Shown: piece after piece, positions 1-64,000 of the stretch | Numbering within the stretch: position 1 is the stretch's first letter | Layout of the letters: each line of letters opens with the position of its first letter | Virus record (IMG/VR): IMGVR_UViG_3300042484_001031 | Location: 62,001 to 126,000 of that record | DNA length: 64,000 nucleotides | Strand: one strand, 5' to 3' | Source of the DNA: an uncultured virus (IMG/VR IMGVR_UViG_3300042484_001031) | Taxonomy: Duplodnaviria; Heunggongvirae; Uroviricota; Caudoviricetes | Made by a program: the position numbers and the translations under genes | Notes under the pieces: model-generated | What the model saw: only the letters and a program-made list of their open reading frames with translations | Database searches by the model: none | Told to the model about the DNA's origin: nothing

Positions 1-336
1 GGTACCGGTAATTACTGCTACATTGGCATTCCCGGCAGAACTAAAATTTATATTGCCATTAACTGCTGGGATATTTACATTACTTGTACCATTAGATATA
101 CCAGCAATGCTACCACCCTGACTAGCCCAAGATAGATTTCCAGTACCATCAGTTTGTAATACATAACCATTAGTGCCGCCAGTAATTTTTACATTACCAA
201 CATCACCTAGATTTGCTAAACTTGTGACACTAATATTTCCAATAAAGTAATTTGCCTGCACGTTTGCATTAGCAGAATGCAATGATATATTTCCGGTCGT
301 GAGGCCGTTCTTTACGTTAAAATATTTAAATGACAC
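1..336 (-). CDS. Fibre-like virion protein, N-terminal part (runs off the left edge; not in ORF track)
   Basis: Manual translation from GTG at 336 gives MSFKYFNVKNGLTTGNISLHS...ITGGTNGYVLQTDGTGNLSW...ISNGTSNVNIPAVNGN, open to base 1. It is paralogous to the N-terminus of 403..3942 (MTTKYFNVKQGITTG). Confidence 0.8.
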   Translation of the reverse strand, partial: MSFKYFNVKNGLTTGNISLHSANANVQANYFIGNISVTSLANLGDVGNVKITGGTNGYVLQTDGTGNLSWASQGGSIAGISNGTSNVNIPAVNGNINFSSAGNANVAVITGT

Positions 337-370
337 AGTTCCATATTCCCTGTTTTACGAATTGTATTAT

Positions 371-398
371 ATTTATCCCCCATTTAAGGGGGATAAAT
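371..398. terminator. Intergenic stem-loop, probable terminator
   Basis: Perfect 11-bp inverted repeat atttatccccc-atttaa-gggggataaat just past the stop of 403..3942. Confidence 0.6.
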
Positions 399-402
399 TT
401 GA

Positions 403-3400
403 TTAAGTTTTGATGTACGTACTAACTAAATTGACTTTTAAGTTTGCACTAGCTCCAGTCGCATACACCGATACATTTCCGGATACTCCGTTAATATTAC
501 TTGATAATTCAATAATATCAGCAGTGTTATTACTACAAATGCTACCATAAATTGTAATATAAGCTGTAGTACCGTCATGTATCAATAGTGTTTCTACTGA
601 TTGGAATCCATCATCACCTGATGCACTAATAATATATTTCGCTGTTCTAAATGTACCTGGGGCAAATTGATCAACAACTGTATTAGTAGTTACTACTACA
701 TTTGAACGATTACTTGTTAATCCACCGTTAAGAGCAACATAGTTAGCAGTTAAGTTACCAAAAGTAGTTGCACCTGTTACTATTAATGTACCTACATTAG
801 CAGTACCAGCAGTGCTTATGTTACCACCAGATATATTACCAGTAACATTAGCTATACCACTAATGCTTATATTACCGCCGGATATGTTACCGGTTACATC
901 TAAACTTGTTAATGTACCAACGCTTGTGATATTTGGTTGAGCATTAGTTGTTACTGTGGCCGCTGTACCCGCCGTTGCTACATTTAAGTTAGCAACCTGA
1001 GTAGTAGATGAGACTATGAACGGTGCAGTACCAGTTGCTATTATAGAAGTAAATGTATTAGCAGATATATTATTAACATTACTAATATTACCACCTGAAC
1101 CAGATGTTGTTATATTACCAGCAGTTAAATCCCCAGTAACATTTAATGTGCCTGCTATATTAGCACCGGTACCAGTAATAACAACTACATTGGCATTGCC
1201 AGCAGAGCTAAAGTTTATATTGCCATTAACTGTTGGAATATTTACATTACTTGTTCCGTTACTTATACCTGATGAGTTGACTGAGACAAAAGACAATCCA
1301 CCAGAACCATCTGTACTTAATACTTGACCACTTGTTCCACCTGATATATGTAAGTTAGCTACTGCGCCTAATGTAACATTAGCTGTAGTTGTAAAATTAA
1401 CTACACCGGTTGCATTGCTTACTGTTAATCCAGTTAAACTGCCAACACTTGTAATATTTGGTTGAGCCGCAGTTGTTAGTGTACCTGTAAAGAAATTAGC
1501 ACTTACTAAGTTAGCGCCAGTGATGTTACCGGCAACTAAATTACCAGTGATATTAGCTGTACCAGATATGTTAGCACCAGTACCAGTAACCACCAATGTA
1601 GTGTTACCGGCTGCAGTAATATCAACGTTACCATTAACTGTTGGAATATTTACATTACTAGTTCCGTTACTTATACCTGATGAACTTATTGAGATGAATG
1701 ACAATCCACCTGAACCATTTGTGCTTAGTACTTGACCATTAGTACCGCCGATAATTGTTATATTACCAACTGCCCCTAAATTACTTGTACCAGTAACTGC
1801 CAAAGTCCCTACATTAGCTGCTCCAGCTGTACTTATATTACCACCAGATATATTACCTGTTACAGTTAAACTTGTTAGTGTACCAACTGAAGTAATATTT
1901 GGTTGAGCCGCAGTTGTTAATGTACCTGTAAAGAAATTAGCACTTACTAAGTTAGCGCCAGTAATGTTACCACCTGAGCCTGCGCCTGTACTGATATTAC
2001 CAGCACTGATGTTACCGGTAACTGTTAAATTACCTAATGTTCCAACACTTGTTAAATTACTAGTAACAATATTTGCATTCAATGCAGTACCGGTTAAGTT
2101 AGCCGCATTAGCAGTAATTGCTGTGTTAGATGCCGCTGTTAGTTGACCTTGTTGATTAACTGTAAATGTTGCTACAGCATCACCACTACCGTATGAACCA
2201 GAAGTAACTGCTGTATTACTAATACTAAATTCATTGCCAGTTAATGTCAATCCTGTACCAGCTATGTATGAACCAGCTCCAGAGAATTGTACCCAAATAA
2301 TTTGTGTTGTACCAACTGTTATTGGTGTATTTGCAGTAGAAACCCAACCTGTATCTGCATTATATGTACCTTGTTCAACAAAGGTAAATGCTCCTGCCAT
2401 TTCAGTACCAACGTCAAAATCAGTTGAACGTGTTAATATGAAGGGAGCCGCACCTGAACCAACTTGTGTTACTACATAGATACCATTGAATGCGGCTGAT
2501 TGTGTTGTAGTATTAACAAATGCACCAACTTCATTCTTTATCAAAACACGTTCATTGAGAGATGGAGTTGATCCGTCAATACTTAATGCGCCGTTTGAAG
2601 AACTAGTAATTGTTGCTCCAACACCACTTGTTCCATTATTGTATGTGTATCCACTACCAAAAATACTTGTTGTAGTAGCATATACTACTGATGCCTTAGG
2701 ATCTAGTCCTTGGGCAACACTATCAACATATGCTTTAGTAGTAGCATCAGTATCATTAACTGGTGTAGCAAGACCTGTAATGTTAAAGCTATTCATACTA
2801 ACATTACCACCAAAACTACCTGTTCCAGTTGCAATCAATACTGCTGTACCCAAGTTACCAACGTTAGCATTACCGGTAACACTTAATACACCGGGTGTAG
2901 TTAAATTACCAACGTTAGCATTGCCACTTACAAGTAATGATGTTAGTGTACCCAAACTAGTAATGTTACCCTGTGCGTTGCCTGTTACTGTGACTGCGAA
3001 TGTTGCATTACCAACAGTACCAGTAACATTTGCACCAGCAATATTTGTTAAGCCTGCACCATTACCTGTAAATATACCTGTATTAGCGGTAATGTTAGCG
3101 GCAGTGATGTTTCCATTTACGTCAAGACCAGTTAATGTACCAACACTAGTAATATTAGCTTGTGCGGCACCTGTTACTGCTACTGCTAAACCAGCTGTTG
3201 CTACATTTAAGTTAGCAACCTGTGTTGTTGAAGTAACAACAAACGGTGCTGTGCCAGTAGTTATAATAGAAGTAAATGTATTAGCAGATATATTATTAGC
3301 ACCGGTAATGTTACCAGCTGAACCAGCTGTTGTTATATTACCTGCAGTTAAATTTCCAGTAACATCAAAATTACCAGATACATTTGCACCAGTACCAGTA

Positions 3401-3942
3401 ACTACTAATGTAGTATTACCGGCTGCTGTAATATTAACGTTACCGTTAACAGCTGGAATATTTACATTACTTGTACCGTTAGCAATTCCTGAGCCTGCTG
3501 AGATTGGTGCCCATACTAACGCACCTGAGCCATTTGTTTGTAGATAATATCCGTTAACACCACCAGTAATAGTAACGTTACCAACATTACCTAAATTACT
3601 TGTACCAGTAACTACCAGTGTTCCTAAGTTAGCTTCACCTGCAGTACTTATATTGCCACCGGATAAATTACCTGTTACAGTTAAACTTGTTAGTGTACCA
3701 ACACTTGTAATATTTGGCTGAGCATTTGTATAGACTGTGCCGGCAACTAGTGCGTTACCAACTTGTCCAGATACATTTGCACCTGCTATATTACTTAAGT
3801 TATTACCAGCACCAATAAAGAAATTAGCGGTAAGAGCGTTACCCAAATTAGCATTGTTTGCTGTAATATTACCGGTTGTAGCATCTAGTAATATATTACC
3901 AGTTGTTATACCTTGTTTTACATTAAAATATTTTGTAGTCAT
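403..3942 (-). CDS. Long fibre-like virion structural protein (1179 aa)
   Basis: G/N/T/V-rich beta repeats (AQPNITSVGTL, ISNGTSNVNIP), a TKAYVDSVAQGLDPKASV domain, and a C-terminal domain (FRTAKY..VETLLIHDG) shared with neighbours; AAGGA RBS. Confidence 0.75.
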   Translation of the reverse strand: MTTKYFNVKQGITTGNILLDATTGNITANNANLGNALTANFFIGAGNNLSNIAGANVSGQVGNALVAGTVYTNAQPNITSVGTLTSLTVTGNLSGGNISTAGEANLGTLVVTGTSNLGNVGNVTITGGVNGYYLQTNGSGALVWAPISAGSGIANGTSNVNIPAVNGNVNITAAGNTTLVVTGTGANVSGNFDVTGNLTAGNITTAGSAGNITGANNISANTFTSIITTGTAPFVVTSTTQVANLNVATAGLAVAVTGAAQANITSVGTLTGLDVNGNITAANITANTGIFTGNGAGLTNIAGANVTGTVGNATFAVTVTGNAQGNITSLGTLTSLLVSGNANVGNLTTPGVLSVTGNANVGNLGTAVLIATGTGSFGGNVSMNSFNITGLATPVNDTDATTKAYVDSVAQGLDPKASVVYATTTSIFGSGYTYNNGTSGVGATITSSSNGALSIDGSTPSLNERVLIKNEVGAFVNTTTQSAAFNGIYVVTQVGSGAAPFILTRSTDFDVGTEMAGAFTFVEQGTYNADTGWVSTANTPITVGTTQIIWVQFSGAGSYIAGTGLTLTGNEFSISNTAVTSGSYGSGDAVATFTVNQQGQLTAASNTAITANAANLTGTALNANIVTSNLTSVGTLGNLTVTGNISAGNISTGAGSGGNITGANLVSANFFTGTLTTAAQPNITSVGTLTSLTVTGNISGGNISTAGAANVGTLAVTGTSNLGAVGNITIIGGTNGQVLSTNGSGGLSFISISSSGISNGTSNVNIPTVNGNVDITAAGNTTLVVTGTGANISGTANITGNLVAGNITGANLVSANFFTGTLTTAAQPNITSVGSLTGLTVSNATGVVNFTTTANVTLGAVANLHISGGTSGQVLSTDGSGGLSFVSVNSSGISNGTSNVNIPTVNGNINFSSAGNANVVVITGTGANIAGTLNVTGDLTAGNITTSGSGGNISNVNNISANTFTSIIATGTAPFIVSSTTQVANLNVATAGTAATVTTNAQPNITSVGTLTSLDVTGNISGGNISISGIANVTGNISGGNISTAGTANVGTLIVTGATTFGNLTANYVALNGGLTSNRSNVVVTTNTVVDQFAPGTFRTAKYIISASGDDGFQSVETLLIHDGTTAYITIYGSICSNNTADIIELSSNINGVSGNVSVYATGASANLKVNLVSTYIKT
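1451..1971. repeat. ~80-bp near-identical direct repeat within the fibre gene (1451-1530 and 1892-1971)
   Basis: gtaatatttggttgagccgcagttgtta(g/a)tgtacctgtaaagaaattagcacttactaagttagcgccagt(g/a)atgttacc; 2 mismatches by eye. Confidence 0.85.
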
Positions 3943-3953
3943 TTTTGATCCTT

Positions 3954-5510
3954 TTAATCTGCTACGTAAACGCCCAATAAATTCACCGTTGTGTTAGCTG
4001 AGCCAGTTGTGGCTAGCAACCTAACATTTCCGGAAATTACATTCGTTGACAATGCTATAATATCGAACCCTACAGTAGATAAACTACCATATATAGTTAC
4101 ATAACTATTAGCACTATCGTGTATCAATAATACTTCAACAGCTTGATATCCGTCATCACTGTTGACTCTCATTGTGTATTTAGCTGACCTGTATTTAATG
4201 ACCGGAAAGCTATCAATTACTGTATTTGTTGTAACAGCTATTGGTGTTCTGTTACTATAGATATCACTGACTTTTAAGTTTGTTATTGTTGCTGTATCAT
4301 TAACAATCAAATTACCTCGGGCAGTTACATTTCCTGTAGTACTTCCCATTGAAATATTAGCTATTAGACCAAAATTAATATTACCAATTGCTGTAGTAAA
4401 AATACCAGCATCACCGCCACTAACAGCTACTGTACCAGTACTTAATGTTAATAACCCGGCAGTTGACGATATATTTCCAGTAATACTAGCATTGCCACTA
4501 GCAATAATATCACCCGTCACATCAACATTAGTTCTATTAATAGTTGCTACTATATTAGCTGTACCAGAACCGCCTACTATGAATTTTACTGCGCTAGGAA
4601 TTTTACTAGTTCCTATAACTAAATTACCACCACGTACATATAGATATCCGTCATCTGGCGTTAGTGCATTACCTAAACTATTTGTTTGAGTACCGTCCCA
4701 TGCACTACCTGTAATACCCATATTGATATAGTTGTTTACACTATTACCATTATCTGAGGTTAATGCAATGTCAGTACTAGATGTTGCTCCGGTATTGATA
4801 TTTTGAAAATTTATCTGTGACGCACTATTTAAGTTACTAGTAAATTGTACTATAGTGTTTGGAACAGCAGTAAAACCAGTAACACCTGCCTGCAATGCAT
4901 TTTTACCATTAATACTGTTGCCAGAAAATATACCATTTGCGGCACTTATATTAGCTGTTGTTAATGTATTTGTTACAGAATTAAACGTAAGATTTGCGGT
5001 TGCACCAAACTCATTATCATTATTAAATTGAATTTGTGTATTGCTACCGGCTGGTACACCACCTATGTCCCATGCCGCCCCGTTTGCATATAATAAATGA
5101 TCGGTTAGTACATTTCCGGCTGATATATTACTTGTTACTGATAAATTACCTAATGTTCCAACACTAGTGATATTGGGTTGACTTGAACTTGTACTATCAA
5201 ATACGCCATGGAAGAAATTAGCAGTTACAAGATTACCTAAATTAGCATTACCGGATGATATATTACCAGTTAGACTTAATGAAGTACTAGTGCCTGGATA
5301 AGCTGTGGTTTGAGTTGTGGTATCCGGAAATACAACATTTCCGGTACTATCAAAATTCCAAACTTTATTACCATTATCAGATACTATATCAACATCTATG
5401 TATGAAGTAATCTTAGATGTAAAAACATTACCTGAGGTATCTATAACCTCGGTGAGTTCATCACCCACCGAGAATCCATTTATAGAATTAAACCATCTAA
5501 TTGTTGCCAT
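3954..5510 (-). CDS. Fibre-like virion structural protein (518 aa)
   Basis: N-terminal FNSINGFSVG motif, GSNTQIQFNNDNEFGA module, C-terminal YRSAKY..VEVLLIHD domain shared with paralogs. Confidence 0.75.
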   Translation of the reverse strand: MATIRWFNSINGFSVGDELTEVIDTSGNVFTSKITSYIDVDIVSDNGNKVWNFDSTGNVVFPDTTTQTTAYPGTSTSLSLTGNISSGNANLGNLVTANFFHGVFDSTSSSQPNITSVGTLGNLSVTSNISAGNVLTDHLLYANGAAWDIGGVPAGSNTQIQFNNDNEFGATANLTFNSVTNTLTTANISAANGIFSGNSINGKNALQAGVTGFTAVPNTIVQFTSNLNSASQINFQNINTGATSSTDIALTSDNGNSVNNYINMGITGSAWDGTQTNSLGNALTPDDGYLYVRGGNLVIGTSKIPSAVKFIVGGSGTANIVATINRTNVDVTGDIIASGNASITGNISSTAGLLTLSTGTVAVSGGDAGIFTTAIGNINFGLIANISMGSTTGNVTARGNLIVNDTATITNLKVSDIYSNRTPIAVTTNTVIDSFPVIKYRSAKYTMRVNSDDGYQAVEVLLIHDSANSYVTIYGSLSTVGFDIIALSTNVISGNVRLLATTGSANTTVNLLGVYVAD

Positions 5511-5529
5511 ATTATGTAATCAGCAATAA

Positions 5530-8500
5530 TTAAATTGTCCTAATCTGTGTAGTCCAAGCAGTACTGTTACTACTAGATGGTGTAGCTTGCAATAATACAT
5601 TGCCTGAAGCAACATTAACTGCTAGTGTTCCTGTAGTAGTACCAATACGAACTGTTCCGTAAATTACGTAATCTGCATCAGTACCATCAGTAACAGCTAA
5701 TACAGTTGCTACACTATATTTTGATCCTGCTGAATCATATCCTTTAACTAAGAATTCAACACCTGTCACATTAGAACCAGTTAACTGGAATGTAGCAATT
5801 GTTTGATTAGCAGTAATAGATGTAGTACTTACTGTGTTTGCAGTAATTGATGTATTACCAATACCCAATGTAGTAACAGCAAATGAGTTTGCACTTAACG
5901 AACCGGTTGAAAGATTTCCAACTGTTACATTACCTATCTTAGAAACACTGAATTTACTTGCACCGCCAACTTGCAAGTCCATCAATAATGAGCCTGCACT
6001 AGAGTTAGTGTCAGTTATATTTTCTAGTATACCAGTAAATGTTGCTGAAGCATTATTCCAAGTTTGACTTACATTTATAGCTGATTTACTTGTCGTTATA
6101 GTTCCAGTTGATAGTTGTGCTGTATTTCCTACAAAATTATCAGCGTTAACGTTAGCTGTTGCGGTAAATGTATTTGCAGATACTACATTAGCACCAGTAA
6201 TATTTCCACCAGAACCAGTTGTACTAATGTTACCAAATGTACCATTACCAGTTGCAGTAACTGCGCCGGCTGTACTAATATTTCCACCAGATATATTGCC
6301 AGTTGCAATAATTAGACCAGCTGTACCTAAATTACCTACGTTAGCATTACCAGTAACATCTAGTGTTAAGTTAGCCGTTAATACATTAGCAATAACATTT
6401 CCTGTTATTGTTACTGATGTACCAGTTGCCGCACCAATATTAGGTGACGTAAATGCTGCGCCAGCCGGAACATAAATGTTACCATTACCGTCAAACGCTG
6501 TTGTTGGGTTAGGGTTACCGTCAACCTTAGCATTAAACTGTGTGCCTATTAATACTAAACCAGCACTTGTATTAGCAGTGAATGAGCCAGCACCAGAGAA
6601 CTGTACAAATACAATATCAGTTGTACCAACAGTAACTGGTGAGTTAGTTGTACATACCCAACCAGTATCAGCATTAGTTGTACCATATTCAACGAATACA
6701 AACGCACCTGGTATCTCACCACTTGGTGATGCACTATCAAAGTCAGTTGTTCTAGTAAGTACGTATGCAGCCGCACCTGAACCTGCAGCAGTAACTACAT
6801 ATATACCATTATAAGGTGCATTAGTTGTAGTTTCATTTTTAACCAATACTCGTTCGTTTATGGAAACTGCAGATCCATCAATTGACAATGCGCCAACTGC
6901 GTTACCTGTAATTGTTGCTCCTATGCCACTTGCACCGTTATTGTAAGTGTAAGCAGGAAGTCCGGCTGCTGTAGCATATACTACAGATGCTTTTGGATCT
7001 AGTCCTTGAGCAACACTATCAACATATGCTTTAGTAGCGGCATCATTATCTAGTGTTGGTGTAGCAAGATTTATAATTTTCTTACTAGAAACACTAACAT
7101 TACCGGCACCAGTTGGAACTAGTATAACATCATTGTCACCGGGTGCGGCAGTTAATGTTAACGTAGTAGTATTAGAAGTTAATGTAGGTGATACCAATGC
7201 AAGTGCATTAACGGTGACACTAGCATTGATACTAGAGGTAGTTATATTTCCAACACTTATGTTACCTGTACCAATAATTTGACCATTACCAAAACCAAGA
7301 TTACCAACGTTAGCATTGCCAGTCGTTGTAATTGTATTAGATCCGGCAGCGATAGTACCAATAATGTTACCAGCAGTTATATTACTTGTAGCAACAATAT
7401 TACCTGTAGAAATACTGACGTTAACTGTGCTATTACCAACATTTAATACATTGGCTAAATTAGCAGTATTAGATGTTTTGTCAAAAGTAAATCCAGTACT
7501 TGAATTTGCAAAGCTATCATCATTAAATACAATTCCAGTATTTGAACCAGGTATTGTAACATTACCTGTGATATTACCACTGAAGTTACCACTAAAGTTA
7601 TTAGCAGATATAGTACCAGTAGTAGTAATATTTGCATTAATAGTTAATAGATTTGAAGACAATACCATTAAGTTAGCTATTGGTATATTACCATTAGCAG
7701 GGTCAGCAATGTTGAAAGACACATTACCGTTTGGTGTTGTAGTTACAGTTGTATTACCGTTAACAAGTTTATCGGCTGCAATAGCAACAACACCTGTTAA
7801 TTGACTACCGTTACCTAAGAAGTAACTACCAGTCACGTTACCAGTTGCAGTAACGTTACCTGTAACAGTTAATAAATTAGTACTATTATTGAAAGTGAAA
7901 TTAGCACTAGCACCTAAGTTTCCGTCACCGTCATTAAATTGAATCTCTGTGTTTGCGCCAGCTGGGGTAATAAAGTCCCATGGTGTTCCATTTGCATATA
8001 ATAAATTGTTAGTACGTAGGTTACCTACATTTGCTGTATCAGTTACAAATAAATTGCTTGATACATTTACAAAGTTTGCTGTAGCTAGATTACCTAAATT
8101 AGCATTGTTAAATTGAGCATTACCAAGAACAGTTAGTAGTTGAGTACTATCATCGTATATTAAATTACTAGAATCAGTTAATACACCACCAGTACCAGCA
8201 AATGTTACTCTAGTTGATGTTAATGCGTTAGAACGCAGGCTGTTAGCAATTACATTACCACTAAAGTTTGCTGTGTTACCTGAAAGTTCTAAATTAACTG
8301 TAACATTTGGAGCTACTACATTACCAATAAAGTTAGCTGTGTTACCTTGTATATTAAGACCAACGTTTGCATTACCACTTACAAAAACATCAGTTAAGAA
8401 TGTTGTATTTGAAAGTGCTATACCACTAGCATTTGATGATATATTTTGATCACCAATAAGAATACTACTACCACTTAGAAATAAATCTTTCCAACGATTT

Positions 8501-9141
8501 GTCGCATTACCCAAATTAAACGTTATGTTGGCTGAAGGAATTAAGTTTCCAGTTGTTGTACCAGAAATTTCTAAGTTACCAATATTAGCTAAACCAAGTG
8601 TATTTAAGTTAGCACCTGTAATATTAGCATTTGCAGTAATATTAGCACTAGCATTAATATTACCAGTGACATTTACTACATTGGCTAGATTAGCGATACC
8701 ATCAACATTTAATGAAATTAGATTACCAACATTAGTGATATTTGCTTGATTAGAACTTGTACTATCAAATACACCATGAAAGAAATTAGCAGTTGCAAGA
8801 TTACCTAAATTAGCATTAGTAGCACTAATATTACCAGTAATAGTTAATAGGTTAGTACTAGAGTTAAAGGTAAAGTTCGCACTAGCACCAAACTCATTAT
8901 CATTATTAAATTGAATTTGAGTGTTACTACCAGCTGGAATACCACCAATATCCCAAGGTTGACCGTTTGCGTATAACAAATGGTCTGTGCGTACATTACC
9001 AACATTTGCGGTGTCAGATACGTACAAATTGCCTGTTAGGTTAGCATTAGTTGTGGTAATGTCACCGTTTGCTAGTATAATATTGGCGGCATTTTCTCCT
9101 ACTGAGAAGCCGCCAATCGAGTTAAATGCTTTGATTGCCAT
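5530..9141 (-). CDS. Long fibre-like virion structural protein (1203 aa)
   Basis: Same modules as neighbours (FNSIGGFSVG, NTQIQFN, ANLGNLATANF, ATKAYVDSVAQGLDPKASV); TAAATA motif and AAGGA RBS upstream. Confidence 0.75.
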   Translation of the reverse strand: MAIKAFNSIGGFSVGENAANIILANGDITTTNANLTGNLYVSDTANVGNVRTDHLLYANGQPWDIGGIPAGSNTQIQFNNDNEFGASANFTFNSSTNLLTITGNISATNANLGNLATANFFHGVFDSTSSNQANITNVGNLISLNVDGIANLANVVNVTGNINASANITANANITGANLNTLGLANIGNLEISGTTTGNLIPSANITFNLGNATNRWKDLFLSGSSILIGDQNISSNASGIALSNTTFLTDVFVSGNANVGLNIQGNTANFIGNVVAPNVTVNLELSGNTANFSGNVIANSLRSNALTSTRVTFAGTGGVLTDSSNLIYDDSTQLLTVLGNAQFNNANLGNLATANFVNVSSNLFVTDTANVGNLRTNNLLYANGTPWDFITPAGANTEIQFNDGDGNLGASANFTFNNSTNLLTVTGNVTATGNVTGSYFLGNGSQLTGVVAIAADKLVNGNTTVTTTPNGNVSFNIADPANGNIPIANLMVLSSNLLTINANITTTGTISANNFSGNFSGNITGNVTIPGSNTGIVFNDDSFANSSTGFTFDKTSNTANLANVLNVGNSTVNVSISTGNIVATSNITAGNIIGTIAAGSNTITTTGNANVGNLGFGNGQIIGTGNISVGNITTSSINASVTVNALALVSPTLTSNTTTLTLTAAPGDNDVILVPTGAGNVSVSSKKIINLATPTLDNDAATKAYVDSVAQGLDPKASVVYATAAGLPAYTYNNGASGIGATITGNAVGALSIDGSAVSINERVLVKNETTTNAPYNGIYVVTAAGSGAAAYVLTRTTDFDSASPSGEIPGAFVFVEYGTTNADTGWVCTTNSPVTVGTTDIVFVQFSGAGSFTANTSAGLVLIGTQFNAKVDGNPNPTTAFDGNGNIYVPAGAAFTSPNIGAATGTSVTITGNVIANVLTANLTLDVTGNANVGNLGTAGLIIATGNISGGNISTAGAVTATGNGTFGNISTTGSGGNITGANVVSANTFTATANVNADNFVGNTAQLSTGTITTSKSAINVSQTWNNASATFTGILENITDTNSSAGSLLMDLQVGGASKFSVSKIGNVTVGNLSTGSLSANSFAVTTLGIGNTSITANTVSTTSITANQTIATFQLTGSNVTGVEFLVKGYDSAGSKYSVATVLAVTDGTDADYVIYGTVRIGTTTGTLAVNVASGNVLLQATPSSSNSTAWTTQIRTI

Positions 9142-9162
9142 GGTAATGTCCTTTTATAAATG

Positions 9163-9170
9163 TATTTATG
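9163..9170 (-). promoter_or_regulatory. Late promoter motif (CATAAATA)
   Basis: Resembles the T4 late promoter TATAAATA; intergenic, upstream of the RBS of 5530..9141. Confidence 0.6.
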
Positions 9171-9185
9171 CTAGGTATAATAAAG

Positions 9186-11213
9186 TTACTTTGCATATTG
9201 TATAATCATCAGATTATATTTGGTTAAATTAGTAGAATCCGGAGTCACTACCAATTGTATCGTATCAGGCGATCCTGCCTGATAATTCACTGAAAAACTT
9301 CCCACACCACCATTGATGTAGAGTCCTGAATACTCATTAAATACCACCTCAGTTCCTAGAACTGCGGCAGCTATTTTTGCTGTTTGTCTGGTGTTACCTG
9401 CTACATCTGTGGAAATAATAGTAAAATCTATAGCTGATAAGTTGGCCAATGATGTTGACCACAATAATTGATTAGGTGTCGTAGCGGCTGTAGTAGCAAA
9501 ATAAACAGTTGATTGATAAAATTCATTATCTCCTACACCCATTCTGAACGTATTTGCTATAACATTATTGGCAATAGACGTATTGCCCAAATTAGCATTA
9601 GCTGATGTAATATTACCAGATGCATTAAGCGTTACTGTAGATATTAAATTAGCCCCGGTAATATCACCGCTAGGGCCAGTGGTAGATAAATTACCAAATA
9701 TGCCATTATTACCGGTAATATTACCTGTAGCATTAAATGTAGTAACATTTGCTGTACCAACTACAGTTAGTAAACTTGTAGTTTTATCAAATGTAAAGTT
9801 AGCACTTCCACCAAATTCATTAATGTCGTTGAATTGAATCTGTGTATTGCTACCGCCGGGCGTGCCACCAAAATCCCAAGCTGAACCATTTGCGTATAGT
9901 AAATTATTAGTACGTACATTACCCACAGTTGCAGTATTAATTACAGATAAATTGCTTGATACATCTACAAAATTAGCGGTTGCTAAGTTACCTAAATTAG
10001 CATTATTAAACTGCGAATTACCTACAACAGTTAATAAATTAGTTGTTTGGTTAAATGTAAAGTTGGCACTAGCACCAAAGTTAGTATTGCCGTCATTAAA
10101 TTGAATCTGCGTATTAGATCCTGCAGCCTCTTGTAAATCCCAAGGTTGACCATTTGCATATAATATATTGTTAGTACGTAAATTACCTACATTTGCTGTA
10201 TCAGCTACAAAAAGATTACCTGATATATTTCCAGAATTTGCAGTAACTGTGTTAGATGATACATTAGACGTAATATTAGTAGCAGTTAAATTACCTGTAA
10301 CAGTTAAATAACCAGATACGTTTGTTCCGGTACCTGTAACAACTAGTGTTGTATTGCCGGTAGCAGTAATATTAACATTACCATTAGCAATTGGAATGTT
10401 TACGTTACTATTACCGTTTGCTACCCCTGAACTATTTAAGTTTGCTAAATATCCACCGTCACCAATAAAGAAAGCACCAGTGTTGGCAACAATATTTCCA
10501 CTAGCTGTTAGTGAGGTTGTTACGTGTATATTTCCAGAACCATTTGGAGTAAGAAATATATTACTGTTAGCAGTAATAGTACTGATAGTAGTATCAGTAA
10601 AGTTTAGATTACCAATATTAGTATTACCACTGATATTACCACTGGGTTGATTAGTTACACCAATCAAGCCTACATACTGATAACCTACAACATAAACACT
10701 TTTACCTGTAATAGGGCTGGCAATCTGAGTTGGTACATTTGCACCGTTGAAGTTTAATACACCAGATTGATAATCAAAGAACCATGTATCATCTCTTCCA
10801 GAACCAGCTTGGAATAATTTAGTACCTGATGTTTGTGGATTAGTTACACCAGTGTTGGCTACATATACTTGTACAAGATAGTTGTCGCCAAATTGAGTTG
10901 GTACCCAATTAATTTCGTTTGTCTTCCACGTTTGATTGTCAGGGGCGGTTAAGTCTTCAGTACATTCTACGCTAGGGCTAAAACTCCCTACACCATCTTT
11001 ATAAACTTTAATAATACTAGTTGTTGTGGCAGGCGGATTTCCTGTAATCTGGTCACTCTCCATCCAAACAAGATCGCCACGATATAGTAATGGGCTAGGG
11101 ATACTTTCATTGAAAGCTTCTTTAACTGTTGCTTCTGCAGTTTTGGTTACAGCGTAACCAACTTTTTTCCACAGATAGTCAATCTTTTGTGATTCGTTAA
11201 ACGTTGCGGCCAT
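9186..11213 (-). CDS. Virion structural/fibre-associated protein (675 aa)
   Basis: Globular N-terminal domain (QKIDYLWKK...WFFDYQSGVLNF) followed by shared fibre modules; start overlaps the upstream stop (TAATG). Confidence 0.7.
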   Translation of the reverse strand: MAATFNESQKIDYLWKKVGYAVTKTAEATVKEAFNESIPSPLLYRGDLVWMESDQITGNPPATTTSIIKVYKDGVGSFSPSVECTEDLTAPDNQTWKTNEINWVPTQFGDNYLVQVYVANTGVTNPQTSGTKLFQAGSGRDDTWFFDYQSGVLNFNGANVPTQIASPITGKSVYVVGYQYVGLIGVTNQPSGNISGNTNIGNLNFTDTTISTITANSNIFLTPNGSGNIHVTTSLTASGNIVANTGAFFIGDGGYLANLNSSGVANGNSNVNIPIANGNVNITATGNTTLVVTGTGTNVSGYLTVTGNLTATNITSNVSSNTVTANSGNISGNLFVADTANVGNLRTNNILYANGQPWDLQEAAGSNTQIQFNDGNTNFGASANFTFNQTTNLLTVVGNSQFNNANLGNLATANFVDVSSNLSVINTATVGNVRTNNLLYANGSAWDFGGTPGGSNTQIQFNDINEFGGSANFTFDKTTSLLTVVGTANVTTFNATGNITGNNGIFGNLSTTGPSGDITGANLISTVTLNASGNITSANANLGNTSIANNVIANTFRMGVGDNEFYQSTVYFATTAATTPNQLLWSTSLANLSAIDFTIISTDVAGNTRQTAKIAAAVLGTEVVFNEYSGLYINGGVGSFSVNYQAGSPDTIQLVVTPDSTNLTKYNLMIIQYAK

Positions 11214-14200
11214 TACGTTGCTACTCCTATCTGTAAATCAGTTATAGTTTGACCGGCTGCCAACGCAATTCTAATTAAAATATTATTACCAAAACTATTA
11301 GCTTGATTCTGTGACCCAAGCGTCATAGTATATCTTACATTTGTTATCTGTGTATTCAATGGTATAACATCTGATCCAGTTAACGCACATCCGTTAGTAC
11401 CAGCTGGGTTTCCACCTGTAGCACTATTACCCGGTACTCCCGCACCGTTATATTGTTCATATCCAGTTAACCATCCGTTAATAGTACTAGTGGGTCCTGG
11501 GAATCCCGGAGTAGGTGATGCGAATCCACCCTTGTCAATTGTTGTGCCAGGTGCCGCTACCCATAAGCCTGATATACCAGTTGACCCTGTAGTTAATATA
11601 ATATCAAAATTAGCTAAACTAGTTCTTACAAATGCAAAAGTAAAATACTGTAACCCTGATCGTCCTGTAGCTAAGTCAGGTCCAATTGGTAAATACCCAG
11701 TAGATAAATCTACAGCATAATGTTTTAACACACCGTATCTAACAACTGCTTCTGGTGTACCTGCAATAGTTTGAGCACCTGACCATACATTGCTAGTATA
11801 ATAATTTGTATTATTACTAAAGACTGGTGTATTACCTGCTGTACTCATTACTATACGAATAGCAGGTTGTGTATTACTTGCTACATTAGCAGGTATATTT
11901 GCTTCATTAAATCCAGAGTTGGCGCCAGCATACATTTGTATTTTAGTAGGCAGTTGAATTGTTGTGCTAGTACCAACAACGTTGAATATATTTGCCGCTA
12001 ATGTTGATACTCCGTTAACTGCACCGTTAACTAATACGTTGAGATTACCCATTGAATAGTTAGTTGATATACCTATGTTAGCTTTAACATTTGATCCAGT
12101 CAACATAGAGTTAGCACTATTATCAATCTGTGCTAATGTTTTAGTTTGTGTAGATATAACTGATCCAGAACCTTCATATGATGTACCAGATGCTACCGTG
12201 AATGGGTCAGCACTACGGAATGTTTGTCCTGTAAAGTTTTGTAATTCTAAATTAGCGACTGTAATTGCAGGAGATCCAGTAGCACTATAATATGGAATAC
12301 CTGAAATGTATCTAAATGTTCCTGAAGTAGCAGTAACCATCGCTGTATTCGTAGTAACTAAGGTTGGTGCAGAATTTAAGTTGTCTTTTACCATTCCAAT
12401 AGTATTAGTATTACCTGTAGTTGAATGACGTAATTGGAAATCATTGTAACCATTACCTAAACTAGCTAGTGTATTGCTAATCGTAGCAGAGAATACTTTG
12501 TAGAATCCTGTAGGAACAGCGGTATTTGCTACATGTAAATCTCTGTCGGCTGATACTACTAATGAACTGTATGTTCCAACAGCATTTCCACTAGTACTGA
12601 ATGAAGTGTTGCCGGCTTCTGCATTATTTACATAGGCAGTTAATGTACCGGTAAGTGCTGTATTTGCATTTGTTACTTGTGTGCTGGTTGATACTGGTGT
12701 AGTTGTAGCTATACGGGTAACTGCTGTACCATTAGCTAATATATTTCCGCCAGTATTATCAGCCGCTCCTGCCGCTAATAATGGGCTAGTACCTTGACTA
12801 GCTGTAGCGATAGTAACATTAGTGAAACTACTTAGATTAGAAGGAGCTGTTGGATTAGCTAAAATAGTAATATAATTTGTTTTTGTATTTGTATTACTTT
12901 GTAACGTGGTGCCTGGAGTACCGTTTGCTTGTAATGCAACTGTTTTACCACCAATAGTAGGTGATCCATAATCGTTAAGATATGAGTGTGTAATATTAGC
13001 ACGACTTGTTACACCACTGTTACTTGTAGTGTCACCCCATGACCAATTAAACACATTACCAGTAAAGTTAACGTTAGGTGATGTATCATTACTGAAGTTA
13101 AACAAGCTTCTATCACGACCTAAATAGTCAGTAAACAAGTAACCAACTTGAGCATTAGAAGTATATCCTGTAGCGTCAGTTTGAGTATTAGCGGTTCCTG
13201 TAAAGTTAGCTCTAACTTCTGGTTCAACTGTAATTGTAATATTACTAGATATGAACGGGCTAGTACTAAATCCTGTATACAATGAAAGATTTGCTACATA
13301 ACTTACTGTGGTAGCCGCATTCTGTTGTACTGAACTTAACGCAAATGCATGAGTAATATTAGCCGCTCCTGGGTTACCAGCAAGTCCAGTTTGAATATTA
13401 ATGTTACTATTAGCTGTACCATCTCCCCAACGGAAGTTATATAATTGTTGTGCACCAAAACTAGCAGTATTACCTGGACTGCCAGGAGTATCATTTCTGA
13501 AACTAATTACACCACCTGAGGTAGCAAGATAGTTAATAGTTGAAGTAGAATTAGCTGTAAATGCCGGGCTTTGCGGAGAATATACTTTAACATTAGTATT
13601 CGCTGTTGTAACACTATACGGAGGCGCATTACCTGCTGTCTGGTTTGTACCAGTTAAATTAATTCCATATATAGAATCAACATTGGCAGAATTAATGTAT
13701 TGATGAGAATCAGTTGTCCATGAATTACCAGGATTAACAGCAGTATTGCCATCACCATAATTAATTGTAAATGATGTAGCATACAAACTTGTATTAGTTA
13801 ATGTAACATTACTACCAGTATCTAAACTAGTTGGACTAGCTGTAAATGATGGTATTGGTAATGGTGTGAACAGTGTTATGAAATTAGTATTAATTGAAGT
13901 AGCGGTTGAGCCTTTTGCTCCATTGGCTGCATTACCTCCATATGTACCATTTACATTGAATGCTGTAAATGTAACTGTAAATTGTCCACCTAATACATTA
14001 CTATATGTTTTTGTAGGATTACGTAAAGTGCTAGTTGTGCCGTCACCAAAATTCCAAAGATAATTAGTAGGATTGCCAATATAGTTTCCAGTAAATGCCA
14101 CTGATAACGGACTAGGCCCTGATGTTACATTAGCACCAATGTATATATTACCTACAAAAGTATTTCCAGCAATATTTAAACTAACCTGATTCAAATCATC

Positions 14201-17200
14201 TAATCCATCAGTAACATATGTACTAGTAGTCCATCCGTTATACGCAACATTAGTTGTTAAGTCACTATCAGATGGTGTACCTAATGGAATAAGATTACCT
14301 GTAACTCCGGCTATGCTACCACCGCTAATCCAAGACAGGTTACCGGTGCCGTCAGTACCTAATACGTATCCAGTAACTCCTCCAGTAATATGTACATTAG
14401 TAACATTACCCAATGCTACATTAGCTGTGTTTGCAAAATTTATATTACCAGTAGATGTTAAACCAGTTAGATTGCCCACGCTTGTTAAATTACTAGTAGT
14501 AATATTTGAATTTAATGTTGTGCCTGATAAGTTAGCGGCATTAGCAGTAATTGCTACATTACTTGCGGCAGTTAACTGACCTTGTGGATTAACCGTAAAT
14601 GTAGCAACAGCATCGCCGTCACCATATGAACCAGCCGTTACTGCTGTATTAGATATACTAAATTCAGTACCATTTAATGTTAAACCAGTGCCTGCTGTGT
14701 ATGAACCTGCACCAGAGAACTGAACAAATATAATTGGTGTTGTGCCCATTGTAACTGGTGAGTTTGTTGTACAGACCCAACCAGTATCAGCTAATGTTGT
14801 ACCATGCTCAACAAAAGTAAATGCTCCTGGAATTTCACCACTCGGTGAACCGTTGTCAAAATCAGTAGTTCTAGTTAATACAAAAACTGAACTAGCACTT
14901 CCTGGATCAGTAACTAGATAGATACCGTTATAAGGATCATTTGCCCCTGTTTCATTTTTAATTAATACACGACTGTTAATACTTGGATAACCACTATCAA
15001 GTGTTAATTCTCCATTACTAGTTGCAGTAATAGTTGCCCCGACACCGCTTGCTCCGTTATTATATGTATATGCTGGAAGTGCTGTTGTACTAGCATAGGT
15101 TACAGATGCCTTAGGATCTAGGCCTTGTGCAACTAAATCAACATATTGTTTTGTTGCGGCATCTTGATTATTTACAGGTTCAGCAAGACTTGTAATGTTC
15201 CTGTTGTTCATGTTTACATTGGCGCCAAAACTACCTGCACCAGTAGCAATTAAATTAGTTGTTCCTAAATTAGCAACATTAGCATTACCAGTAAAGGTAG
15301 CTGTATTACCCGTTAAATCAAACGCAAAATTAGCATAGTTTGCTTTTACTAAGTTACCTAAATTAGCATTTGCTGAAGTTAAATTGCCACTAAAATTAGC
15401 AATATTACCATTGACTTCATATGCAACGTTTACATAATTAGCTATTGCCAAGTTACCTAGATTAGCATTTAATGAAGTTAAATTACCAATAAAGGTAGCA
15501 GTATTGCCTTCAAGGTGATAAGAGACATTTACATAATTTGCTGTTGCTAGATTACCTAAATTAGCGTTACCTGAGGTAAGATTAGCAGTAATATTTGCAT
15601 TACCGTTTACTAGTATTCCAGTAGATGAAATAACAACTACATTACTAACAGTGTCTGAACTTATATTAATATTTGCATTTGCATCTACTATAATGCTACT
15701 ACTACCATTTACGATACTAGCTGTATTAGAATTACCTGTACCTATTACAGTAAACGTACCACCTAATGGGTTTGTTAATGTAATTCCGTTTGACCCTGAC
15801 GTAATAGTAGATCCGTTTAGGTCAATTGTATTACCTGATATATATAAATCATTCCAACGTTGTGTTGGACTACCTAAATTGTATGTTAGATTAGAACTTG
15901 GTACTAAATTTCCAGCAACAGTTAAATTAGATTCTGTTACAGTTAATGTTGTGCTACCATTAGCAGTAAGAGTTATATTACCGTTTACTAACGGAATTTC
16001 TACATAACTATTACCATTGGCAAATCTACCTATAAAATTACTAGCAGTTACATTGCCAGTTGCAGTAATATTTCCGCCAATTATAACAACATTAGATACT
16101 AGATTACCTATAGTTAAATCTGTTAAATTACCTACGCTAGTAATGTTTGATTGATTACTTGCGGTAACATAACCAGAGAAAGATGAATAGTTTGCATTTG
16201 CTACATCTCCGGTAACATTAGCACCTTGGATATTACTTAAATTGTTTCCTGATCCAATAAAGAAATTTGCAGTTACTGCATTACCTAAATTAGCATTTAA
16301 CGAAATTAAATTACCACTGAAGTTAGCTATATTACCATTTAGATCATATACAACATTTACATAATTAGCGGTAGCTAAATTACCTAAATTAGCATTATTA
16401 AATTGTGTATTTCCTAATACTGTTAATAAATTAGTAGTATTATTGAATGTTAGATTAGCACTGGCACCAAATTCACTATTATCATTAAATTGAAGTTGTG
16501 TGTTATTTCCGGCTGGGTTTCCACCTAAATCCCAAGGACTACCATTTGAATATAATAAATTATCTGTACGTAAATTACCTACGTTTGCTGTATCAGTTAC
16601 AAACAAATTGCTTGAAACGTTTACAAAGTTTGCTGTTAGTAGATTACCTAAATTAGCATTACCCGAAGTGATATTACCATCAACTGTTAAACTTGTTAAG
16701 TTGCCAACACTTGTAATATTAGGTTGAGCATTTGTATATACTGTACCTGCAACTAATGCATTGGCTGCTTGACCGGTAACATTGGCTCCATTAATTGATG
16801 ATAATCCAGAACCGTTTCCTGTAATATTAGTAACAGATAGTGTATTAGTATTGTAATCAAATGTAAAGTTTGCGCTAGCACTAAATGCGTTATTATTATT
16901 AAATTGAACTTGTGTATTACTACCAGCCGCATTAGTTGTGAATACGTAGGGTGTACCATTTGCATATAAAATACTATCTGTTTTAAGAGTACCTGTAGTA
17001 GTATTACCCTGAACGGTTATTCCCTCAGTAGTGATAATAGCTACATTAGATGTGCCATTTACACTGGCTGTAATATTACCACCAACTGTTGCAATATCTA
17101 CATTACTATTACCATTACTAATGGCTGATCCGGTACCAGGAGGTGACCATTGAATTACGCCATTACCGTCTGTAGTTAATAAATATCCAGAACTACCACC

Positions 17201-17545
17201 TGTAATTGTTATGTTAGATACTGGTCCTAAATTACTTAACCTAGTAACGTTTATGCTTGGAACTGTAAGTAGATTAGTTGCAGCCTCAAATGTTAAATTT
17301 GCACTACCGTCAAACTGTCCATTACTATTATATTGTAAGCTATTATTAGGACCAAATGGGTTTCCACCTGCATTAAAAGGTCTTCCATTGGCATAATAAT
17401 AATTAGCGGCATATACACTATGTACAGCCACGTTACCATTGGCATTTAATACGTTAGTAATTATATTGCCATTGGCATCAATTACTGGTACAGGTGGTAT
17501 ACCTACTGAGTATCCACCGAACGAATTAAAGTTATCTACTGCCAT
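11213..17545 (-). CDS. Very large fibre/adhesin-like virion protein with PKD-like domains (2110 aa)
   Basis: Shared fibre modules in the N-terminal half; PKD signature YLWNFGDGTTSTLRNPTKTY plus further (Y/W)GDG-type units in the C-terminal half. Confidence 0.75.
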   Translation of the reverse strand: MAVDNFNSFGGYSVGIPPVPVIDANGNIITNVLNANGNVAVHSVYAANYYYANGRPFNAGGNPFGPNNSLQYNSNGQFDGSANLTFEAATNLLTVPSINVTRLSNLGPVSNITITGGSSGYLLTTDGNGVIQWSPPGTGSAISNGNSNVDIATVGGNITASVNGTSNVAIITTEGITVQGNTTTGTLKTDSILYANGTPYVFTTNAAGSNTQVQFNNNNAFSASANFTFDYNTNTLSVTNITGNGSGLSSINGANVTGQAANALVAGTVYTNAQPNITSVGNLTSLTVDGNITSGNANLGNLLTANFVNVSSNLFVTDTANVGNLRTDNLLYSNGSPWDLGGNPAGNNTQLQFNDNSEFGASANLTFNNTTNLLTVLGNTQFNNANLGNLATANYVNVVYDLNGNIANFSGNLISLNANLGNAVTANFFIGSGNNLSNIQGANVTGDVANANYSSFSGYVTASNQSNITSVGNLTDLTIGNLVSNVVIIGGNITATGNVTASNFIGRFANGNSYVEIPLVNGNITLTANGSTTLTVTESNLTVAGNLVPSSNLTYNLGSPTQRWNDLYISGNTIDLNGSTITSGSNGITLTNPLGGTFTVIGTGNSNTASIVNGSSSIIVDANANINISSDTVSNVVVISSTGILVNGNANITANLTSGNANLGNLATANYVNVSYHLEGNTATFIGNLTSLNANLGNLAIANYVNVAYEVNGNIANFSGNLTSANANLGNLVKANYANFAFDLTGNTATFTGNANVANLGTTNLIATGAGSFGANVNMNNRNITSLAEPVNNQDAATKQYVDLVAQGLDPKASVTYASTTALPAYTYNNGASGVGATITATSNGELTLDSGYPSINSRVLIKNETGANDPYNGIYLVTDPGSASSVFVLTRTTDFDNGSPSGEIPGAFTFVEHGTTLADTGWVCTTNSPVTMGTTPIIFVQFSGAGSYTAGTGLTLNGTEFSISNTAVTAGSYGDGDAVATFTVNPQGQLTAASNVAITANAANLSGTTLNSNITTSNLTSVGNLTGLTSTGNINFANTANVALGNVTNVHITGGVTGYVLGTDGTGNLSWISGGSIAGVTGNLIPLGTPSDSDLTTNVAYNGWTTSTYVTDGLDDLNQVSLNIAGNTFVGNIYIGANVTSGPSPLSVAFTGNYIGNPTNYLWNFGDGTTSTLRNPTKTYSNVLGGQFTVTFTAFNVNGTYGGNAANGAKGSTATSINTNFITLFTPLPIPSFTASPTSLDTGSNVTLTNTSLYATSFTINYGDGNTAVNPGNSWTTDSHQYINSANVDSIYGINLTGTNQTAGNAPPYSVTTANTNVKVYSPQSPAFTANSTSTINYLATSGGVISFRNDTPGSPGNTASFGAQQLYNFRWGDGTANSNINIQTGLAGNPGAANITHAFALSSVQQNAATTVSYVANLSLYTGFSTSPFISSNITITVEPEVRANFTGTANTQTDATGYTSNAQVGYLFTDYLGRDRSLFNFSNDTSPNVNFTGNVFNWSWGDTTSNSGVTSRANITHSYLNDYGSPTIGGKTVALQANGTPGTTLQSNTNTKTNYITILANPTAPSNLSSFTNVTIATASQGTSPLLAAGAADNTGGNILANGTAVTRIATTTPVSTSTQVTNANTALTGTLTAYVNNAEAGNTSFSTSGNAVGTYSSLVVSADRDLHVANTAVPTGFYKVFSATISNTLASLGNGYNDFQLRHSTTGNTNTIGMVKDNLNSAPTLVTTNTAMVTATSGTFRYISGIPYYSATGSPAITVANLELQNFTGQTFRSADPFTVASGTSYEGSGSVISTQTKTLAQIDNSANSMLTGSNVKANIGISTNYSMGNLNVLVNGAVNGVSTLAANIFNVVGTSTTIQLPTKIQMYAGANSGFNEANIPANVASNTQPAIRIVMSTAGNTPVFSNNTNYYTSNVWSGAQTIAGTPEAVVRYGVLKHYAVDLSTGYLPIGPDLATGRSGLQYFTFAFVRTSLANFDIILTTGSTGISGLWVAAPGTTIDKGGFASPTPGFPGPTSTINGWLTGYEQYNGAGVPGNSATGGNPAGTNGCALTGSDVIPLNTQITNVRYTMTLGSQNQANSFGNNILIRIALAAGQTITDLQIGVAT

Positions 17546-17572
17546 CTAGTATCCTGAATAATAGTTATTATA

Positions 17573-17580
17573 TATTTATC
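17573..17580 (-). promoter_or_regulatory. Late promoter motif (GATAAATA) for the fibre cluster
   Basis: Intergenic, upstream of the AGGA RBS and ATG at 17545. Confidence 0.6.
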
Positions 17581-17642
17581 TTTTCCTAGTCAGTAAAAAG
17601 CATGAAAAAAGCACCCTGGAGATCTTTTTCTCTAAATACAAT

Positions 17643-18008
17643 ATGTTAACAAGACAACCATCAAGACCACTATGTGAAAATTGTAAAGTAACATTGGCAA
17701 AGGCTAATGGTATAAGCAAACATGGCTTTAATAAATGGCACAAGTATTGTGTTGAATGTAGTAAAGCCGCATACAATCCAAAGCACGGTTATCTATTACA
17801 TAAGAAAAATAAATGTGAGAAGTGTGGTTTTATACCAGAAGATAAATGTCAACTTGATATTGTTTATAAAGATAACAATAAAAAGAATAAAGAAAAAAGT
17901 AACTTGAAAACACTATGTGCCAATTGTAATAGAGTGTACCAAAAAAAATTAAAAGAAAAACAAAAATCTATATTAGATATTACTGTTGACACTGACTATA
18001 CGTTATAG
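17643..18008 (+). CDS. Zn-binding protein with a degenerate HNH-like C-terminal motif
   Basis: Four CxxC pairs; QLDIVYKDNNKKNKEKSNLKTLCANCNR follows the HNH pattern but lacks the histidines. CTAAATA lies 4 nt before the ATG. Confidence 0.65.
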   Translation: MLTRQPSRPLCENCKVTLAKANGISKHGFNKWHKYCVECSKAAYNPKHGYLLHKKNKCEKCGFIPEDKCQLDIVYKDNNKKNKEKSNLKTLCANCNRVYQKKLKEKQKSILDITVDTDYTL

Positions 18009-18932
18009 ATTACCAGTGTCTGTTGATGGGAACGCTCTGCCCTCTCCCCATATAATTCGTACTGCACCCGGGCCGCCTCTTCCAGCATTAGTATTTTGGG
18101 CGCCACCTTGTCTGCCCCCGGCGCCACCTCCTCCGTAATAACCACCCATTTGATAAGTGGTCTCTGGGTAATTAGCGGCAGTGTAAGCAGGATTTTGACC
18201 TTGTCCATATGGATATCCAGCGCCTCCGCTAGATCCACCGGCGCCTGCAGCACGGCTACCGACTCCCCCTGCTCCATTAGATCCTTGACCATATATACCA
18301 ACACCACCGCCCGGCCCACCTGACAGGACACTGCCGCTAGCTCCACTAGCTCCTCCACCTCCACCTCCACCTGTACCGGCGGCGCCGTTAACGGCTGCAC
18401 CACTCAAACCCGTGCCTCCATTACCACCATTACCAGAATATCCACCGGCGCCACCGGCACCTGGAAAATAATTTGTGGTGCCACCACTTCCGCCATTACC
18501 GCCTCCGTCGCCAGTATAGCCACCACCACCTCCACCTCCGCCAAAATTTGGAGTTGCTCCTCCTCCACCAGCGCCTAAAACTAAACTAGAATTATTAAAC
18601 CAACTTGATTCGCCACCACCACCATTATAGTTTCCACCACTAAAGAACCCACCTCTTCCACCATTTCCAACTACAACAGTATAGCTTACACCCGGAGTTA
18701 CTGCAATATTGTTTTTCCAACCTAGACCGCCACCTCCACCACCCGGCGCCCAATCAACTGTAGTATTTGCTAACGCTCCGCCACCCCCGCCACCTACTGC
18801 TACTGCACAAACTGATGTTACATTAGGTGGACATACCCATGAATATGTCCCGACTGCAATAAATTCGGTCTGCGCAGGAGCTGTATATGTAACTGTTAAT
18901 CCAGCTGGTAAAGTTATACCACTAATTATCAT
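18003..18932 (-). CDS. Glycine-rich virion-associated protein (309 aa)
   Basis: SWVCPPNVTSVCAVAVGGGGGG...PGVSYTVVVGNGG...GAVRIIWG pattern typical of phage Gly-rich fibre/adhesin domains. Confidence 0.7.
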   Translation of the reverse strand: MIISGITLPAGLTVTYTAPAQTEFIAVGTYSWVCPPNVTSVCAVAVGGGGGGALANTTVDWAPGGGGGGLGWKNNIAVTPGVSYTVVVGNGGRGGFFSGGNYNGGGGESSWFNNSSLVLGAGGGGATPNFGGGGGGGGYTGDGGGNGGSGGTTNYFPGAGGAGGYSGNGGNGGTGLSGAAVNGAAGTGGGGGGGASGASGSVLSGGPGGGVGIYGQGSNGAGGVGSRAAGAGGSSGGAGYPYGQGQNPAYTAANYPETTYQMGGYYGGGGAGGRQGGAQNTNAGRGGPGAVRIIWGEGRAFPSTDTGNL

Positions 18933-18976
18933 TATAAGTTACCAGTATTAGTTGATACTTCAAATACTATTGGCAT
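18932..18976 (-). pseudogene. 14-codon fusion remnant MPIVFEVSTNTGNL (deletion scar)
   Basis: Starts with the RBS and first six codons of the propeller genes; ends like the Gly-rich gene (STDTGNL*); its stop overlaps the next ATG. Confidence 0.75.
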
Positions 18977-19003
18977 AATTGTTATTCCTTAAAAAATTGT
19001 TGC

Positions 19004-19945
19004 TTAACCGTAACTTGCGGCTGCTAGATAACCTCTTGCTGTACCAACACCAGTAACATCAGTACCTACTACACCCGTATTTGTTACTAGGTTAGTTATT
19101 GATTGCCGGCCGGCTCCGCCAGTAGTGCCATATCCAAATATAGCCTTATCAGTGCCATAACCTGCAGCAGCTGGATATAATCTAGCAGTACCTACGCCAG
19201 TTGTATCATTAGCAACTACACCTGTGTTTGATACTAGATTGGTTATTGCTGTTACACCACTATTGCCTTGTCCATATCCGAATATAGCTTTATCACTACC
19301 ATATCCTGCAGCCGCTAATTGATTTCTAGCAGTACCAACTCCGGTAACATCTGTTGAAACTACACCGGTGTTTGATACTAAATTTGTCATTGATAGAACA
19401 CCGGATGCATCACCATAACCAAATATAGCTTTATCACCGCCATAATCTGCGGCTGTTGGACCATTTCTAGCAGTACCAACACCTGCAGTATCATTAGATA
19501 CTACACCTGTATTTGATACTAAATTGGTTATTGACTGATTGCTAGTACTATAGCCATATCCAAATATAGCTTTATCTGTACCATATCCGGCTGCCGCTAA
19601 ACTATACCTAGCAGTACCAACACCAGCAGTATCATTTGCTACTACACCGGTATTTGATACTAAATTGGTTACCGATTGATTAGTGTAAGTAGGAGGACCA
19701 AGTAGACCGTATCCAAATATAGCTTTATCTCCCCCATACCCGGCGGCTGCAAGAGCCCATCTAGCAGTACCTACGCCAGTTGTATCATTAGCAACTACAC
19801 CTGTGTTTGATACTAAATTGGTTATTGATGTTGGTCCAGCACTTATATCACCGTAACCAAATATAGCTTTTTTACCCACCGGCGCTACATATGGTTCAAT
19901 ACTAATCCCACCTGATATAGTTGCACCTTCAAATATTATTGGCAT
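19004..19945 (-). CDS. Six-repeat Kelch-like beta-propeller protein, paralog 3
   Basis: 6 x ~47-aa repeat KAIFGYG-var-TNLVSNTGVV..DT.GVGTAR-xxx-AAAGYG.D; N-terminal MPIIFEGATISGGISIEPY. Confidence 0.75.
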   Translation of the reverse strand: MPIIFEGATISGGISIEPYVAPVGKKAIFGYGDISAGPTSITNLVSNTGVVANDTTGVGTARWALAAAGYGGDKAIFGYGLLGPPTYTNQSVTNLVSNTGVVANDTAGVGTARYSLAAAGYGTDKAIFGYGYSTSNQSITNLVSNTGVVSNDTAGVGTARNGPTAADYGGDKAIFGYGDASGVLSMTNLVSNTGVVSTDVTGVGTARNQLAAAGYGSDKAIFGYGQGNSGVTAITNLVSNTGVVANDTTGVGTARLYPAAAGYGTDKAIFGYGTTGGAGRQSITNLVTNTGVVGTDVTGVGTARGYLAAASYG

Positions 19946-19972
19946 AATTGTTATTCCTTAAAAAATTGTTGG

Positions 19973-20914
19973 TTAACCGTAACTTGCGGCTGCTAATCCA
20001 TATCTTGCAGTACCAACGCCTGTAGTATCTGTTGCTACTACACCGGTGTTTGATACTAAGTTGGTCATTGATAATCCATCACCACCACCTAAATAAGGAT
20101 TATAACCATATCCAAAGATAGCTTTATCTGTGCCATAACCTGCGGCTGCAAGCCTTTCCCTAGCAGTACCTACTCCAGTTGTATCACTTGCAACTACTCC
20201 GGTATTTGATACTAGGTTGGTCATGGATAATTGAGAGCCAACACCATTGCCTCCATAACCAAAAATAGCTTTATCAGTTCCATATCCGGCAGCGGAAGGA
20301 TATTGTCTAGCAGTACCAACACCTGCTGTATCAGTTGCAACAACACCTGTATTAGTTACTAGGTTAGTTATCGCTGTATTTGTCCCGGTATATCCATATC
20401 CAAATATAGCTTTATCAGTGCCATAACCTGCGGCTGCTAGATAATATCTAGCAGTACCTACGCCTGTTGTATCAGTAGCAACAACTCCGGTGTTTGAAAC
20501 TAAGTTAGTCATTGATACTGCTACAATAGTATATCCATATCCAAATATAGCTTTATCAGTACCATAACCAGCTCCCGCTAAAAGCCATCTAGAAGTACCA
20601 ACACCTGCGGTATCTGTAGCTACTACTCCGGTATTTGATACTAGATTAGTTAGTGATACAGTAGTGCTACCATTATTTCCATATCCAAATATAGCTTTAT
20701 CTGTGCCATAACCTGCGCCTGCAAGATATCGTCTAGCAGTACCAACACCTGTTGTATCAGTTGCAACAACACCTGTATTACTTACTAGGTTGGTCATTGA
20801 TACAACAACAGTTGTCAATCCATATCCAAATATAGCCTTACTACCCGCCGGTGGTATATACGGTTCAATGCTAATCCCACCCGATATAGTTGCACCTTCA
20901 AATACTATTGGCAT
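19973..20914 (-). CDS. Six-repeat Kelch-like beta-propeller protein, paralog 2
   Basis: Same repeat and N-terminal leader as its neighbours. Confidence 0.75.
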   Translation of the reverse strand: MPIVFEGATISGGISIEPYIPPAGSKAIFGYGLTTVVVSMTNLVSNTGVVATDTTGVGTARRYLAGAGYGTDKAIFGYGNNGSTTVSLTNLVSNTGVVATDTAGVGTSRWLLAGAGYGTDKAIFGYGYTIVAVSMTNLVSNTGVVATDTTGVGTARYYLAAAGYGTDKAIFGYGYTGTNTAITNLVTNTGVVATDTAGVGTARQYPSAAGYGTDKAIFGYGGNGVGSQLSMTNLVSNTGVVASDTTGVGTARERLAAAGYGTDKAIFGYGYNPYLGGGDGLSMTNLVSNTGVVATDTTGVGTARYGLAAASYG

Positions 20915-20935
20915 AATTGTTATTCCTTAAAAAAT

Positions 20936-21856
20936 TTATGAGCCGTAACTTGCGGCTCCCACATAACCTCTTGCGGTACCAACTCCAGTAGTATCAGTAG
21001 CAACAACACCTGTATTTGACACTAGGTTGGTCATTGATTTATTAGTGTCTCCATATCCAAATATAGCTTGACCAGAACTACCAAAATTAGTGGCTGCAAG
21101 ATAACCTCTAGCAGTACCAACTCCAGTAGTATCAGTAGCAACAACACCAGTGTTACTTACTAGGTTAGTCATAGAAACACCAGAAGCACTTGAGTTCAAC
21201 CCATATCCAAATATAGCTTTGTCTGTGCCGTATCCTGCCGCAGCTAATCCAAATCTAGCAGTACCGACTCCAGTGGTATTATTAGCAACGACACCTGTGT
21301 TGCTTACTAAGTTGGTTATTGATACTCCAGTAGGGAATGAGGTAGTTCCGTATCCAAAAATAGCTTTGTCTGTGCCGTATCTTGCGGCTGCTAGTTCACT
21401 TCTAGCAGTACCGACTCCAGTAGTATCAGTAGCAACAACACCAGTGTTACTTACTAAATTTGTTACTGACGTACCAAATCCATATCCAAATATAGCTTTA
21501 TCTGTTCCATAACCAGCGGCCGCTGGATAAGCTCTAGCAGTACCAACTCCAGTAGTATCAGTAGCAACTATCCCTGCATTACTTACTTTGTTGGTCATTG
21601 ATACTTGAACACCTGTATTTCCATATCCAAAAATAGCTTTATCACCTCCGTAACCAGCGGCTCCCACTCCATATCTAGCAGTACCAACTCCAGTTGTATC
21701 TGCGGCTACTACACCTGTGTTTGATACTAAGTTAGTCATTGACAGATTAGAACCATTATACCCATATCCAAATATAGCTCGTATTCCAGCCGGTGGTATG
21801 TATGGCTCAATACTAATCCCACCCGATATAGTTGCACCTTCAAATATTATTGGCAT
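20936..21856 (-). CDS. Six-repeat Kelch-like beta-propeller protein, paralog 1
   Basis: Same repeat and leader; GCTAAATA (21876-21883) and AAGGA RBS upstream. Confidence 0.75.
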   Translation of the reverse strand: MPIIFEGATISGGISIEPYIPPAGIRAIFGYGYNGSNLSMTNLVSNTGVVAADTTGVGTARYGVGAAGYGGDKAIFGYGNTGVQVSMTNKVSNAGIVATDTTGVGTARAYPAAAGYGTDKAIFGYGFGTSVTNLVSNTGVVATDTTGVGTARSELAAARYGTDKAIFGYGTTSFPTGVSITNLVSNTGVVANNTTGVGTARFGLAAAGYGTDKAIFGYGLNSSASGVSMTNLVSNTGVVATDTTGVGTARGYLAATNFGSSGQAIFGYGDTNKSMTNLVSNTGVVATDTTGVGTARGYVGAASYGS

Positions 21857-21941
21857 ATTATGTTATCCTTTATGTTATTTAGCAAAAAAACATAGTATAC
21901 TAATAAGCTATTACTATATGTGTAAGACATTTTTAGCCAAC

Positions 21942-21966
21942 AAAAAAGCACTACGAATAGTGCTTT
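21942..21966 (-). terminator. Intrinsic terminator with UUCG loop
   Basis: Minus strand aaagcacta-ttcg-tagtgcttt followed by a T run, downstream of 21996..22535. Confidence 0.8.
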
Positions 21967-21995
21967 ATTGTAACTTCCCATCCCAAGGGTTGATT

Positions 21996-22535
21996 TTAAT
22001 CTCTATCGTCACTCATACCTACATAGTATAATAACGTTAAACCATATATGATACACATTAATGGCAATCCATAATTAATAAGCATTGCAGGTAAACGCTC
22101 ATCAGCTAACATACTATTAACCATGGTAGGATCATTCACAGGTGTTGCCATGATGTGTGCCATAGTATCATATATTTTATTCAATACTAAGTAAGCACTA
22201 CCACCTAACACACCTAAACCACCGGCAATTGTTTTACCCATATTGTTTCCAAATCCTTCAGAAATTCCTGAACCAGCATCAGCTTTGGCTAGTGCTTCAG
22301 TTTTCTTTTTAGCTTCTTCAGCACTTTTACTAGTTTTCAAAATGTTAATTAATTCATTTTTTCTACTCTGTGCTTGTTTATATGCTTGTTGCGCTTTAGG
22401 AGATGAGGCTAAAAACTTATCTAATAAACCTGATACTTTTGATTGTAACCATTCTCCAATACCCTCATCAAGTTGTTGTTGTTCACTTGCTTCATTGATG
22501 AGGTCTATGTAATTTCTAAATAAGTCCGTACTCAT
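21996..22535 (-). CDS. Hypothetical late protein with two hydrophobic segments; possible internal head protein
   Basis: Own TAAATA motif (22552-22559) and RBS; N-terminal FRNYIDLINE; hydrophobic IAGGLGVLGGSAYLVL and LINYGLPLMCIIYGLTLLYYV. Confidence 0.6.
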   Translation of the reverse strand: MSTDLFRNYIDLINEASEQQQLDEGIGEWLQSKVSGLLDKFLASSPKAQQAYKQAQSRKNELINILKTSKSAEEAKKKTEALAKADAGSGISEGFGNNMGKTIAGGLGVLGGSAYLVLNKIYDTMAHIMATPVNDPTMVNSMLADERLPAMLINYGLPLMCIIYGLTLLYYVGMSDDRD

Positions 22536-22554
22536 AATAATTCCTTTAATATAT

Positions 22555-23316
22555 TTATGCTATCTTACGCTTTTTGCCACCAAGTTGCCAACCATCATCT
22601 AAGTAACTTTGTAGTACATCCTTCTTTACTTTCTTCTCTGTATTGTCTTTGTTGATACTTATATTACCAAGTACAGCGTTGGCTACATTAGCTCCGTGTG
22701 TCTTTACTTTTGCTACACCTTTTTGTGTTATAGAACGCTTTAGTTTTTCTTCTTCACTCATAGGACCTTTAGATTTACCTTTAAGTGCTAAACTTTGTTT
22801 TTGTTTTGTTTCTTCACTTGCTATATAACCTGCTCTACTTTCTTTCCACTTAGCAATAGTTTCTTCTGATTTTGGTGCTCTTTGTAATGCGGCATTTCTT
22901 AAATTTTTTCTATGTTCATCTGTTATTTCTACTCCACCTTTATTCCATGGTACAAGATTTTTAGATTTCATAATCTTTGAATGATTCTCAGCGTGTTCTA
23001 TTCTATATTTTTCATAAACTCTGGAAGTAATTGCTGATGAGTATCGTTGATGTGTATCTCCTATTGCCCTCATACCCATCAACGCATATATCATTTTACT
23101 TCGTGCTTCTCCATCAGTCATTTTAACTAATAGCCAATGACAAATGAAATGCTCACGGGCTGATAGATATGTTAGATTAGATTTATCATTAGACCCGCCT
23201 AAAGATTGAGGCATAATATGATGCCGTTCTCGTCCGGGTGCTTTGCTCCAATTACGAGAAACTGAACGGTCTATAAATTTATGATATAGTTTGGTATATT
23301 TATTTTCTTTGTACAT
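22555..23316 (-). CDS. HNH homing endonuclease with NUMOD3-like repeats (probable start MYKENK at 23316; track start 23343)
   Basis: ERHHIMPQSLGGSNDKSNLTYLSAREHFICHWLL; C-terminal SEETKQKQS/SEEEKLKRS basic repeats; CATAAATA 5 nt before the ATG at 23316. Confidence 0.8.
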   Translation of the reverse strand: MYKENKYTKLYHKFIDRSVSRNWSKAPGRERHHIMPQSLGGSNDKSNLTYLSAREHFICHWLLVKMTDGEARSKMIYALMGMRAIGDTHQRYSSAITSRVYEKYRIEHAENHSKIMKSKNLVPWNKGGVEITDEHRKNLRNAALQRAPKSEETIAKWKESRAGYIASEETKQKQSLALKGKSKGPMSEEEKLKRSITQKGVAKVKTHGANVANAVLGNISINKDNTEKKVKKDVLQSYLDDGWQLGGKKRKIA

Positions 23317-23359
23317 AATAGTATTTATGCCAATACTTGACATTCTACTATTATATCAT

Positions 23360-23414
23360 AAAAAAGAGTGCCGAAGCACCCTTTTGATTGCAGATTGTCC
23401 CGAAAGACAATCTG
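23360..23414 (-). terminator. Two tandem UUCG hairpins after the major capsid gene; the distal one is an intrinsic terminator
   Basis: Minus strand cagattgtct-ttcg-ggacaatctg, then aaaagggtgc-ttcg-gcactc-tttttt. Confidence 0.8.
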
Positions 23415-23426
23415 ATGTACCCAATT

Positions 23427-24623
23427 TCACTGAAAAGTTAAATTTTGTACTGCTATTTCGCCAACATAGTCGGCAGCATTACCAAATGAGCTGGCCGTAT
23501 TCGTTAATTCGATGTAACCATATCTGGTCATAAAACTAACTACTGGTTCGAATGTTGATGGATCCAATACAACTCCACTGCTCATCAATGGAATGTATGG
23601 GCAATAGAATGCGGCTGCATCAGTTTCGCTAGAACCTTTATAACCAACTAGTACTGGAATAGTATCAGCGGCATAACTGTCAACGAACACACGCATAGCG
23701 CCGTTCAATGTACCAACGAACTTAGTGTTAGTTGGAGCTTCGAATGTACCTTCTGTTGTACGAGCAAAAGCACTAGTAGTTGCAGACTGTAGAACAGTCA
23801 AGGCAGCACTAGAAACAACAGCCCAGTTACCTGCGCCACGACGTGTACGTTGGGCGATCAAGTTAGCAACACGGTTGATTAGAACAGCTAAGGCAGCGTG
23901 TTCGTCACCAACGTAAGTAGCTGTACCTGATACAGTAGCTTGGTTGAATGTAAACTCTGTACTTGCTAGAGTACGTAATGACAAGAGAATCTCTTGGTCA
24001 ATCTCAGCAGTAATCTCTTGTGCAAGAGCTGCCATGATTTCTGCTTCTACGTCGATACCATGTTGAGACTGAGCATCTTGTGCTGCCTCAAATGTCCAAC
24101 GTGCTTGCAATTTACGTGACTTAGCTTCAACAGCTTGACGTAGAATCTGAACACTGATTTGCTTACCACCGTTGCCTTCTAAGGCAGCAGTATCGTTAGC
24201 AGTATAATAGCTAGATGACGAATCACCACTTGGTGTGCGTGAATATGCTTGAGCAATCAAGAATGGACTTAGTGCTTCTTGACCAGCTGTTACGCTAGTT
24301 GCGGCAGTACTATTGTCTGTTAATGATTGAGCATAACGTACACGTAGAGTGTGAATCTGACCAACTGGTCCTGTCATTGGCTGAACGCCTACCAATTCGT
24401 TAGCGATAACGGTTGGCATGACACGACGAATAACTGGAAGAATCACACGGTTTAGTGTAGCGATATTACCAGCTGTAGTTGTACCGGCTGAAGATTCAGC
24501 TAGTAACTGTTTTTTGGTGTTTTCTAAAATAACACCCATTGTTGAACGGCGAGTTCCTTTTAAGCCTTCTAACAGAGCTTCTTTGGTCTCGTCCCAACGG
24601 CTTTCTAAGAGTACTTTTGACAT
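23427..24623 (-). CDS. gp23: Major capsid protein
   Basis: GVQPMTGPVGQI, VEAKSRKL, EITAEIDQEI, FYCPYIPL and TRYG motifs of T4-like gp23; position after the scaffold gene. Confidence 0.95.
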   Translation of the reverse strand: MSKVLLESRWDETKEALLEGLKGTRRSTMGVILENTKKQLLAESSAGTTTAGNIATLNRVILPVIRRVMPTVIANELVGVQPMTGPVGQIHTLRVRYAQSLTDNSTAATSVTAGQEALSPFLIAQAYSRTPSGDSSSSYYTANDTAALEGNGGKQISVQILRQAVEAKSRKLQARWTFEAAQDAQSQHGIDVEAEIMAALAQEITAEIDQEILLSLRTLASTEFTFNQATVSGTATYVGDEHAALAVLINRVANLIAQRTRRGAGNWAVVSSAALTVLQSATTSAFARTTEGTFEAPTNTKFVGTLNGAMRVFVDSYAADTIPVLVGYKGSSETDAAAFYCPYIPLMSSGVVLDPSTFEPVVSFMTRYGYIELTNTASSFGNAADYVGEIAVQNLTFQ

Positions 24624-24651
24624 TTTATATTTCTCCTAATGATGTCTTTTT

Positions 24652-25752
24652 TTAAAGCCCTGCCAGACGCTTGATATCGATAACGTTATCACGTTGTTCC
24701 ATATCAACTTCTTGTTTGGCAGCTTTATCCCCAGTTGCTTCTACGATAACTGATTCTGTTAATTTAGCTTTTTGTGCTGGTTTAACATTACCGTTATTTA
24801 GAACTGCTGGAAGATACTTATCGAAAGCGGCTTGTAGACGTGGTGTCTGGACGCTTTCTAGTAAGTTCTGCATTACTGATGCCTTTTCTTCGTTCAATGT
24901 AGCAAGTAACTCGCCCATTGTTTTTTCACGTAGATTAGACTCTTTAATAATACGAACTTCACGTTCCTTTGATTCAATCAACTTCTTAGCGTTGCTGATT
25001 GTATTGATGGATTCGGCTAGTTTCTGATCTTTTTCTTCTAGCTGAGTCATTAGTTTGCGAGTTTCTGCTTTCTCACTTAAGTGAGTGACACTGAATTCAC
25101 TTGCGAAACTTTCAAAGATACGACGACCAAAACTGTTCTCCCGAGCAATCTTGATATCTTCTTTCAATTGACCTAATTCACCTTTGAGTTGGTTAGCGAC
25201 AACCGTAGTCAATCTTTTTGCAGATTCAGCAACAAAACGTTGCTTCAATGCTTCAAGTTGTATACGACCTTCAGCAACTAACTTAACCTTAGCTTCTACT
25301 ACTGCTTGTTTGTCTTGTGTGAATTCTTTAATTTCACGTGCTAAAGCATGAACAATAAATTGTTCTAACTTTTCTTGACTTTCCATTTGTAGTTTACGCT
25401 CGCTACGTAGTTCTTTGATTTCTTCGGCTAGTTTAGTAACCATAAAATCATTAAATTTTGTAGCTGATTCACGCAATTTTTGTTGCGCTATCACACGGTC
25501 TTCATTCATTGCTTGACGTTCAGTTTGAAATTCTTCAATCTCATGCTGTAGTCCTTCACTGACCATTTTATCAAGGGCTTCTACCATCACGTATCTGTCA
25601 TGTTCATAACGTTGTGCGAATTCTTCACGCAATTCTGCACGTACTTGCTCACGAGCCTCATTCAATTTAGATTCCCATGCCTCGTTTATAGCGACACCTG
25701 TTTCTTCATTGATTAATCCACTCTCAAGTAATGGTTTGATAGCATCTAACAT
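24652..25752 (-). CDS. gp22: Prohead core scaffold protein
   Basis: E/K-rich coiled coil lying between the protease and capsid genes. Confidence 0.8.
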   Translation of the reverse strand: MLDAIKPLLESGLINEETGVAINEAWESKLNEAREQVRAELREEFAQRYEHDRYVMVEALDKMVSEGLQHEIEEFQTERQAMNEDRVIAQQKLRESATKFNDFMVTKLAEEIKELRSERKLQMESQEKLEQFIVHALAREIKEFTQDKQAVVEAKVKLVAEGRIQLEALKQRFVAESAKRLTTVVANQLKGELGQLKEDIKIARENSFGRRIFESFASEFSVTHLSEKAETRKLMTQLEEKDQKLAESINTISNAKKLIESKEREVRIIKESNLREKTMGELLATLNEEKASVMQNLLESVQTPRLQAAFDKYLPAVLNNGNVKPAQKAKLTESVIVEATGDKAAKQEVDMEQRDNVIDIKRLAGL

Positions 25753-25754
25753 GC

Positions 25755-26399
25755 TTAATCCCCTTTGTTAATTTTGAGATCCTTGATAAGACGAACCACT
25801 TCGTCTTTCAGGTATCTCTGTACCTTCTTGTCGCCTTGTGCTTCTTTTGCAATATCCAACAACTTATGACCATGACGCATATTCATCATACCTTCATATA
25901 TTGCTTTAGGATAAGCATTGGGTGCACTAGGTTGTGCGACAATATCCACAGTGACTATTTCAAAGTCACTAACTTTGCCGTCCAAGTCATTCACGTTACC
26001 GCTACCACGACTTGAAACGCCGAGTTTCACACCACTCTCCAACATAGTAGACACTAACTGTCCCATTGGGGTTGGTAAAATCTTTAACTTGCCAAAACCA
26101 TTAGCACCATCCATCCACATACTAGTAATCATATGTGATACACGGTCTAGGTTAATTTTTAAGTCATCTGGGTGATCTACTTCACCTAATACTGAATAGC
26201 CTTCTGTAATTTGTCTGTTAAGAGTTTCAACGGCACTTTCAATTTCAGAAACGGGGTAGACACGCTCATTAGCGTTCTTTACCCCACCCTGAATGAAGAT
26301 ACCCTTCATATAAAGGCTCTTCAAAGCACCTTCACCTGTGCTTTCGACCACCATACTAGCACGGTCGAAAGTCAGATGCTCTTTAAGATACAAAGCCAT
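25755..26399 (-). CDS. gp21: Prohead protease (start 26399 or 26408)
   Basis: GIFIQGGVKNANERVYP, GEVDHP, GVSSRGSG and DIVAQPSAPNA motifs. Confidence 0.93.
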   Translation of the reverse strand: MALYLKEHLTFDRASMVVESTGEGALKSLYMKGIFIQGGVKNANERVYPVSEIESAVETLNRQITEGYSVLGEVDHPDDLKINLDRVSHMITSMWMDGANGFGKLKILPTPMGQLVSTMLESGVKLGVSSRGSGNVNDLDGKVSDFEIVTVDIVAQPSAPNAYPKAIYEGMMNMRHGHKLLDIAKEAQGDKKVQRYLKDEVVRLIKDLKINKGD

Positions 26400-26413
26400 T
26401 GCTCTCAAATTCC

Positions 26414-27232
26414 TTAAATGCGTCTTTTAGCAGTAGTTCTACGTGACTCTGCTACTGGGCTACGAACTTTACCTGCTTCGTCTTTAGTGACTGGCTTAGG
26501 TGCAGCTGTTAAGTCTGCATTATTTTGTGCTGGACTATTCTTAAATGATCCTGCACCTTTAACAGATGTTTCACCTTTTGCATATGCATTACTTGGGCCT
26601 TTTGGTCCTGTTGGAACTGATTCACTAGCACCACTGAACTTAACTGGTCTGCTGTCCATTCCAGCTTGACCGCTATTAGCGTCTACTGTACTTTTGTTTT
26701 GAACACCATTGTCACCGTGAGTTACAGAAACTTTCTTTAGTGTGATAGCTTCCATCATAGGATCTTCTTCACCACCCATATCACCCATGTCGTCATCGCC
26801 CATGTCATCCATGTCGCCTTCGTCATCACCCATATCACCCATGTCGTCATCACCGCCCATGATATCTTCAAACTCAGCCATTAGCTGGTCTAATTTATCT
26901 TCTAGGTCAACAACACGGTCTTCTAAACCTTCTTCGCCACCTTCTTCACTGTCCATTTCAATGTCAACAGTTTCTTCACCGTCGTCATCCATGTCATCGA
27001 TGTCAAATTCTTCATCTTCACCTTCTGCCATACCAGTTTGTTCGCTACCAATTTCGTCTAACAAATCTTCTACTGGACCAGATGGCTGATTCATCATGTC
27101 ATCTTCGTCCATCATTGTTTCATAAATTTCGCGGCTTTTCTCAACTACGATATCGTGAAATAATGCGCGGGCTTGTTCTTCGTTCTCATTGATAATCAAA
27201 TCAATCAGTTGTTCAAATTTTTTATTATCCAT
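26414..27232 (-). CDS. Acidic prohead core protein (gp67/gp68 position)
   Basis: D/E/M-rich with DDMGD repeats; lies between portal and protease; AGGAG RBS and CTAAATA upstream. Confidence 0.6.
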   Translation of the reverse strand: MDNKKFEQLIDLIINENEEQARALFHDIVVEKSREIYETMMDEDDMMNQPSGPVEDLLDEIGSEQTGMAEGEDEEFDIDDMDDDGEETVDIEMDSEEGGEEGLEDRVVDLEDKLDQLMAEFEDIMGGDDDMGDMGDDEGDMDDMGDDDMGDMGGEEDPMMEAITLKKVSVTHGDNGVQNKSTVDANSGQAGMDSRPVKFSGASESVPTGPKGPSNAYAKGETSVKGAGSFKNSPAQNNADLTAAPKPVTKDEAGKVRSPVAESRRTTAKRRI

Positions 27233-27284
27233 TGAATGTCTCCTATATAAATGGCTTTGTAGAATTATTTAGTGTGTATATGGC

Positions 27285-27312
27285 AAAACAGCACAATAAG
27301 TGCTGTTTTTTT
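27285..27312. terminator. Stem-loop, possibly bidirectional terminator
   Basis: aaaacagcac-aataa-gtgctgtttt flanked by A/T runs. Confidence 0.65.
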
Positions 27313-27343
27313 GCGTTTTTGCCTAGAATAAGGCTTTTTTATA

Positions 27344-27568
27344 TTATAATTGTGGTTGATCAGGTTTTGGCTGACTATATTGTGCGTTAATCTTTTTAAG
27401 ATAGTTAGCCTTTTCGTAATTTCTAACATCATTCATCTTACGTAATTTACGAATCTGACGTAATGTTAATTTAGTTTTACGGCTTTCTTTCCACTTTGGT
27501 TTGCTGTTATCAGACTCTACATCTTGGTAACCTTCAATAGCGGGAGTAAACATCTCAAAAAGTTTCAT
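27344..27568 (-). CDS. Small basic head-module protein (74 aa)
   Basis: Fills the gap after the portal gene; RKTKLTLRQIRKLRKM; GATAAATA 6 nt before the ATG. Confidence 0.65.
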   Translation of the reverse strand: MKLFEMFTPAIEGYQDVESDNSKPKWKESRKTKLTLRQIRKLRKMNDVRNYEKANYLKKINAQYSQPKPDQPQL

Positions 27569-27582
27569 ATTGTTTATTTATC

Positions 27583-29373
27583 TTAAATCTGTCCGGGCGC
27601 ACCGCCTGGTGCATTGCCTGCCATATTACCGGCATCATTACCAACTGGACCAGCTACTTCCATACCGTCTAATCCACCTTCTGGTTCAGGTGCATTCATA
27701 TCTTCACCAGTTTGTGTATCAGATTCAATATCACCCACTGACACTCCAATACTACGTAAATCATTACCTTGTGGTTCAATCTCAATCTCTTTATCATTTT
27801 CTTCACGCCACATTTTTTCGTTTTTACTGATTTCTTCTTCGGATAAGCCCAAGAATCGTTCTAACGCAAAACGTTTACTTATGTATGGATATTGTTCAAT
27901 AGCACTGAATGAAGTAATACGTGCTGTATCTAATTCACTTTGGCGATAGGCTGCAAAGTTCTGTGGTGGATTAAACTGTAATTGAAATAAACCACTATCA
28001 ATATTCAATCCTCTCCAACGTAAGAATAACTTAAATTCTTCGTCTAGCTTTTGACTGATATATTTCTGTAGTCGTTCGCAATATTGATTGAAACGGAACT
28101 CTTGAATCATAGCTGTACCAACACGTCCGTCACTCATTGGAGTAGGATTATCATCTGGTCCTGTTGGAAGATAGCTACTTGGCACACGTAAACCACGTGC
28201 TAATCTGTTGTTAAAGTAACGCAAGTCATCAATCTCACCCAAATTTTGTCCACCGGGCAACACTTCAACACTTGATCCTCTTCCGTCAGCAGTAACTGGA
28301 AAGAAGTAATCTTCATTCATACTTAATGGGTTATAGCTAGCATCAACTACACTTCCACCACCATGTGTACTTGGAATACGTCTTTGATGTATCTCATTCT
28401 TAATACGTTCAACGAAAGCCATAGCTAAGTGACTTGGCATATTACCAACGTCAATCTTAAACATTCTACGTTCTGGAGCACGTTGTACACGATATATAAG
28501 AACCGCGTCTTCTAATAATTCTTTTTGCTTATATACCTTAAAGACATTCTCTAAAATACTTTGACCAAAGGGCCAAAAGCGGTCTAATCCTTCTGTTAAG
28601 CTTAAGTGGACAACGTGTTTAGCATCAATGGCTGCTTCACTTTGACCTAATGTAAACCGACTACCTGATGTGTTGTAGGGCATACTTGGAACAGTATATC
28701 CTCCACCTGCGCCTCCACCACCTGTACCGCCCATACCAGTTGCTGGGTTAGAGGCAAAGTCTGTATTAGTTTTAGTAGCCACTGATAAGTTTTGTAAGTT
28801 AATGTTAATATCTTTAATAACATATTGTTCAGGCTTTTTACCTTCACTTTCATTTACAATAACTTTAATAACCTTAGTCATATCGACCCAGTATAACTTA
28901 AAATTTTCTGGGTCACGTACAAATACCTGATCACCGTACTTAATAGTATTACGGAAGATTTTGAATGTTCTAGTGTCAAATTCGTTTAATTTGCACCACT
29001 GTTGTAGTTGAGTTTTTAGTAATTCAACTTCATGTTGTGTTGGTTCATCTTTGAAATTTAAGTCAAAGGGTGTTTTATTATGTTCATTTGTTTGTGTGCT
29101 GAATTCACTTATAATGTCTAAGCAAGCGTTAATCTCAGCATCAACGTCCATCATTTCATATTGGTTGTAACGTTCAATACGATTTGGGTGACCGGTATAT
29201 ACTTCTGGTAAACGGCTACGATAGTTCTTATAGCCCATTTCAGCATTATTGTAACCGCCGGTATCACTACCGTTTTGTCCTGGGCTACCGTTCCATGCAC
29301 CGGTGTTATTATTAAAACCAGATATGGGACTAGAGATACCGGATTTGTTTGAGAAGCGTTTTTTATAGGTCAT
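27583..29373 (-). CDS. gp20: Portal protein
   Basis: LLEDAVLIYRVQRAPERRMFKIDVGNMP, EDYFFP, LPGGQNLGEIDD and LRVPSSYL motifs. Confidence 0.95.
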   Translation of the reverse strand: MTYKKRFSNKSGISSPISGFNNNTGAWNGSPGQNGSDTGGYNNAEMGYKNYRSRLPEVYTGHPNRIERYNQYEMMDVDAEINACLDIISEFSTQTNEHNKTPFDLNFKDEPTQHEVELLKTQLQQWCKLNEFDTRTFKIFRNTIKYGDQVFVRDPENFKLYWVDMTKVIKVIVNESEGKKPEQYVIKDININLQNLSVATKTNTDFASNPATGMGGTGGGGAGGGYTVPSMPYNTSGSRFTLGQSEAAIDAKHVVHLSLTEGLDRFWPFGQSILENVFKVYKQKELLEDAVLIYRVQRAPERRMFKIDVGNMPSHLAMAFVERIKNEIHQRRIPSTHGGGSVVDASYNPLSMNEDYFFPVTADGRGSSVEVLPGGQNLGEIDDLRYFNNRLARGLRVPSSYLPTGPDDNPTPMSDGRVGTAMIQEFRFNQYCERLQKYISQKLDEEFKLFLRWRGLNIDSGLFQLQFNPPQNFAAYRQSELDTARITSFSAIEQYPYISKRFALERFLGLSEEEISKNEKMWREENDKEIEIEPQGNDLRSIGVSVGDIESDTQTGEDMNAPEPEGGLDGMEVAGPVGNDAGNMAGNAPGGAPGQI

Positions 29374-29400
29374 AGTAGATACTTTGTCTAGTATTTAGCG

Positions 29401-32238
29401 TTAAACCATTGTATTACGTAATAATTTATCTGATATAGCATTACCGGTACTTAGTTGAGAAATCATTTCATCAAATTTATCTTCCATCATTTGCATCATT
29501 GATTGAGTAATGCCAGCAAGTTGATCTACTCCCGGCATAGACATGCTTGTTAATGGATCTTTTGACACATTATTATTTAATGGAACAATAGCTTCTCTAC
29601 CGTGAAGTTCAACATCATATCCAGAACTAGGTCCATCAAATATTCCTCCATCCATTGCTTTAAGTAAACTTCCTCCCTCTGATTTGGCAGCACTAAAATG
29701 CATAGCGTCTTTACTACTTCGCCAATTTCCTCCCCAACCTAGACCAAGGCCTCGTGCAACATCAGCTATCTCTGCAGGCATATCTGTAACCAAAGTACTA
29801 CCCATTGGATTAGTATCAGGATTGATATCTATTGCTGCTCCATGAGCATGTATACTTTTTACTCCTGCTTTACCTCTTACATCTCTATCAATATATCCAC
29901 CTAAACTACGAATATCATATCCGGCATTATCTAAATAGTCAACTAATTTTTGAAATTGCGGAGCATACTCGGCATTAACCTGAGCTGATCTACCTGATTT
30001 ACTAGTAATACTAGACAATTTAATATTACTACCGCCTCCTCCTCCACTAGAACTATGTTCATTGCTTGGGCCTCCAGCCTTTGAACTTACACTTCTAGTG
30101 GTTGGTGCGTCTTCAGCTTCTGCTTTAAATTTATGTCCGCCGGCTTTTGCTTGGTCTGTATTTAGATATGCTTCTTGTCCACTGGCTCTGCGTTCTTTGT
30201 TTATTACTCTTAACTCATTTTGCATTGCCATTTGACGTTCCATCTTCTTCGCCATAGCAATCTGTGATTGTTTATTAAATTCTTCTTCTTCTAATTGAGT
30301 TTTTTTAGCCTTTTCCTTAGCTACATCTACTGCCTTTTGTAATTCTGCTTTATCTTTATCAGTTTTGTTAGGATCAGTTTGTGCTTTTTTTAACAGTAAA
30401 ATTGCATCTTTAAGCTCTTTTTGTGCATCAATATTTTCGTCCATTACTTTTTGTTGGTTAAGTAATGCTTTATTATCTTCTTCATTATTAGATAAACCCT
30501 CATTAGGATCTTTACCTAAAATTTTGTTAATGTATTTCATTAAATCTACCATAGATTTAGTAAAAGCATTTACTGCACTAGAAGCCATTGGCAATGCTAA
30601 TGTTCCCATTTTGAAAACTTCTTGCCCCATTCTTTCCATGTTTTGTTGAGCTTGAACTGTATTTTCAGTTAAATCACCGGCTGCCTTTTTTTGTTTATTT
30701 TGTATTTCTATAGCCTCTTCCAAAGATACATTATTTTGATTTTGTATATCTCTTAATGAACTATAACTACCTAATGTTTTAGTATCAGGCATCAATGCAA
30801 AGGTTTCTTTACCAAAAGTATCAATAGCTTGTTTAGCACCCTTCTTCATCATTGTCTGCGCTAAATCAAAATTCTTTGCTACTTCTTCAGGTTTAGAATT
30901 TTTTAACTTATCTATTACGTCAGGTACAGTATCACCCATAACTCTCAACGCTTTTTTGGCTGCTTCAGTATTTGCACCAGATGTTAAATCCATAAATCCA
31001 CGTTTTAATTCTGGATCTTTAATAGTTAATGCAAATTGTTTTATAGCTTCTGCACCGGCAGCATTTTCTTCAGCAATAACATCCATACTAGCCGAGAAAC
31101 GACTGTCAGCTAGTTGTTCATTACGTTGTTTTATTATATCTTCTTTGCTTAAGCCGGTTACCTTTTGTAATGCATCTAGTTCTTGTGCATACTTAGCAGT
31201 ACCCTTTGCTAGCTGTTCTTCAGTCATGTTTCTAGCACGACCTAATTTAAGTTCCTGTTGTAAGAATCCAGCTGAAGCAGTTCCTATATCATCAGCAGTC
31301 ATTCCTAATTTACGTAATTCTAATCCAGCTTCTGCCAACGGACCGTCACCTTTAGTCAACATACCTACAGCTTTAGTAAACTTATCAGCACCTCCACCTA
31401 CTGTTTTACCCCATTGTGCTAAGTCACCAGCATTCTCTCTTATTGCTTTTTTGAATCCTTCAAGACTCATACCTGATTCTAGAAATTGTCTGGAAACACC
31501 TTCCATACCTTCCGCAGTTAATGCACCTGCATTTGCTAATTCTTGAAATGCCTTAAGGTTTTTGTCCATTAATTCTAAAACAAATTTAGCACCTTCGGCT
31601 GCGGCTTTAGTAGCTCCTGCTATTGCTTCACCTACAAATGGTATAGCCTTAGCCAAGCTAGCTAATGAGTTTGCTACAATATCAATTAATGGATTTAATG
31701 ATGTGAAATTAGTATTGCCGTTTGCTAAACCCATAGCAAAACTACCTAATCCTTTAGTAAGATCACCTAGACCTTTGACAAAGTTACTCCCAAATTCATC
31801 CTGGGCTTTTTGTAATTCTGCCTGTTTGGCTTTTGATCGTTCTTCACTAGCTCCTTCTTTTCTTAATCTGTCTAGTACCTTTTTTTGTTCTTTGTCTAGA
31901 TCAAGATTTTGCCTACTAAGCATTTTTGTTAAATTATTTTGATCATCAATAAAATAATTATAATTTTCTAACTCTTTTTCATATAGAACTTGTTTTCTAT
32001 TTTGTAGGGCCTGCTCCTTACCTAAAAGTCTTTCTAAATCACTATTGATTTTTTGTTCAATTTTGCCACGTCTTGCACCAGTGGCTTCAAGAGCCTTCAA
32101 AGTGCCTGCTTCTACGTTACCGTGAGCATCTAATTTAGCGGTTACACCATGACGGATTCTTAACTCTTCCTCAGCTAAATCAGCTTGCATTCCCAAAGCT
32201 TCTTTTAATCTTCTAAATTCTTCCGATTCTTCAGCCAT
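29401..32238 (-). CDS. Tape-measure-like protein with a C-terminal M15-type peptidoglycan peptidase domain
   Basis: Long helical A/K/E/L-rich body; SIHAHGAAIDIN...WGGNW...DAMHF Zn-peptidase motifs; ends with a GPSSGYDVELHGREAIVPL segment. Confidence 0.7.
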   Translation of the reverse strand: MAEESEEFRRLKEALGMQADLAEEELRIRHGVTAKLDAHGNVEAGTLKALEATGARRGKIEQKINSDLERLLGKEQALQNRKQVLYEKELENYNYFIDDQNNLTKMLSRQNLDLDKEQKKVLDRLRKEGASEERSKAKQAELQKAQDEFGSNFVKGLGDLTKGLGSFAMGLANGNTNFTSLNPLIDIVANSLASLAKAIPFVGEAIAGATKAAAEGAKFVLELMDKNLKAFQELANAGALTAEGMEGVSRQFLESGMSLEGFKKAIRENAGDLAQWGKTVGGGADKFTKAVGMLTKGDGPLAEAGLELRKLGMTADDIGTASAGFLQQELKLGRARNMTEEQLAKGTAKYAQELDALQKVTGLSKEDIIKQRNEQLADSRFSASMDVIAEENAAGAEAIKQFALTIKDPELKRGFMDLTSGANTEAAKKALRVMGDTVPDVIDKLKNSKPEEVAKNFDLAQTMMKKGAKQAIDTFGKETFALMPDTKTLGSYSSLRDIQNQNNVSLEEAIEIQNKQKKAAGDLTENTVQAQQNMERMGQEVFKMGTLALPMASSAVNAFTKSMVDLMKYINKILGKDPNEGLSNNEEDNKALLNQQKVMDENIDAQKELKDAILLLKKAQTDPNKTDKDKAELQKAVDVAKEKAKKTQLEEEEFNKQSQIAMAKKMERQMAMQNELRVINKERRASGQEAYLNTDQAKAGGHKFKAEAEDAPTTRSVSSKAGGPSNEHSSSGGGGGSNIKLSSITSKSGRSAQVNAEYAPQFQKLVDYLDNAGYDIRSLGGYIDRDVRGKAGVKSIHAHGAAIDINPDTNPMGSTLVTDMPAEIADVARGLGLGWGGNWRSSKDAMHFSAAKSEGGSLLKAMDGGIFDGPSSGYDVELHGREAIVPLNNNVSKDPLTSMSMPGVDQLAGITQSMMQMMEDKFDEMISQLSTGNAISDKLLRNTMV

Positions 32239-32335
32239 ATATTTTACTCATAATGTTATTATTTAAAGGCGTAAATTGTACCCACTAAATAGTTCATAGT
32301 ATTTATGATTGTAAAAAACCCGTTTTGGAGAACAT

Positions 32336-33160
32336 ATGAACAATAACCCATTAAAACAATATTTTCGTAGACCTGCGATATATTTAAAATTACCCAGCGA
32401 GGGTAAATATTATCCAATAGACGCTATTGATTTACCTGATAACAAAGAACTTCCTGTATATCCAATGACAGCTATAGATGAAATAACTAGCAAAACTCCA
32501 GACGCTCTATATAGCGGTGTGGCAATTTCTGAAATCATTAAAAGCTGTGTACCAAATATTAAAGATCCATGGTCTATCCCAACAATTGATTTGGATGCTA
32601 TATTAATAGCTATCAGAGCGGCAACTAATGGAAATTTATTAGATGTTGAGTCAACATGTCCTAGTTGTACTGAGTCTGCTTCATATAATGTTAATCTAAT
32701 TGGATTACTATCAAAAATAGTAGTAGATGAATACAAAAATAACGTAGCTATTGATGAAATGTCCATTGCGTTCAAACCAATCACATATAAATCATATAAT
32801 AAATTAAATTTGGCTCAGTTTGAATTAGAAAAAAATGTAAGAAAAATGAATGAGATTACGTCTGATGAAGAAAGATTAAAATATTCAACAGAAATGATGA
32901 AACAATTAAATGATTTAACCATGCTTCTTGTGTCTGAATCAATTGACAATATTACTACCCCGTCATTTGTTGTAAATGAAAAAGAATATATTCTTGATTT
33001 TTTACAGAATTGTGATAGGAACTCATTTGTAAAATTAAAAGAGCATACAATAAAATTACGAGAAGATGCTCAATTAAAACCATTAGCAGTTAAATGCATT
33101 CACTGTGAACATGAGTATAACCAAACCATTGCGTTAAATGTATCTGATTTTTTCGAATAA
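32336..33160 (+). CDS. gp26: Baseplate hub assembly protein / tail chaperone (gp26-like)
   Basis: LKLPSEG..YP, PMTAIDE, DLDAILIAIRAAT, CPSC and CIHC, terminal DFF; GGAG RBS. Confidence 0.75.
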   Translation: MNNNPLKQYFRRPAIYLKLPSEGKYYPIDAIDLPDNKELPVYPMTAIDEITSKTPDALYSGVAISEIIKSCVPNIKDPWSIPTIDLDAILIAIRAATNGNLLDVESTCPSCTESASYNVNLIGLLSKIVVDEYKNNVAIDEMSIAFKPITYKSYNKLNLAQFELEKNVRKMNEITSDEERLKYSTEMMKQLNDLTMLLVSESIDNITTPSFVVNEKEYILDFLQNCDRNSFVKLKEHTIKLREDAQLKPLAVKCIHCEHEYNQTIALNVSDFFE

Positions 33161-33207
33161 GGCTTCTGTATCTGTCCGCTGAGGATATACAGAAGCTGAT
33201 AGACGAT

Positions 33208-33384
33208 ATGGAAAAAGAAACGTTAATCATTAAAGAAAATGCTATAAGAATGGCTTGGCATATGCGTGGGGGTGTTACCTATGAAGATATATTAAACATG
33301 TGTACTACTGAACGTAATGTTATATCAAAATTAATGGAAGATAACTATGAAACTACTAAGAAATCAGGGCTTCCATTCTTCTAA
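33208..33384 (+). CDS. Small gp51-like baseplate assembly protein (58 aa; below track cutoff; frame open from 33148)
   Basis: MEKETLIIKENAIRMAWHMRGGVTYEDILNMCTTERNVISKLMEDNYETTKKSGLPFF directly after the gp26-like gene. Confidence 0.7.
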   Translation: MEKETLIIKENAIRMAWHMRGGVTYEDILNMCTTERNVISKLMEDNYETTKKSGLPFF

Positions 33385-33519
33385 TTAATTCCGTAACTGT
33401 TCATTTATCATTACGGGTTATCTATGTAAAGATGAACTTCGTTCATCTAAGAACTCACTTCGTTCGTTCTTATTTTTTACGGTTATCTATTGTCTTTTAC
33501 TCTACATTATATATGGACT

Positions 33520-33872
33520 ATATTGCCGCTTTGAAGCCATGGTAGTGCTATTCAGCACTACCAATGGTTAAGGGTATTTGCCATGCCCGTCATCCTTTGT
33601 CATCTTTTCCCCGTCTAATTAGCTATTTGTTGCTACTAAACGCTACCGGTTGCTCTGTAAAGTTATGGGACTGTAGTGAAGCTATCAATGATCTTTCAAT
33701 TGATTCTTCAGCAACGCACTTCTCACCCCGCAAAGATAAAGTAGGGATGAGCTTGTTGAGGGTTCGCTTTGTCGATTGCCCTCTCGGTATTCCATAGTTA
33801 TCACTAACTATGCTTACTCCAGATCCATCAGCGTTTCCGCATCTTCAAGGAGGTCTGACAAACTCAGACAAC
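33520..33872 (-). ncRNA. Candidate large structured non-coding RNA, family not recognised
   Basis: About nine adjacent helices, GNRA loops and G-U pairs on the minus strand, and a 5'-3' long-range pairing, in a gap with no credible ORF. Confidence 0.55.
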
Positions 33873-33886
33873 GAATTTTTATTTTA

Positions 33887-34441
33887 TTATGTTGTTGGGA
33901 TATTGATAACAGTTTGATTTGACGTGGTGTCTGTTGGTGCTGAATAGCTTTTTAATAATGTACTGTTGTGTAGGAAAAAGTCATCAAATTCAACGATTAG
34001 CCAATCGCCAAACTTGCTTGACGAATAATAGACAAAATTGTCTGTTATCCATGTTGAGCCGCATTGCACGGCAACATAACGACCTTTTCTATTAAACTTC
34101 ATAAACAATAAATTTACATCACCTGTTTCGGCAACATCCATTAATTGTTCAATCCATGTATTTATTACTTTACAGTCACCTGAAAGTAGTAAGTGAAAAG
34201 GAAAATCTGCATAGAACTTACATTCAATATTCATTTTACTGAAACTTTGTCCGGGTACAATATCACCTTTAAAAGAACGTATTTGTCCCTCATGTAATAC
34301 TGTTGTCCTATGTTGATTTTTACCACCAATGTAAGCTCCAGAACCAGGTGCTCTTATAAAGCTTTCGCCATATAGGTCAGAAAGAAACTTTGCAACTTCT
34401 CTCTCAAATCCTGATCCTTTAGCCTTCTGCGGTGATGTCAT
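33887..34441 (-). CDS. PD-(D/E)xK nuclease, Holliday junction resolvase-like (probable start MTSPQK at 34441)
   Basis: KGSGFEREVAKFL...GSGA...GDI...IECK pattern; directly follows gp46. Confidence 0.75.
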   Translation of the reverse strand: MTSPQKAKGSGFEREVAKFLSDLYGESFIRAPGSGAYIGGKNQHRTTVLHEGQIRSFKGDIVPGQSFSKMNIECKFYADFPFHLLLSGDCKVINTWIEQLMDVAETGDVNLLFMKFNRKGRYVAVQCGSTWITDNFVYYSSSKFGDWLIVEFDDFFLHNSTLLKSYSAPTDTTSNQTVINIPTT

Positions 34442-34475
34442 GTTAATACTTATCTGTCTCTGTGTATCTTTGAAA

Positions 34476-36551
34476 TTATTCTGTGTCAACTGCGGTTGAA
34501 TAACTTGTAAAGCCGTTCTCTTTAATTACTTTAAGAACACTAGGCACACGCCCAGCTAATTCTTCACGGTGACTTACAAGCCAAATACTTTTCTGTCTGC
34601 GTCGGCTCATGTCTTTAAGAATTGCAATAGCATTCTCAACACCCATTGTGTCAAGACCACTATCAATTAGTTCATCAATAAACAATGTATTGATAGGTCG
34701 ATATAAACTTTCCCATACATCTCTAAACGCAAAACTTAAGCCTAAGATTAAACGGTTACGTTCACCACGACTTAAATTATCAAAGTCAAGTTCTCTACCG
34801 AGCTCGGTAATCTCAACTTGTAAATCATTCTGAAAGATAACTTGATGCGGTAAACCAATCTTATCTAAGTAATGTGTTAATCGTTGATTCAAGTAACTTA
34901 AGTTTTGGTCAATAATCTTCTTACGAACAAAACTATCTTTGCTAACTAACAAATCTAACAAGAACTTTTGATGATCCATTGTTCTTGTTAATCGGTTGAT
35001 AGCATCAAAGTCAATAGATTGTAATGCGTTACTCTCCATCTCTACTACTTGTTCAGCGTATGGATCAGTTTCATTACCTTTAGTACCAATCTGAGTTAGT
35101 AAACTATTAACAGTAGACCGATGTTCAACAGCCTCTGCTTCTGTATCATATATTGTTATAGGTTGAGGCCCTAATTCAACATAACTTAACTCATTAAGTT
35201 GTTCATTAAATGGATTAGATTCTTTCTTCTTATCTTCCCATACTTTCTTTAAGTTAGCTACATCGCCACTATGACGAATAGCTTCCGCTTCTGTTTTGTA
35301 TTTTGGAGTAGGCTTAGGACCAATATCTTTTAATAATGATTGATTAGCCTCTAAATGATCTTCCATCATTGCTAAATCAGCTTTTGTATTTTCAAGTAAC
35401 GTAGTTTTTTCTAACGTAACTTCTAAATGCTTATCATCATGGAAATCTTGACCACATGCATAACACTTATGATCCTCTAATTCTTTAATCTCTCGAATTA
35501 ATTTCTCAATTAATTTTTTTTCTTTTGTGATATTTTTATTTTGGGTATCAATTGCTGTGGCAATAGTCTTTTGGTCAGCTTCATCTTTGATCCACTCTTT
35601 TAAATCACTCCATGCTTTCAGTTCAGCTTCAATGTCATACTCATTCTTGCGTAGGTATGTTGTATGTGCTACTGTAATATCAGTATCATGTTTTTGTTGC
35701 CATGCGGTAGAACGTGCAACTAACGCATTGTATGTATCCTGTGCTTCTTTTTGTTTAGCCCAAACATTCAAATCTTTATGTGCTAGTAGTTCTGCTTCAA
35801 TATCAATCTTGCTCAATTCATCATGGTCGGCAACTAATTTAGCAAGATCCTCATCATGCTTTGCTTTCCATAACTTCTGTCTACGTTTGAAACTTTCAAT
35901 CTGTTCAGCTACACGTTTGTTAGCTTCTTCAATACCTTTTACACGATATTCTTCTTGTTGTATACTATCTTTGCTGTCACGGATCATATTCTTAATGACC
36001 TCAGCTTTTTCACTTAACAAAGTAATACCAAGCAATTGTTCAATGATATCACGTTGATCATTAGTTTTCAGTGCTAAAAACGGTTCACTATATGTATTCA
36101 ACACAACAATATGTTTGAACATATCGGCACTCATGTGAATAACATTTTCAATAGCTACCTGTGTTTCTTTATTCTCACCCTGTGCATCGTCTGTATTCTT
36201 TTGTAAATCGTTGTTTACATAGAACCTTAAGATATTGGGTTTGCGCCCTCGTTCAATCTTATATTCAATCCCGTCTACACTAAACTCTAGTGTGACCATC
36301 ATGTTTTTGCCATTGGTACGATTGACTAAGTTATCTTTACGAATGCTATTGATTGGTACACCGAACAAGGCATAAGATAGACCCTGAATAAGAGTAGTCT
36401 TACCTGTACCATTACGAGCACCATCACCACCTAAGTCTAAGTTTTCACCTAGAATAAGTGTTAAGTCTTGTCTGTCAAAACAAACTGCTTGTGTTACTTG
36501 TCCGATTGAAAGGAAATTGCGAAGGGTAATATTCTTAAGGGTAATGCTCAT
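34476..36551 (-). CDS. gp46: Recombination endonuclease ATPase subunit (Rad50/SbcC-like)
   Basis: Walker A NGTGKTT, zinc hook CYAC, signature LSRGE, Walker B LFIDE, H-loop VSH. Confidence 0.93.
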   Translation of the reverse strand: MSITLKNITLRNFLSIGQVTQAVCFDRQDLTLILGENLDLGGDGARNGTGKTTLIQGLSYALFGVPINSIRKDNLVNRTNGKNMMVTLEFSVDGIEYKIERGRKPNILRFYVNNDLQKNTDDAQGENKETQVAIENVIHMSADMFKHIVVLNTYSEPFLALKTNDQRDIIEQLLGITLLSEKAEVIKNMIRDSKDSIQQEEYRVKGIEEANKRVAEQIESFKRRQKLWKAKHDEDLAKLVADHDELSKIDIEAELLAHKDLNVWAKQKEAQDTYNALVARSTAWQQKHDTDITVAHTTYLRKNEYDIEAELKAWSDLKEWIKDEADQKTIATAIDTQNKNITKEKKLIEKLIREIKELEDHKCYACGQDFHDDKHLEVTLEKTTLLENTKADLAMMEDHLEANQSLLKDIGPKPTPKYKTEAEAIRHSGDVANLKKVWEDKKKESNPFNEQLNELSYVELGPQPITIYDTEAEAVEHRSTVNSLLTQIGTKGNETDPYAEQVVEMESNALQSIDFDAINRLTRTMDHQKFLLDLLVSKDSFVRKKIIDQNLSYLNQRLTHYLDKIGLPHQVIFQNDLQVEITELGRELDFDNLSRGERNRLILGLSFAFRDVWESLYRPINTLFIDELIDSGLDTMGVENAIAILKDMSRRRQKSIWLVSHREELAGRVPSVLKVIKENGFTSYSTAVDTE

Positions 36552-37561
36552 AGGTTATTATAAATGTCCAACAATAGTTTTTTGTCAAATGTATTTGATT
36601 CAATAGAATTAATTTGGTCAATGACGATTTGGTCAACACTTTCAAATCGTAATCCATCTGAACCGGCTATCTCTGTTTGTTCTGCTTTCATTGGTATCAA
36701 TGCCATCTCTCTTAGTTTATGTTCTGGGATTAATGTTTCTCTAATGAAGTTAGCTTCTTCATAACTAATATCAATGTCAAGATGTACTCTAACATGGCTG
36801 TCAATCAATAGCAAGCCCTCAGGGTTTTCTAGTACATCACTTAGTTTATATACACGATATAAGGGTTGTCTTGGCCAACTAAAGAATTGGGGATCTTGAT
36901 TCCATTCAAGTACCATCATACCACGTGCGTCATCACCTGCGTCAGCATAGTTATGAGGGAAAGCGTTACCTATATACCACACATTCTTTTTGCTTTGACG
37001 TTTATGGAAATGACCACTGAATACTTTATCAAACCCACTTAAATGTTCGCTATTGATTTCACCATGGTCGGGCATTTCAACCATAGCGTTCATGTAGAAA
37101 TGAGGTAACTCAAAATGACCAAACATATATTTGCCATTTAGTTTTTTTAATTTCTTATAATCATCTTGGACAAGCCAGGGCGCAATAACTACATCTCCTT
37201 GACTGAAGAAGTCGTTGATGATTTTAACGTTTGGTAAATGTTTAGCCCACTCAACACTATGAATGTCCCTACGGTCACGATAATAAAGATCGTGATTGCC
37301 TGGTATAAAATATACAGTATCAAAGTTAGCATTTAGTTTCTCCAGAGCCTGTAGCCCAAATTGTAGTGTATGAATGTTAATACTTGCTCTATGATGATTA
37401 TAATCACCTAAGAAGAAACAAGTTTCACAACCCTCACTTTTTGCTTTAGTAATGAACCAATCTACGAAATTGGCACAGTCTTGATTATGTTGTAGGCTGT
37501 TTGACTTAAGACCAAAATGAATGTCGGTAAAAACAGCGGCTTTTTTAAAAAGGTTACTCAT
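36548..37561 (-). CDS. gp47: Recombination endonuclease nuclease subunit (Mre11/SbcD-like)
   Basis: DIHFG, LGD, GNHD and SGHFH metallophosphoesterase motifs; overlaps the gp46 start. Confidence 0.93.
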   Translation of the reverse strand: MSNLFKKAAVFTDIHFGLKSNSLQHNQDCANFVDWFITKAKSEGCETCFFLGDYNHHRASINIHTLQFGLQALEKLNANFDTVYFIPGNHDLYYRDRRDIHSVEWAKHLPNVKIINDFFSQGDVVIAPWLVQDDYKKLKKLNGKYMFGHFELPHFYMNAMVEMPDHGEINSEHLSGFDKVFSGHFHKRQSKKNVWYIGNAFPHNYADAGDDARGMMVLEWNQDPQFFSWPRQPLYRVYKLSDVLENPEGLLLIDSHVRVHLDIDISYEEANFIRETLIPEHKLREMALIPMKAEQTEIAGSDGLRFESVDQIVIDQINSIESNTFDKKLLLDIYNNL

Positions 37562-37567
37562 GTGTTT

Positions 37568-37596
37568 ATTATATAGGATATGGCACTACAAAGCAA
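37568..37596 (-). promoter_or_regulatory. Sigma70-type promoter for gp47
   Basis: TTGCTT-N17-TATAAT, ending 6 nt before the ATG. Confidence 0.7.
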
Positions 37597-37610
37597 TGCC
37601 ATTGGACAAA

Positions 37611-38522
37611 TTATTCTTCGTAAACAGTACTGCTTGACCCAGAGCCTTGGCGACTCCAACTTGGGTTAAGACCGTTAATTTCTAAGATATCATCACGTAT
37701 GTTTTGATTACGCTTTTCTGTATTTAGGACACGACAGAAACTATTTGTTATAGCGGCTGTGTAATAAGCAAATGGGTTTGCACTTTTAGCTTCATTGAAT
37801 CGTAAGCCAACGTATGTTAATTGTAAGATAGCACTGTTACGCATCTCATCATTGTAGGTATACCCACGCCAATTATATTTCATTGCATATTTTTCGCACA
37901 TCATAATATACATACGGGCAAGTTTGTTTGTGATTTTACCATGTTCTTTATTAAAAGAACCGGTAGATAGATCACCTTCCCAATGACTTTTACCCACACA
38001 ATAAAATGTATTGTTCTCATCAATTTTATAATGTTGGAATGGGGGAAAGTTAACCTTAACATGAACCATGTCATCTACTTCAGCTTTAGTGGTTGTATCT
38101 TCTAAGTCAGCAAAGATTTCATCTGGATCCGGCTCCTCAAACTCAAAAATATCTTTTGCTGTTTTCTTTTTAACTGTTTTGCGGGGCTGTTTTGGTGCAA
38201 CAGGAACATGATCCCAATTCATTACACGAAATACTAAATCTGTTAATGGGATAGAATCAGGAGAAACAGCATCTTTACTACCTTGTTCCAAACTTAAACG
38301 CAATGCACGTGTTTCTTTTGCCACTTGAATTGTTTCGGGTTTGAAAGCGTATGCTAAACTTTCATCAATTGGTGCTTGTGGCATATCTACTATGAAGTCA
38401 TACCTATGATATTCTGGTTTAGTGAAACAGCAATATGCGTTTTTACTTTCGTGTATCTCTTTTAGAATATCTTTGTTATTGAGATAGTTGACGGGTTTGC
38501 GTGGCGCGGGTAGTAGAGACAT
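37611..38522 (-). CDS. gp55: Late transcription sigma factor (probable start MSLLPA at 38522)
   Basis: NYLNNKDIL, NWRGYTYNDEM and NPFAYYT...SF.R.L..EK motifs; AAGGA RBS before 38522; adjacent to gp47/gp46. Confidence 0.85.
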   Translation of the reverse strand: MSLLPAPRKPVNYLNNKDILKEIHESKNAYCCFTKPEYHRYDFIVDMPQAPIDESLAYAFKPETIQVAKETRALRLSLEQGSKDAVSPDSIPLTDLVFRVMNWDHVPVAPKQPRKTVKKKTAKDIFEFEEPDPDEIFADLEDTTTKAEVDDMVHVKVNFPPFQHYKIDENNTFYCVGKSHWEGDLSTGSFNKEHGKITNKLARMYIMMCEKYAMKYNWRGYTYNDEMRNSAILQLTYVGLRFNEAKSANPFAYYTAAITNSFCRVLNTEKRNQNIRDDILEINGLNPSWSRQGSGSSSTVYEE

Positions 38523-38545
38523 AGTTTCCTTGTTATGTTTGATGT

Positions 38546-38574
38546 AGTGTAACACATTAGTTGTAGAAAAGCAA
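38546..38574 (-). promoter_or_regulatory. Sigma70-type promoter for gp55
   Basis: TTGCTT-N17-TACACT with an extended -10 TG; same -35 hexamer as the gp47 promoter. Confidence 0.65.
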
Positions 38575-38609
38575 CAATTTTTTAGTGAAAAGGGTAAAAA
38601 TAGCACTTT

Positions 38610-38625
38610 TATTTAGCGATAAATA
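38610..38625. promoter_or_regulatory. Back-to-back late promoter motifs (GCTAAATA minus, GATAAATA plus)
   Basis: tatttagc|gataaata between the divergent gp55 gene and the baseplate operon. Confidence 0.6.
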
Positions 38626-38647
38626 TAAGTAAGGATAACAACATATT

Positions 38648-40357
38648 ATGGCAAACCCAACCACAGCCGCTGAATGGAAAGAAGTTGCAGCCAATGCGCA
38701 GGCACAGATAGGTGCGGTCAACCAACAAAAAGCGCAAGGTGAAGAACAAATAACTGCATTGGAACAACAACTTCTAGCCAACGGTCAACAAATAAGTGAC
38801 TACTTAAAAGCTAATCCTAGAATTACCTCAAAAGACTCTGGCTTATTAGCTTTACAAGCACAGACAGATACTATTAAACAAAATTTAGCTAAAACAGAAG
38901 TATATGTAAGAGCTACACTAACATCACAACTATTTCAACTTAGAGCAACTATAAACAATGCTAATACACAGGCTGGAGTAGCAACAACTGGTGCTCCGAA
39001 TACAAACACAAATACTCCGCCTGAAACAGTTGTTCCTGATCAATCTAATACTGCTGTCATTACAGAGACCCCTCCTCCAATTGAAAACACTACGTCTGCA
39101 AATACTACTGACCCAAACAGTGATCCTAATACTAATATAGGTTCTGAACCAGTTGTTGAAAATGCTACCCCAGCATTTGTTACTGGTCAAAATGCTGCCG
39201 CTGATGCTGCCTTCTTAGAAGCCAACGCATCAGAACAACAAGTTATAGATCCAAATAGTGATCCTAATACTAATATTGGTAACGACTCACAAGAACCAGT
39301 ACCACAGCCTCAACAAGAAATTGGATTAAACAGCGATCCTAACACAAATATTGGTGCTGATATACAAACAATTGAAAATGCGGCACCGGCAACTATTAAT
39401 GCAGACGATGCAATTGAAAAAGCAAGATTAGAAGCTGAAGAAATAAATGGCGAAATCCCCCCACGTACAGAACAAGATATATTTGCTGCCGAAGGTGTAA
39501 CAAATGCAGCCGGTTTGCAAGGGAAATTAGAGAATGCCAGAGCACAACAGATTACACAAGATGCAGAGAATGCAAAGACTCAGGGTGATTGGCGTGTAAG
39601 ATTAAGTTTAGCACCTAGTGCAGGATATTTATATAAAGCACAAAACCCAGGTATATTAGCACCACTACAAAAAACAGATGGGGTGATATTTCCATATTTA
39701 CCTCAAATTCAAGTAACATATGCCGCACATTATGATCCTTCGGATCTTACGCATAGTAATTATAAAATATTTCAATATAAAAATAGTAGTGTGGATCAAG
39801 TTAGTATTACATGTGATTTTACTGCACAAGATACTGAAGAAGCAAATTACATGTTAGCAGTTATTCATTTCTTTAGGTCAGTTACTAAAATGTTTTATGG
39901 ACAAGATCAAATACCTAAACCAGGAACACCCCCGCCATTGTGTTATCTATCTGGAATGGGTGATTTTCAATTTGATAGACACCCATTAGCAATATCTTCA
40001 TTTAATTATAGTTTGCCTAATGATGTGGACTATATAAGAGCAAGTAGTCCAACTTTGTTATCTGGAGTTAATTCAACCGGATATAATGATAATAGAAATA
40101 GTGATTTAACACCAAGTCAAGTTAGAATGCAATCAGGAACTACTCACTTAAATGCAGGAGCAAAAGAATCAGCACCTAATTTTAGCAAAGCAACTAATAC
40201 ACAACCTACTTATGTGCCTACAAAGATATCAATTTCAGTAATGGCTTATCCAATTGTAACACGTAACGACATAAGTAATAACTTTAGTTTAGAGAAATAT
40301 GCGACCGGTGCATTATTGCAAGGTCGTAAAAACCCAGGTGGCGGAGGAATTTGGTAA
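38648..40357 (+). CDS. Baseplate/tail-tube initiator-like protein (gp48/gp54-like C-terminal domain) with a long low-complexity N-terminus
   Basis: C-terminal GVIFPYLP.I...FTAQ...HFFRSVTKMFYG...PPP...LSG.G tube-like pattern; 3x NSDPNTNIG repeats; first gene of the baseplate operon. Confidence 0.55.
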   Translation: MANPTTAAEWKEVAANAQAQIGAVNQQKAQGEEQITALEQQLLANGQQISDYLKANPRITSKDSGLLALQAQTDTIKQNLAKTEVYVRATLTSQLFQLRATINNANTQAGVATTGAPNTNTNTPPETVVPDQSNTAVITETPPPIENTTSANTTDPNSDPNTNIGSEPVVENATPAFVTGQNAAADAAFLEANASEQQVIDPNSDPNTNIGNDSQEPVPQPQQEIGLNSDPNTNIGADIQTIENAAPATINADDAIEKARLEAEEINGEIPPRTEQDIFAAEGVTNAAGLQGKLENARAQQITQDAENAKTQGDWRVRLSLAPSAGYLYKAQNPGILAPLQKTDGVIFPYLPQIQVTYAAHYDPSDLTHSNYKIFQYKNSSVDQVSITCDFTAQDTEEANYMLAVIHFFRSVTKMFYGQDQIPKPGTPPPLCYLSGMGDFQFDRHPLAISSFNYSLPNDVDYIRASSPTLLSGVNSTGYNDNRNSDLTPSQVRMQSGTTHLNAGAKESAPNFSKATNTQPTYVPTKISISVMAYPIVTRNDISNNFSLEKYATGALLQGRKNPGGGGIW

Positions 40358-40668
40358 TGGCAAATAATATACTTTATCCAGCAACAAGTCCATACTATGC
40401 AACAGATATAGTTAATGGCAAATTTTTAGATATAATGGTAGATAGACCTATCATTAAACAACCTTCCGATATCTACTGGGAGATAACATTAGTATATGAA
40501 TTTCGTCCTGATATGTTAGCATATGACTTGTATGCTGATAGTAGATTGTGGTGGGTATTTGCACAACGAAATCCAAACACATTGAAAGATCCTTACTTTG
40601 ATTTTGTAGCAGGTGTAAGTATATACTTACCTAAGGCAGATTTGTTGAAACAAATTTTAGGATTATAA
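40357..40668 (+). CDS. gp53: Baseplate wedge protein, gp53-like
   Basis: RPDMLAYDLYADSRLWWVF..RN motif; ATG at 40357 overlaps the upstream stop. Confidence 0.75.
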   Translation: MANNILYPATSPYYATDIVNGKFLDIMVDRPIIKQPSDIYWEITLVYEFRPDMLAYDLYADSRLWWVFAQRNPNTLKDPYFDFVAGVSIYLPKADLLKQILGL

Positions 40669-43323
40669 ATGTATTCTATTAAGATACAAGACACTACTGG
40701 ACTTTGGATAGTAATTGATACAACTACCGGTAAAAATATTAGCAGAGGAGCGTTACCGTCAATAGCCATTAATCTTGCTATTGAAAAGGGCATGCCTGCA
40801 TCGCTTAGACCTACACTGCTTGATGATGCGGCCGCAATTGAGCAAGCATCAGCACCTCCGCCTACCCCCACAGAACCTATTCCACCAACAACAGAAAACA
40901 AAACTAATCCAAATGATTTGGGCGGCAGTTCAGGTGATGAAGAATATAGTTATGATAAAAATTATGCGGCTAAAGTTGATGCTACTAAAAATGTAACTAA
41001 TCCAAATAATGAAATGGAAACGCAAAATGAAAGTTATGCGGGCACAACAGTTGCAGGACAAGGTGATAAAGGTTCAGCAAATAAAGTAAAATCAACTGAA
41101 ATAGCCGCTGGTCCAAAGCCAGGAGCTCGTCCACAAAACCCATTAGGTAGTCTATCAAGTTATACATACCAACTGACATTGTATATGATAACACCAGATG
41201 CGTATGACGCATTTATTCAATCTGGAAGAAATAACATCAATGCTATTAATAATGCGGCTAATCCACAAGTAGCAACTGAAATTGAAAATAGTATGTCAGG
41301 TGCATATATTATAGCACAAAGTGGTGGCATAAACAATAAAACAAGCAAACGTGCATTTGACTATGATTATTATATAGATGACTTAAAAATTCACACAACT
41401 ACTAATGCCAAAGCAAAGAAAACAGCATCAAATGATACAGAAATGTCATTTAACATTTATGAACCATATGGTTTTTCATTCATAACAAAATTAAATAATG
41501 CAGCGGATATATTAAAAAAGAAAAGTAAATTAAAAGACTATAAAGATTTATCTAACTCTACAAAACAATTTTTTGTGTTAGGAATTAGGTTTCAAGGGTA
41601 TGATGAAAATGGTAAAGAGATATCAGCAGTATCTACTTATAACCAAGATACATTTGATGTGACAGGTGATTCGGGTGGCGTATTTGAAAGATTTTTTGAT
41701 ATAAGAATTACTGATTTTAAATTTAAACTTGACGGTAAGATGACAGTATATAATATTACTGCCGCAACAGTTGCACCAAAAGCAGGATTTGGTGTAAAGT
41801 ATGGTAGGATAGATAGAGGTGCTAGAGTAGAAGGAAGTACAGTAGAAGATGTATTACGAGGAACTAAAGGTTTACTAACATCATTAAACGAACAACAAGT
41901 ATTACAAACTAAGAAGAATGGTGAAGGTAGTATAGCAAATGTATATAAGCTCAGATATTTAGGTACTGCTGAATCAGAAATAGGATCTGCATCTATTGTA
42001 AGTATTGCTGATTTGGATAAATCTAAGTTGCCAATGAGTGTGGCTGAAAATATTAAACAAGTAAATGACGCAGTATCAGTATCAGCCATACCTAATACTA
42101 ATAGCAGAACTATTACATTTGCAAACGATGTGTCTATAATGCAAGCTATAGGATCAATTGTTTCTCAAAGTAGTTATTTAGAAAACGCATTGACTGAAGT
42201 AATAAAATCCGATACTGAACCTCCGCAACCGGGACAAGGCACTGCTACAGTTAAAGATCCTAACCCAAGAACTATTAAATGGTATAACTTGGGTGCAGAA
42301 GTTAAATGTTTGGGTTTTGATAAGATAGTGGGTGATTTTGCTTATGAAATTACCTACGTTATACAACCATATGAAACTCCAATGGTTACTAGTCCATATG
42401 CAGGTAAAACTTCAAAATATTATGGTGCACATAAAAGATATGAATATTGGTTCACTGGTAAGAATTCAGAAATATTAAACTATGAACAAGCAATGAATAA
42501 CTCATATTTTTTACCATCAATGAATCCAACTGGTTCTCCTGCTAGTCAAGGTGGCGGGGCAGATATTGCTACTGTACCGGGTAAACGACAAAATGAAGAT
42601 AGAACGGGTAAATTAGATATAGGTAAGGAAGCACAGAATTCTTATCTAACAAGTTTATATGATCCTGGTGCATATGCTACTGCAAAGGTTACTATATTAG
42701 GAGACCCTGATTATCTAATGCAAGATAGTCCTAGTTCAATTAATCAAGTATATCGTCAATTTTATGGCAAAGGTTTTACTATTAACCCAAATGGTGGACA
42801 AGTTTTTATTGAGATAGATTTTAAAGAAGCGGAAGATTATAATAATGATACTGGATTATTAACTGTTAACGATTCTATATTATTTTGGAAATATCCTAAA
42901 GAGATAGCATCACAAGTTAAAGGTGTGAGTTATATGTTAGTTGAAGTAATAAGTAGTTTTTCAAAAGGTAAATTTACACAAGAATTAGATTGCGTAATAA
43001 ATCAGTTTCCTGGTATTACTAATAAATCTGATAAAAATGCGGCAGGTAGACCATCTAATGTAGAAGAAAATGTGTTTGATACTAGGCAGAGTATACAAGA
43101 AAATGTGTTTAATCCGGCACAAGATGTACAAGAAAGCGTCTTTGATCCAACTGCCGGCGGTATATCAGGAGCCGGATCTAACAGCACAAACAAATCTCTT
43201 AATTCAGGTTCGGAAGCAAGAGATGATAATATAATAGATGCTAAGAAACAACCCCCGAATGATCCCGGCGGTGGTAGGGAAGATCCTAATACAGGAAATG
43301 TATTAGATATGGGATTAGGATAA
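40669..43323 (+). CDS. Baseplate hub protein (gp27-like), enlarged
   Basis: Between gp53 and gp5; AKVTILGDPDYL and Y...V.S.FSKGKFTQEL patterns typical of hub proteins. Confidence 0.55.
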   Translation: MYSIKIQDTTGLWIVIDTTTGKNISRGALPSIAINLAIEKGMPASLRPTLLDDAAAIEQASAPPPTPTEPIPPTTENKTNPNDLGGSSGDEEYSYDKNYAAKVDATKNVTNPNNEMETQNESYAGTTVAGQGDKGSANKVKSTEIAAGPKPGARPQNPLGSLSSYTYQLTLYMITPDAYDAFIQSGRNNINAINNAANPQVATEIENSMSGAYIIAQSGGINNKTSKRAFDYDYYIDDLKIHTTTNAKAKKTASNDTEMSFNIYEPYGFSFITKLNNAADILKKKSKLKDYKDLSNSTKQFFVLGIRFQGYDENGKEISAVSTYNQDTFDVTGDSGGVFERFFDIRITDFKFKLDGKMTVYNITAATVAPKAGFGVKYGRIDRGARVEGSTVEDVLRGTKGLLTSLNEQQVLQTKKNGEGSIANVYKLRYLGTAESEIGSASIVSIADLDKSKLPMSVAENIKQVNDAVSVSAIPNTNSRTITFANDVSIMQAIGSIVSQSSYLENALTEVIKSDTEPPQPGQGTATVKDPNPRTIKWYNLGAEVKCLGFDKIVGDFAYEITYVIQPYETPMVTSPYAGKTSKYYGAHKRYEYWFTGKNSEILNYEQAMNNSYFLPSMNPTGSPASQGGGADIATVPGKRQNEDRTGKLDIGKEAQNSYLTSLYDPGAYATAKVTILGDPDYLMQDSPSSINQVYRQFYGKGFTINPNGGQVFIEIDFKEAEDYNNDTGLLTVNDSILFWKYPKEIASQVKGVSYMLVEVISSFSKGKFTQELDCVINQFPGITNKSDKNAAGRPSNVEENVFDTRQSIQENVFNPAQDVQESVFDPTAGGISGAGSNSTNKSLNSGSEARDDNIIDAKKQPPNDPGGGREDPNTGNVLDMGLG

Positions 43324-43327
43324 GATT

Positions 43328-46300
43328 ATGGCATACGATGAAATAAAACCTCGAGGTAGTACTAAAGCAAGTCAACCAGATGCAGGTGGTGCAGTATTAC
43401 GTAGCGTACCACTATTTGGTATTGTTAAAGATAATATAGATCCTATTCGTTCTGGTAGACTACAAGTATACATTAGTGACTTGGGAGGACTAGATCCAGA
43501 TGATAGTAATTCTTGGGTAACTGTTAGTTATATGACTCCCTTCTATGGCGTAACTACACCATCAGGTGCAAATACAGGTTACGGAGAATACATTAAAAAT
43601 CCTAACAGTTATGGTATGTGGAATAGTCAACCTGATTTAGGTACAACTGTTATATGTATATTCATTAATGGTGATCCTAATTATGGATTTTGGATAGGAT
43701 GTGTCCCGCAGCCAGAAGCATTACAAATGGTTCCTGCAATTGGTGGTACAGATAATATTGTAGCAAATGCAGGTGAAGCAAAAGGATTGGGCGGAGCTGT
43801 TAGATTACCAGTTACTAATCTTAATAGCAATAATGCAGGAATCGCAAACAGTAATAAATTTTTAACTGATGCTAAACCTGTACATAGTTATGTTGCTAGT
43901 ATATTAGCACAACAAGGTTTAATTAGAGATCCTATACGCGGTGTTATTGGTTCAAGCGCACAACGTGAAACACCATCACGTGTTGGTTGGGGTGTAAGTA
44001 CTCCTGGTAGACCTATATATGAAGGTGGCTTTACTGATGAAACAATTGCTAAGGCTGCAACAAGTGGTAAATCAACTGGACTAAAAGTTGTTGCTCGTAG
44101 GGGAGGACATACTTTAGTAATGGATGACGGAGATATATTAGGTCGTGACCAATTAGTAAGACTACGTAGTAGTTTAGGACATCAAATATTAATGAGTGAT
44201 GACGGGCAAACATTATTCATCATCCACGCTAATGGACAAAGTTATATTGAATTAGGTAAAGAAGGTACAATTGATATGTACTCTACTAATTCATTTAATG
44301 TAAGAACACAAGGTGATTTAAATCTACATGCTGATAATAATATTAATATCAATGCTGGTAAGGCACTAAACATAAGTGCTGATACTATTGCAATTAATAG
44401 TGAAAAACAAACCACACACAAAGTTGGAACAGATTTTAGTTTATATGCTTCTGGTACATATACAACTAAAGTAGATGGTAAGATGAGTTTTGCTAGTGCG
44501 GCAGACTCATCATTTTATAGTGATGCTATAACATATTTTAACGGTAGTAAGATTAATTTAAATACAGGAGCATCAAGTTTAGTTCCTCAAGAAGTTAAAC
44601 CATTACCAGTAGTAGCACATACTGATACATTAAATGATGCCACTAAGGGTTGGTTAGCGGCACCTGGCAAATTATTAAGTATTGTAAGTAGAGCACCTGC
44701 TCATGCACCATGGGCTAGTGCAAATCAAGGTGTGGATGTTAAAGTTAATAACAATGCGAGTGCGGCATTACCGGCTGCACCAAGTTCAGCAGTAGCGGCA
44801 GCAAATGCCAGCACCGGATCATCTCCGGTCACATCACCGGTCACTGCATCTGTCGCATCCACAGTACCCCCATCGGCAGCAATTAGTGCGGCATTAGATA
44901 AAAACACAACAGGCACTATAGTTGGTCAAATATCAACATTAGCCGCAGTAGGTTCGGCTGCGGATGCAGTTAAATTGGGTGCAGGTGTAGTACAAACTGC
45001 AACAGGCCCCGTAGCGGCCATTGGCGCTATGGCACAAAGTCCTGCACAATTAGAAGCATGTGGAGTTATCAAACCGGGTGCGGCCGCATTAATTAACAAT
45101 TTAGTAGAAAGTGGTAAAACAATACAACAAGCATGTACACCAAATCTGTTTACAGGTAAAGACGGAGCTTCAAACTTAACTAGCTATGTAAATAATCCGG
45201 TAGCACAAGTTGCCGGTGCTGTACAAACATTAACTCAAGCACAAACAGCATTAACACAAACTGGATTGATTACTGGAAAAGAATCAGGTACAGCTATAGC
45301 AGGATTGGTAATGTCAGCCGCTACAGCCGGCATACAAAATACTGTAAATTTAGTTAGCAATGCGGCTGGCGCAGTAGCAGGAGCAGTTAATGGAGCAATA
45401 TCAAATGTAGTAGGTGCGGCGACTGGAGCATTGAATACTGTATTAGGGTCAGCCACAAGTTTAGTTTCTGCAGGTAATTTTGCAGGTAACTTGGCATCTA
45501 CTGTTACTGGTGGTCTAAGTAGTATTGCAACTTCACTAACTGGTATGGCAAAGGGCGCGGTTGCTGGTATATCAGGATTATTAGATAGTGCTAAGGGTGT
45601 TGCCGGTAGTGCATTTTCGGCAATTAGCGGTGCGTTACCAACACTAGCTGTTGGTGTCCCGCAAAATATTAAAGAGATAACAGAAAAAGCACAAGCGGCC
45701 GCCCAAGCTCCGGCAGCGAATTCATTGACCGGAGCATTAAACTCAGTAACAGGTGGAATAACCGGAGCAATAGGTGCAGTAACAGGTGGAATAACTAGTG
45801 CAATTAGTGGAGTAGTAGGGTCAGTTACCAGTGGAATAACCGGAGCAATAGGTGCAGTAACAGGAGTAGCATCTGGATTATTAAAAACAGCGACGGGTAT
45901 AACAGCAAATTTATCTACTGGTTTGGGATCATTGCCAGGTGGAGGTGCAGTAGCGGCAATAGTTGATAATGCAGTTGGTGCAATTAATAGTGTGCCGGGA
46001 GTTAGCGCAGTAACAGGATTAATTGGTCAAGCAACATCAATTACAAATGGTATATCTAGCTTAACATCAATTAACCCACTAGCCTCTTCAGGTGCATTAA
46101 ATGCAGTTACAGGTGCAGCCGGAGCATTAACAAAAGGGTTGGATGACTTAAAGAGTGGAAAATTATCATTGGCATCATTGGCATCTGCTGGATTACCGGC
46201 TGGTGCAGCCGCACAATTAAATGCCGCAATGAGTTCAATGAGTTCAGGAGGTGCAGTACAAATTAAATTACCAACAGTAGCTATTAATACCACCGATAGA

Positions 46301-46669
46301 GGAGAATTAACTCAATCAATAACATCGTTGTTGGGTAGTGCAAAGATACCAATGCCAAATTTTGAAGGAAATCCGGCTACATTGGGAACAACTCAATCTG
46401 AAAGTAGTATTGCAGAATATAATAAAACAACAGAAGAAATTAACACACTAAGTGATAAACGATTTGACTTACAAAAAGAACTAAATGATGCTAGATATGC
46501 TAGTAATAAAGCTAAAACTGAATTACCTGCAGGCGATCCAAGCATTGCAAGTGCAGAAGCGGCCCTCAATACTGCTAGAGAAAATATAACTAATTTAGAT
46601 AAACAAATTGAAGATTTAAGAAAAAAAATAAATGCGTCAGCTACCGCTAGTGGCTCCATGACAGCATAA
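43328..46669 (+). CDS. gp5: Baseplate central spike (gp5/VgrG-like) with a long Ala/Gly-rich C-terminal extension
   Basis: OB-fold GIVKDNIDPIRSGRLQVYI...SYGMW..PDLGTTV; GHTLVMDD/GHQILMSDD beta-helix region; followed by gp25. Confidence 0.75.
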   Translation: MAYDEIKPRGSTKASQPDAGGAVLRSVPLFGIVKDNIDPIRSGRLQVYISDLGGLDPDDSNSWVTVSYMTPFYGVTTPSGANTGYGEYIKNPNSYGMWNSQPDLGTTVICIFINGDPNYGFWIGCVPQPEALQMVPAIGGTDNIVANAGEAKGLGGAVRLPVTNLNSNNAGIANSNKFLTDAKPVHSYVASILAQQGLIRDPIRGVIGSSAQRETPSRVGWGVSTPGRPIYEGGFTDETIAKAATSGKSTGLKVVARRGGHTLVMDDGDILGRDQLVRLRSSLGHQILMSDDGQTLFIIHANGQSYIELGKEGTIDMYSTNSFNVRTQGDLNLHADNNININAGKALNISADTIAINSEKQTTHKVGTDFSLYASGTYTTKVDGKMSFASAADSSFYSDAITYFNGSKINLNTGASSLVPQEVKPLPVVAHTDTLNDATKGWLAAPGKLLSIVSRAPAHAPWASANQGVDVKVNNNASAALPAAPSSAVAAANASTGSSPVTSPVTASVASTVPPSAAISAALDKNTTGTIVGQISTLAAVGSAADAVKLGAGVVQTATGPVAAIGAMAQSPAQLEACGVIKPGAAALINNLVESGKTIQQACTPNLFTGKDGASNLTSYVNNPVAQVAGAVQTLTQAQTALTQTGLITGKESGTAIAGLVMSAATAGIQNTVNLVSNAAGAVAGAVNGAISNVVGAATGALNTVLGSATSLVSAGNFAGNLASTVTGGLSSIATSLTGMAKGAVAGISGLLDSAKGVAGSAFSAISGALPTLAVGVPQNIKEITEKAQAAAQAPAANSLTGALNSVTGGITGAIGAVTGGITSAISGVVGSVTSGITGAIGAVTGVASGLLKTATGITANLSTGLGSLPGGGAVAAIVDNAVGAINSVPGVSAVTGLIGQATSITNGISSLTSINPLASSGALNAVTGAAGALTKGLDDLKSGKLSLASLASAGLPAGAAAQLNAAMSSMSSGGAVQIKLPTVAINTTDRGELTQSITSLLGSAKIPMPNFEGNPATLGTTQSESSIAEYNKTTEEINTLSDKRFDLQKELNDARYASNKAKTELPAGDPSIASAEAALNTARENITNLDKQIEDLRKKINASATASGSMTA

Positions 46670-46694
46670 CATAAATATACTATAGGATAACAAT

Positions 46695-47144
46695 ATGCCA
46701 ACATACATTGGTTTCAGTACAATTAACGCTAACAAGCCCCGATCTACTAATTTACCAGCGGGTATTGCGGGTGGTGTGGGTTCTATGGTACAACCAGTTA
46801 TACCCGGCAAAAAGTTTAGGTTAGTTGACCAACAATTAGTTATACAAGATTTCATTAATGCATTGAATATTCAACAAGGTCAAAAGGTAGGCAATCCAGG
46901 ATACGGGACTACACTTTGGAGTTTTGTTTTTGAGCCAAATACATTTGATGTACAGAACAAATTAGAAACTGAAATCAGACGAGTGGCCAATCAAGACCCA
47001 AGAATGATAGTTAATACTGTTAGCGCATATCCTCAAGAAAACGGTATATTACTTGAAGTAGAACTAGCCGTTGCACCTTTTAATAATGCAGAAATTCTTA
47101 GTGTTTTCTTCAATAATAGTACAAATACAGCAGTAATTCAATAA
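46695..47144 (+). CDS. gp25: Baseplate wedge subunit
   Basis: QGQKVGNPGYGTTLWSFVFEP...DPR motif; CATAAATA and AGGA upstream. Confidence 0.85.
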   Translation: MPTYIGFSTINANKPRSTNLPAGIAGGVGSMVQPVIPGKKFRLVDQQLVIQDFINALNIQQGQKVGNPGYGTTLWSFVFEPNTFDVQNKLETEIRRVANQDPRMIVNTVSAYPQENGILLEVELAVAPFNNAEILSVFFNNSTNTAVIQ

Positions 47145-47198
47145 TCTTCCAAAAATGGTGTTTTCATTTAAGATAAATACTTAAAAGAGAACACCACT

Positions 47199-50100
47199 AT
47201 GGCAACCAGCTCACGACAATCAGCATTATTCGGCGTTAACGATTGGAAGGCAATCTATCAAACCTTCCGTGAAGCCGATTTCCGTTCATATGACTATGAA
47301 ACATTACGTAAAAGTTTTATAGATTATATACGTGTTTACTATCCAGAAACTTTTAATGATTACATTGAATCAAGTGAATTCATAGCATTAATGGACGTTA
47401 TGGCTTTTATGGGTCAAGGTCTTGCATTCCGTAGTGATCTTAATGCCCGTGAAAACTTTATTGATACGGCTGAACGCAGAGATAGTGTTGTTAAATTAGC
47501 AAATTTAATCAGCTATACTCCTAAACGTAACCTAGCTGGCCAGGGTTATATTAAAGTAACAAGCATTCAAACTACTGAAAATATTACGGATTTAAATGGA
47601 TTTAATTTAAGCAATCAAGCTATATTGTGGAATGACCCTGCTAATGTTAATTGGTTAGAACAATATAATACAATTATCAACGCAACATTGATTAACACAC
47701 AGCGAGTTGGACGCCCGGGTAATACAGCACAATTATCAGGTATTAAAACGGATGAGTATACAATTAATATTCCACAAAACACATTACCAATAGTGCCATT
47801 CACTTCGGTTGTAGATAACCAAGCAATGAATTTTGAATTAGTTAGTTCCACTACGTTGGATGAAGATTATGTTTACGAAATTCCTCCTGCACCAAGTGGC
47901 AGAATGAATATGGCTTATCGCAATGACAAATTAGGTTACGGTAGTCCAAATACAGGTTTCTTCTTTTATTTCAAACAAGGAACATTGCAAAATTTTGATT
48001 TTAATTTAGAACAACAAATTTCAAATCAAGTTGTTGATATTGATATTCAAGGTGTTAACAATACCGATACTTGGTTATATCAGTTAAGTACTGATAACAG
48101 TTCCGCAGTTAATAGAACGTTATGGAATCAAGTAGAGAATGTTTATGCCGATGCTTATTTACAAACTGAAAATAGTGTTCGCAGAATATTTTCTGTAGGT
48201 TCTAGATTTAACGACCAAGTTAGTTACGTTTTTGGTGATGGAGTATTTTCCGAGATTCCAGTTGGAACATTTAGAGCATATGTACGTGCAGGTAATGCAT
48301 TGACATATACTATTGATCCAAATGAGATGCAAAATCTATCGGTCACACTAAGTTATATTAGCAGGTTAGGACGAACAGAAACACTTACATTAGGATTAGA
48401 ATTACAGACACCAGTGTCAAACGCACAGGCAAGAGAAACATTATCAAACATTAAACAACGTGCCCCTTCCCGCTATTATACACAGAACAGAATGGTTAAT
48501 GGGGAAGATTATAACAATTTCCCATACACATTATACAGTTCTATTGTTAAAAGCAAAGCTATTAACCGTAGTTCTGTTGGTGTATCAAAAAACTTAGACC
48601 TATTAGATCCAACCGGAAAATACTCCAGCACAAATTCATTCTCAAGTGACGGTGGTATGTACCAAGATGATACTGATGGTAATATATTATTAACCATTAC
48701 TACATCCGGCGATATCATCACATTCCTAACAGATACATTAGGTGCACTCTTAGCAGATAATCGTGCTAGACAATATTATATACAAGATTATACGAGATAC
48801 AATGTTAATGCGGCTTCCGGTGACGGTACAGTATATTGGCAAGAACAAACAGTTAATGCTAGTAGTTTAACTGGTTATTTCTTTACCATTAATGGTAGCA
48901 ATAATACTCCTATACCTGTAGGAACATATTCTACCTATAATATGAAATACACTACTAAAGGTGCAATGATGAAATTTACTGCTCCAGCTGGATATTATTT
49001 TAGCGACACAAATCGTTTAATAGCCGGCATAGCTAGCCCATCAGATAAAACTTATATATGGACTACTGTATTAAATGTAGTGGGTGACGGATATAATAAT
49101 GGTGAAGGTGCATTTAGTAACGGATTAGGTCCAATAACATTAAATGGTTATGTGCCTCAAGGTGCAATTGTTTCTACTATATTACCTGCATTTGATAACT
49201 CATTACCTAATATAGTAATACAAGAATGTATTGTTAGAATGGAATTAAATCAAAGCTTTAGTTTAATATTTGATAACAGTTTAACTATAGCACAAGATCG
49301 ATGGAGTATTGGTACATATGATGCTAGTAATTATTTTGTAAATATATTAAGTTTAGGAAGTAATCGTTATAGTATATCATATCGCTCATTGGCATACTAT
49401 TTTGGTAGTGTCGCTGATACACGTTTCACATTTGAAAATGGTAAATTAGTATATGATCCTTTTAGTGGAAAAATATTACAAGACTTTGTTAAAGTATTAG
49501 CAACCAATACACAACCTAGTAGTAATTATCCATTAGCGACACCTATTACTACCAGTATTATTGGTCAAACAGTTGAAAGTGACGGCTATGTAAATGATTT
49601 TGAAGTTGAAGTAGCAAGTATAGATGTTAATGATAGAACCATTGTAAGTAACCCAGACTTTTTCACAGAGGTAACAGGTTATGTTAATGGTAATACTAAT
49701 ATAGGAATTTATACATTCTTTGTATTATTACAAGATGCGGTAAATCTTTCACGTTACCAATTAATACCATCAACCGATGTAGTGTATATCTATTCAACCA
49801 AAACACAAATTGAAATAGTTAAGTATGAGTACCCAGAAGGTCAATTATTCTATGCATTTACTGATAATTTATTTTACACAACAATTCAAGATCAAACAGT
49901 TAACACACCATTTTATATTGTAACTGAACAACCACAATATATTATGAAACCAGGACGTCAAGGACTACAATTTCAATATCGTCATAATAGTAATAATACA
50001 ACACGTATTGATCCCGCTACTACAAACATTATTGATTTGTATGTAGTTACACAGGCTTACTATACTGCTTATCAAAACTGGTTACAAGACATTACCGATA

Positions 50101-50579
50101 CAGTGCCAATACCAGACAAACCAACAATTAATGAATTGACACAGGCATATGGATCATTAAATGATTACAAGATGTTAAGTGATAGTATTATATTGAATAG
50201 CGTAGTATTTTTACCATTATTTGGACCTAAAGCGCCAACTCAATTAAGAGCAACTGTTAAAGTAATTAGAGCAGGTAACACAAATGCAAGTGATAGTGAA
50301 ATACGTAGTGCAGTTCTGTCTGCCATGAATACATATTTTAATATTAACAATTGGAATTTTGGAGATACTTTTTACTTCAGTGAATTAAGTGCATATTTAC
50401 ACGCTCAAGTAGGAGATTTAATTAGCTCCGCTGTATTAGTTCCAAATGATCCCACAATGAGTTTTGGAGATTTATATGAGATTAAATCAGCTCCGTATGA
50501 AATATTTGCCAATGGAGCAACAGCAAATGATGTTCTTGTGATTGCGGCACTTACACCAGCACAGTTACAGATAAGATAA
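47199..50579 (+). CDS. gp6: Baseplate wedge subunit
   Basis: YDYETLRKS.IDY, ENFIDTAERRDSVVKLA.LISY.PKR, FGDG.F..IP and QNRMVNGEDY motifs; follows gp25. Confidence 0.85.
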   Translation: MATSSRQSALFGVNDWKAIYQTFREADFRSYDYETLRKSFIDYIRVYYPETFNDYIESSEFIALMDVMAFMGQGLAFRSDLNARENFIDTAERRDSVVKLANLISYTPKRNLAGQGYIKVTSIQTTENITDLNGFNLSNQAILWNDPANVNWLEQYNTIINATLINTQRVGRPGNTAQLSGIKTDEYTINIPQNTLPIVPFTSVVDNQAMNFELVSSTTLDEDYVYEIPPAPSGRMNMAYRNDKLGYGSPNTGFFFYFKQGTLQNFDFNLEQQISNQVVDIDIQGVNNTDTWLYQLSTDNSSAVNRTLWNQVENVYADAYLQTENSVRRIFSVGSRFNDQVSYVFGDGVFSEIPVGTFRAYVRAGNALTYTIDPNEMQNLSVTLSYISRLGRTETLTLGLELQTPVSNAQARETLSNIKQRAPSRYYTQNRMVNGEDYNNFPYTLYSSIVKSKAINRSSVGVSKNLDLLDPTGKYSSTNSFSSDGGMYQDDTDGNILLTITTSGDIITFLTDTLGALLADNRARQYYIQDYTRYNVNAASGDGTVYWQEQTVNASSLTGYFFTINGSNNTPIPVGTYSTYNMKYTTKGAMMKFTAPAGYYFSDTNRLIAGIASPSDKTYIWTTVLNVVGDGYNNGEGAFSNGLGPITLNGYVPQGAIVSTILPAFDNSLPNIVIQECIVRMELNQSFSLIFDNSLTIAQDRWSIGTYDASNYFVNILSLGSNRYSISYRSLAYYFGSVADTRFTFENGKLVYDPFSGKILQDFVKVLATNTQPSSNYPLATPITTSIIGQTVESDGYVNDFEVEVASIDVNDRTIVSNPDFFTEVTGYVNGNTNIGIYTFFVLLQDAVNLSRYQLIPSTDVVYIYSTKTQIEIVKYEYPEGQLFYAFTDNLFYTTIQDQTVNTPFYIVTEQPQYIMKPGRQGLQFQYRHNSNNTTRIDPATTNIIDLYVVTQAYYTAYQNWLQDITDTVPIPDKPTINELTQAYGSLNDYKMLSDSIILNSVVFLPLFGPKAPTQLRATVKVIRAGNTNASDSEIRSAVLSAMNTYFNINNWNFGDTFYFSELSAYLHAQVGDLISSAVLVPNDPTMSFGDLYEIKSAPYEIFANGATANDVLVIAALTPAQLQIR

Positions 50580-50605
50580 GTAATATATAACCATAGAGAG
50601 AAATA

Positions 50606-53600
50606 ATGGCAACAAGAATTAGAACATTAAATTTTCTACCTGAAATATTTAAAACAACTACCAATAGTCAATTTTTAAACGCAACGTTGGATCAGATAGT
50701 AGACCAACCAAATACTAAAAGAATTCAAGGTTACATTGGTAGTAGATTTGGGTATGGTGTTAATGCTAAAAATTATTACGTAACAGAACCTACAAAAACT
50801 AGAACAGATTATCAATTAGATCCGGGTGTAGTATTTCTAAAAAAAGACACAAGCACTGCACAAGATTTTATAAGCTATCCAGGTATAATTGATGGATTAA
50901 AATTAGAAGGCGCATTGACAGGTGACAATAATAGATTGTTTACTAGTGAATTTTATTCATGGGACAGTTTTACAGACCTGGATAAGATTATTAACTTCAA
51001 CCAATATTATTGGATTCCTGAAGGACCCGAAGCCGTAACAGTTAGTACAGAAACTGTTTACAATGCTACAGATTATATTATCACAAGTACTCCAAATGGA
51101 TATTTAGTAACTGCTACTGGTCAATCACAAGGCTCTACTAACCCGTCACTTACATTATTGCGTGGCGGTACATATACATTTAATGTCAATCAAGCTAGTG
51201 AATTTTGGATTCAAGGAATGCCGGGCATTACTGGGTATGACCCTAATCAGCCTAACGTACAGACACGTGATGTATTGGGTGTTGATAATAACGGTGCTGA
51301 AGTTGGCATAGTAACATTTACTGTTCCTTTTAAAACTGCACAAGATGAATATGAATTACCCGGCAACAATCGTGTTGATTTAGTAACTACATTATTGTAT
51401 GCTAATGTTGACGGGGTATTACTCAGTAGTTTGACAAATGGAATAGATGGTATCACCTCAATAGACGGTCTTACTTTAATGTTTTATAATAATGAAAATG
51501 AAACAACATTTTATACCATTACATATACCGGTGATATCACAGACCCCACAATAACGTTAGTTGCCGGTACTACAATTCCAGTTGAAGAAAACATTACAGC
51601 TAATTTTGGTACAGAGTATATTGGTAGAACGTTCTACAGAACTACCGGCAGTGTAATTACTTTAATTCCTTATTTAAGTGCAATACTTGATACATTGTAT
51701 TATCAAGATGGAACGTCAAGTAATAAAGTAGGACAAATTAGATTAATCTCTAGTAATACAACTAACCGTATTGATGTGCTTACTGATATTATAGGTCAAG
51801 CAAACTATACATCTCCAAATGGAGTAGTATTTACTAATGGATTAAAAGTAATATTATCAGGAGAAATATATCCTGTTAGCTATGAGAATATTAGATTTTA
51901 TGTTGAGGGTGTGGGTACAGCAATAGAATTAATTCCAGTTACTGATTTTGTAGCCCCTGAACCGTTTACTCAGGGTACATATATACCGTTTGACACAACA
52001 CCATATGATATTGGAAACTTTGATGTTAACTTGTATATCCCTGTGTTACAAGATTATATTACTATTGCTAGAAACAGTATTGATAAAAACCCATGGTCAA
52101 GAAGTAACAGATGGTTTCATATTGACGTAATTAATGCAACAGCTACCTATACTAATAATCCAGAATTAGCTACACTATATGCTACACCTGACAATAAAGC
52201 TAATCGTCCTATTATTGAATTTTATCCTAATTTACGTTTGTTTGACGCAGGAGTTGTTGGCAAACCACCAATTGACTTTATTGATTTCAGAACAACTGAT
52301 GCATTCAATGATGTTACCGGTGTTGCCGGGCAAGAAAGTTATTACCCTGATGTAGAAGTATATACAGCATATACTGGATCAATTGTAGGTACTACAGGTA
52401 CATCTACTACTATTTCTATCTTATCCTCAGCCGTTACTGGCGCATTTCAAGTTGGTCAATATATAAATGATAGTACTAATGTGTTGCCAAGAAATAGTCA
52501 AATCACTGCTATAACCGGAACAACTACATTAACCTTAACAGTATCTTGGGTTGGATCACAAACTATAGTATCAACTTCAAATGAATCATCATTCATTGCT
52601 AACGATATACAAAACGATAGTTATTCAGTATTTGATGGAGCACGTATTGTGTTTGCAGCCGACACCACATTAAATGTAAGAAATAAAATATATGTCGTTA
52701 GATTTTCTACATTGGTGTTTGGAGACACTCCGGTAATTACATTAACAGAAGCAGAAGATGGACTGGTTTTAACAGATGAACAAACATTTGCATTTAGAGG
52801 TTATAACTATCAAGGCATGGATTTTCACTTTGATGGTACTAATTGGCAAGAAAGTCAACAAAAAACTACAGTAAATCAACCACCATTATTTGATATACTT
52901 GACAATAATGGAATTAGTTTTGGTGATCGTGACATATATGTTGGTACGTCATTTGCCGGTAATAAATTATTTGCATACGGTATTGGTTCGGGCATAGATG
53001 ATCCTGTACTAGGATTTCCATTAACGTATAGCTCTATTGATAATATAGGTGACATCAGTTTTGATGTGTCATTAAACTCAGAATCATTTAACTATGTAAG
53101 TGGAACTGTTCCTATTACACAAAAAGTTAATACAGGATATGTTTATAATTATAGTGATTTAACAACTTCAACAAGGCAATTGGGTTGGCAAACAGCAGTT
53201 GGGCCTAGCGTACAATATCAAATATTTGAATTTGATTATTTTGCCGCAAACCCTACCACAACATACACATGTGATATTGCTAAACTAGCTAACACCGATA
53301 GTCCATGGCCTACTATACAACTTTTTGTAAATAATAAAATACAATATTCAAGTGATTATACAGTAGAAACTACAGCTACACAAACTATAGTAACCTTTTC
53401 AGTACCTAATCCAGAAATAGATACAGTAGTTGAAATATTGTTATTAAGCGATCAGGTAAGTGAAACAGCCTATTATAGTATACCTATTAATTTAAATAAT
53501 AACCCACTGAATGAAGATATTGTTTCTGTCAATGTAGGTGATATACGTGGTCAATATCAAAGTAGTTTTTATAATAATCCAAATACTACCGGTAATGTAT

Positions 53601-56600
53601 TTGGTGCAAATAATTACCGTGACTTGGGTAATATGGTTCCATATGGTAATAGAATTATTCAGAATAGTGCAAGTTTAGTATTACCCGGAGCATTCTTACG
53701 TAAACAAAATCAGAATCTGTTCAATGCATTAATGTATAATGGTAGAGAATATATTACTTTCAAAACATTATTAGTTGACACAATTAATACGACAGATTTT
53801 ACTGAACGGTTATCTCCTGCAACTATGTTAGATAATGCATTAGATGTAATTACTAGCGCAAAAACAGATAGTAATAGTTTCTTTTGGAGCGACATGTTGC
53901 CGTCAAAAGCGGCATACATTACTAACACGTATAGTTTTGCAAACGCATTGGATGTAAGTATATATCCATTAAGTAAAATATATAATTTTGCCACAGCTAA
54001 TTATAATGGGGTATTGGTTTATTTAACTAATACATTAGGAATAATAACACAATTAATCAATGGAGTTGATTATACAATCAGTAGTGATAGCCCATCGTTA
54101 ACAGTAACATTGGATTTGGCTCCCGGTGATCAAATTACTATTAAAGAATATAATCAAACATACGGTAGTTATATTCCAAATACTCCTACTAAATTAGGTT
54201 TATATCCCTCAACGATACCTACAGTTATATTAGATACTGCATATTATCAACCTACATATTTTATTGTAGGGCATGATGGGTCATATAATAAATTATATGG
54301 TGATTACATTGACGGAGTATTAATTGATTTCAGAGATCAGGTATTACTTGAATTTGAAAAACGTATATATAACAACTTGAAATTAAGCAATGTTATTCCT
54401 ATACAAGAATATGAAGTATTGCCTGGTTTCTTTAGAGATACTGATTATAGTTATGATGAAATATTACAGATTTACTCAACTAGTTTCTTAGATTGGGTTG
54501 GTCAAAATAGAATTAATTATAAAACTCAGTTTTATAGTGCTAATAACGAATTTACATACAATTATAATCAAAGTGGTAATAAAATAAACAGAGAAGTTAT
54601 TCCTCAAGGATATTGGAGAGGTGTATATGAATATTTCTATGATACTAGTACGCCGGATACTAGTCCATGGGAAATGCTTGGCTTTACAGATCAACCAACA
54701 TGGTGGGAAACACGATATGGCCCTTCTCCATACACAAGCGATAACTTAGTATTGTGGAATGATTTAGCACAAGGTATTGATTGGAATAATGGTAATCCAG
54801 TTGTCATACCACAAGCAATTCGTCCTGAATTATTACAAGTATTACCAGTTGACAGTGAAGGTAATATAGTATCACCTTTTGTTTCTATTGTCGGTAACTA
54901 TAGTAACACATCATTCAACCGTGATTGGATAGTAGGAGATGTTGGGCCTGCAGAGTTCTCATATCGTAGAAGTAGTTCATGGCCGTTTGATTTAATGCGT
55001 ATATTAGCATTGACAAAACCTGCAGAATTCTTTAATTTAGGAGTTGACATTGACAACTATAAATTTAATGAAGAATTTAATCAATATCTAGTTAATGACC
55101 GTAGTCATTTAGTTATAAGCGATGTAGAGATTTATGGTAATGGCACTGCTAAAACAAGTTATATCAATTGGATTGTTGACTTTGAAAAACAAGTGGGCAT
55201 TGATGCAACCACTAACATTACTGATTTGCTATACAATGTTGATGTTAGATTAGTATACAGACTTGCTGGCTTTAGTGATAAAAATTTATTAAGATTCTAC
55301 GTTGAAAAATCAACAGCTAATAGTAACAATAGTAGTTTATTGATACCTGATGAAAGCTATCAAGTATTGTTATATGATAATCAACCATTTGATAAAATTG
55401 TTTATAGTGGTGTGGTTGTCCAATTAACAAATACTGGTTACAAAGTATATGGTAATAGTCAGACCAATGCGTATTTTAAAATATTAGCACCTAAAATTAA
55501 TGGTAACTATGAAAGAGTATCAGTTCAGGGATTAAGTGTACAATTAGCTAGAGACTATTACACTACACCGGAGGTAGTAGCATACGGAACTGAATTTATT
55601 ACAGTACAACAAGTATCACAATTTTTAGAAGGTTATGGAAGATATTTGGCTAGCCAAGGTGTATTGTTTGACCAAATTGAATCTGGCTTGACAGTTAGCT
55701 GGAGACAAATGGTAGCTGAATACTTATATTGGGCTCAATCTGGGTGGGAAGTAGGAAGTATTGTTAATATTAATCCGGCATCTAATTTAATTTCTATTAA
55801 CAAAGATAGTTATATTGTACAACCACTAACACTACAAAGACAAAACTTTATATTAAATCAAAACTTATATCCAATACAAAGTACTGACTTAAGCGTAATT
55901 CGTGATGGAACATTGTTTACAGCACAACCATTAAATCAAGGTGATACAGTTGCTTATGGACAATTTAACATTAGTAATTTTGAACATGGTATCGTATTTG
56001 ATAACGTTACTGTATTTGATGATGTAATTTATAACTTAATTACAGGTTTACGTCAAAATCGTATCACATTGCGTGGAGCTAAAACAGCCGAGTGGAATGG
56101 TACAATTGATGCTCAAGGCTTTGTCTTGAATCAAGATAATGTACTTGATTGGGATAAAACAGTAAAATATACAACCGGTAGTATTGTTAAGTATAAAAAC
56201 AAATATTGGATAGCTCTCACTATTATTCAACCTAAGGAATTATTTGAAGAACGTGAGTGGAAAGAAACTGATTATAACGAAATACAAAAAGGACTATTGC
56301 CAAACACAAGTACACGTTCTTATGAAAGTACAATATACTATGATGTAAATCGTGCTAACTTAGAAAATGATGCCGATCTATTAAGCTTCAGTTTGATTGG
56401 ATATCGTCCACGTGATTATTTGGCACTAGTTGATCTAACTGATATTACACAAATTAACGTTTATAAAAACTTTATTAAGAATAAAGGAACATTAAACGCA
56501 GCCAGCGCATTCAAGGGCGCTAACTTACCACAAGGTGGTATTAATTATGATATATATGAAAACTGGGCTATTAAATCAGGTGAGTTTGGTGGTGTACTAA

Positions 56601-59600
56601 ACAGCAATTTTATTGACTTCAAATTAAATCAAAACTTATTAACCGGTAATCCTAGCATCGTTGGATTAACTAATGGGATAACTACTGCCGGAGTACAACA
56701 AGAAGTACCGTTATATAGTTTATATAATTATGGACGCCCGGTAACTAGTACAGATGTATTGCCGTTATTACCAACAGATACGCCTTCGACATTATTTCCG
56801 TATGCAGGCTATGCTAACTTTAATGATATGCGTATTGCGGCATATTACTATTTTAACTTAGCAAACAGTACATCACCTAGAGGTGTACTAACACCTTTAT
56901 CAGAGTTATATGTAGGTCAGTATGTTTGGATAGCTGATTATCAAGGTACTTGGCAAGTAATGACACCTGCAAGTTTAGGAGCTGTTGTATTTGCTAAAAA
57001 TAACTTAAATGGTACTGCGACAATAACATTTAATAATCCACATGGATTGACAAAATATCAACCATTTGCAATTGTAAACTTTAATGATAGCTTGAATGGT
57101 TATTATATAGTTAATACTGTAATTGATCTCAATAGTGTTTTAGTCAATGTAACATTGGCACCGTCAATTACTATTGTAACTGGTCAAGGTATTGGATTTA
57201 GATTCCAATCACAACGTGTTGATAATCCTAGTGATATCATTGATTTGCCTTTATTGAATACAGAATTTGTTAAGAATAAAGTTTGGGTAGATACAAATAA
57301 TGATGGTGATTGGGCTGTATATCGTAAGAGTATAAATTATACGTATGATTCTGAATTAGTAAAAGATGGATCAGAATCATTTGGTAGTGCAGTTGCATAT
57401 ACCGATACATTAGGTTATTTAATTGGTGATGCAGATGCTGGAGTAACATATCGCTATTCTTTTAATGTATTGTTTGATAGATATGATTTGAAGCAAACAT
57501 TAACCGGTGTTGCATCGTTTGGTACAACAATTACATATGCCAATGACATATTTGTGGTGTCACAACCTACAGGTACACCTGAAGTTTATGTTTATCAATT
57601 AGTAGTTAATACTACTGTAGATGAATTACAATCATTGCAATCTGCTATATCAGCACCAGGCGGTGTAACTGAGTGGGGTAGAGCTATTGCTATATCTGGA
57701 GATACTAATTGGTTATACATATCAGCGGTAACATCCTCTACTAGCCTAGTATATGTTTATCGTTATTCAACTGTCACAGAAGAATATGAACAATCTGCTA
57801 CTATTGATTTGGGATTAACTAATGCTGATAACTTTGGATACTCATTGTCAACAGATTACTATGGTGATACTGTTATAATTGGAACACCAGATCAAAATTA
57901 CGATGGTTCTACTGAAAATTGGGGTTACACTTATGTATATGATAGAACAGTTCAAAATTTTGAAGCACAATATACAAGTATAACTTATGTACCACAACCG
58001 TTTACATTAGCTTGGACACCTAGTACAACTTCAATAACTGTTACTGCAAGTGATGCAACGTTAGATCGATTTACATGTGCTAGTAGTTCTAGTCTTGTTA
58101 TAGGTGACCCAATCACATTTACTGGTACTGTGTTTGGCGGCATAGCACTGAACACTGTTTATTATGTATTAGCTAAACCTTCAGGAACTACTTTTACTAT
58201 ATCTACTACACGTGGCGGATCAACATTGCAATTAAATAACGGTAGTGGGTCAATGACCGCAACTCAACAAGATACACCATTGTACGTATCAGTTAATGGA
58301 ACTTTAATTGATGATTCAACATATTTTAATATAGGTTCTACTATTACTATAGTACAAGGATTAAACGCAGGTGATATAATCACGGTAAGTAGTAATAACT
58401 TTGTGTTAGCCCAAACCCTCACAACTGAGAACACACCTAGAATTGGCGTACAGTTTGGTACTAGTGTAGATACTAACACATATGCTACTGAAATATTAGT
58501 TGGCGCCCCTTTTGAATTAAACAGTCAAAATCAAGAAGGTGTTGTATATCGTTATACTAACGGCGGTGGTAAGTACGGTATGATTATAGGTACTACTGCT
58601 ACTAACATTACAACCACTAGAACTATTTTAGTTAATGGTTATATGGTTGTATTAACCGCCGGCAATGCAACAGTAGTTGCTACTGCAATTAATCAAGCAA
58701 ACATTACAAATCTACAAGCTACCGCAGTCGATGGCAAATTAATTATTAGTTTATTAGATAATGCGTTAGCGTCACCAAACGATAAGCTTAATGTTACTGT
58801 ATTAGATACAGCTACATGGTCTGAATTAGGATTTAGTACCTATACTCAAACACAAGTAATTACTGATCCTCATGTTCAAGGCACAACTCAATTTGGTAAT
58901 GTGGTTAAATTTAATGAATTTAATTCGTTTGTTGTAAGTGCACCAACTGCTACACGATATCAAGCAACAACATTTGATTCTACCGATGATGAAGATTATG
59001 ATAACGATACATTATTTGATAATAATACTACACAATGGATAGACACGTATGCAAATGCAGGTGCAGTTTATATGTTTGATTATCTATCGGTTTATAATGA
59101 ATCATTAATAAATTGTGGTAATTTTGTATATGCACAAAGTACCAATGATATTAATGAAATATATGGTAGTCAACCAATGTACGGTCATGCAGTAGAATTT
59201 AATGCTTCACGTGTAGTTATTGGCACTCCAAACTTTAAGCCAGACACTGTTGCAGGACAGATTATAACATATTTCAATTCTATTGGAGCTCCTGATTGGA
59301 GCGTATATAGAAGTTCAAGCCCAATAGTTGATATTAATAGAATTCAAAACATACAATTGTATAGTGCAATCACCAACGACACACTAGATAATTTAGATTA
59401 CATTGATCCGTTGCAAGGTAAAATATTAGGGTCAGTTAGAGAAAATATTGATGTAGTATCTAATGTTGATCCAGCTGGATATAACAGTCCTAATAATACT
59501 CAAGGGTCAATGGTATGGGGCTCATCACAGGTTGGGCAAATATGGTTTAATACAAGCACAACACGATTTGTAAACTATCATCAAAATGATATTGTATATA

Positions 59601-62600
59601 ATAGTAAATGGTGGGGACAAATCTTTCCGGGTAGCGATGTAACGGTTTATAGTTGGATAACAAGTAATACTCTTCCGATATCATATGCAGGTCCGGGTAC
59701 GCCATATAATGTTGACACTTATTCAATTGAATATACCTTAAATGCAACTGGTGTACTAACTCCTGTATACTTCTATTGGGTAAGAAATACTAATATTATA
59801 TTCACCCTGCGTGGTAAAACATTAGCAGATAGTATTATTCAATCGTATATTGCATCACCTATTAATTCTGGTATAAGTTATTTTGTTCCTTTAGAACAAG
59901 ACATATTTGCTTTATATAATTGTGCTAATAACATCAATGCCAATGATACAGTATTACATATTGGTTATTCTACTGGAACAAATGATGATGTATCACATAG
60001 TTTATACAATTTAATTCGTACTAATTATGCGGATGATTTCTTACCTGGATTACCTACTACCAATGGAGCTGATGTTCCTGAATCATTATATGATAGGATG
60101 TTAGATAGTTTATGCGGTGTGGATGAATCTGGTGCAGTAGTTCCTGATCCATTCTTACCTAAACCAGTACAATATGGTATATATGCAAGACCAAGACAAA
60201 GTTTCTTTGTCGATAGATTACTTGCATTGAAAAATTATTTAACATATGCTAATGAAATATTATCACAATACCCTATAAGTGAAACACGTAGGTCATTATT
60301 CTTATTCACTGAAGGTGCAACTAATCCGTCGACAGTAGATAATCCTAATTGGTCAGGTAGTGTATTACCATTTTATGCCACACCTGATTATTGGTATTAT
60401 ATTAATTGGTGGGCAACTGGATATGATGATAATACTAAATCAGCATTACAAGTTCCTATATATGCTGACTTAGCAACAATAAATGCCACAGCTGGTTTAA
60501 TTGTTACTGTTGCGGCAAACGGAGATGGAAAATCAGAAACATATGTATATACTAATTTAAATACATGGGACCGTATTGGATTACAAGATGGTACGATTGA
60601 GTTTAGTAGTAATTTATGGGATTATGCTACAGCCAGATTAGGATTTGGAGATAATTTCTTTGATACTACACCATATGATACATATCCATCACAAGAAACA
60701 CGTAGCATAGTTAGAGCATTGAATGAAGAAATTTATACCAATGAATTGTTAATCTTCAGAAATAAAAGTTTAATTCTATTATTTGAATTCATTCAAAGTG
60801 AAACAATTGAATCACAAAATTATTTACCATGGTTAAATAAAACATCATTTATGGATGTTGGGCATACTATACGTGAATTATTACCGTTAGAAGTATTTCA
60901 ATCTGATAATCAAGACTTTTTAGCTGGTTATATCAATGAAGTTAAACCGTATCACGTAGTTATTAAAGAGTTCTTATTTAAGTATACTGGTTCTGATTTA
61001 TACGCAGGAACAATAACTGATTTTGATTTGCCCGCACAATATAATACAGATATTCAACAGTTTATTACTCCTGAATTAGTATATTCTAATCCAAGTGGTG
61101 CAAATCAATATTTACCAAGTGATCCTATATGGGAAACTGCTCCGTATAGTGAATGGTTTAATAATTATGGATTAGGTATTACTGGTGTTGATGATTATCA
61201 GATAACAGTATTAGCATCATATGTTTCATTAAATTCGCCGGCTATGGCAGTGGATAATGCATATGGCTTTCCAATCAATGGAACAATATTAATTGGTGAT
61301 GAATTAATTGGTTATTCTAATGTTAATCGTTCTAATAATACACTTAGTGGATTAACTCGAGGTGTGAATGGTACACCAGTAACAGTACATATTCCGGGTG
61401 AAATAATTACAATAAATTTACCTGCTATATTAGTATTAAACGGTGGTCGTGGTTATGCTGAACCTCCTAGAGTAGTTGCATATATTGATACTACTATATA
61501 CCCGGAACCAAGACGTGTGGCAGTATTGCAAGTGGTAATGAATTTAGATTCAATATTGCGTGTAGATGTAATTGATCCGGGAGACGGATATGCAGTATTG
61601 CCTGAAATTATAATTGACCCATCTGTTTCAGTAACATTTACTTCAGATGATGTTAATTTGTTATCAAATACAATATCATTACCTTCACCATTATTACAGA
61701 CAGGTGATTTGATAACATACACTATAGGTACAAGTACAACTCCTGTAGGTGGATTAGATGTTGACCAGTACTACTATGTAAATGTCTTAGAATCTACGCC
61801 AACATTTGTTGTTGCTTTATATACTACTTACAGAGATGCTATTAACGATAGTGATCGTGTAATATTATTTGATACTGGTTTGGGTGTTAATAATGTATTA
61901 AATGTTAGTGCAAGAGCAAGTTGTGTATCAACTTCTTTACCAATAAGAGAGAATCAAATAACATTACGTTTTGACAGAACAACATACAATTCAGAATTAA
62001 CTGATTGGGTTGGCGGAGCATTTTATGGAAGTTTCTATGCTGGATTGTATAATAATTCAGAAAGAATAGCTAGTTCAAGTATTGGATTACAGTCAACACA
62101 ACCTGACATTGACACTATATTAGCCAGTGCGGCAGGCGCAGTTTTTGAAATTGAAGATGTTACTAACGTTGAAGTTATAATTTGGAGTTCACGTACAAGA
62201 ATTGTATCAGCCATTAATACTAGTACTGATGTAATAACAATAACTGCCTCTGATGGCGGAGCATCACTTATTAATAGTGATTCAATAACTAACCCTACAA
62301 TAGGTTTTTATATTGGCATGCCAATTAAATTTATAGGGGCAGTGACCGGTAACATAACAGTAGAAACTACCTATTATATTAAATCGTTAGTTGACGGAAA
62401 TAAGTTTACACTATCTGCTTCAATATCAAGTGGAGTGCCCGGGGCAGTATTGTCAATGGCGGGTACAATATTGGGATCAGCTGGCTTAACTGGATACGTA
62501 GGTGAAGTTACTAATACAGCGGTTGTTACTATATTCTATCCAGGCATATTAACAGCAACTGCTACTAGTAGTATAACTAATGGAATATCAGTACCGTTAA

Positions 62601-64000
62601 CAGGTAGTGGCTTGGGCGGAACTACTGGATTCTACACAAATCTACCAGTATTTTTTGTAGGTACTGTATTTGGTGGTGTCATTGAAAATGAGAGATATTA
62701 TGTTACTACTGTAATAGACGATGAAACATTTACTATGTCTACAACAGAAGATCCTGTAATGGTTAGTGTTACAAATACTACAGCTAGTACGGATTATATT
62801 ACGTGTGATGATGCAACTGGTTTATCATTCAATGACCCTATTATATTTAATAGCATGAGTGTTAGTGGATCTGCTGTATCAACATTTGGTAATATAGCAG
62901 ACGGGACCATTTATTATGTAAGTGCTATAATTAATGATACTAATTTTCAAATATCTACTGTACCAAATGGTGGAACATTTGGCCTAGCTGATCAGGCTGC
63001 GGGTACAGGTACAGGATGTACAGGTACAAATCAAAAAGATATAGTACAATTAACAACTGCTACTGGATCAATGACATGCAATGTTGGATTACCGGTTAGC
63101 CCGGGACAAGTTACTGGCCAAGAATTTACATTCTATCCAACATCAGCAACTACTGTATCTTCTCCTGCATTCACTCAAGGAAATTTAATTACCAGAACTA
63201 TTAAGAATGCATTAGCTGACGGAGATTATCTATCACTAGAATCTGAAACCGGTGGTACAACTAACATGTATGTAAATATGCCAGTTAGAGTAGCCGCATC
63301 ATACGGTGGATTAAGTACTGGAACAACTTATTATGTTGTAAATATAGGAACAGTAACTACTGAAGTAATTCAAACTACATCAGCAAATGTATTAATTTCT
63401 ACTGGCACCGCTGGATTTTACGTTGATATGCCTATAACCTTTACAGGGTCTACATTGGGCGGAACTATTGAAAACACATTATATTTTGTCAAAACTGTAA
63501 ATGTTAATGGAACTGATTTTACTATCACAGACTCACAGGGTGGCGCAACACTTGCCTTGAGTAACGATACAGGATCAATGACAGTAACCGGTGCACCTTA
63601 CATCAAGGTATCAGCAACTTTGGGAGGTGGTGTCCTTGCATTATCAAATGCATCAACAAGCACAACCTTAACACAATATCCAACATCAAGTCCGTCATTT
63701 GATGTAAGTTGGATATTAGGTGGGTATAGTGTTGACATTACTGGCGCAGGTGCCGGATATGCAATTAACAATACCTTTACTGTATTAGGAACAGCATTGG
63801 GTGGCACAACTCCTACAAATAATTTAGTAATGACAGTTAATACTATTGGAACTAATGGACAAGTAACATCATTAATTAATTCAGGTACTCCTCCTGAAAT
63901 TGTTGAACAATATTACTTAAAAGTAATATCAACAACAGAGTGCGAGGTATATAGTGATTCACAATTACAAATACCAGTAACTGGAATAAACTTCCCGTTC
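50606..64000 (+). CDS. Giant virion/baseplate protein (gp7 position), >4465 aa, truncated by the window end; absent from ORF track
   Basis: ATG at 50606 (MATRIRTLNFLPEIFKT...). The same frame reads sensibly at every spot checked (57.4, 58.1, 62.6, 63.4 kb) and at the end (...QLQIPVTGINFPF). The track lists no plus-strand ORF here, consistent with no stop in the window. Confidence 0.85.
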   Translation, partial: MATRIRTLNFLPEIFKTTTNSQFLNATLDQIVDQPNTKRIQGYIGSRFGYGVNAKNYYVTEPTKTRTDYQLDPGVVFLKKDTSTAQDFISYPGIIDGLKLEGALTGDNNRLFTSEFYSWDSFTDLDKIINFNQYYWIPEGPEAVTVSTETVYNATDYIITSTPNGYLVTATGQSQGSTNPSLTLLRGGTYTFNVNQASEFWIQGMPGITGYDPNQPNVQTRDVLGVDNNGAEVGIVTFTVPFKTAQDEYELPGNNRVDLVTTLLYANVDGVLLSSLTNGIDGITSIDGLTLMFYNNENETTFYTITYTGDITDPTITLVAGTTIPVEENITANFGTEYIGRTFYRTTGSVITLIPYLSAILDTLYYQDGTSSNKVGQIRLISSNTTNRIDVLTDIIGQANYTSPNGVVFTNGLKVILSGEIYPVSYENIRFYVEGVGTAIELIPVTDFVAPEPFTQGTYIPFDTTPYDIGNFDVNLYIPVLQDYITIARNSIDKNPWSRSNRWFHIDVINATATYTNNPELATLYATPDNKANRPIIEFYPNLRLFDAGVVGKPPIDFIDFRTTDAFNDVTGVAGQESYYPDVEVYTAYTGSIVGTTGTSTTISILSSAVTGAFQVGQYINDSTNVLPRNSQITAITGTTTLTLTVSWVGSQTIVSTSNESSFIANDIQNDSYSVFDGARIVFAADTTLNVRNKIYVVRFSTLVFGDTPVITLTEAEDGLVLTDEQTFAFRGYNYQGMDFHFDGTNWQESQQKTTVNQPPLFDILDNNGISFGDRDIYVGTSFAGNKLFAYGIGSGIDDPVLGFPLTYSSIDNIGDISFDVSLNSESFNYVSGTVPITQKVNTGYVYNYSDLTTSTRQLGWQTAVGPSVQYQIFEFDYFAANPTTTYTCDIAKLANTDSPWPTIQLFVNNKIQYSSDYTVETTATQTIVTFSVPNPEIDTVVEILLLSDQVSETAYYSIPINLNNNPLNEDIVSVNVGDIRGQYQSSFYNNPNTTGNVFGANNYRDLGNMVPYGNRIIQNSASLVLPGAFLRKQNQNLFNALMYNGREYITFKTLLVDTINTTDFTERLSPATMLDNALDVITSAKTDSNSFFWSDMLPSKAAYITNTYSFANALDVSIYPLSKIYNFATANYNGVLVYLTNTLGIITQLINGVDYTISSDSPSLTVTLDLAPGDQITIKEYNQTYGSYIPNTPTKLGLYPSTIPTVILDTAYYQPTYFIVGHDGSYNKLYGDYIDGVLIDFRDQVLLEFEKRIYNNLKLSNVIPIQEYEVLPGFFRDTDYSYDEILQIYSTSFLDWVGQNRINYKTQFYSANNEFTYNYNQSGNKINREVIPQGYWRGVYEYFYDTSTPDTSPWEMLGFTDQPTWWETRYGPSPYTSDNLVLWNDLAQGIDWNNGNPVVIPQAIRPELLQVLPVDSEGNIVSPFVSIVGNYSNTSFNRDWIVGDVGPAEFSYRRSSSWPFDLMRILALTKPAEFFNLGVDIDNYKFNEEFNQYLVNDRSHLVISDVEIYGNGTAKTSYINWIVDFEKQVGIDATTNITDLLYNVDVRLVYRLAGFSDKNLLRFYVEKSTANSNNSSLLIPDESYQVLLYDNQPFDKIVYSGVVVQLTNTGYKVYGNSQTNAYFKILAPKINGNYERVSVQGLSVQLARDYYTTPEVVAYGTEFITVQQVSQFLEGYGRYLASQGVLFDQIESGLTVSWRQMVAEYLYWAQSGWEVGSIVNINPASNLISINKDSYIVQPLTLQRQNFILNQNLYPIQSTDLSVIRDGTLFTAQPLNQGDTVAYGQFNISNFEHGIVFDNVTVFDDVIYNLITGLRQNRITLRGAKTAEWNGTIDAQGFVLNQDNVLDWDKTVKYTTGSIVKYKNKYWIALTIIQPKELFEEREWKETDYNEIQKGLLPNTSTRSYESTIYYDVNRANLENDADLLSFSLIGYRPRDYLALVDLTDITQINVYKNFIKNKGTLNAASAFKGANLPQGGINYDIYENWAIKSGEFGGVLNSNFIDFKLNQNLLTGNPSIVGLTNGITTAGVQQEVPLYSLYNYGRPVTSTDVLPLLPTDTPSTLFPYAGYANFNDMRIAAYYYFNLANSTSPRGVLTPLSELYVGQYVWIADYQGTWQVMTPASLGAVVFAKNNLNGTATITFNNPHGLTKYQPFAIVNFNDSLNGYYIVNTVIDLNSVLVNVTLAPSITIVTGQGIGFRFQSQRVDNPSDIIDLPLLNTEFVKNKVWVDTNNDGDWAVYRKSINYTYDSELVKDGSESFGSAVAYTDTLGYLIGDADAGVTYRYSFNVLFDRYDLKQTLTGVASFGTTITYANDIFVVSQPTGTPEVYVYQLVVNTTVDELQSLQSAISAPGGVTEWGRAIAISGDTNWLYISAVTSSTSLVYVYRYSTVTEEYEQSATIDLGLTNADNFGYSLSTDYYGDTVIIGTPDQNYDGSTENWGYTYVYDRTVQNFEAQYTSITYVPQPFTLAWTPSTTSITVTASDATLDRFTCASSSSLVIGDPITFTGTVFGGIALNTVYYVLAKPSGTTFTISTTRGGSTLQLNNGSGSMTATQQDTPLYVSVNGTLIDDSTYFNIGSTITIVQGLNAGDIITVSSNNFVLAQTLTTENTPRIGVQFGTSVDTNTYATEILVGAPFELNSQNQEGVVYRYTNGGGKYGMIIGTTATNITTTRTILVNGYMVVLTAGNATVVATAINQANITNLQATAVDGKLIISLLDNALASPNDKLNVTVLDTATWSELGFSTYTQTQVITDPHVQGTTQFGNVVKFNEFNSFVVSAPTATRYQATTFDSTDDEDYDNDTLFDNNTTQWIDTYANAGAVYMFDYLSVYNESLINCGNFVYAQSTNDINEIYGSQPMYGHAVEFNASRVVIGTPNFKPDTVAGQIITYFNSIGAPDWSVYRSSSPIVDINRIQNIQLYSAITNDTLDNLDYIDPLQGKILGSVRENIDVVSNVDPAGYNSPNNTQGSMVWGSSQVGQIWFNTSTTRFVNYHQNDIVYNSKWWGQIFPGSDVTVYSWITSNTLPISYAGPGTPYNVDTYSIEYTLNATGVLTPVYFYWVRNTNIIFTLRGKTLADSIIQSYIASPINSGISYFVPLEQDIFALYNCANNINANDTVLHIGYSTGTNDDVSHSLYNLIRTNYADDFLPGLPTTNGADVPESLYDRMLDSLCGVDESGAVVPDPFLPKPVQYGIYARPRQSFFVDRLLALKNYLTYANEILSQYPISETRRSLFLFTEGATNPSTVDNPNWSGSVLPFYATPDYWYYINWWATGYDDNTKSALQVPIYADLATINATAGLIVTVAANGDGKSETYVYTNLNTWDRIGLQDGTIEFSSNLWDYATARLGFGDNFFDTTPYDTYPSQETRSIVRALNEEIYTNELLIFRNKSLILLFEFIQSETIESQNYLPWLNKTSFMDVGHTIRELLPLEVFQSDNQDFLAGYINEVKPYHVVIKEFLFKYTGSDLYAGTITDFDLPAQYNTDIQQFITPELVYSNPSGANQYLPSDPIWETAPYSEWFNNYGLGITGVDDYQITVLASYVSLNSPAMAVDNAYGFPINGTILIGDELIGYSNVNRSNNTLSGLTRGVNGTPVTVHIPGEIITINLPAILVLNGGRGYAEPPRVVAYIDTTIYPEPRRVAVLQVVMNLDSILRVDVIDPGDGYAVLPEIIIDPSVSVTFTSDDVNLLSNTISLPSPLLQTGDLITYTIGTSTTPVGGLDVDQYYYVNVLESTPTFVVALYTTYRDAINDSDRVILFDTGLGVNNVLNVSARASCVSTSLPIRENQITLRFDRTTYNSELTDWVGGAFYGSFYAGLYNNSERIASSSIGLQSTQPDIDTILASAAGAVFEIEDVTNVEVIIWSSRTRIVSAINTSTDVITITASDGGASLINSDSITNPTIGFYIGMPIKFIGAVTGNITVETTYYIKSLVDGNKFTLSASISSGVPGAVLSMAGTILGSAGLTGYVGEVTNTAVVTIFYPGILTATATSSITNGISVPLTGSGLGGTTGFYTNLPVFFVGTVFGGVIENERYYVTTVIDDETFTMSTTEDPVMVSVTNTTASTDYITCDDATGLSFNDPIIFNSMSVSGSAVSTFGNIADGTIYYVSAIINDTNFQISTVPNGGTFGLADQAAGTGTGCTGTNQKDIVQLTTATGSMTCNVGLPVSPGQVTGQEFTFYPTSATTVSSPAFTQGNLITRTIKNALADGDYLSLESETGGTTNMYVNMPVRVAASYGGLSTGTTYYVVNIGTVTTEVIQTTSANVLISTGTAGFYVDMPITFTGSTLGGTIENTLYFVKTVNVNGTDFTITDSQGGATLALSNDTGSMTVTGAPYIKVSATLGGGVLALSNASTSTTLTQYPTSSPSFDVSWILGGYSVDITGAGAGYAINNTFTVLGTALGGTTPTNNLVMTVNTIGTNGQVTSLINSGTPPEIVEQYYLKVISTTECEVYSDSQLQIPVTGINFPF

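Follow-up and report, generated by a model that had tools for sequence, protein, structure and literature searches.

What occupies the long interval between a resolvase-like gene and a convergent gene for a baseplate-hub chaperone in this uncultured phage, and could it be functional? In the window (the whole stretch of 64,000 nucleotides that was analysed) the first gene ends at 33887 and the second at 33160, or at 33384 if a 58-aa frame beyond it is included. A first-pass annotation had considered this interval the only long gap between genes. It is indeed a long gene-free stretch, but the first 402 bases of the window are gene-free as well, and these two are the sole long stretches lacking a plausible gene; the seeming gaps past 50.6 kb belong to one giant open reading frame (50606..64000), which encodes at least 4465 aa and is still open where the window ends. 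The same annotation was right in describing the interval as GC-rich, since its G+C content is 0.41-0.43 (33500-33900) compared with 0.30-0.36 in the flanks.

We found that positions 33522-33869 of the window, minus strand, are a gene for a structured non-coding RNA, whose elements and neighbours are reported in Table 1. Using nhmmer, the RNA was detected in 189 of 191 related IMG/VR loci, and the two loci without a match (L070 and L072) end directly past the resolvase match. In total 112 distinct sequences were collected, 59-100% identical to the window, and in 109 relatives the RNA is 334-381 nt long (median 354). Across 86 divergent comparisons its nucleotide conservation exceeded that of the resolvase coding sequence in 59 and that of the gp51-like coding sequence in all 86. 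Each of five family genomes has a single copy, and the RNA, kept by all members examined, belongs to the core of a clade of uncultured lake phages, T4-related and of jumbo size, with genomes of 260-525 kb; three complete genomes possessing the RNA also carry 24, 46 and 53 tRNA genes in tight arrays, spaced by 5-10 nt. Going farther from this clade, blastn of the RNA region against 50,697 phage records gave no match, nor did nhmmer on the loci of Salicola phage SCTP-2, Sinorhizobium phage Phosso and Pseudomonas phage PA5oct. A covariance model of the core (R1) found no credible match in the whole genomes of these three phages, a single partial match in SCTP-2 (14.4 bits, E 0.185) being taken as noise. 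A scan of one genome per species in 185,579 prokaryotic species, limited to one strict 22-base motif pattern, gave no matches.

Table 1. Positions of the RNA, its structural elements and the neighbouring features in the window
Feature	Position	Strand	Support or remark
gp26/51-like baseplate-hub chaperone gene, convergent	32336..33160 (274 aa)	+	Pfam PF12322
58-aa frame beyond the gp26/51-like gene	33208-33384	+	ORF list
Trailer, outside the conserved fold	33385..33521		two direct ATAGATAACC(C)GUAA boxes flanking two hairpins
Structured non-coding RNA, conserved core	33522..33869 (348 nt)	-	nhmmer, covariation
Conserved single-stranded 3' tail (CUUCAAAGCGGCAAU)	33522..33536	-	variable sequence beyond
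H11 hairpin, near-invariant stem (GGUAGUGC/GCACUACC then CCAUGG)	33537..33567	-	3/13 pairs compensated
H12 short hairpin (GGG/CCC), conserved CAUGGCAAAU loop	33572..33588	-	2/3 pairs compensated
PK1 3' strand (AAGAUGA)	33600..33606	-	
PK2 3' strand (GGGA), contiguous with PK1 3' strand	33608..33611	-	
H10 hairpin	33613..33641	-	10/10 pairs compensated, 93.9% paired
H5 3' strand (CGGUA), abuts H9 3' strand	33644..33648	-	
H9 (GUUGCU/AGCAAC) enclosing H9a and a 23-nt internal loop	33649..33715	-	96.8% paired
PK2 5' strand (UCCC, H9 internal loop)	33667..33670	-	pairs with 33608-33611
H8 hairpin with two-pair extension (C33755-G33719)	33719..33755	-	10/10 pairs compensated, 95.6% paired
PK1 5' strand (UUAUCUU, H8 loop)	33733..33739	-	pairs with 33600-33606; 6/7 compensated
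H6 (GAGGG/CCCUC) with inner H7 (UCG/CGA)	33758..33783	-	100% paired
H5 5' strand (UACCG), long-range helix closing the four-way junction	33785..33789	-	pairs with 33644-33648
H4 hairpin, GNRA tetraloop (GUGA)	33793..33812	-	both-side changes in 8/8 pairs
H2 (CUCC/GGAG), internal loop, H2b/H3 hairpin (GCG-GAAA-CGC here)	33817..33852	-	
H1 hairpin (GUCUGA/UCAGAC plus G-C)	33853..33869	-	both-side changes in 6/6 pairs
Conserved A-rich box (AATAAAAATT)	33874..33883	-	5-6 nt before helix H1; alignment
Resolvase-type nuclease gene (200 aa, PDDEXK_15 / RusA-like)	33887..34489	-	Pfam PF24608 E 8.8e-26; PHROG 244
gp46-like gene, then resolvase gene (same minus-strand run)	34476-36551, 33887-34489	-	

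The structure built on 109 sequences comprises 99 base pairs in 19 helices and is 91.5% paired, compared with 78.0% in shuffled alignments (none of 500 as high) and 33-43% in controls where the structure was slid. Compensatory changes on both sides were observed in 75 of the 99 pairs, with a covariation score of 0.405 against 0.167 for shuffles and 0.065-0.082 for slid controls; because the sequences are related, the shuffle control overstates the significance, and the slid control is the fairer of the two. RNAalifold on 54 sequences gave 59 pairs, 30 of them compensated. The folding energy is also better than that of shuffled sequences (minus strand, z-score -2.65; plus strand, -2.67; none of 100 shuffles as good on either), but, being nearly equal on both strands, it tells that the region folds better than chance and does not distinguish the strand. 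Ten of the eleven pairings named in the first-pass annotation were found again where it had placed them (33853-69, 33831-40, 33793-812, 33758-83, 33722-51, 33649-715 and its inner hairpin, 33612-42, 33540-63 and the CUCC/GGAG stem), each containing pairs changed on both sides among the 109 relatives. The eleventh, an end-to-end pseudoknot between UUGAAG (33843-48) and CUUCAA (33531-36), had to be abandoned: none of its six pairs is compensated, 81.0% of its cells are paired, a level that shuffles also reach (80.9%, with 241 of 500 as high), and two of its pairs fail to form in 49 and 66 of the 109 sequences. More generally, no covariation was found between the 3' tail and the 5' region in these relatives.

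The overall layout is a four-way junction of H5, H6/H7, H8 and H9, preceded by three 5' hairpin arms (H1, H2-H3 and H4) and followed by a 3' domain (H10, H12 and H11). One contiguous strand, 33600-33611, pairs simultaneously with the hairpin loop of H8 (PK1) and with the internal loop of H9 (PK2). Both pseudoknots were first picked up as top mutual-information pairs, and considered alone they are 92.6% paired, against 83.3% in shuffles (none of 500 as high) and 45-66% in slid controls, with 9 of 11 pairs compensated; in PK2 by itself 98.8% of cells are paired and compensation is seen in 3 of 4 pairs. The long-range helix H5, which was absent from the first-pass annotation and emerged in this follow-up, is 99.1% paired and its outer pair is U-A in 69 sequences, C-G in 23 and A-U in 5. 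U33661 may form a base triple with the pair U33789-A33644, and G33586 and G33529 are candidates for a co-change. Among the other helices, H2 reaches 100% pairing, has compensation in 3 of its 4 pairs (each in 1-3 sequences) and encloses an internal loop that never varies (UUGA opposite GGAUCU); compensated pairs number 5 of 6 in H2b/H3, 4 of 5 in H6 and 2 of 3 in H7. The loop of H4 is GUGA, GCGA or GUAA in the relatives. Three of the six H9 pairs are compensated and the remaining three invariant, as are ACUACA and AC.UUA.AG in its 23-nt internal loop, while the inner hairpin H9a (33678-33709) is variable and the weakest of the stems proposed earlier, with 66-76% of cells paired. Support is weaker for H12 (56-92% paired), where the alignment is gappy. 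In H11 the upper stem is almost invariant, and the lower 5' strand is often unpaired, with an invariant CCAUGG on the 3' side.

We then considered on which strand this structure is read and whether the region could encode a protein. Read as the minus strand, the structure contains 570 G-U cells against 143 A-C cells, and these G-U pairs, together with the GNRA loops, favour the minus strand. The earlier claim that the wobble pairs work only on that strand is too strong, however, because the other strand is still 87.5% paired compared with 91.5%. Table-11 open reading frames of 36-77 aa do overlap the RNA region on both strands and might suggest a missed small protein gene, or a structure arising by chance. 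However, indel runs among the relatives, counted by length modulo 3, number 730, 283 and 114, and with 1013 of 1127 runs off multiples of three the region is not coding. This indel phase rules out the small-protein reading; moreover no conserved reading frame was found across relatives, and the covariation lies far above both controls, so that an explanation by chance or by a small protein is almost certainly wrong. Conservation, covariation, the indel pattern and the lack of an Rfam match therefore give strong support to the earlier proposal of a functional, structured RNA on the minus strand.

Eleven sequencing runs on record as RNA contain part of the RNA/resolvase stretch. In four metatranscriptome runs from four studies, contigs span from inside the resolvase gene into the RNA (33558-34258, 33562-34006, 33574-34059 and 33694-33944), and the depth over the RNA and the resolvase gene is 12.8/13.8 and 24.8/24.8, with 0-2 over the convergent gene; such contigs give no proof of strand, ends, level or a single transcript, and DNA carry-over is possible. 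In three of the runs the contigs end at 33558-33574, with no loose end listed, but strain variation in the H11 loop may interrupt assembly there, so that these stops may not mark the 3' end of the RNA. Stretches left uncovered in these runs carry no evidential weight. The co-transcription with the resolvase gene suggested by the first-pass annotation is thus weakly indicated: contigs of four runs join the two, but they establish neither the strand nor a single transcript, and one locus, L133, has the RNA on a contig that lacks the resolvase gene. In L133 the RNA stands behind a homing-endonuclease gene and no resolvase gene occurs anywhere in the 12-kb contig, which argues that the RNA is not merely the 3' UTR of the resolvase gene.

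Concerning its synthesis, transcription through the gp46-like and then the resolvase gene would continue into the RNA and supply at least part of it, and a second possible source would be its own A-rich box just upstream of H1. This box occurs once in the window, is of the ACAATT type in distant relatives and is kept in L133 behind the homing-endonuclease gene; it could serve as a promoter element or form a 5' leader. Other promoters were rejected. A sigma-70-like candidate over the 3' tail (TTCAAA-18-TATAAT) was dropped as no fixed-spacing peak of -10-like hexamers appears in 90 relatives, and TATAAATA, the T4 late-promoter motif, is absent at the RNA and occurs once in the window against 15.5 expected. 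Also ATAAAAAT shows no enrichment in the window (6 against 12.6 expected). On the other side of the RNA, the direct-repeat boxes of the trailer lie at 33478-33491 and 33410-33424, and in some relatives homing-endonuclease genes are inserted in the trailer. By a simple scan, 39 of 107 relatives have a canonical hairpin-plus-U terminator in the ~200 nt that follow the RNA, and the window has none; a second terminator scan found none after the RNA.

These data bear on the possibility that the RNA is a cis-acting 3' element of a recombination-nuclease operon, protecting or processing the 3' end of the mRNA or gating read-through that would enter the convergent late gp26/51 gene in antisense. The RNA does lie directly past the stop codon of the last gene of the minus-strand run, facing a convergent gene, contigs from RNA libraries run across both it and the resolvase gene with the same depth, and hairpins follow in the trailer. 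Against this, ~350 nt with two pseudoknots and ~50 invariant unpaired bases exceed what known stabilisers or terminators need, the trailer that would serve as expression platform is variable, a terminator-like site is present in a minority of the relatives, and the RNA of L133 follows a homing-endonuclease gene in a 12-kb contig devoid of any resolvase gene. We regard such a role as unlikely. A riboswitch or other cis-regulatory leader was rejected, as in 76 of 76 loci the gene that follows the RNA is convergent, and none follows on the same strand. Since no same-strand gene follows, the RNA is single-copy and the L133 contig lacks the resolvase gene, the RNA appears to be an independent gene and not a leader.

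Could the fixed neighbours reveal the function? The resolvase gene is upstream in 74 of 75 loci and the gp51-like gene downstream in 76 of 76, and with synteny equally fixed at both flanks the position of the RNA tells little about its function. By analogy with the layout of nuclease genes that have a structured RNA of their own behind them, the RNA might be a partner of the PDDEXK nuclease encoded beside it, acting as its guide, activator or inhibitor, in which case the variable sequence past the conserved 3' tail would be a specificity segment. This would agree with the nuclease gene being immediately upstream on the same strand in nearly all loci, with the co-assembly of RNA and gene in RNA libraries and with the abrupt stop of conservation past GGCAAU; nevertheless the gene on the downstream side is equally constant, and the adjacency may reflect no more than synteny; the L133 contig has no nuclease, and the cultured phages whose nucleases are the nearest homologues (36-44% identity) show neither the gap nor a match to the RNA model. 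The family is moreover annotated as Holliday-junction resolvase, which needs no guide, and we consider this partnership quite improbable. HEARO, or the omega RNA of IscB/TnpB, was rejected given that the neighbour is a 200-aa PDDEXK_15 protein and no Rfam model matches.

It is still less probable that the locus is an element of replication or acts at the DNA level, as a structured pre-primer RNA at an origin or as a packaging or recombination site read as DNA. Its position at the junction of convergent gene blocks, beside recombination genes, the AT-rich trailer with direct repeats that follows and the near-invariant H11 and tail without covariation would all be compatible with this role, as would a recombination breakpoint just downstream of the RNA, where in two loci (L007 and L015) the resolvase is 96% identical and the gp51-like protein 65%. 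However, the RNA shows strand-specific G-U wobbles and GNRA loops, its long-range helix and two covarying pseudoknots point to a folded single-stranded RNA, and there is no iteron array inside.

The RNA was also compared with known families. None of the 4227 models of Rfam 15 matched the window at the gathering score. With E <= 10, four matches in 33200-34100 were unrelated noise at less than half their cut-offs, and five noise matches in 20 diverse homologous loci were not common to homologues. The first-pass annotation had recognised no tRNA, tmRNA, RNase P or intron, and ARAGORN, Rfam and RF00010 agree. Specifically, ARAGORN found no tmRNA gene in the window and Rfam gave no match for it; for group I and group II self-splicing introns there is likewise no Rfam match and no reading frame is interrupted, the RNA beginning past a stop codon and facing a convergent gene. 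The comparison with bacterial RNase P RNA is closer: the two are of similar size, and in both a long-range helix lies between conserved strands rich in purines, two pseudoknots occur and junction nucleotides are invariant; the tight tRNA arrays of the host phages (24-53 genes) need the 5' processing that RNase P provides. A few short sequence resemblances had first suggested this comparison. Nevertheless RNase P RNA itself was rejected, because RF00010, which matches 11 of 14 control genomes, has no match at E <= 10 in any of five family genomes; the helices do not follow the order of the P1-P4 scheme, and an RnpA gene was found in none of the five.

According to Kretsch et al. 2025 (PMC12286853), GOLLD, ROOL and OLE are large ornate non-coding RNAs of bacteria and phages. 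Our RNA resembles them, as described there, in being large, intricate and pseudoknotted, carried by phages, present in lake metagenomes and found by comparative sequence analysis. By analogy it could be an RNA-only homo-oligomer, whose conserved unpaired or palindromic segments would make intermolecular contacts. The invariant CCAUGG at 33537-33542 is self-complementary and its intramolecular partner is unpaired in 27-33 of 109 sequences, and phage carriage, large size, ornate fold and lake origin recall GOLLD in particular, whose very name refers to lakes. On the other hand, none of the Rfam models of the three families matches in sequence or structure, and no covariation bears on intermolecular pairs. 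GOLLD, ROOL and OLE are also larger than ~350 nt. We judge an oligomer unlikely. GOLLD and ROOL often adjoin tRNA genes, whereas this RNA does not: ARAGORN found no tRNA in the 64-kb window, and in one genome (G001) ~100 kb separate the RNA, at 91.2 kb, from the tRNA array (193-203 kb).

Fremin, Bhatt and Kyrpides 2023 (PMC10690425) mined candidate structured RNAs from IMG/VR, sharing with us the data source and the covariation method, and some of the candidates listed there are near resolvase and RusA genes. Their candidates, however, average 67 nt there and are described as upstream of genes. Four motif strings of our RNA are absent from the searchable supplement text, and a fragment of the RNA may be in that catalogue. 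In the literature searched, no description of this RNA was found. On the basis of these comparisons, the RNA appears to be new as a family and as a fold.

Our best guess, to which we give an even chance, is that the folded RNA works in trans as the core of a ribonucleoprotein or as a ribozyme, and not as a cis-regulatory leader; this reading is drawn from the architecture and the invariant unpaired bases. The PK1/PK2 clamp holds two arms of the junction side by side and would thereby form a compact core that gathers ~50 invariant, mostly unpaired nucleotides (UGCGUU, ACUACA, AC.UUA.AG, AACCGGU.GC and the UUGA/GAUCU loop). This invariant core would be a binding or active site, and its gathering in a clamped core suggests a molecule working in trans. 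The narrower proposal of a new class of large ribozyme, with a double-pseudoknot clamp on a four-way junction and the invariant junction nucleotides as active site, is rather unlikely. If it held, one concrete option could be the processing of the phages' own tRNA arrays, making the RNA a functional analogue of RNase P and not a homologue.

New classes of large, highly structured RNAs are rare, and RNase P, self-splicing introns, OLE, GOLLD and ROOL each opened new biochemistry or structural biology. The RNA described here offers a well-defined fold, with 99 supported pairs and two pseudoknots, and is present in metatranscriptomes; its compact size suits in vitro transcription, chemical probing, activity screens and cryo-EM. 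It is conserved as strongly as the proteins of the clade, and this conservation, together with its retention across the clade, suggests that its function is indispensable to these phages.

The 200-aa resolvase-type nuclease encoded just upstream of the structured RNA (hereafter the family RNA) was used as query and retrieved 71 IMG/VR loci with protein identities of 69-100%, and a 22-base degenerate pattern made of invariant RNA columns added at least 120 further stretches. An nhmmer profile found the family RNA in 189 of 191 loci (the 71 nuclease-derived ones plus the pattern matches listed), and both misses are loci that stop just past the nuclease match. The RNA is complete in 154 loci; together with the window these amount to 112 different sequences, whose identity to the window is 59-100%. 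The loci are not independent phages, because several share contigs. Core length ranges from 334 to 381 nt (median 354). Of 86 divergent comparisons, 59 show higher nucleotide conservation in the RNA than in the nuclease coding sequence, and all 86 show it higher than in the gp51-like one. Indel runs relative to the window leave a remainder of 1 (730), 2 (283) or 0 (114) when divided by three; being mostly not multiples of three, they exclude a conserved reading frame.

The folding energy of a 367-nt stretch was better than that of dinucleotide shuffles, as the first-pass annotation had expected (z -2.65 and -2.67 on the two strands, 0 of 100 shuffles as good on either), which favours structure and says nothing on strand. 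RNAalifold on 54 sequences gave 59 pairs, 30 with compensatory change, two long-range helices included; mutual information over all column pairs of 112 sequences recovered the same helices and pointed to two new interactions between distant segments. The full structure was set out in window coordinates and counted on alignment A2, which holds 109 sequences and omits L002 (RNA identical to the window) and L051 and L157 (long insertions). It comprises 99 pairs in 19 helices (H1-H12 among them), and both sides change in 75 of the 99, so that the covariation looked for in relatives is present. Standard pairs fill 91.5% of cells, against 78.0% after shuffling (0 of 500 as high) and 33-43% with slid partners; the covariation scores are 0.405, 0.167 and 0.065-0.082, respectively. 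All ten hairpins or stems named in the first-pass annotation held in this count. Its CUCC/GGAG stem, seemingly invariant in 54 sequences, varies to CUCU/AGAG, CUUC/GAAG and CCCC/GGGG once the full set is counted. The functional structured RNA that it inferred is thus upheld by covariation, by the lack of an Rfam family and by indels that exclude coding; chance structure or a coding region is hardly credible as an explanation.

Helix H5 and the pseudoknots PK1 and PK2 are additions to the pairings proposed earlier. The two pseudoknots alone are 92.6% paired, against 83.3% shuffled (0 of 500 as high) and 45-66% slid, with 9 of 11 pairs compensated; since the 3' strand of one adjoins that of the other, two junction arms are tied together by a single 12-nt strand. 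The end-to-end pseudoknot proposed earlier (33843-33848 with 33531-33536) fails: none of its 6 pairs is compensated, and pairing reaches 81.0% against 80.9% shuffled. G33586 and G33529 are replaced jointly, both by U (mutual information 0.71; the co-change is non-canonical), and U33661 varies in concert with the H5 pair U33789-A33644, with which it may form a base triple; both signals could reflect tertiary contacts or shared ancestry. Four distant loci (L180, L192, L168, L102) carry an extra hairpin of about 18 nt between H2 and H4 (A2 columns 99-118), so the H2-H4 junction tolerates an extra arm.

Read as minus strand, 91.5% of cells in the whole structure are paired, and as plus 87.5%. G-U cells number 570 against 143 A-C cells, and the H4 loop in relatives is GUGA, GCGA or GUAA, a GNRA loop on the minus strand only. 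The minus strand is therefore well supported, if less absolutely than the earlier claim that G-U pairs and GNRA loops work only there. An origin or other element acting at the DNA level is very improbable.

Coordinates of the family RNA, its added pairings, neighbouring genes and transcript contigs in the window
Feature	Position	Strand	Remark
gp46-like SbcC/Rad50 protein gene	34476-36551	minus	
PDDEXK_15 / RusA-like resolvase-type nuclease gene	33887-34489	minus	200 aa
A-rich box before H1	33874-83	minus	AATAAAAATT; candidate promoter
H5	UACCG 33785-89 with CGGUA 33644-48	minus	closes four-way junction with H6/H7, H8, H9
PK1	H8 loop 33733-39 with 33600-06	minus	
PK2	UCCC 33667-70 with GGGA 33608-11	minus	UCCC in H9 internal loop
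58-aa frame after gp26/51-like gene	ends 33384	plus	
T4 gp26/51-like baseplate-hub chaperone gene	32336-33160	plus	convergent on minus-strand genes
Contigs of four metatranscriptome runs (four studies)	33558-34258; 33562-34006; 33574-34059; 33694-33944		

The source record has 136,969 bases and is estimated 40% complete. The 58-aa frame reaches 33384 and the nuclease gene stops at 33887, so 33385-33886 is gene-free; it had been called the only long gap, which holds apart from the window's first 402 bases. The seeming gaps past 50.6 kb are one open reading frame (50606-64000, plus, at least 4465 aa, open at the window end under table 11), a giant protein gene. The region is indeed richer in G+C than its flanks (0.41-0.43 over 33500-33900, 0.30-0.36 alongside). 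Elsewhere, a 945-aa frame (29401-32238, minus), which bears a Peptidase_M15_4 domain at its C terminus (E 1e-12), may encode a tape-measure-like or virion protein that includes a cell-wall hydrolase, and an ATAAATA-like motif lies within the divergent region 32239-32335. The octamer TATAAATA, which we take to be that of T4 late promoters, is strongly avoided: the whole window has one copy (39626-39633) against 15.5 expected from shuffles, each of 100 shuffles having at least one.

Parts of the stretch are contained in 11 runs recorded as RNA and taken from lake, freshwater and estuarine samples. All four contig ranges start inside the nuclease gene and extend into the RNA, with like depth on RNA and nuclease (12.8/13.8, 24.8/24.8) and 0-2 on the convergent gp26/51 gene. 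This fits the earlier proposal of co-transcription with the nuclease gene as regards span and depth, although the contigs carry no strand or single-molecule information and DNA carry-over is possible. Among the pattern matches listed, 74 of the 75 loci with enough flank have the nuclease gene upstream in the same orientation, and in 76 of 76 the gp51-like gene follows downstream in the opposite orientation; both neighbours being fixed, nuclease adjacency is plain synteny. In L133, the sole exception, the gene upstream of the RNA encodes a GIY-YIG homing endonuclease, and no nuclease homologue was found through its 12-kb contig; it retains the RNA together with the short A-rich box that precedes H1. 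The RNA is therefore more than a nuclease 3' UTR or obligate partner; an element acting in cis at the 3' end of the nuclease operon, or a gate on antisense read-through, is unlikely, and a partner of the PDDEXK nuclease quite improbable.

Downstream, several close relatives (L015:4112-4609; also L009, L013, L014, L016, L026, L033) carry an insertion of about 600 nt at the equivalent of 33387-33425, with an opposite-strand 165-aa frame that is probably a free-standing homing endonuclease, its GIY-YIG-like N-terminus judged by eye. In the trailer that follows the fold, two hairpins (about 33430-33472) lie between two directly repeated copies of ATAGATAACC(C)GTAA (33478-33491 and 33410-33424, minus), and a similar ..GAT.ACCGTAAA box lies 30-45 nt past the RNA in many relatives. 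L007, L015, L021 and L024 resemble the window in nuclease (94-97% protein identity) and RNA (91-93% nucleotide identity) but merely at 61-65% in the gp51-like protein, which therefore places a recombination breakpoint in the trailer, between RNA and convergent gene.

ARAGORN found neither tRNA nor tmRNA, in line with the first-pass annotation, and Rfam gave no gathering-score match in the window, only unrelated noise at E <= 10, and no family in 20 diverse homologues. What we take to be short motif resemblances to RNase P had, with the tRNA arrays, prompted an RNase P lead; membership was rejected, RF00010 being negative in five of five family genomes (E <= 10) and positive in 11 of 14 controls. 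In the complete genomes G001, G002 and G003 (records of L027, L047 and L144; 349, 364 and 525 kb), tRNA genes number 24, 46 and 53 and form tight arrays, with gaps of just 5-10 nt in the G001 cluster; no RnpA gene was found in these three. GOLLD, ROOL and OLE (Kretsch et al. 2025, PMC12286853) are closest in kind. The family RNA differs from them in being unrelated in sequence and not adjoining tRNA genes. It is presumably also smaller, and an RNA-only oligomer of the GOLLD/ROOL kind is rather unlikely. Short candidate structured RNAs have been mined from IMG/VR (Fremin et al. 2023, PMC10690425); the family RNA was not found in the searchable supplement text, and a fragment of it may be catalogued in that work; no description appeared in the literature searched.

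R1, a covariance model built on the junction core (155 positions, 33 pairs), found exactly one copy in each of five family genomes of 259-525 kb, and no credible match in SCTP-2, Phosso and PA5oct, the jumbo phages in culture whose nuclease homologues are closest (36-44% identity). No match was obtained by blastn against 50,697 phage records, nor by the strict 22-base pattern against prokaryotes (one genome for each of 185,579 species).

The family RNA is a real, novel, large structured RNA: conserved, single-copy and non-coding, it is read from the minus strand and has a four-way junction that two pseudoknots clamp. About 50 invariant, mostly unpaired nucleotides lie at the junction and in the H9 and H2 internal loops, and the clamp would gather them in one place. 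We infer that this pattern matches RNAs whose folded core is the working part, such as ribozymes and ribonucleoprotein cores, and not leaders or terminators; there is about an even chance that the family RNA is a trans-acting ribonucleoprotein or ribozyme core. With its fold now well defined and open to testing, the RNA is of high interest.
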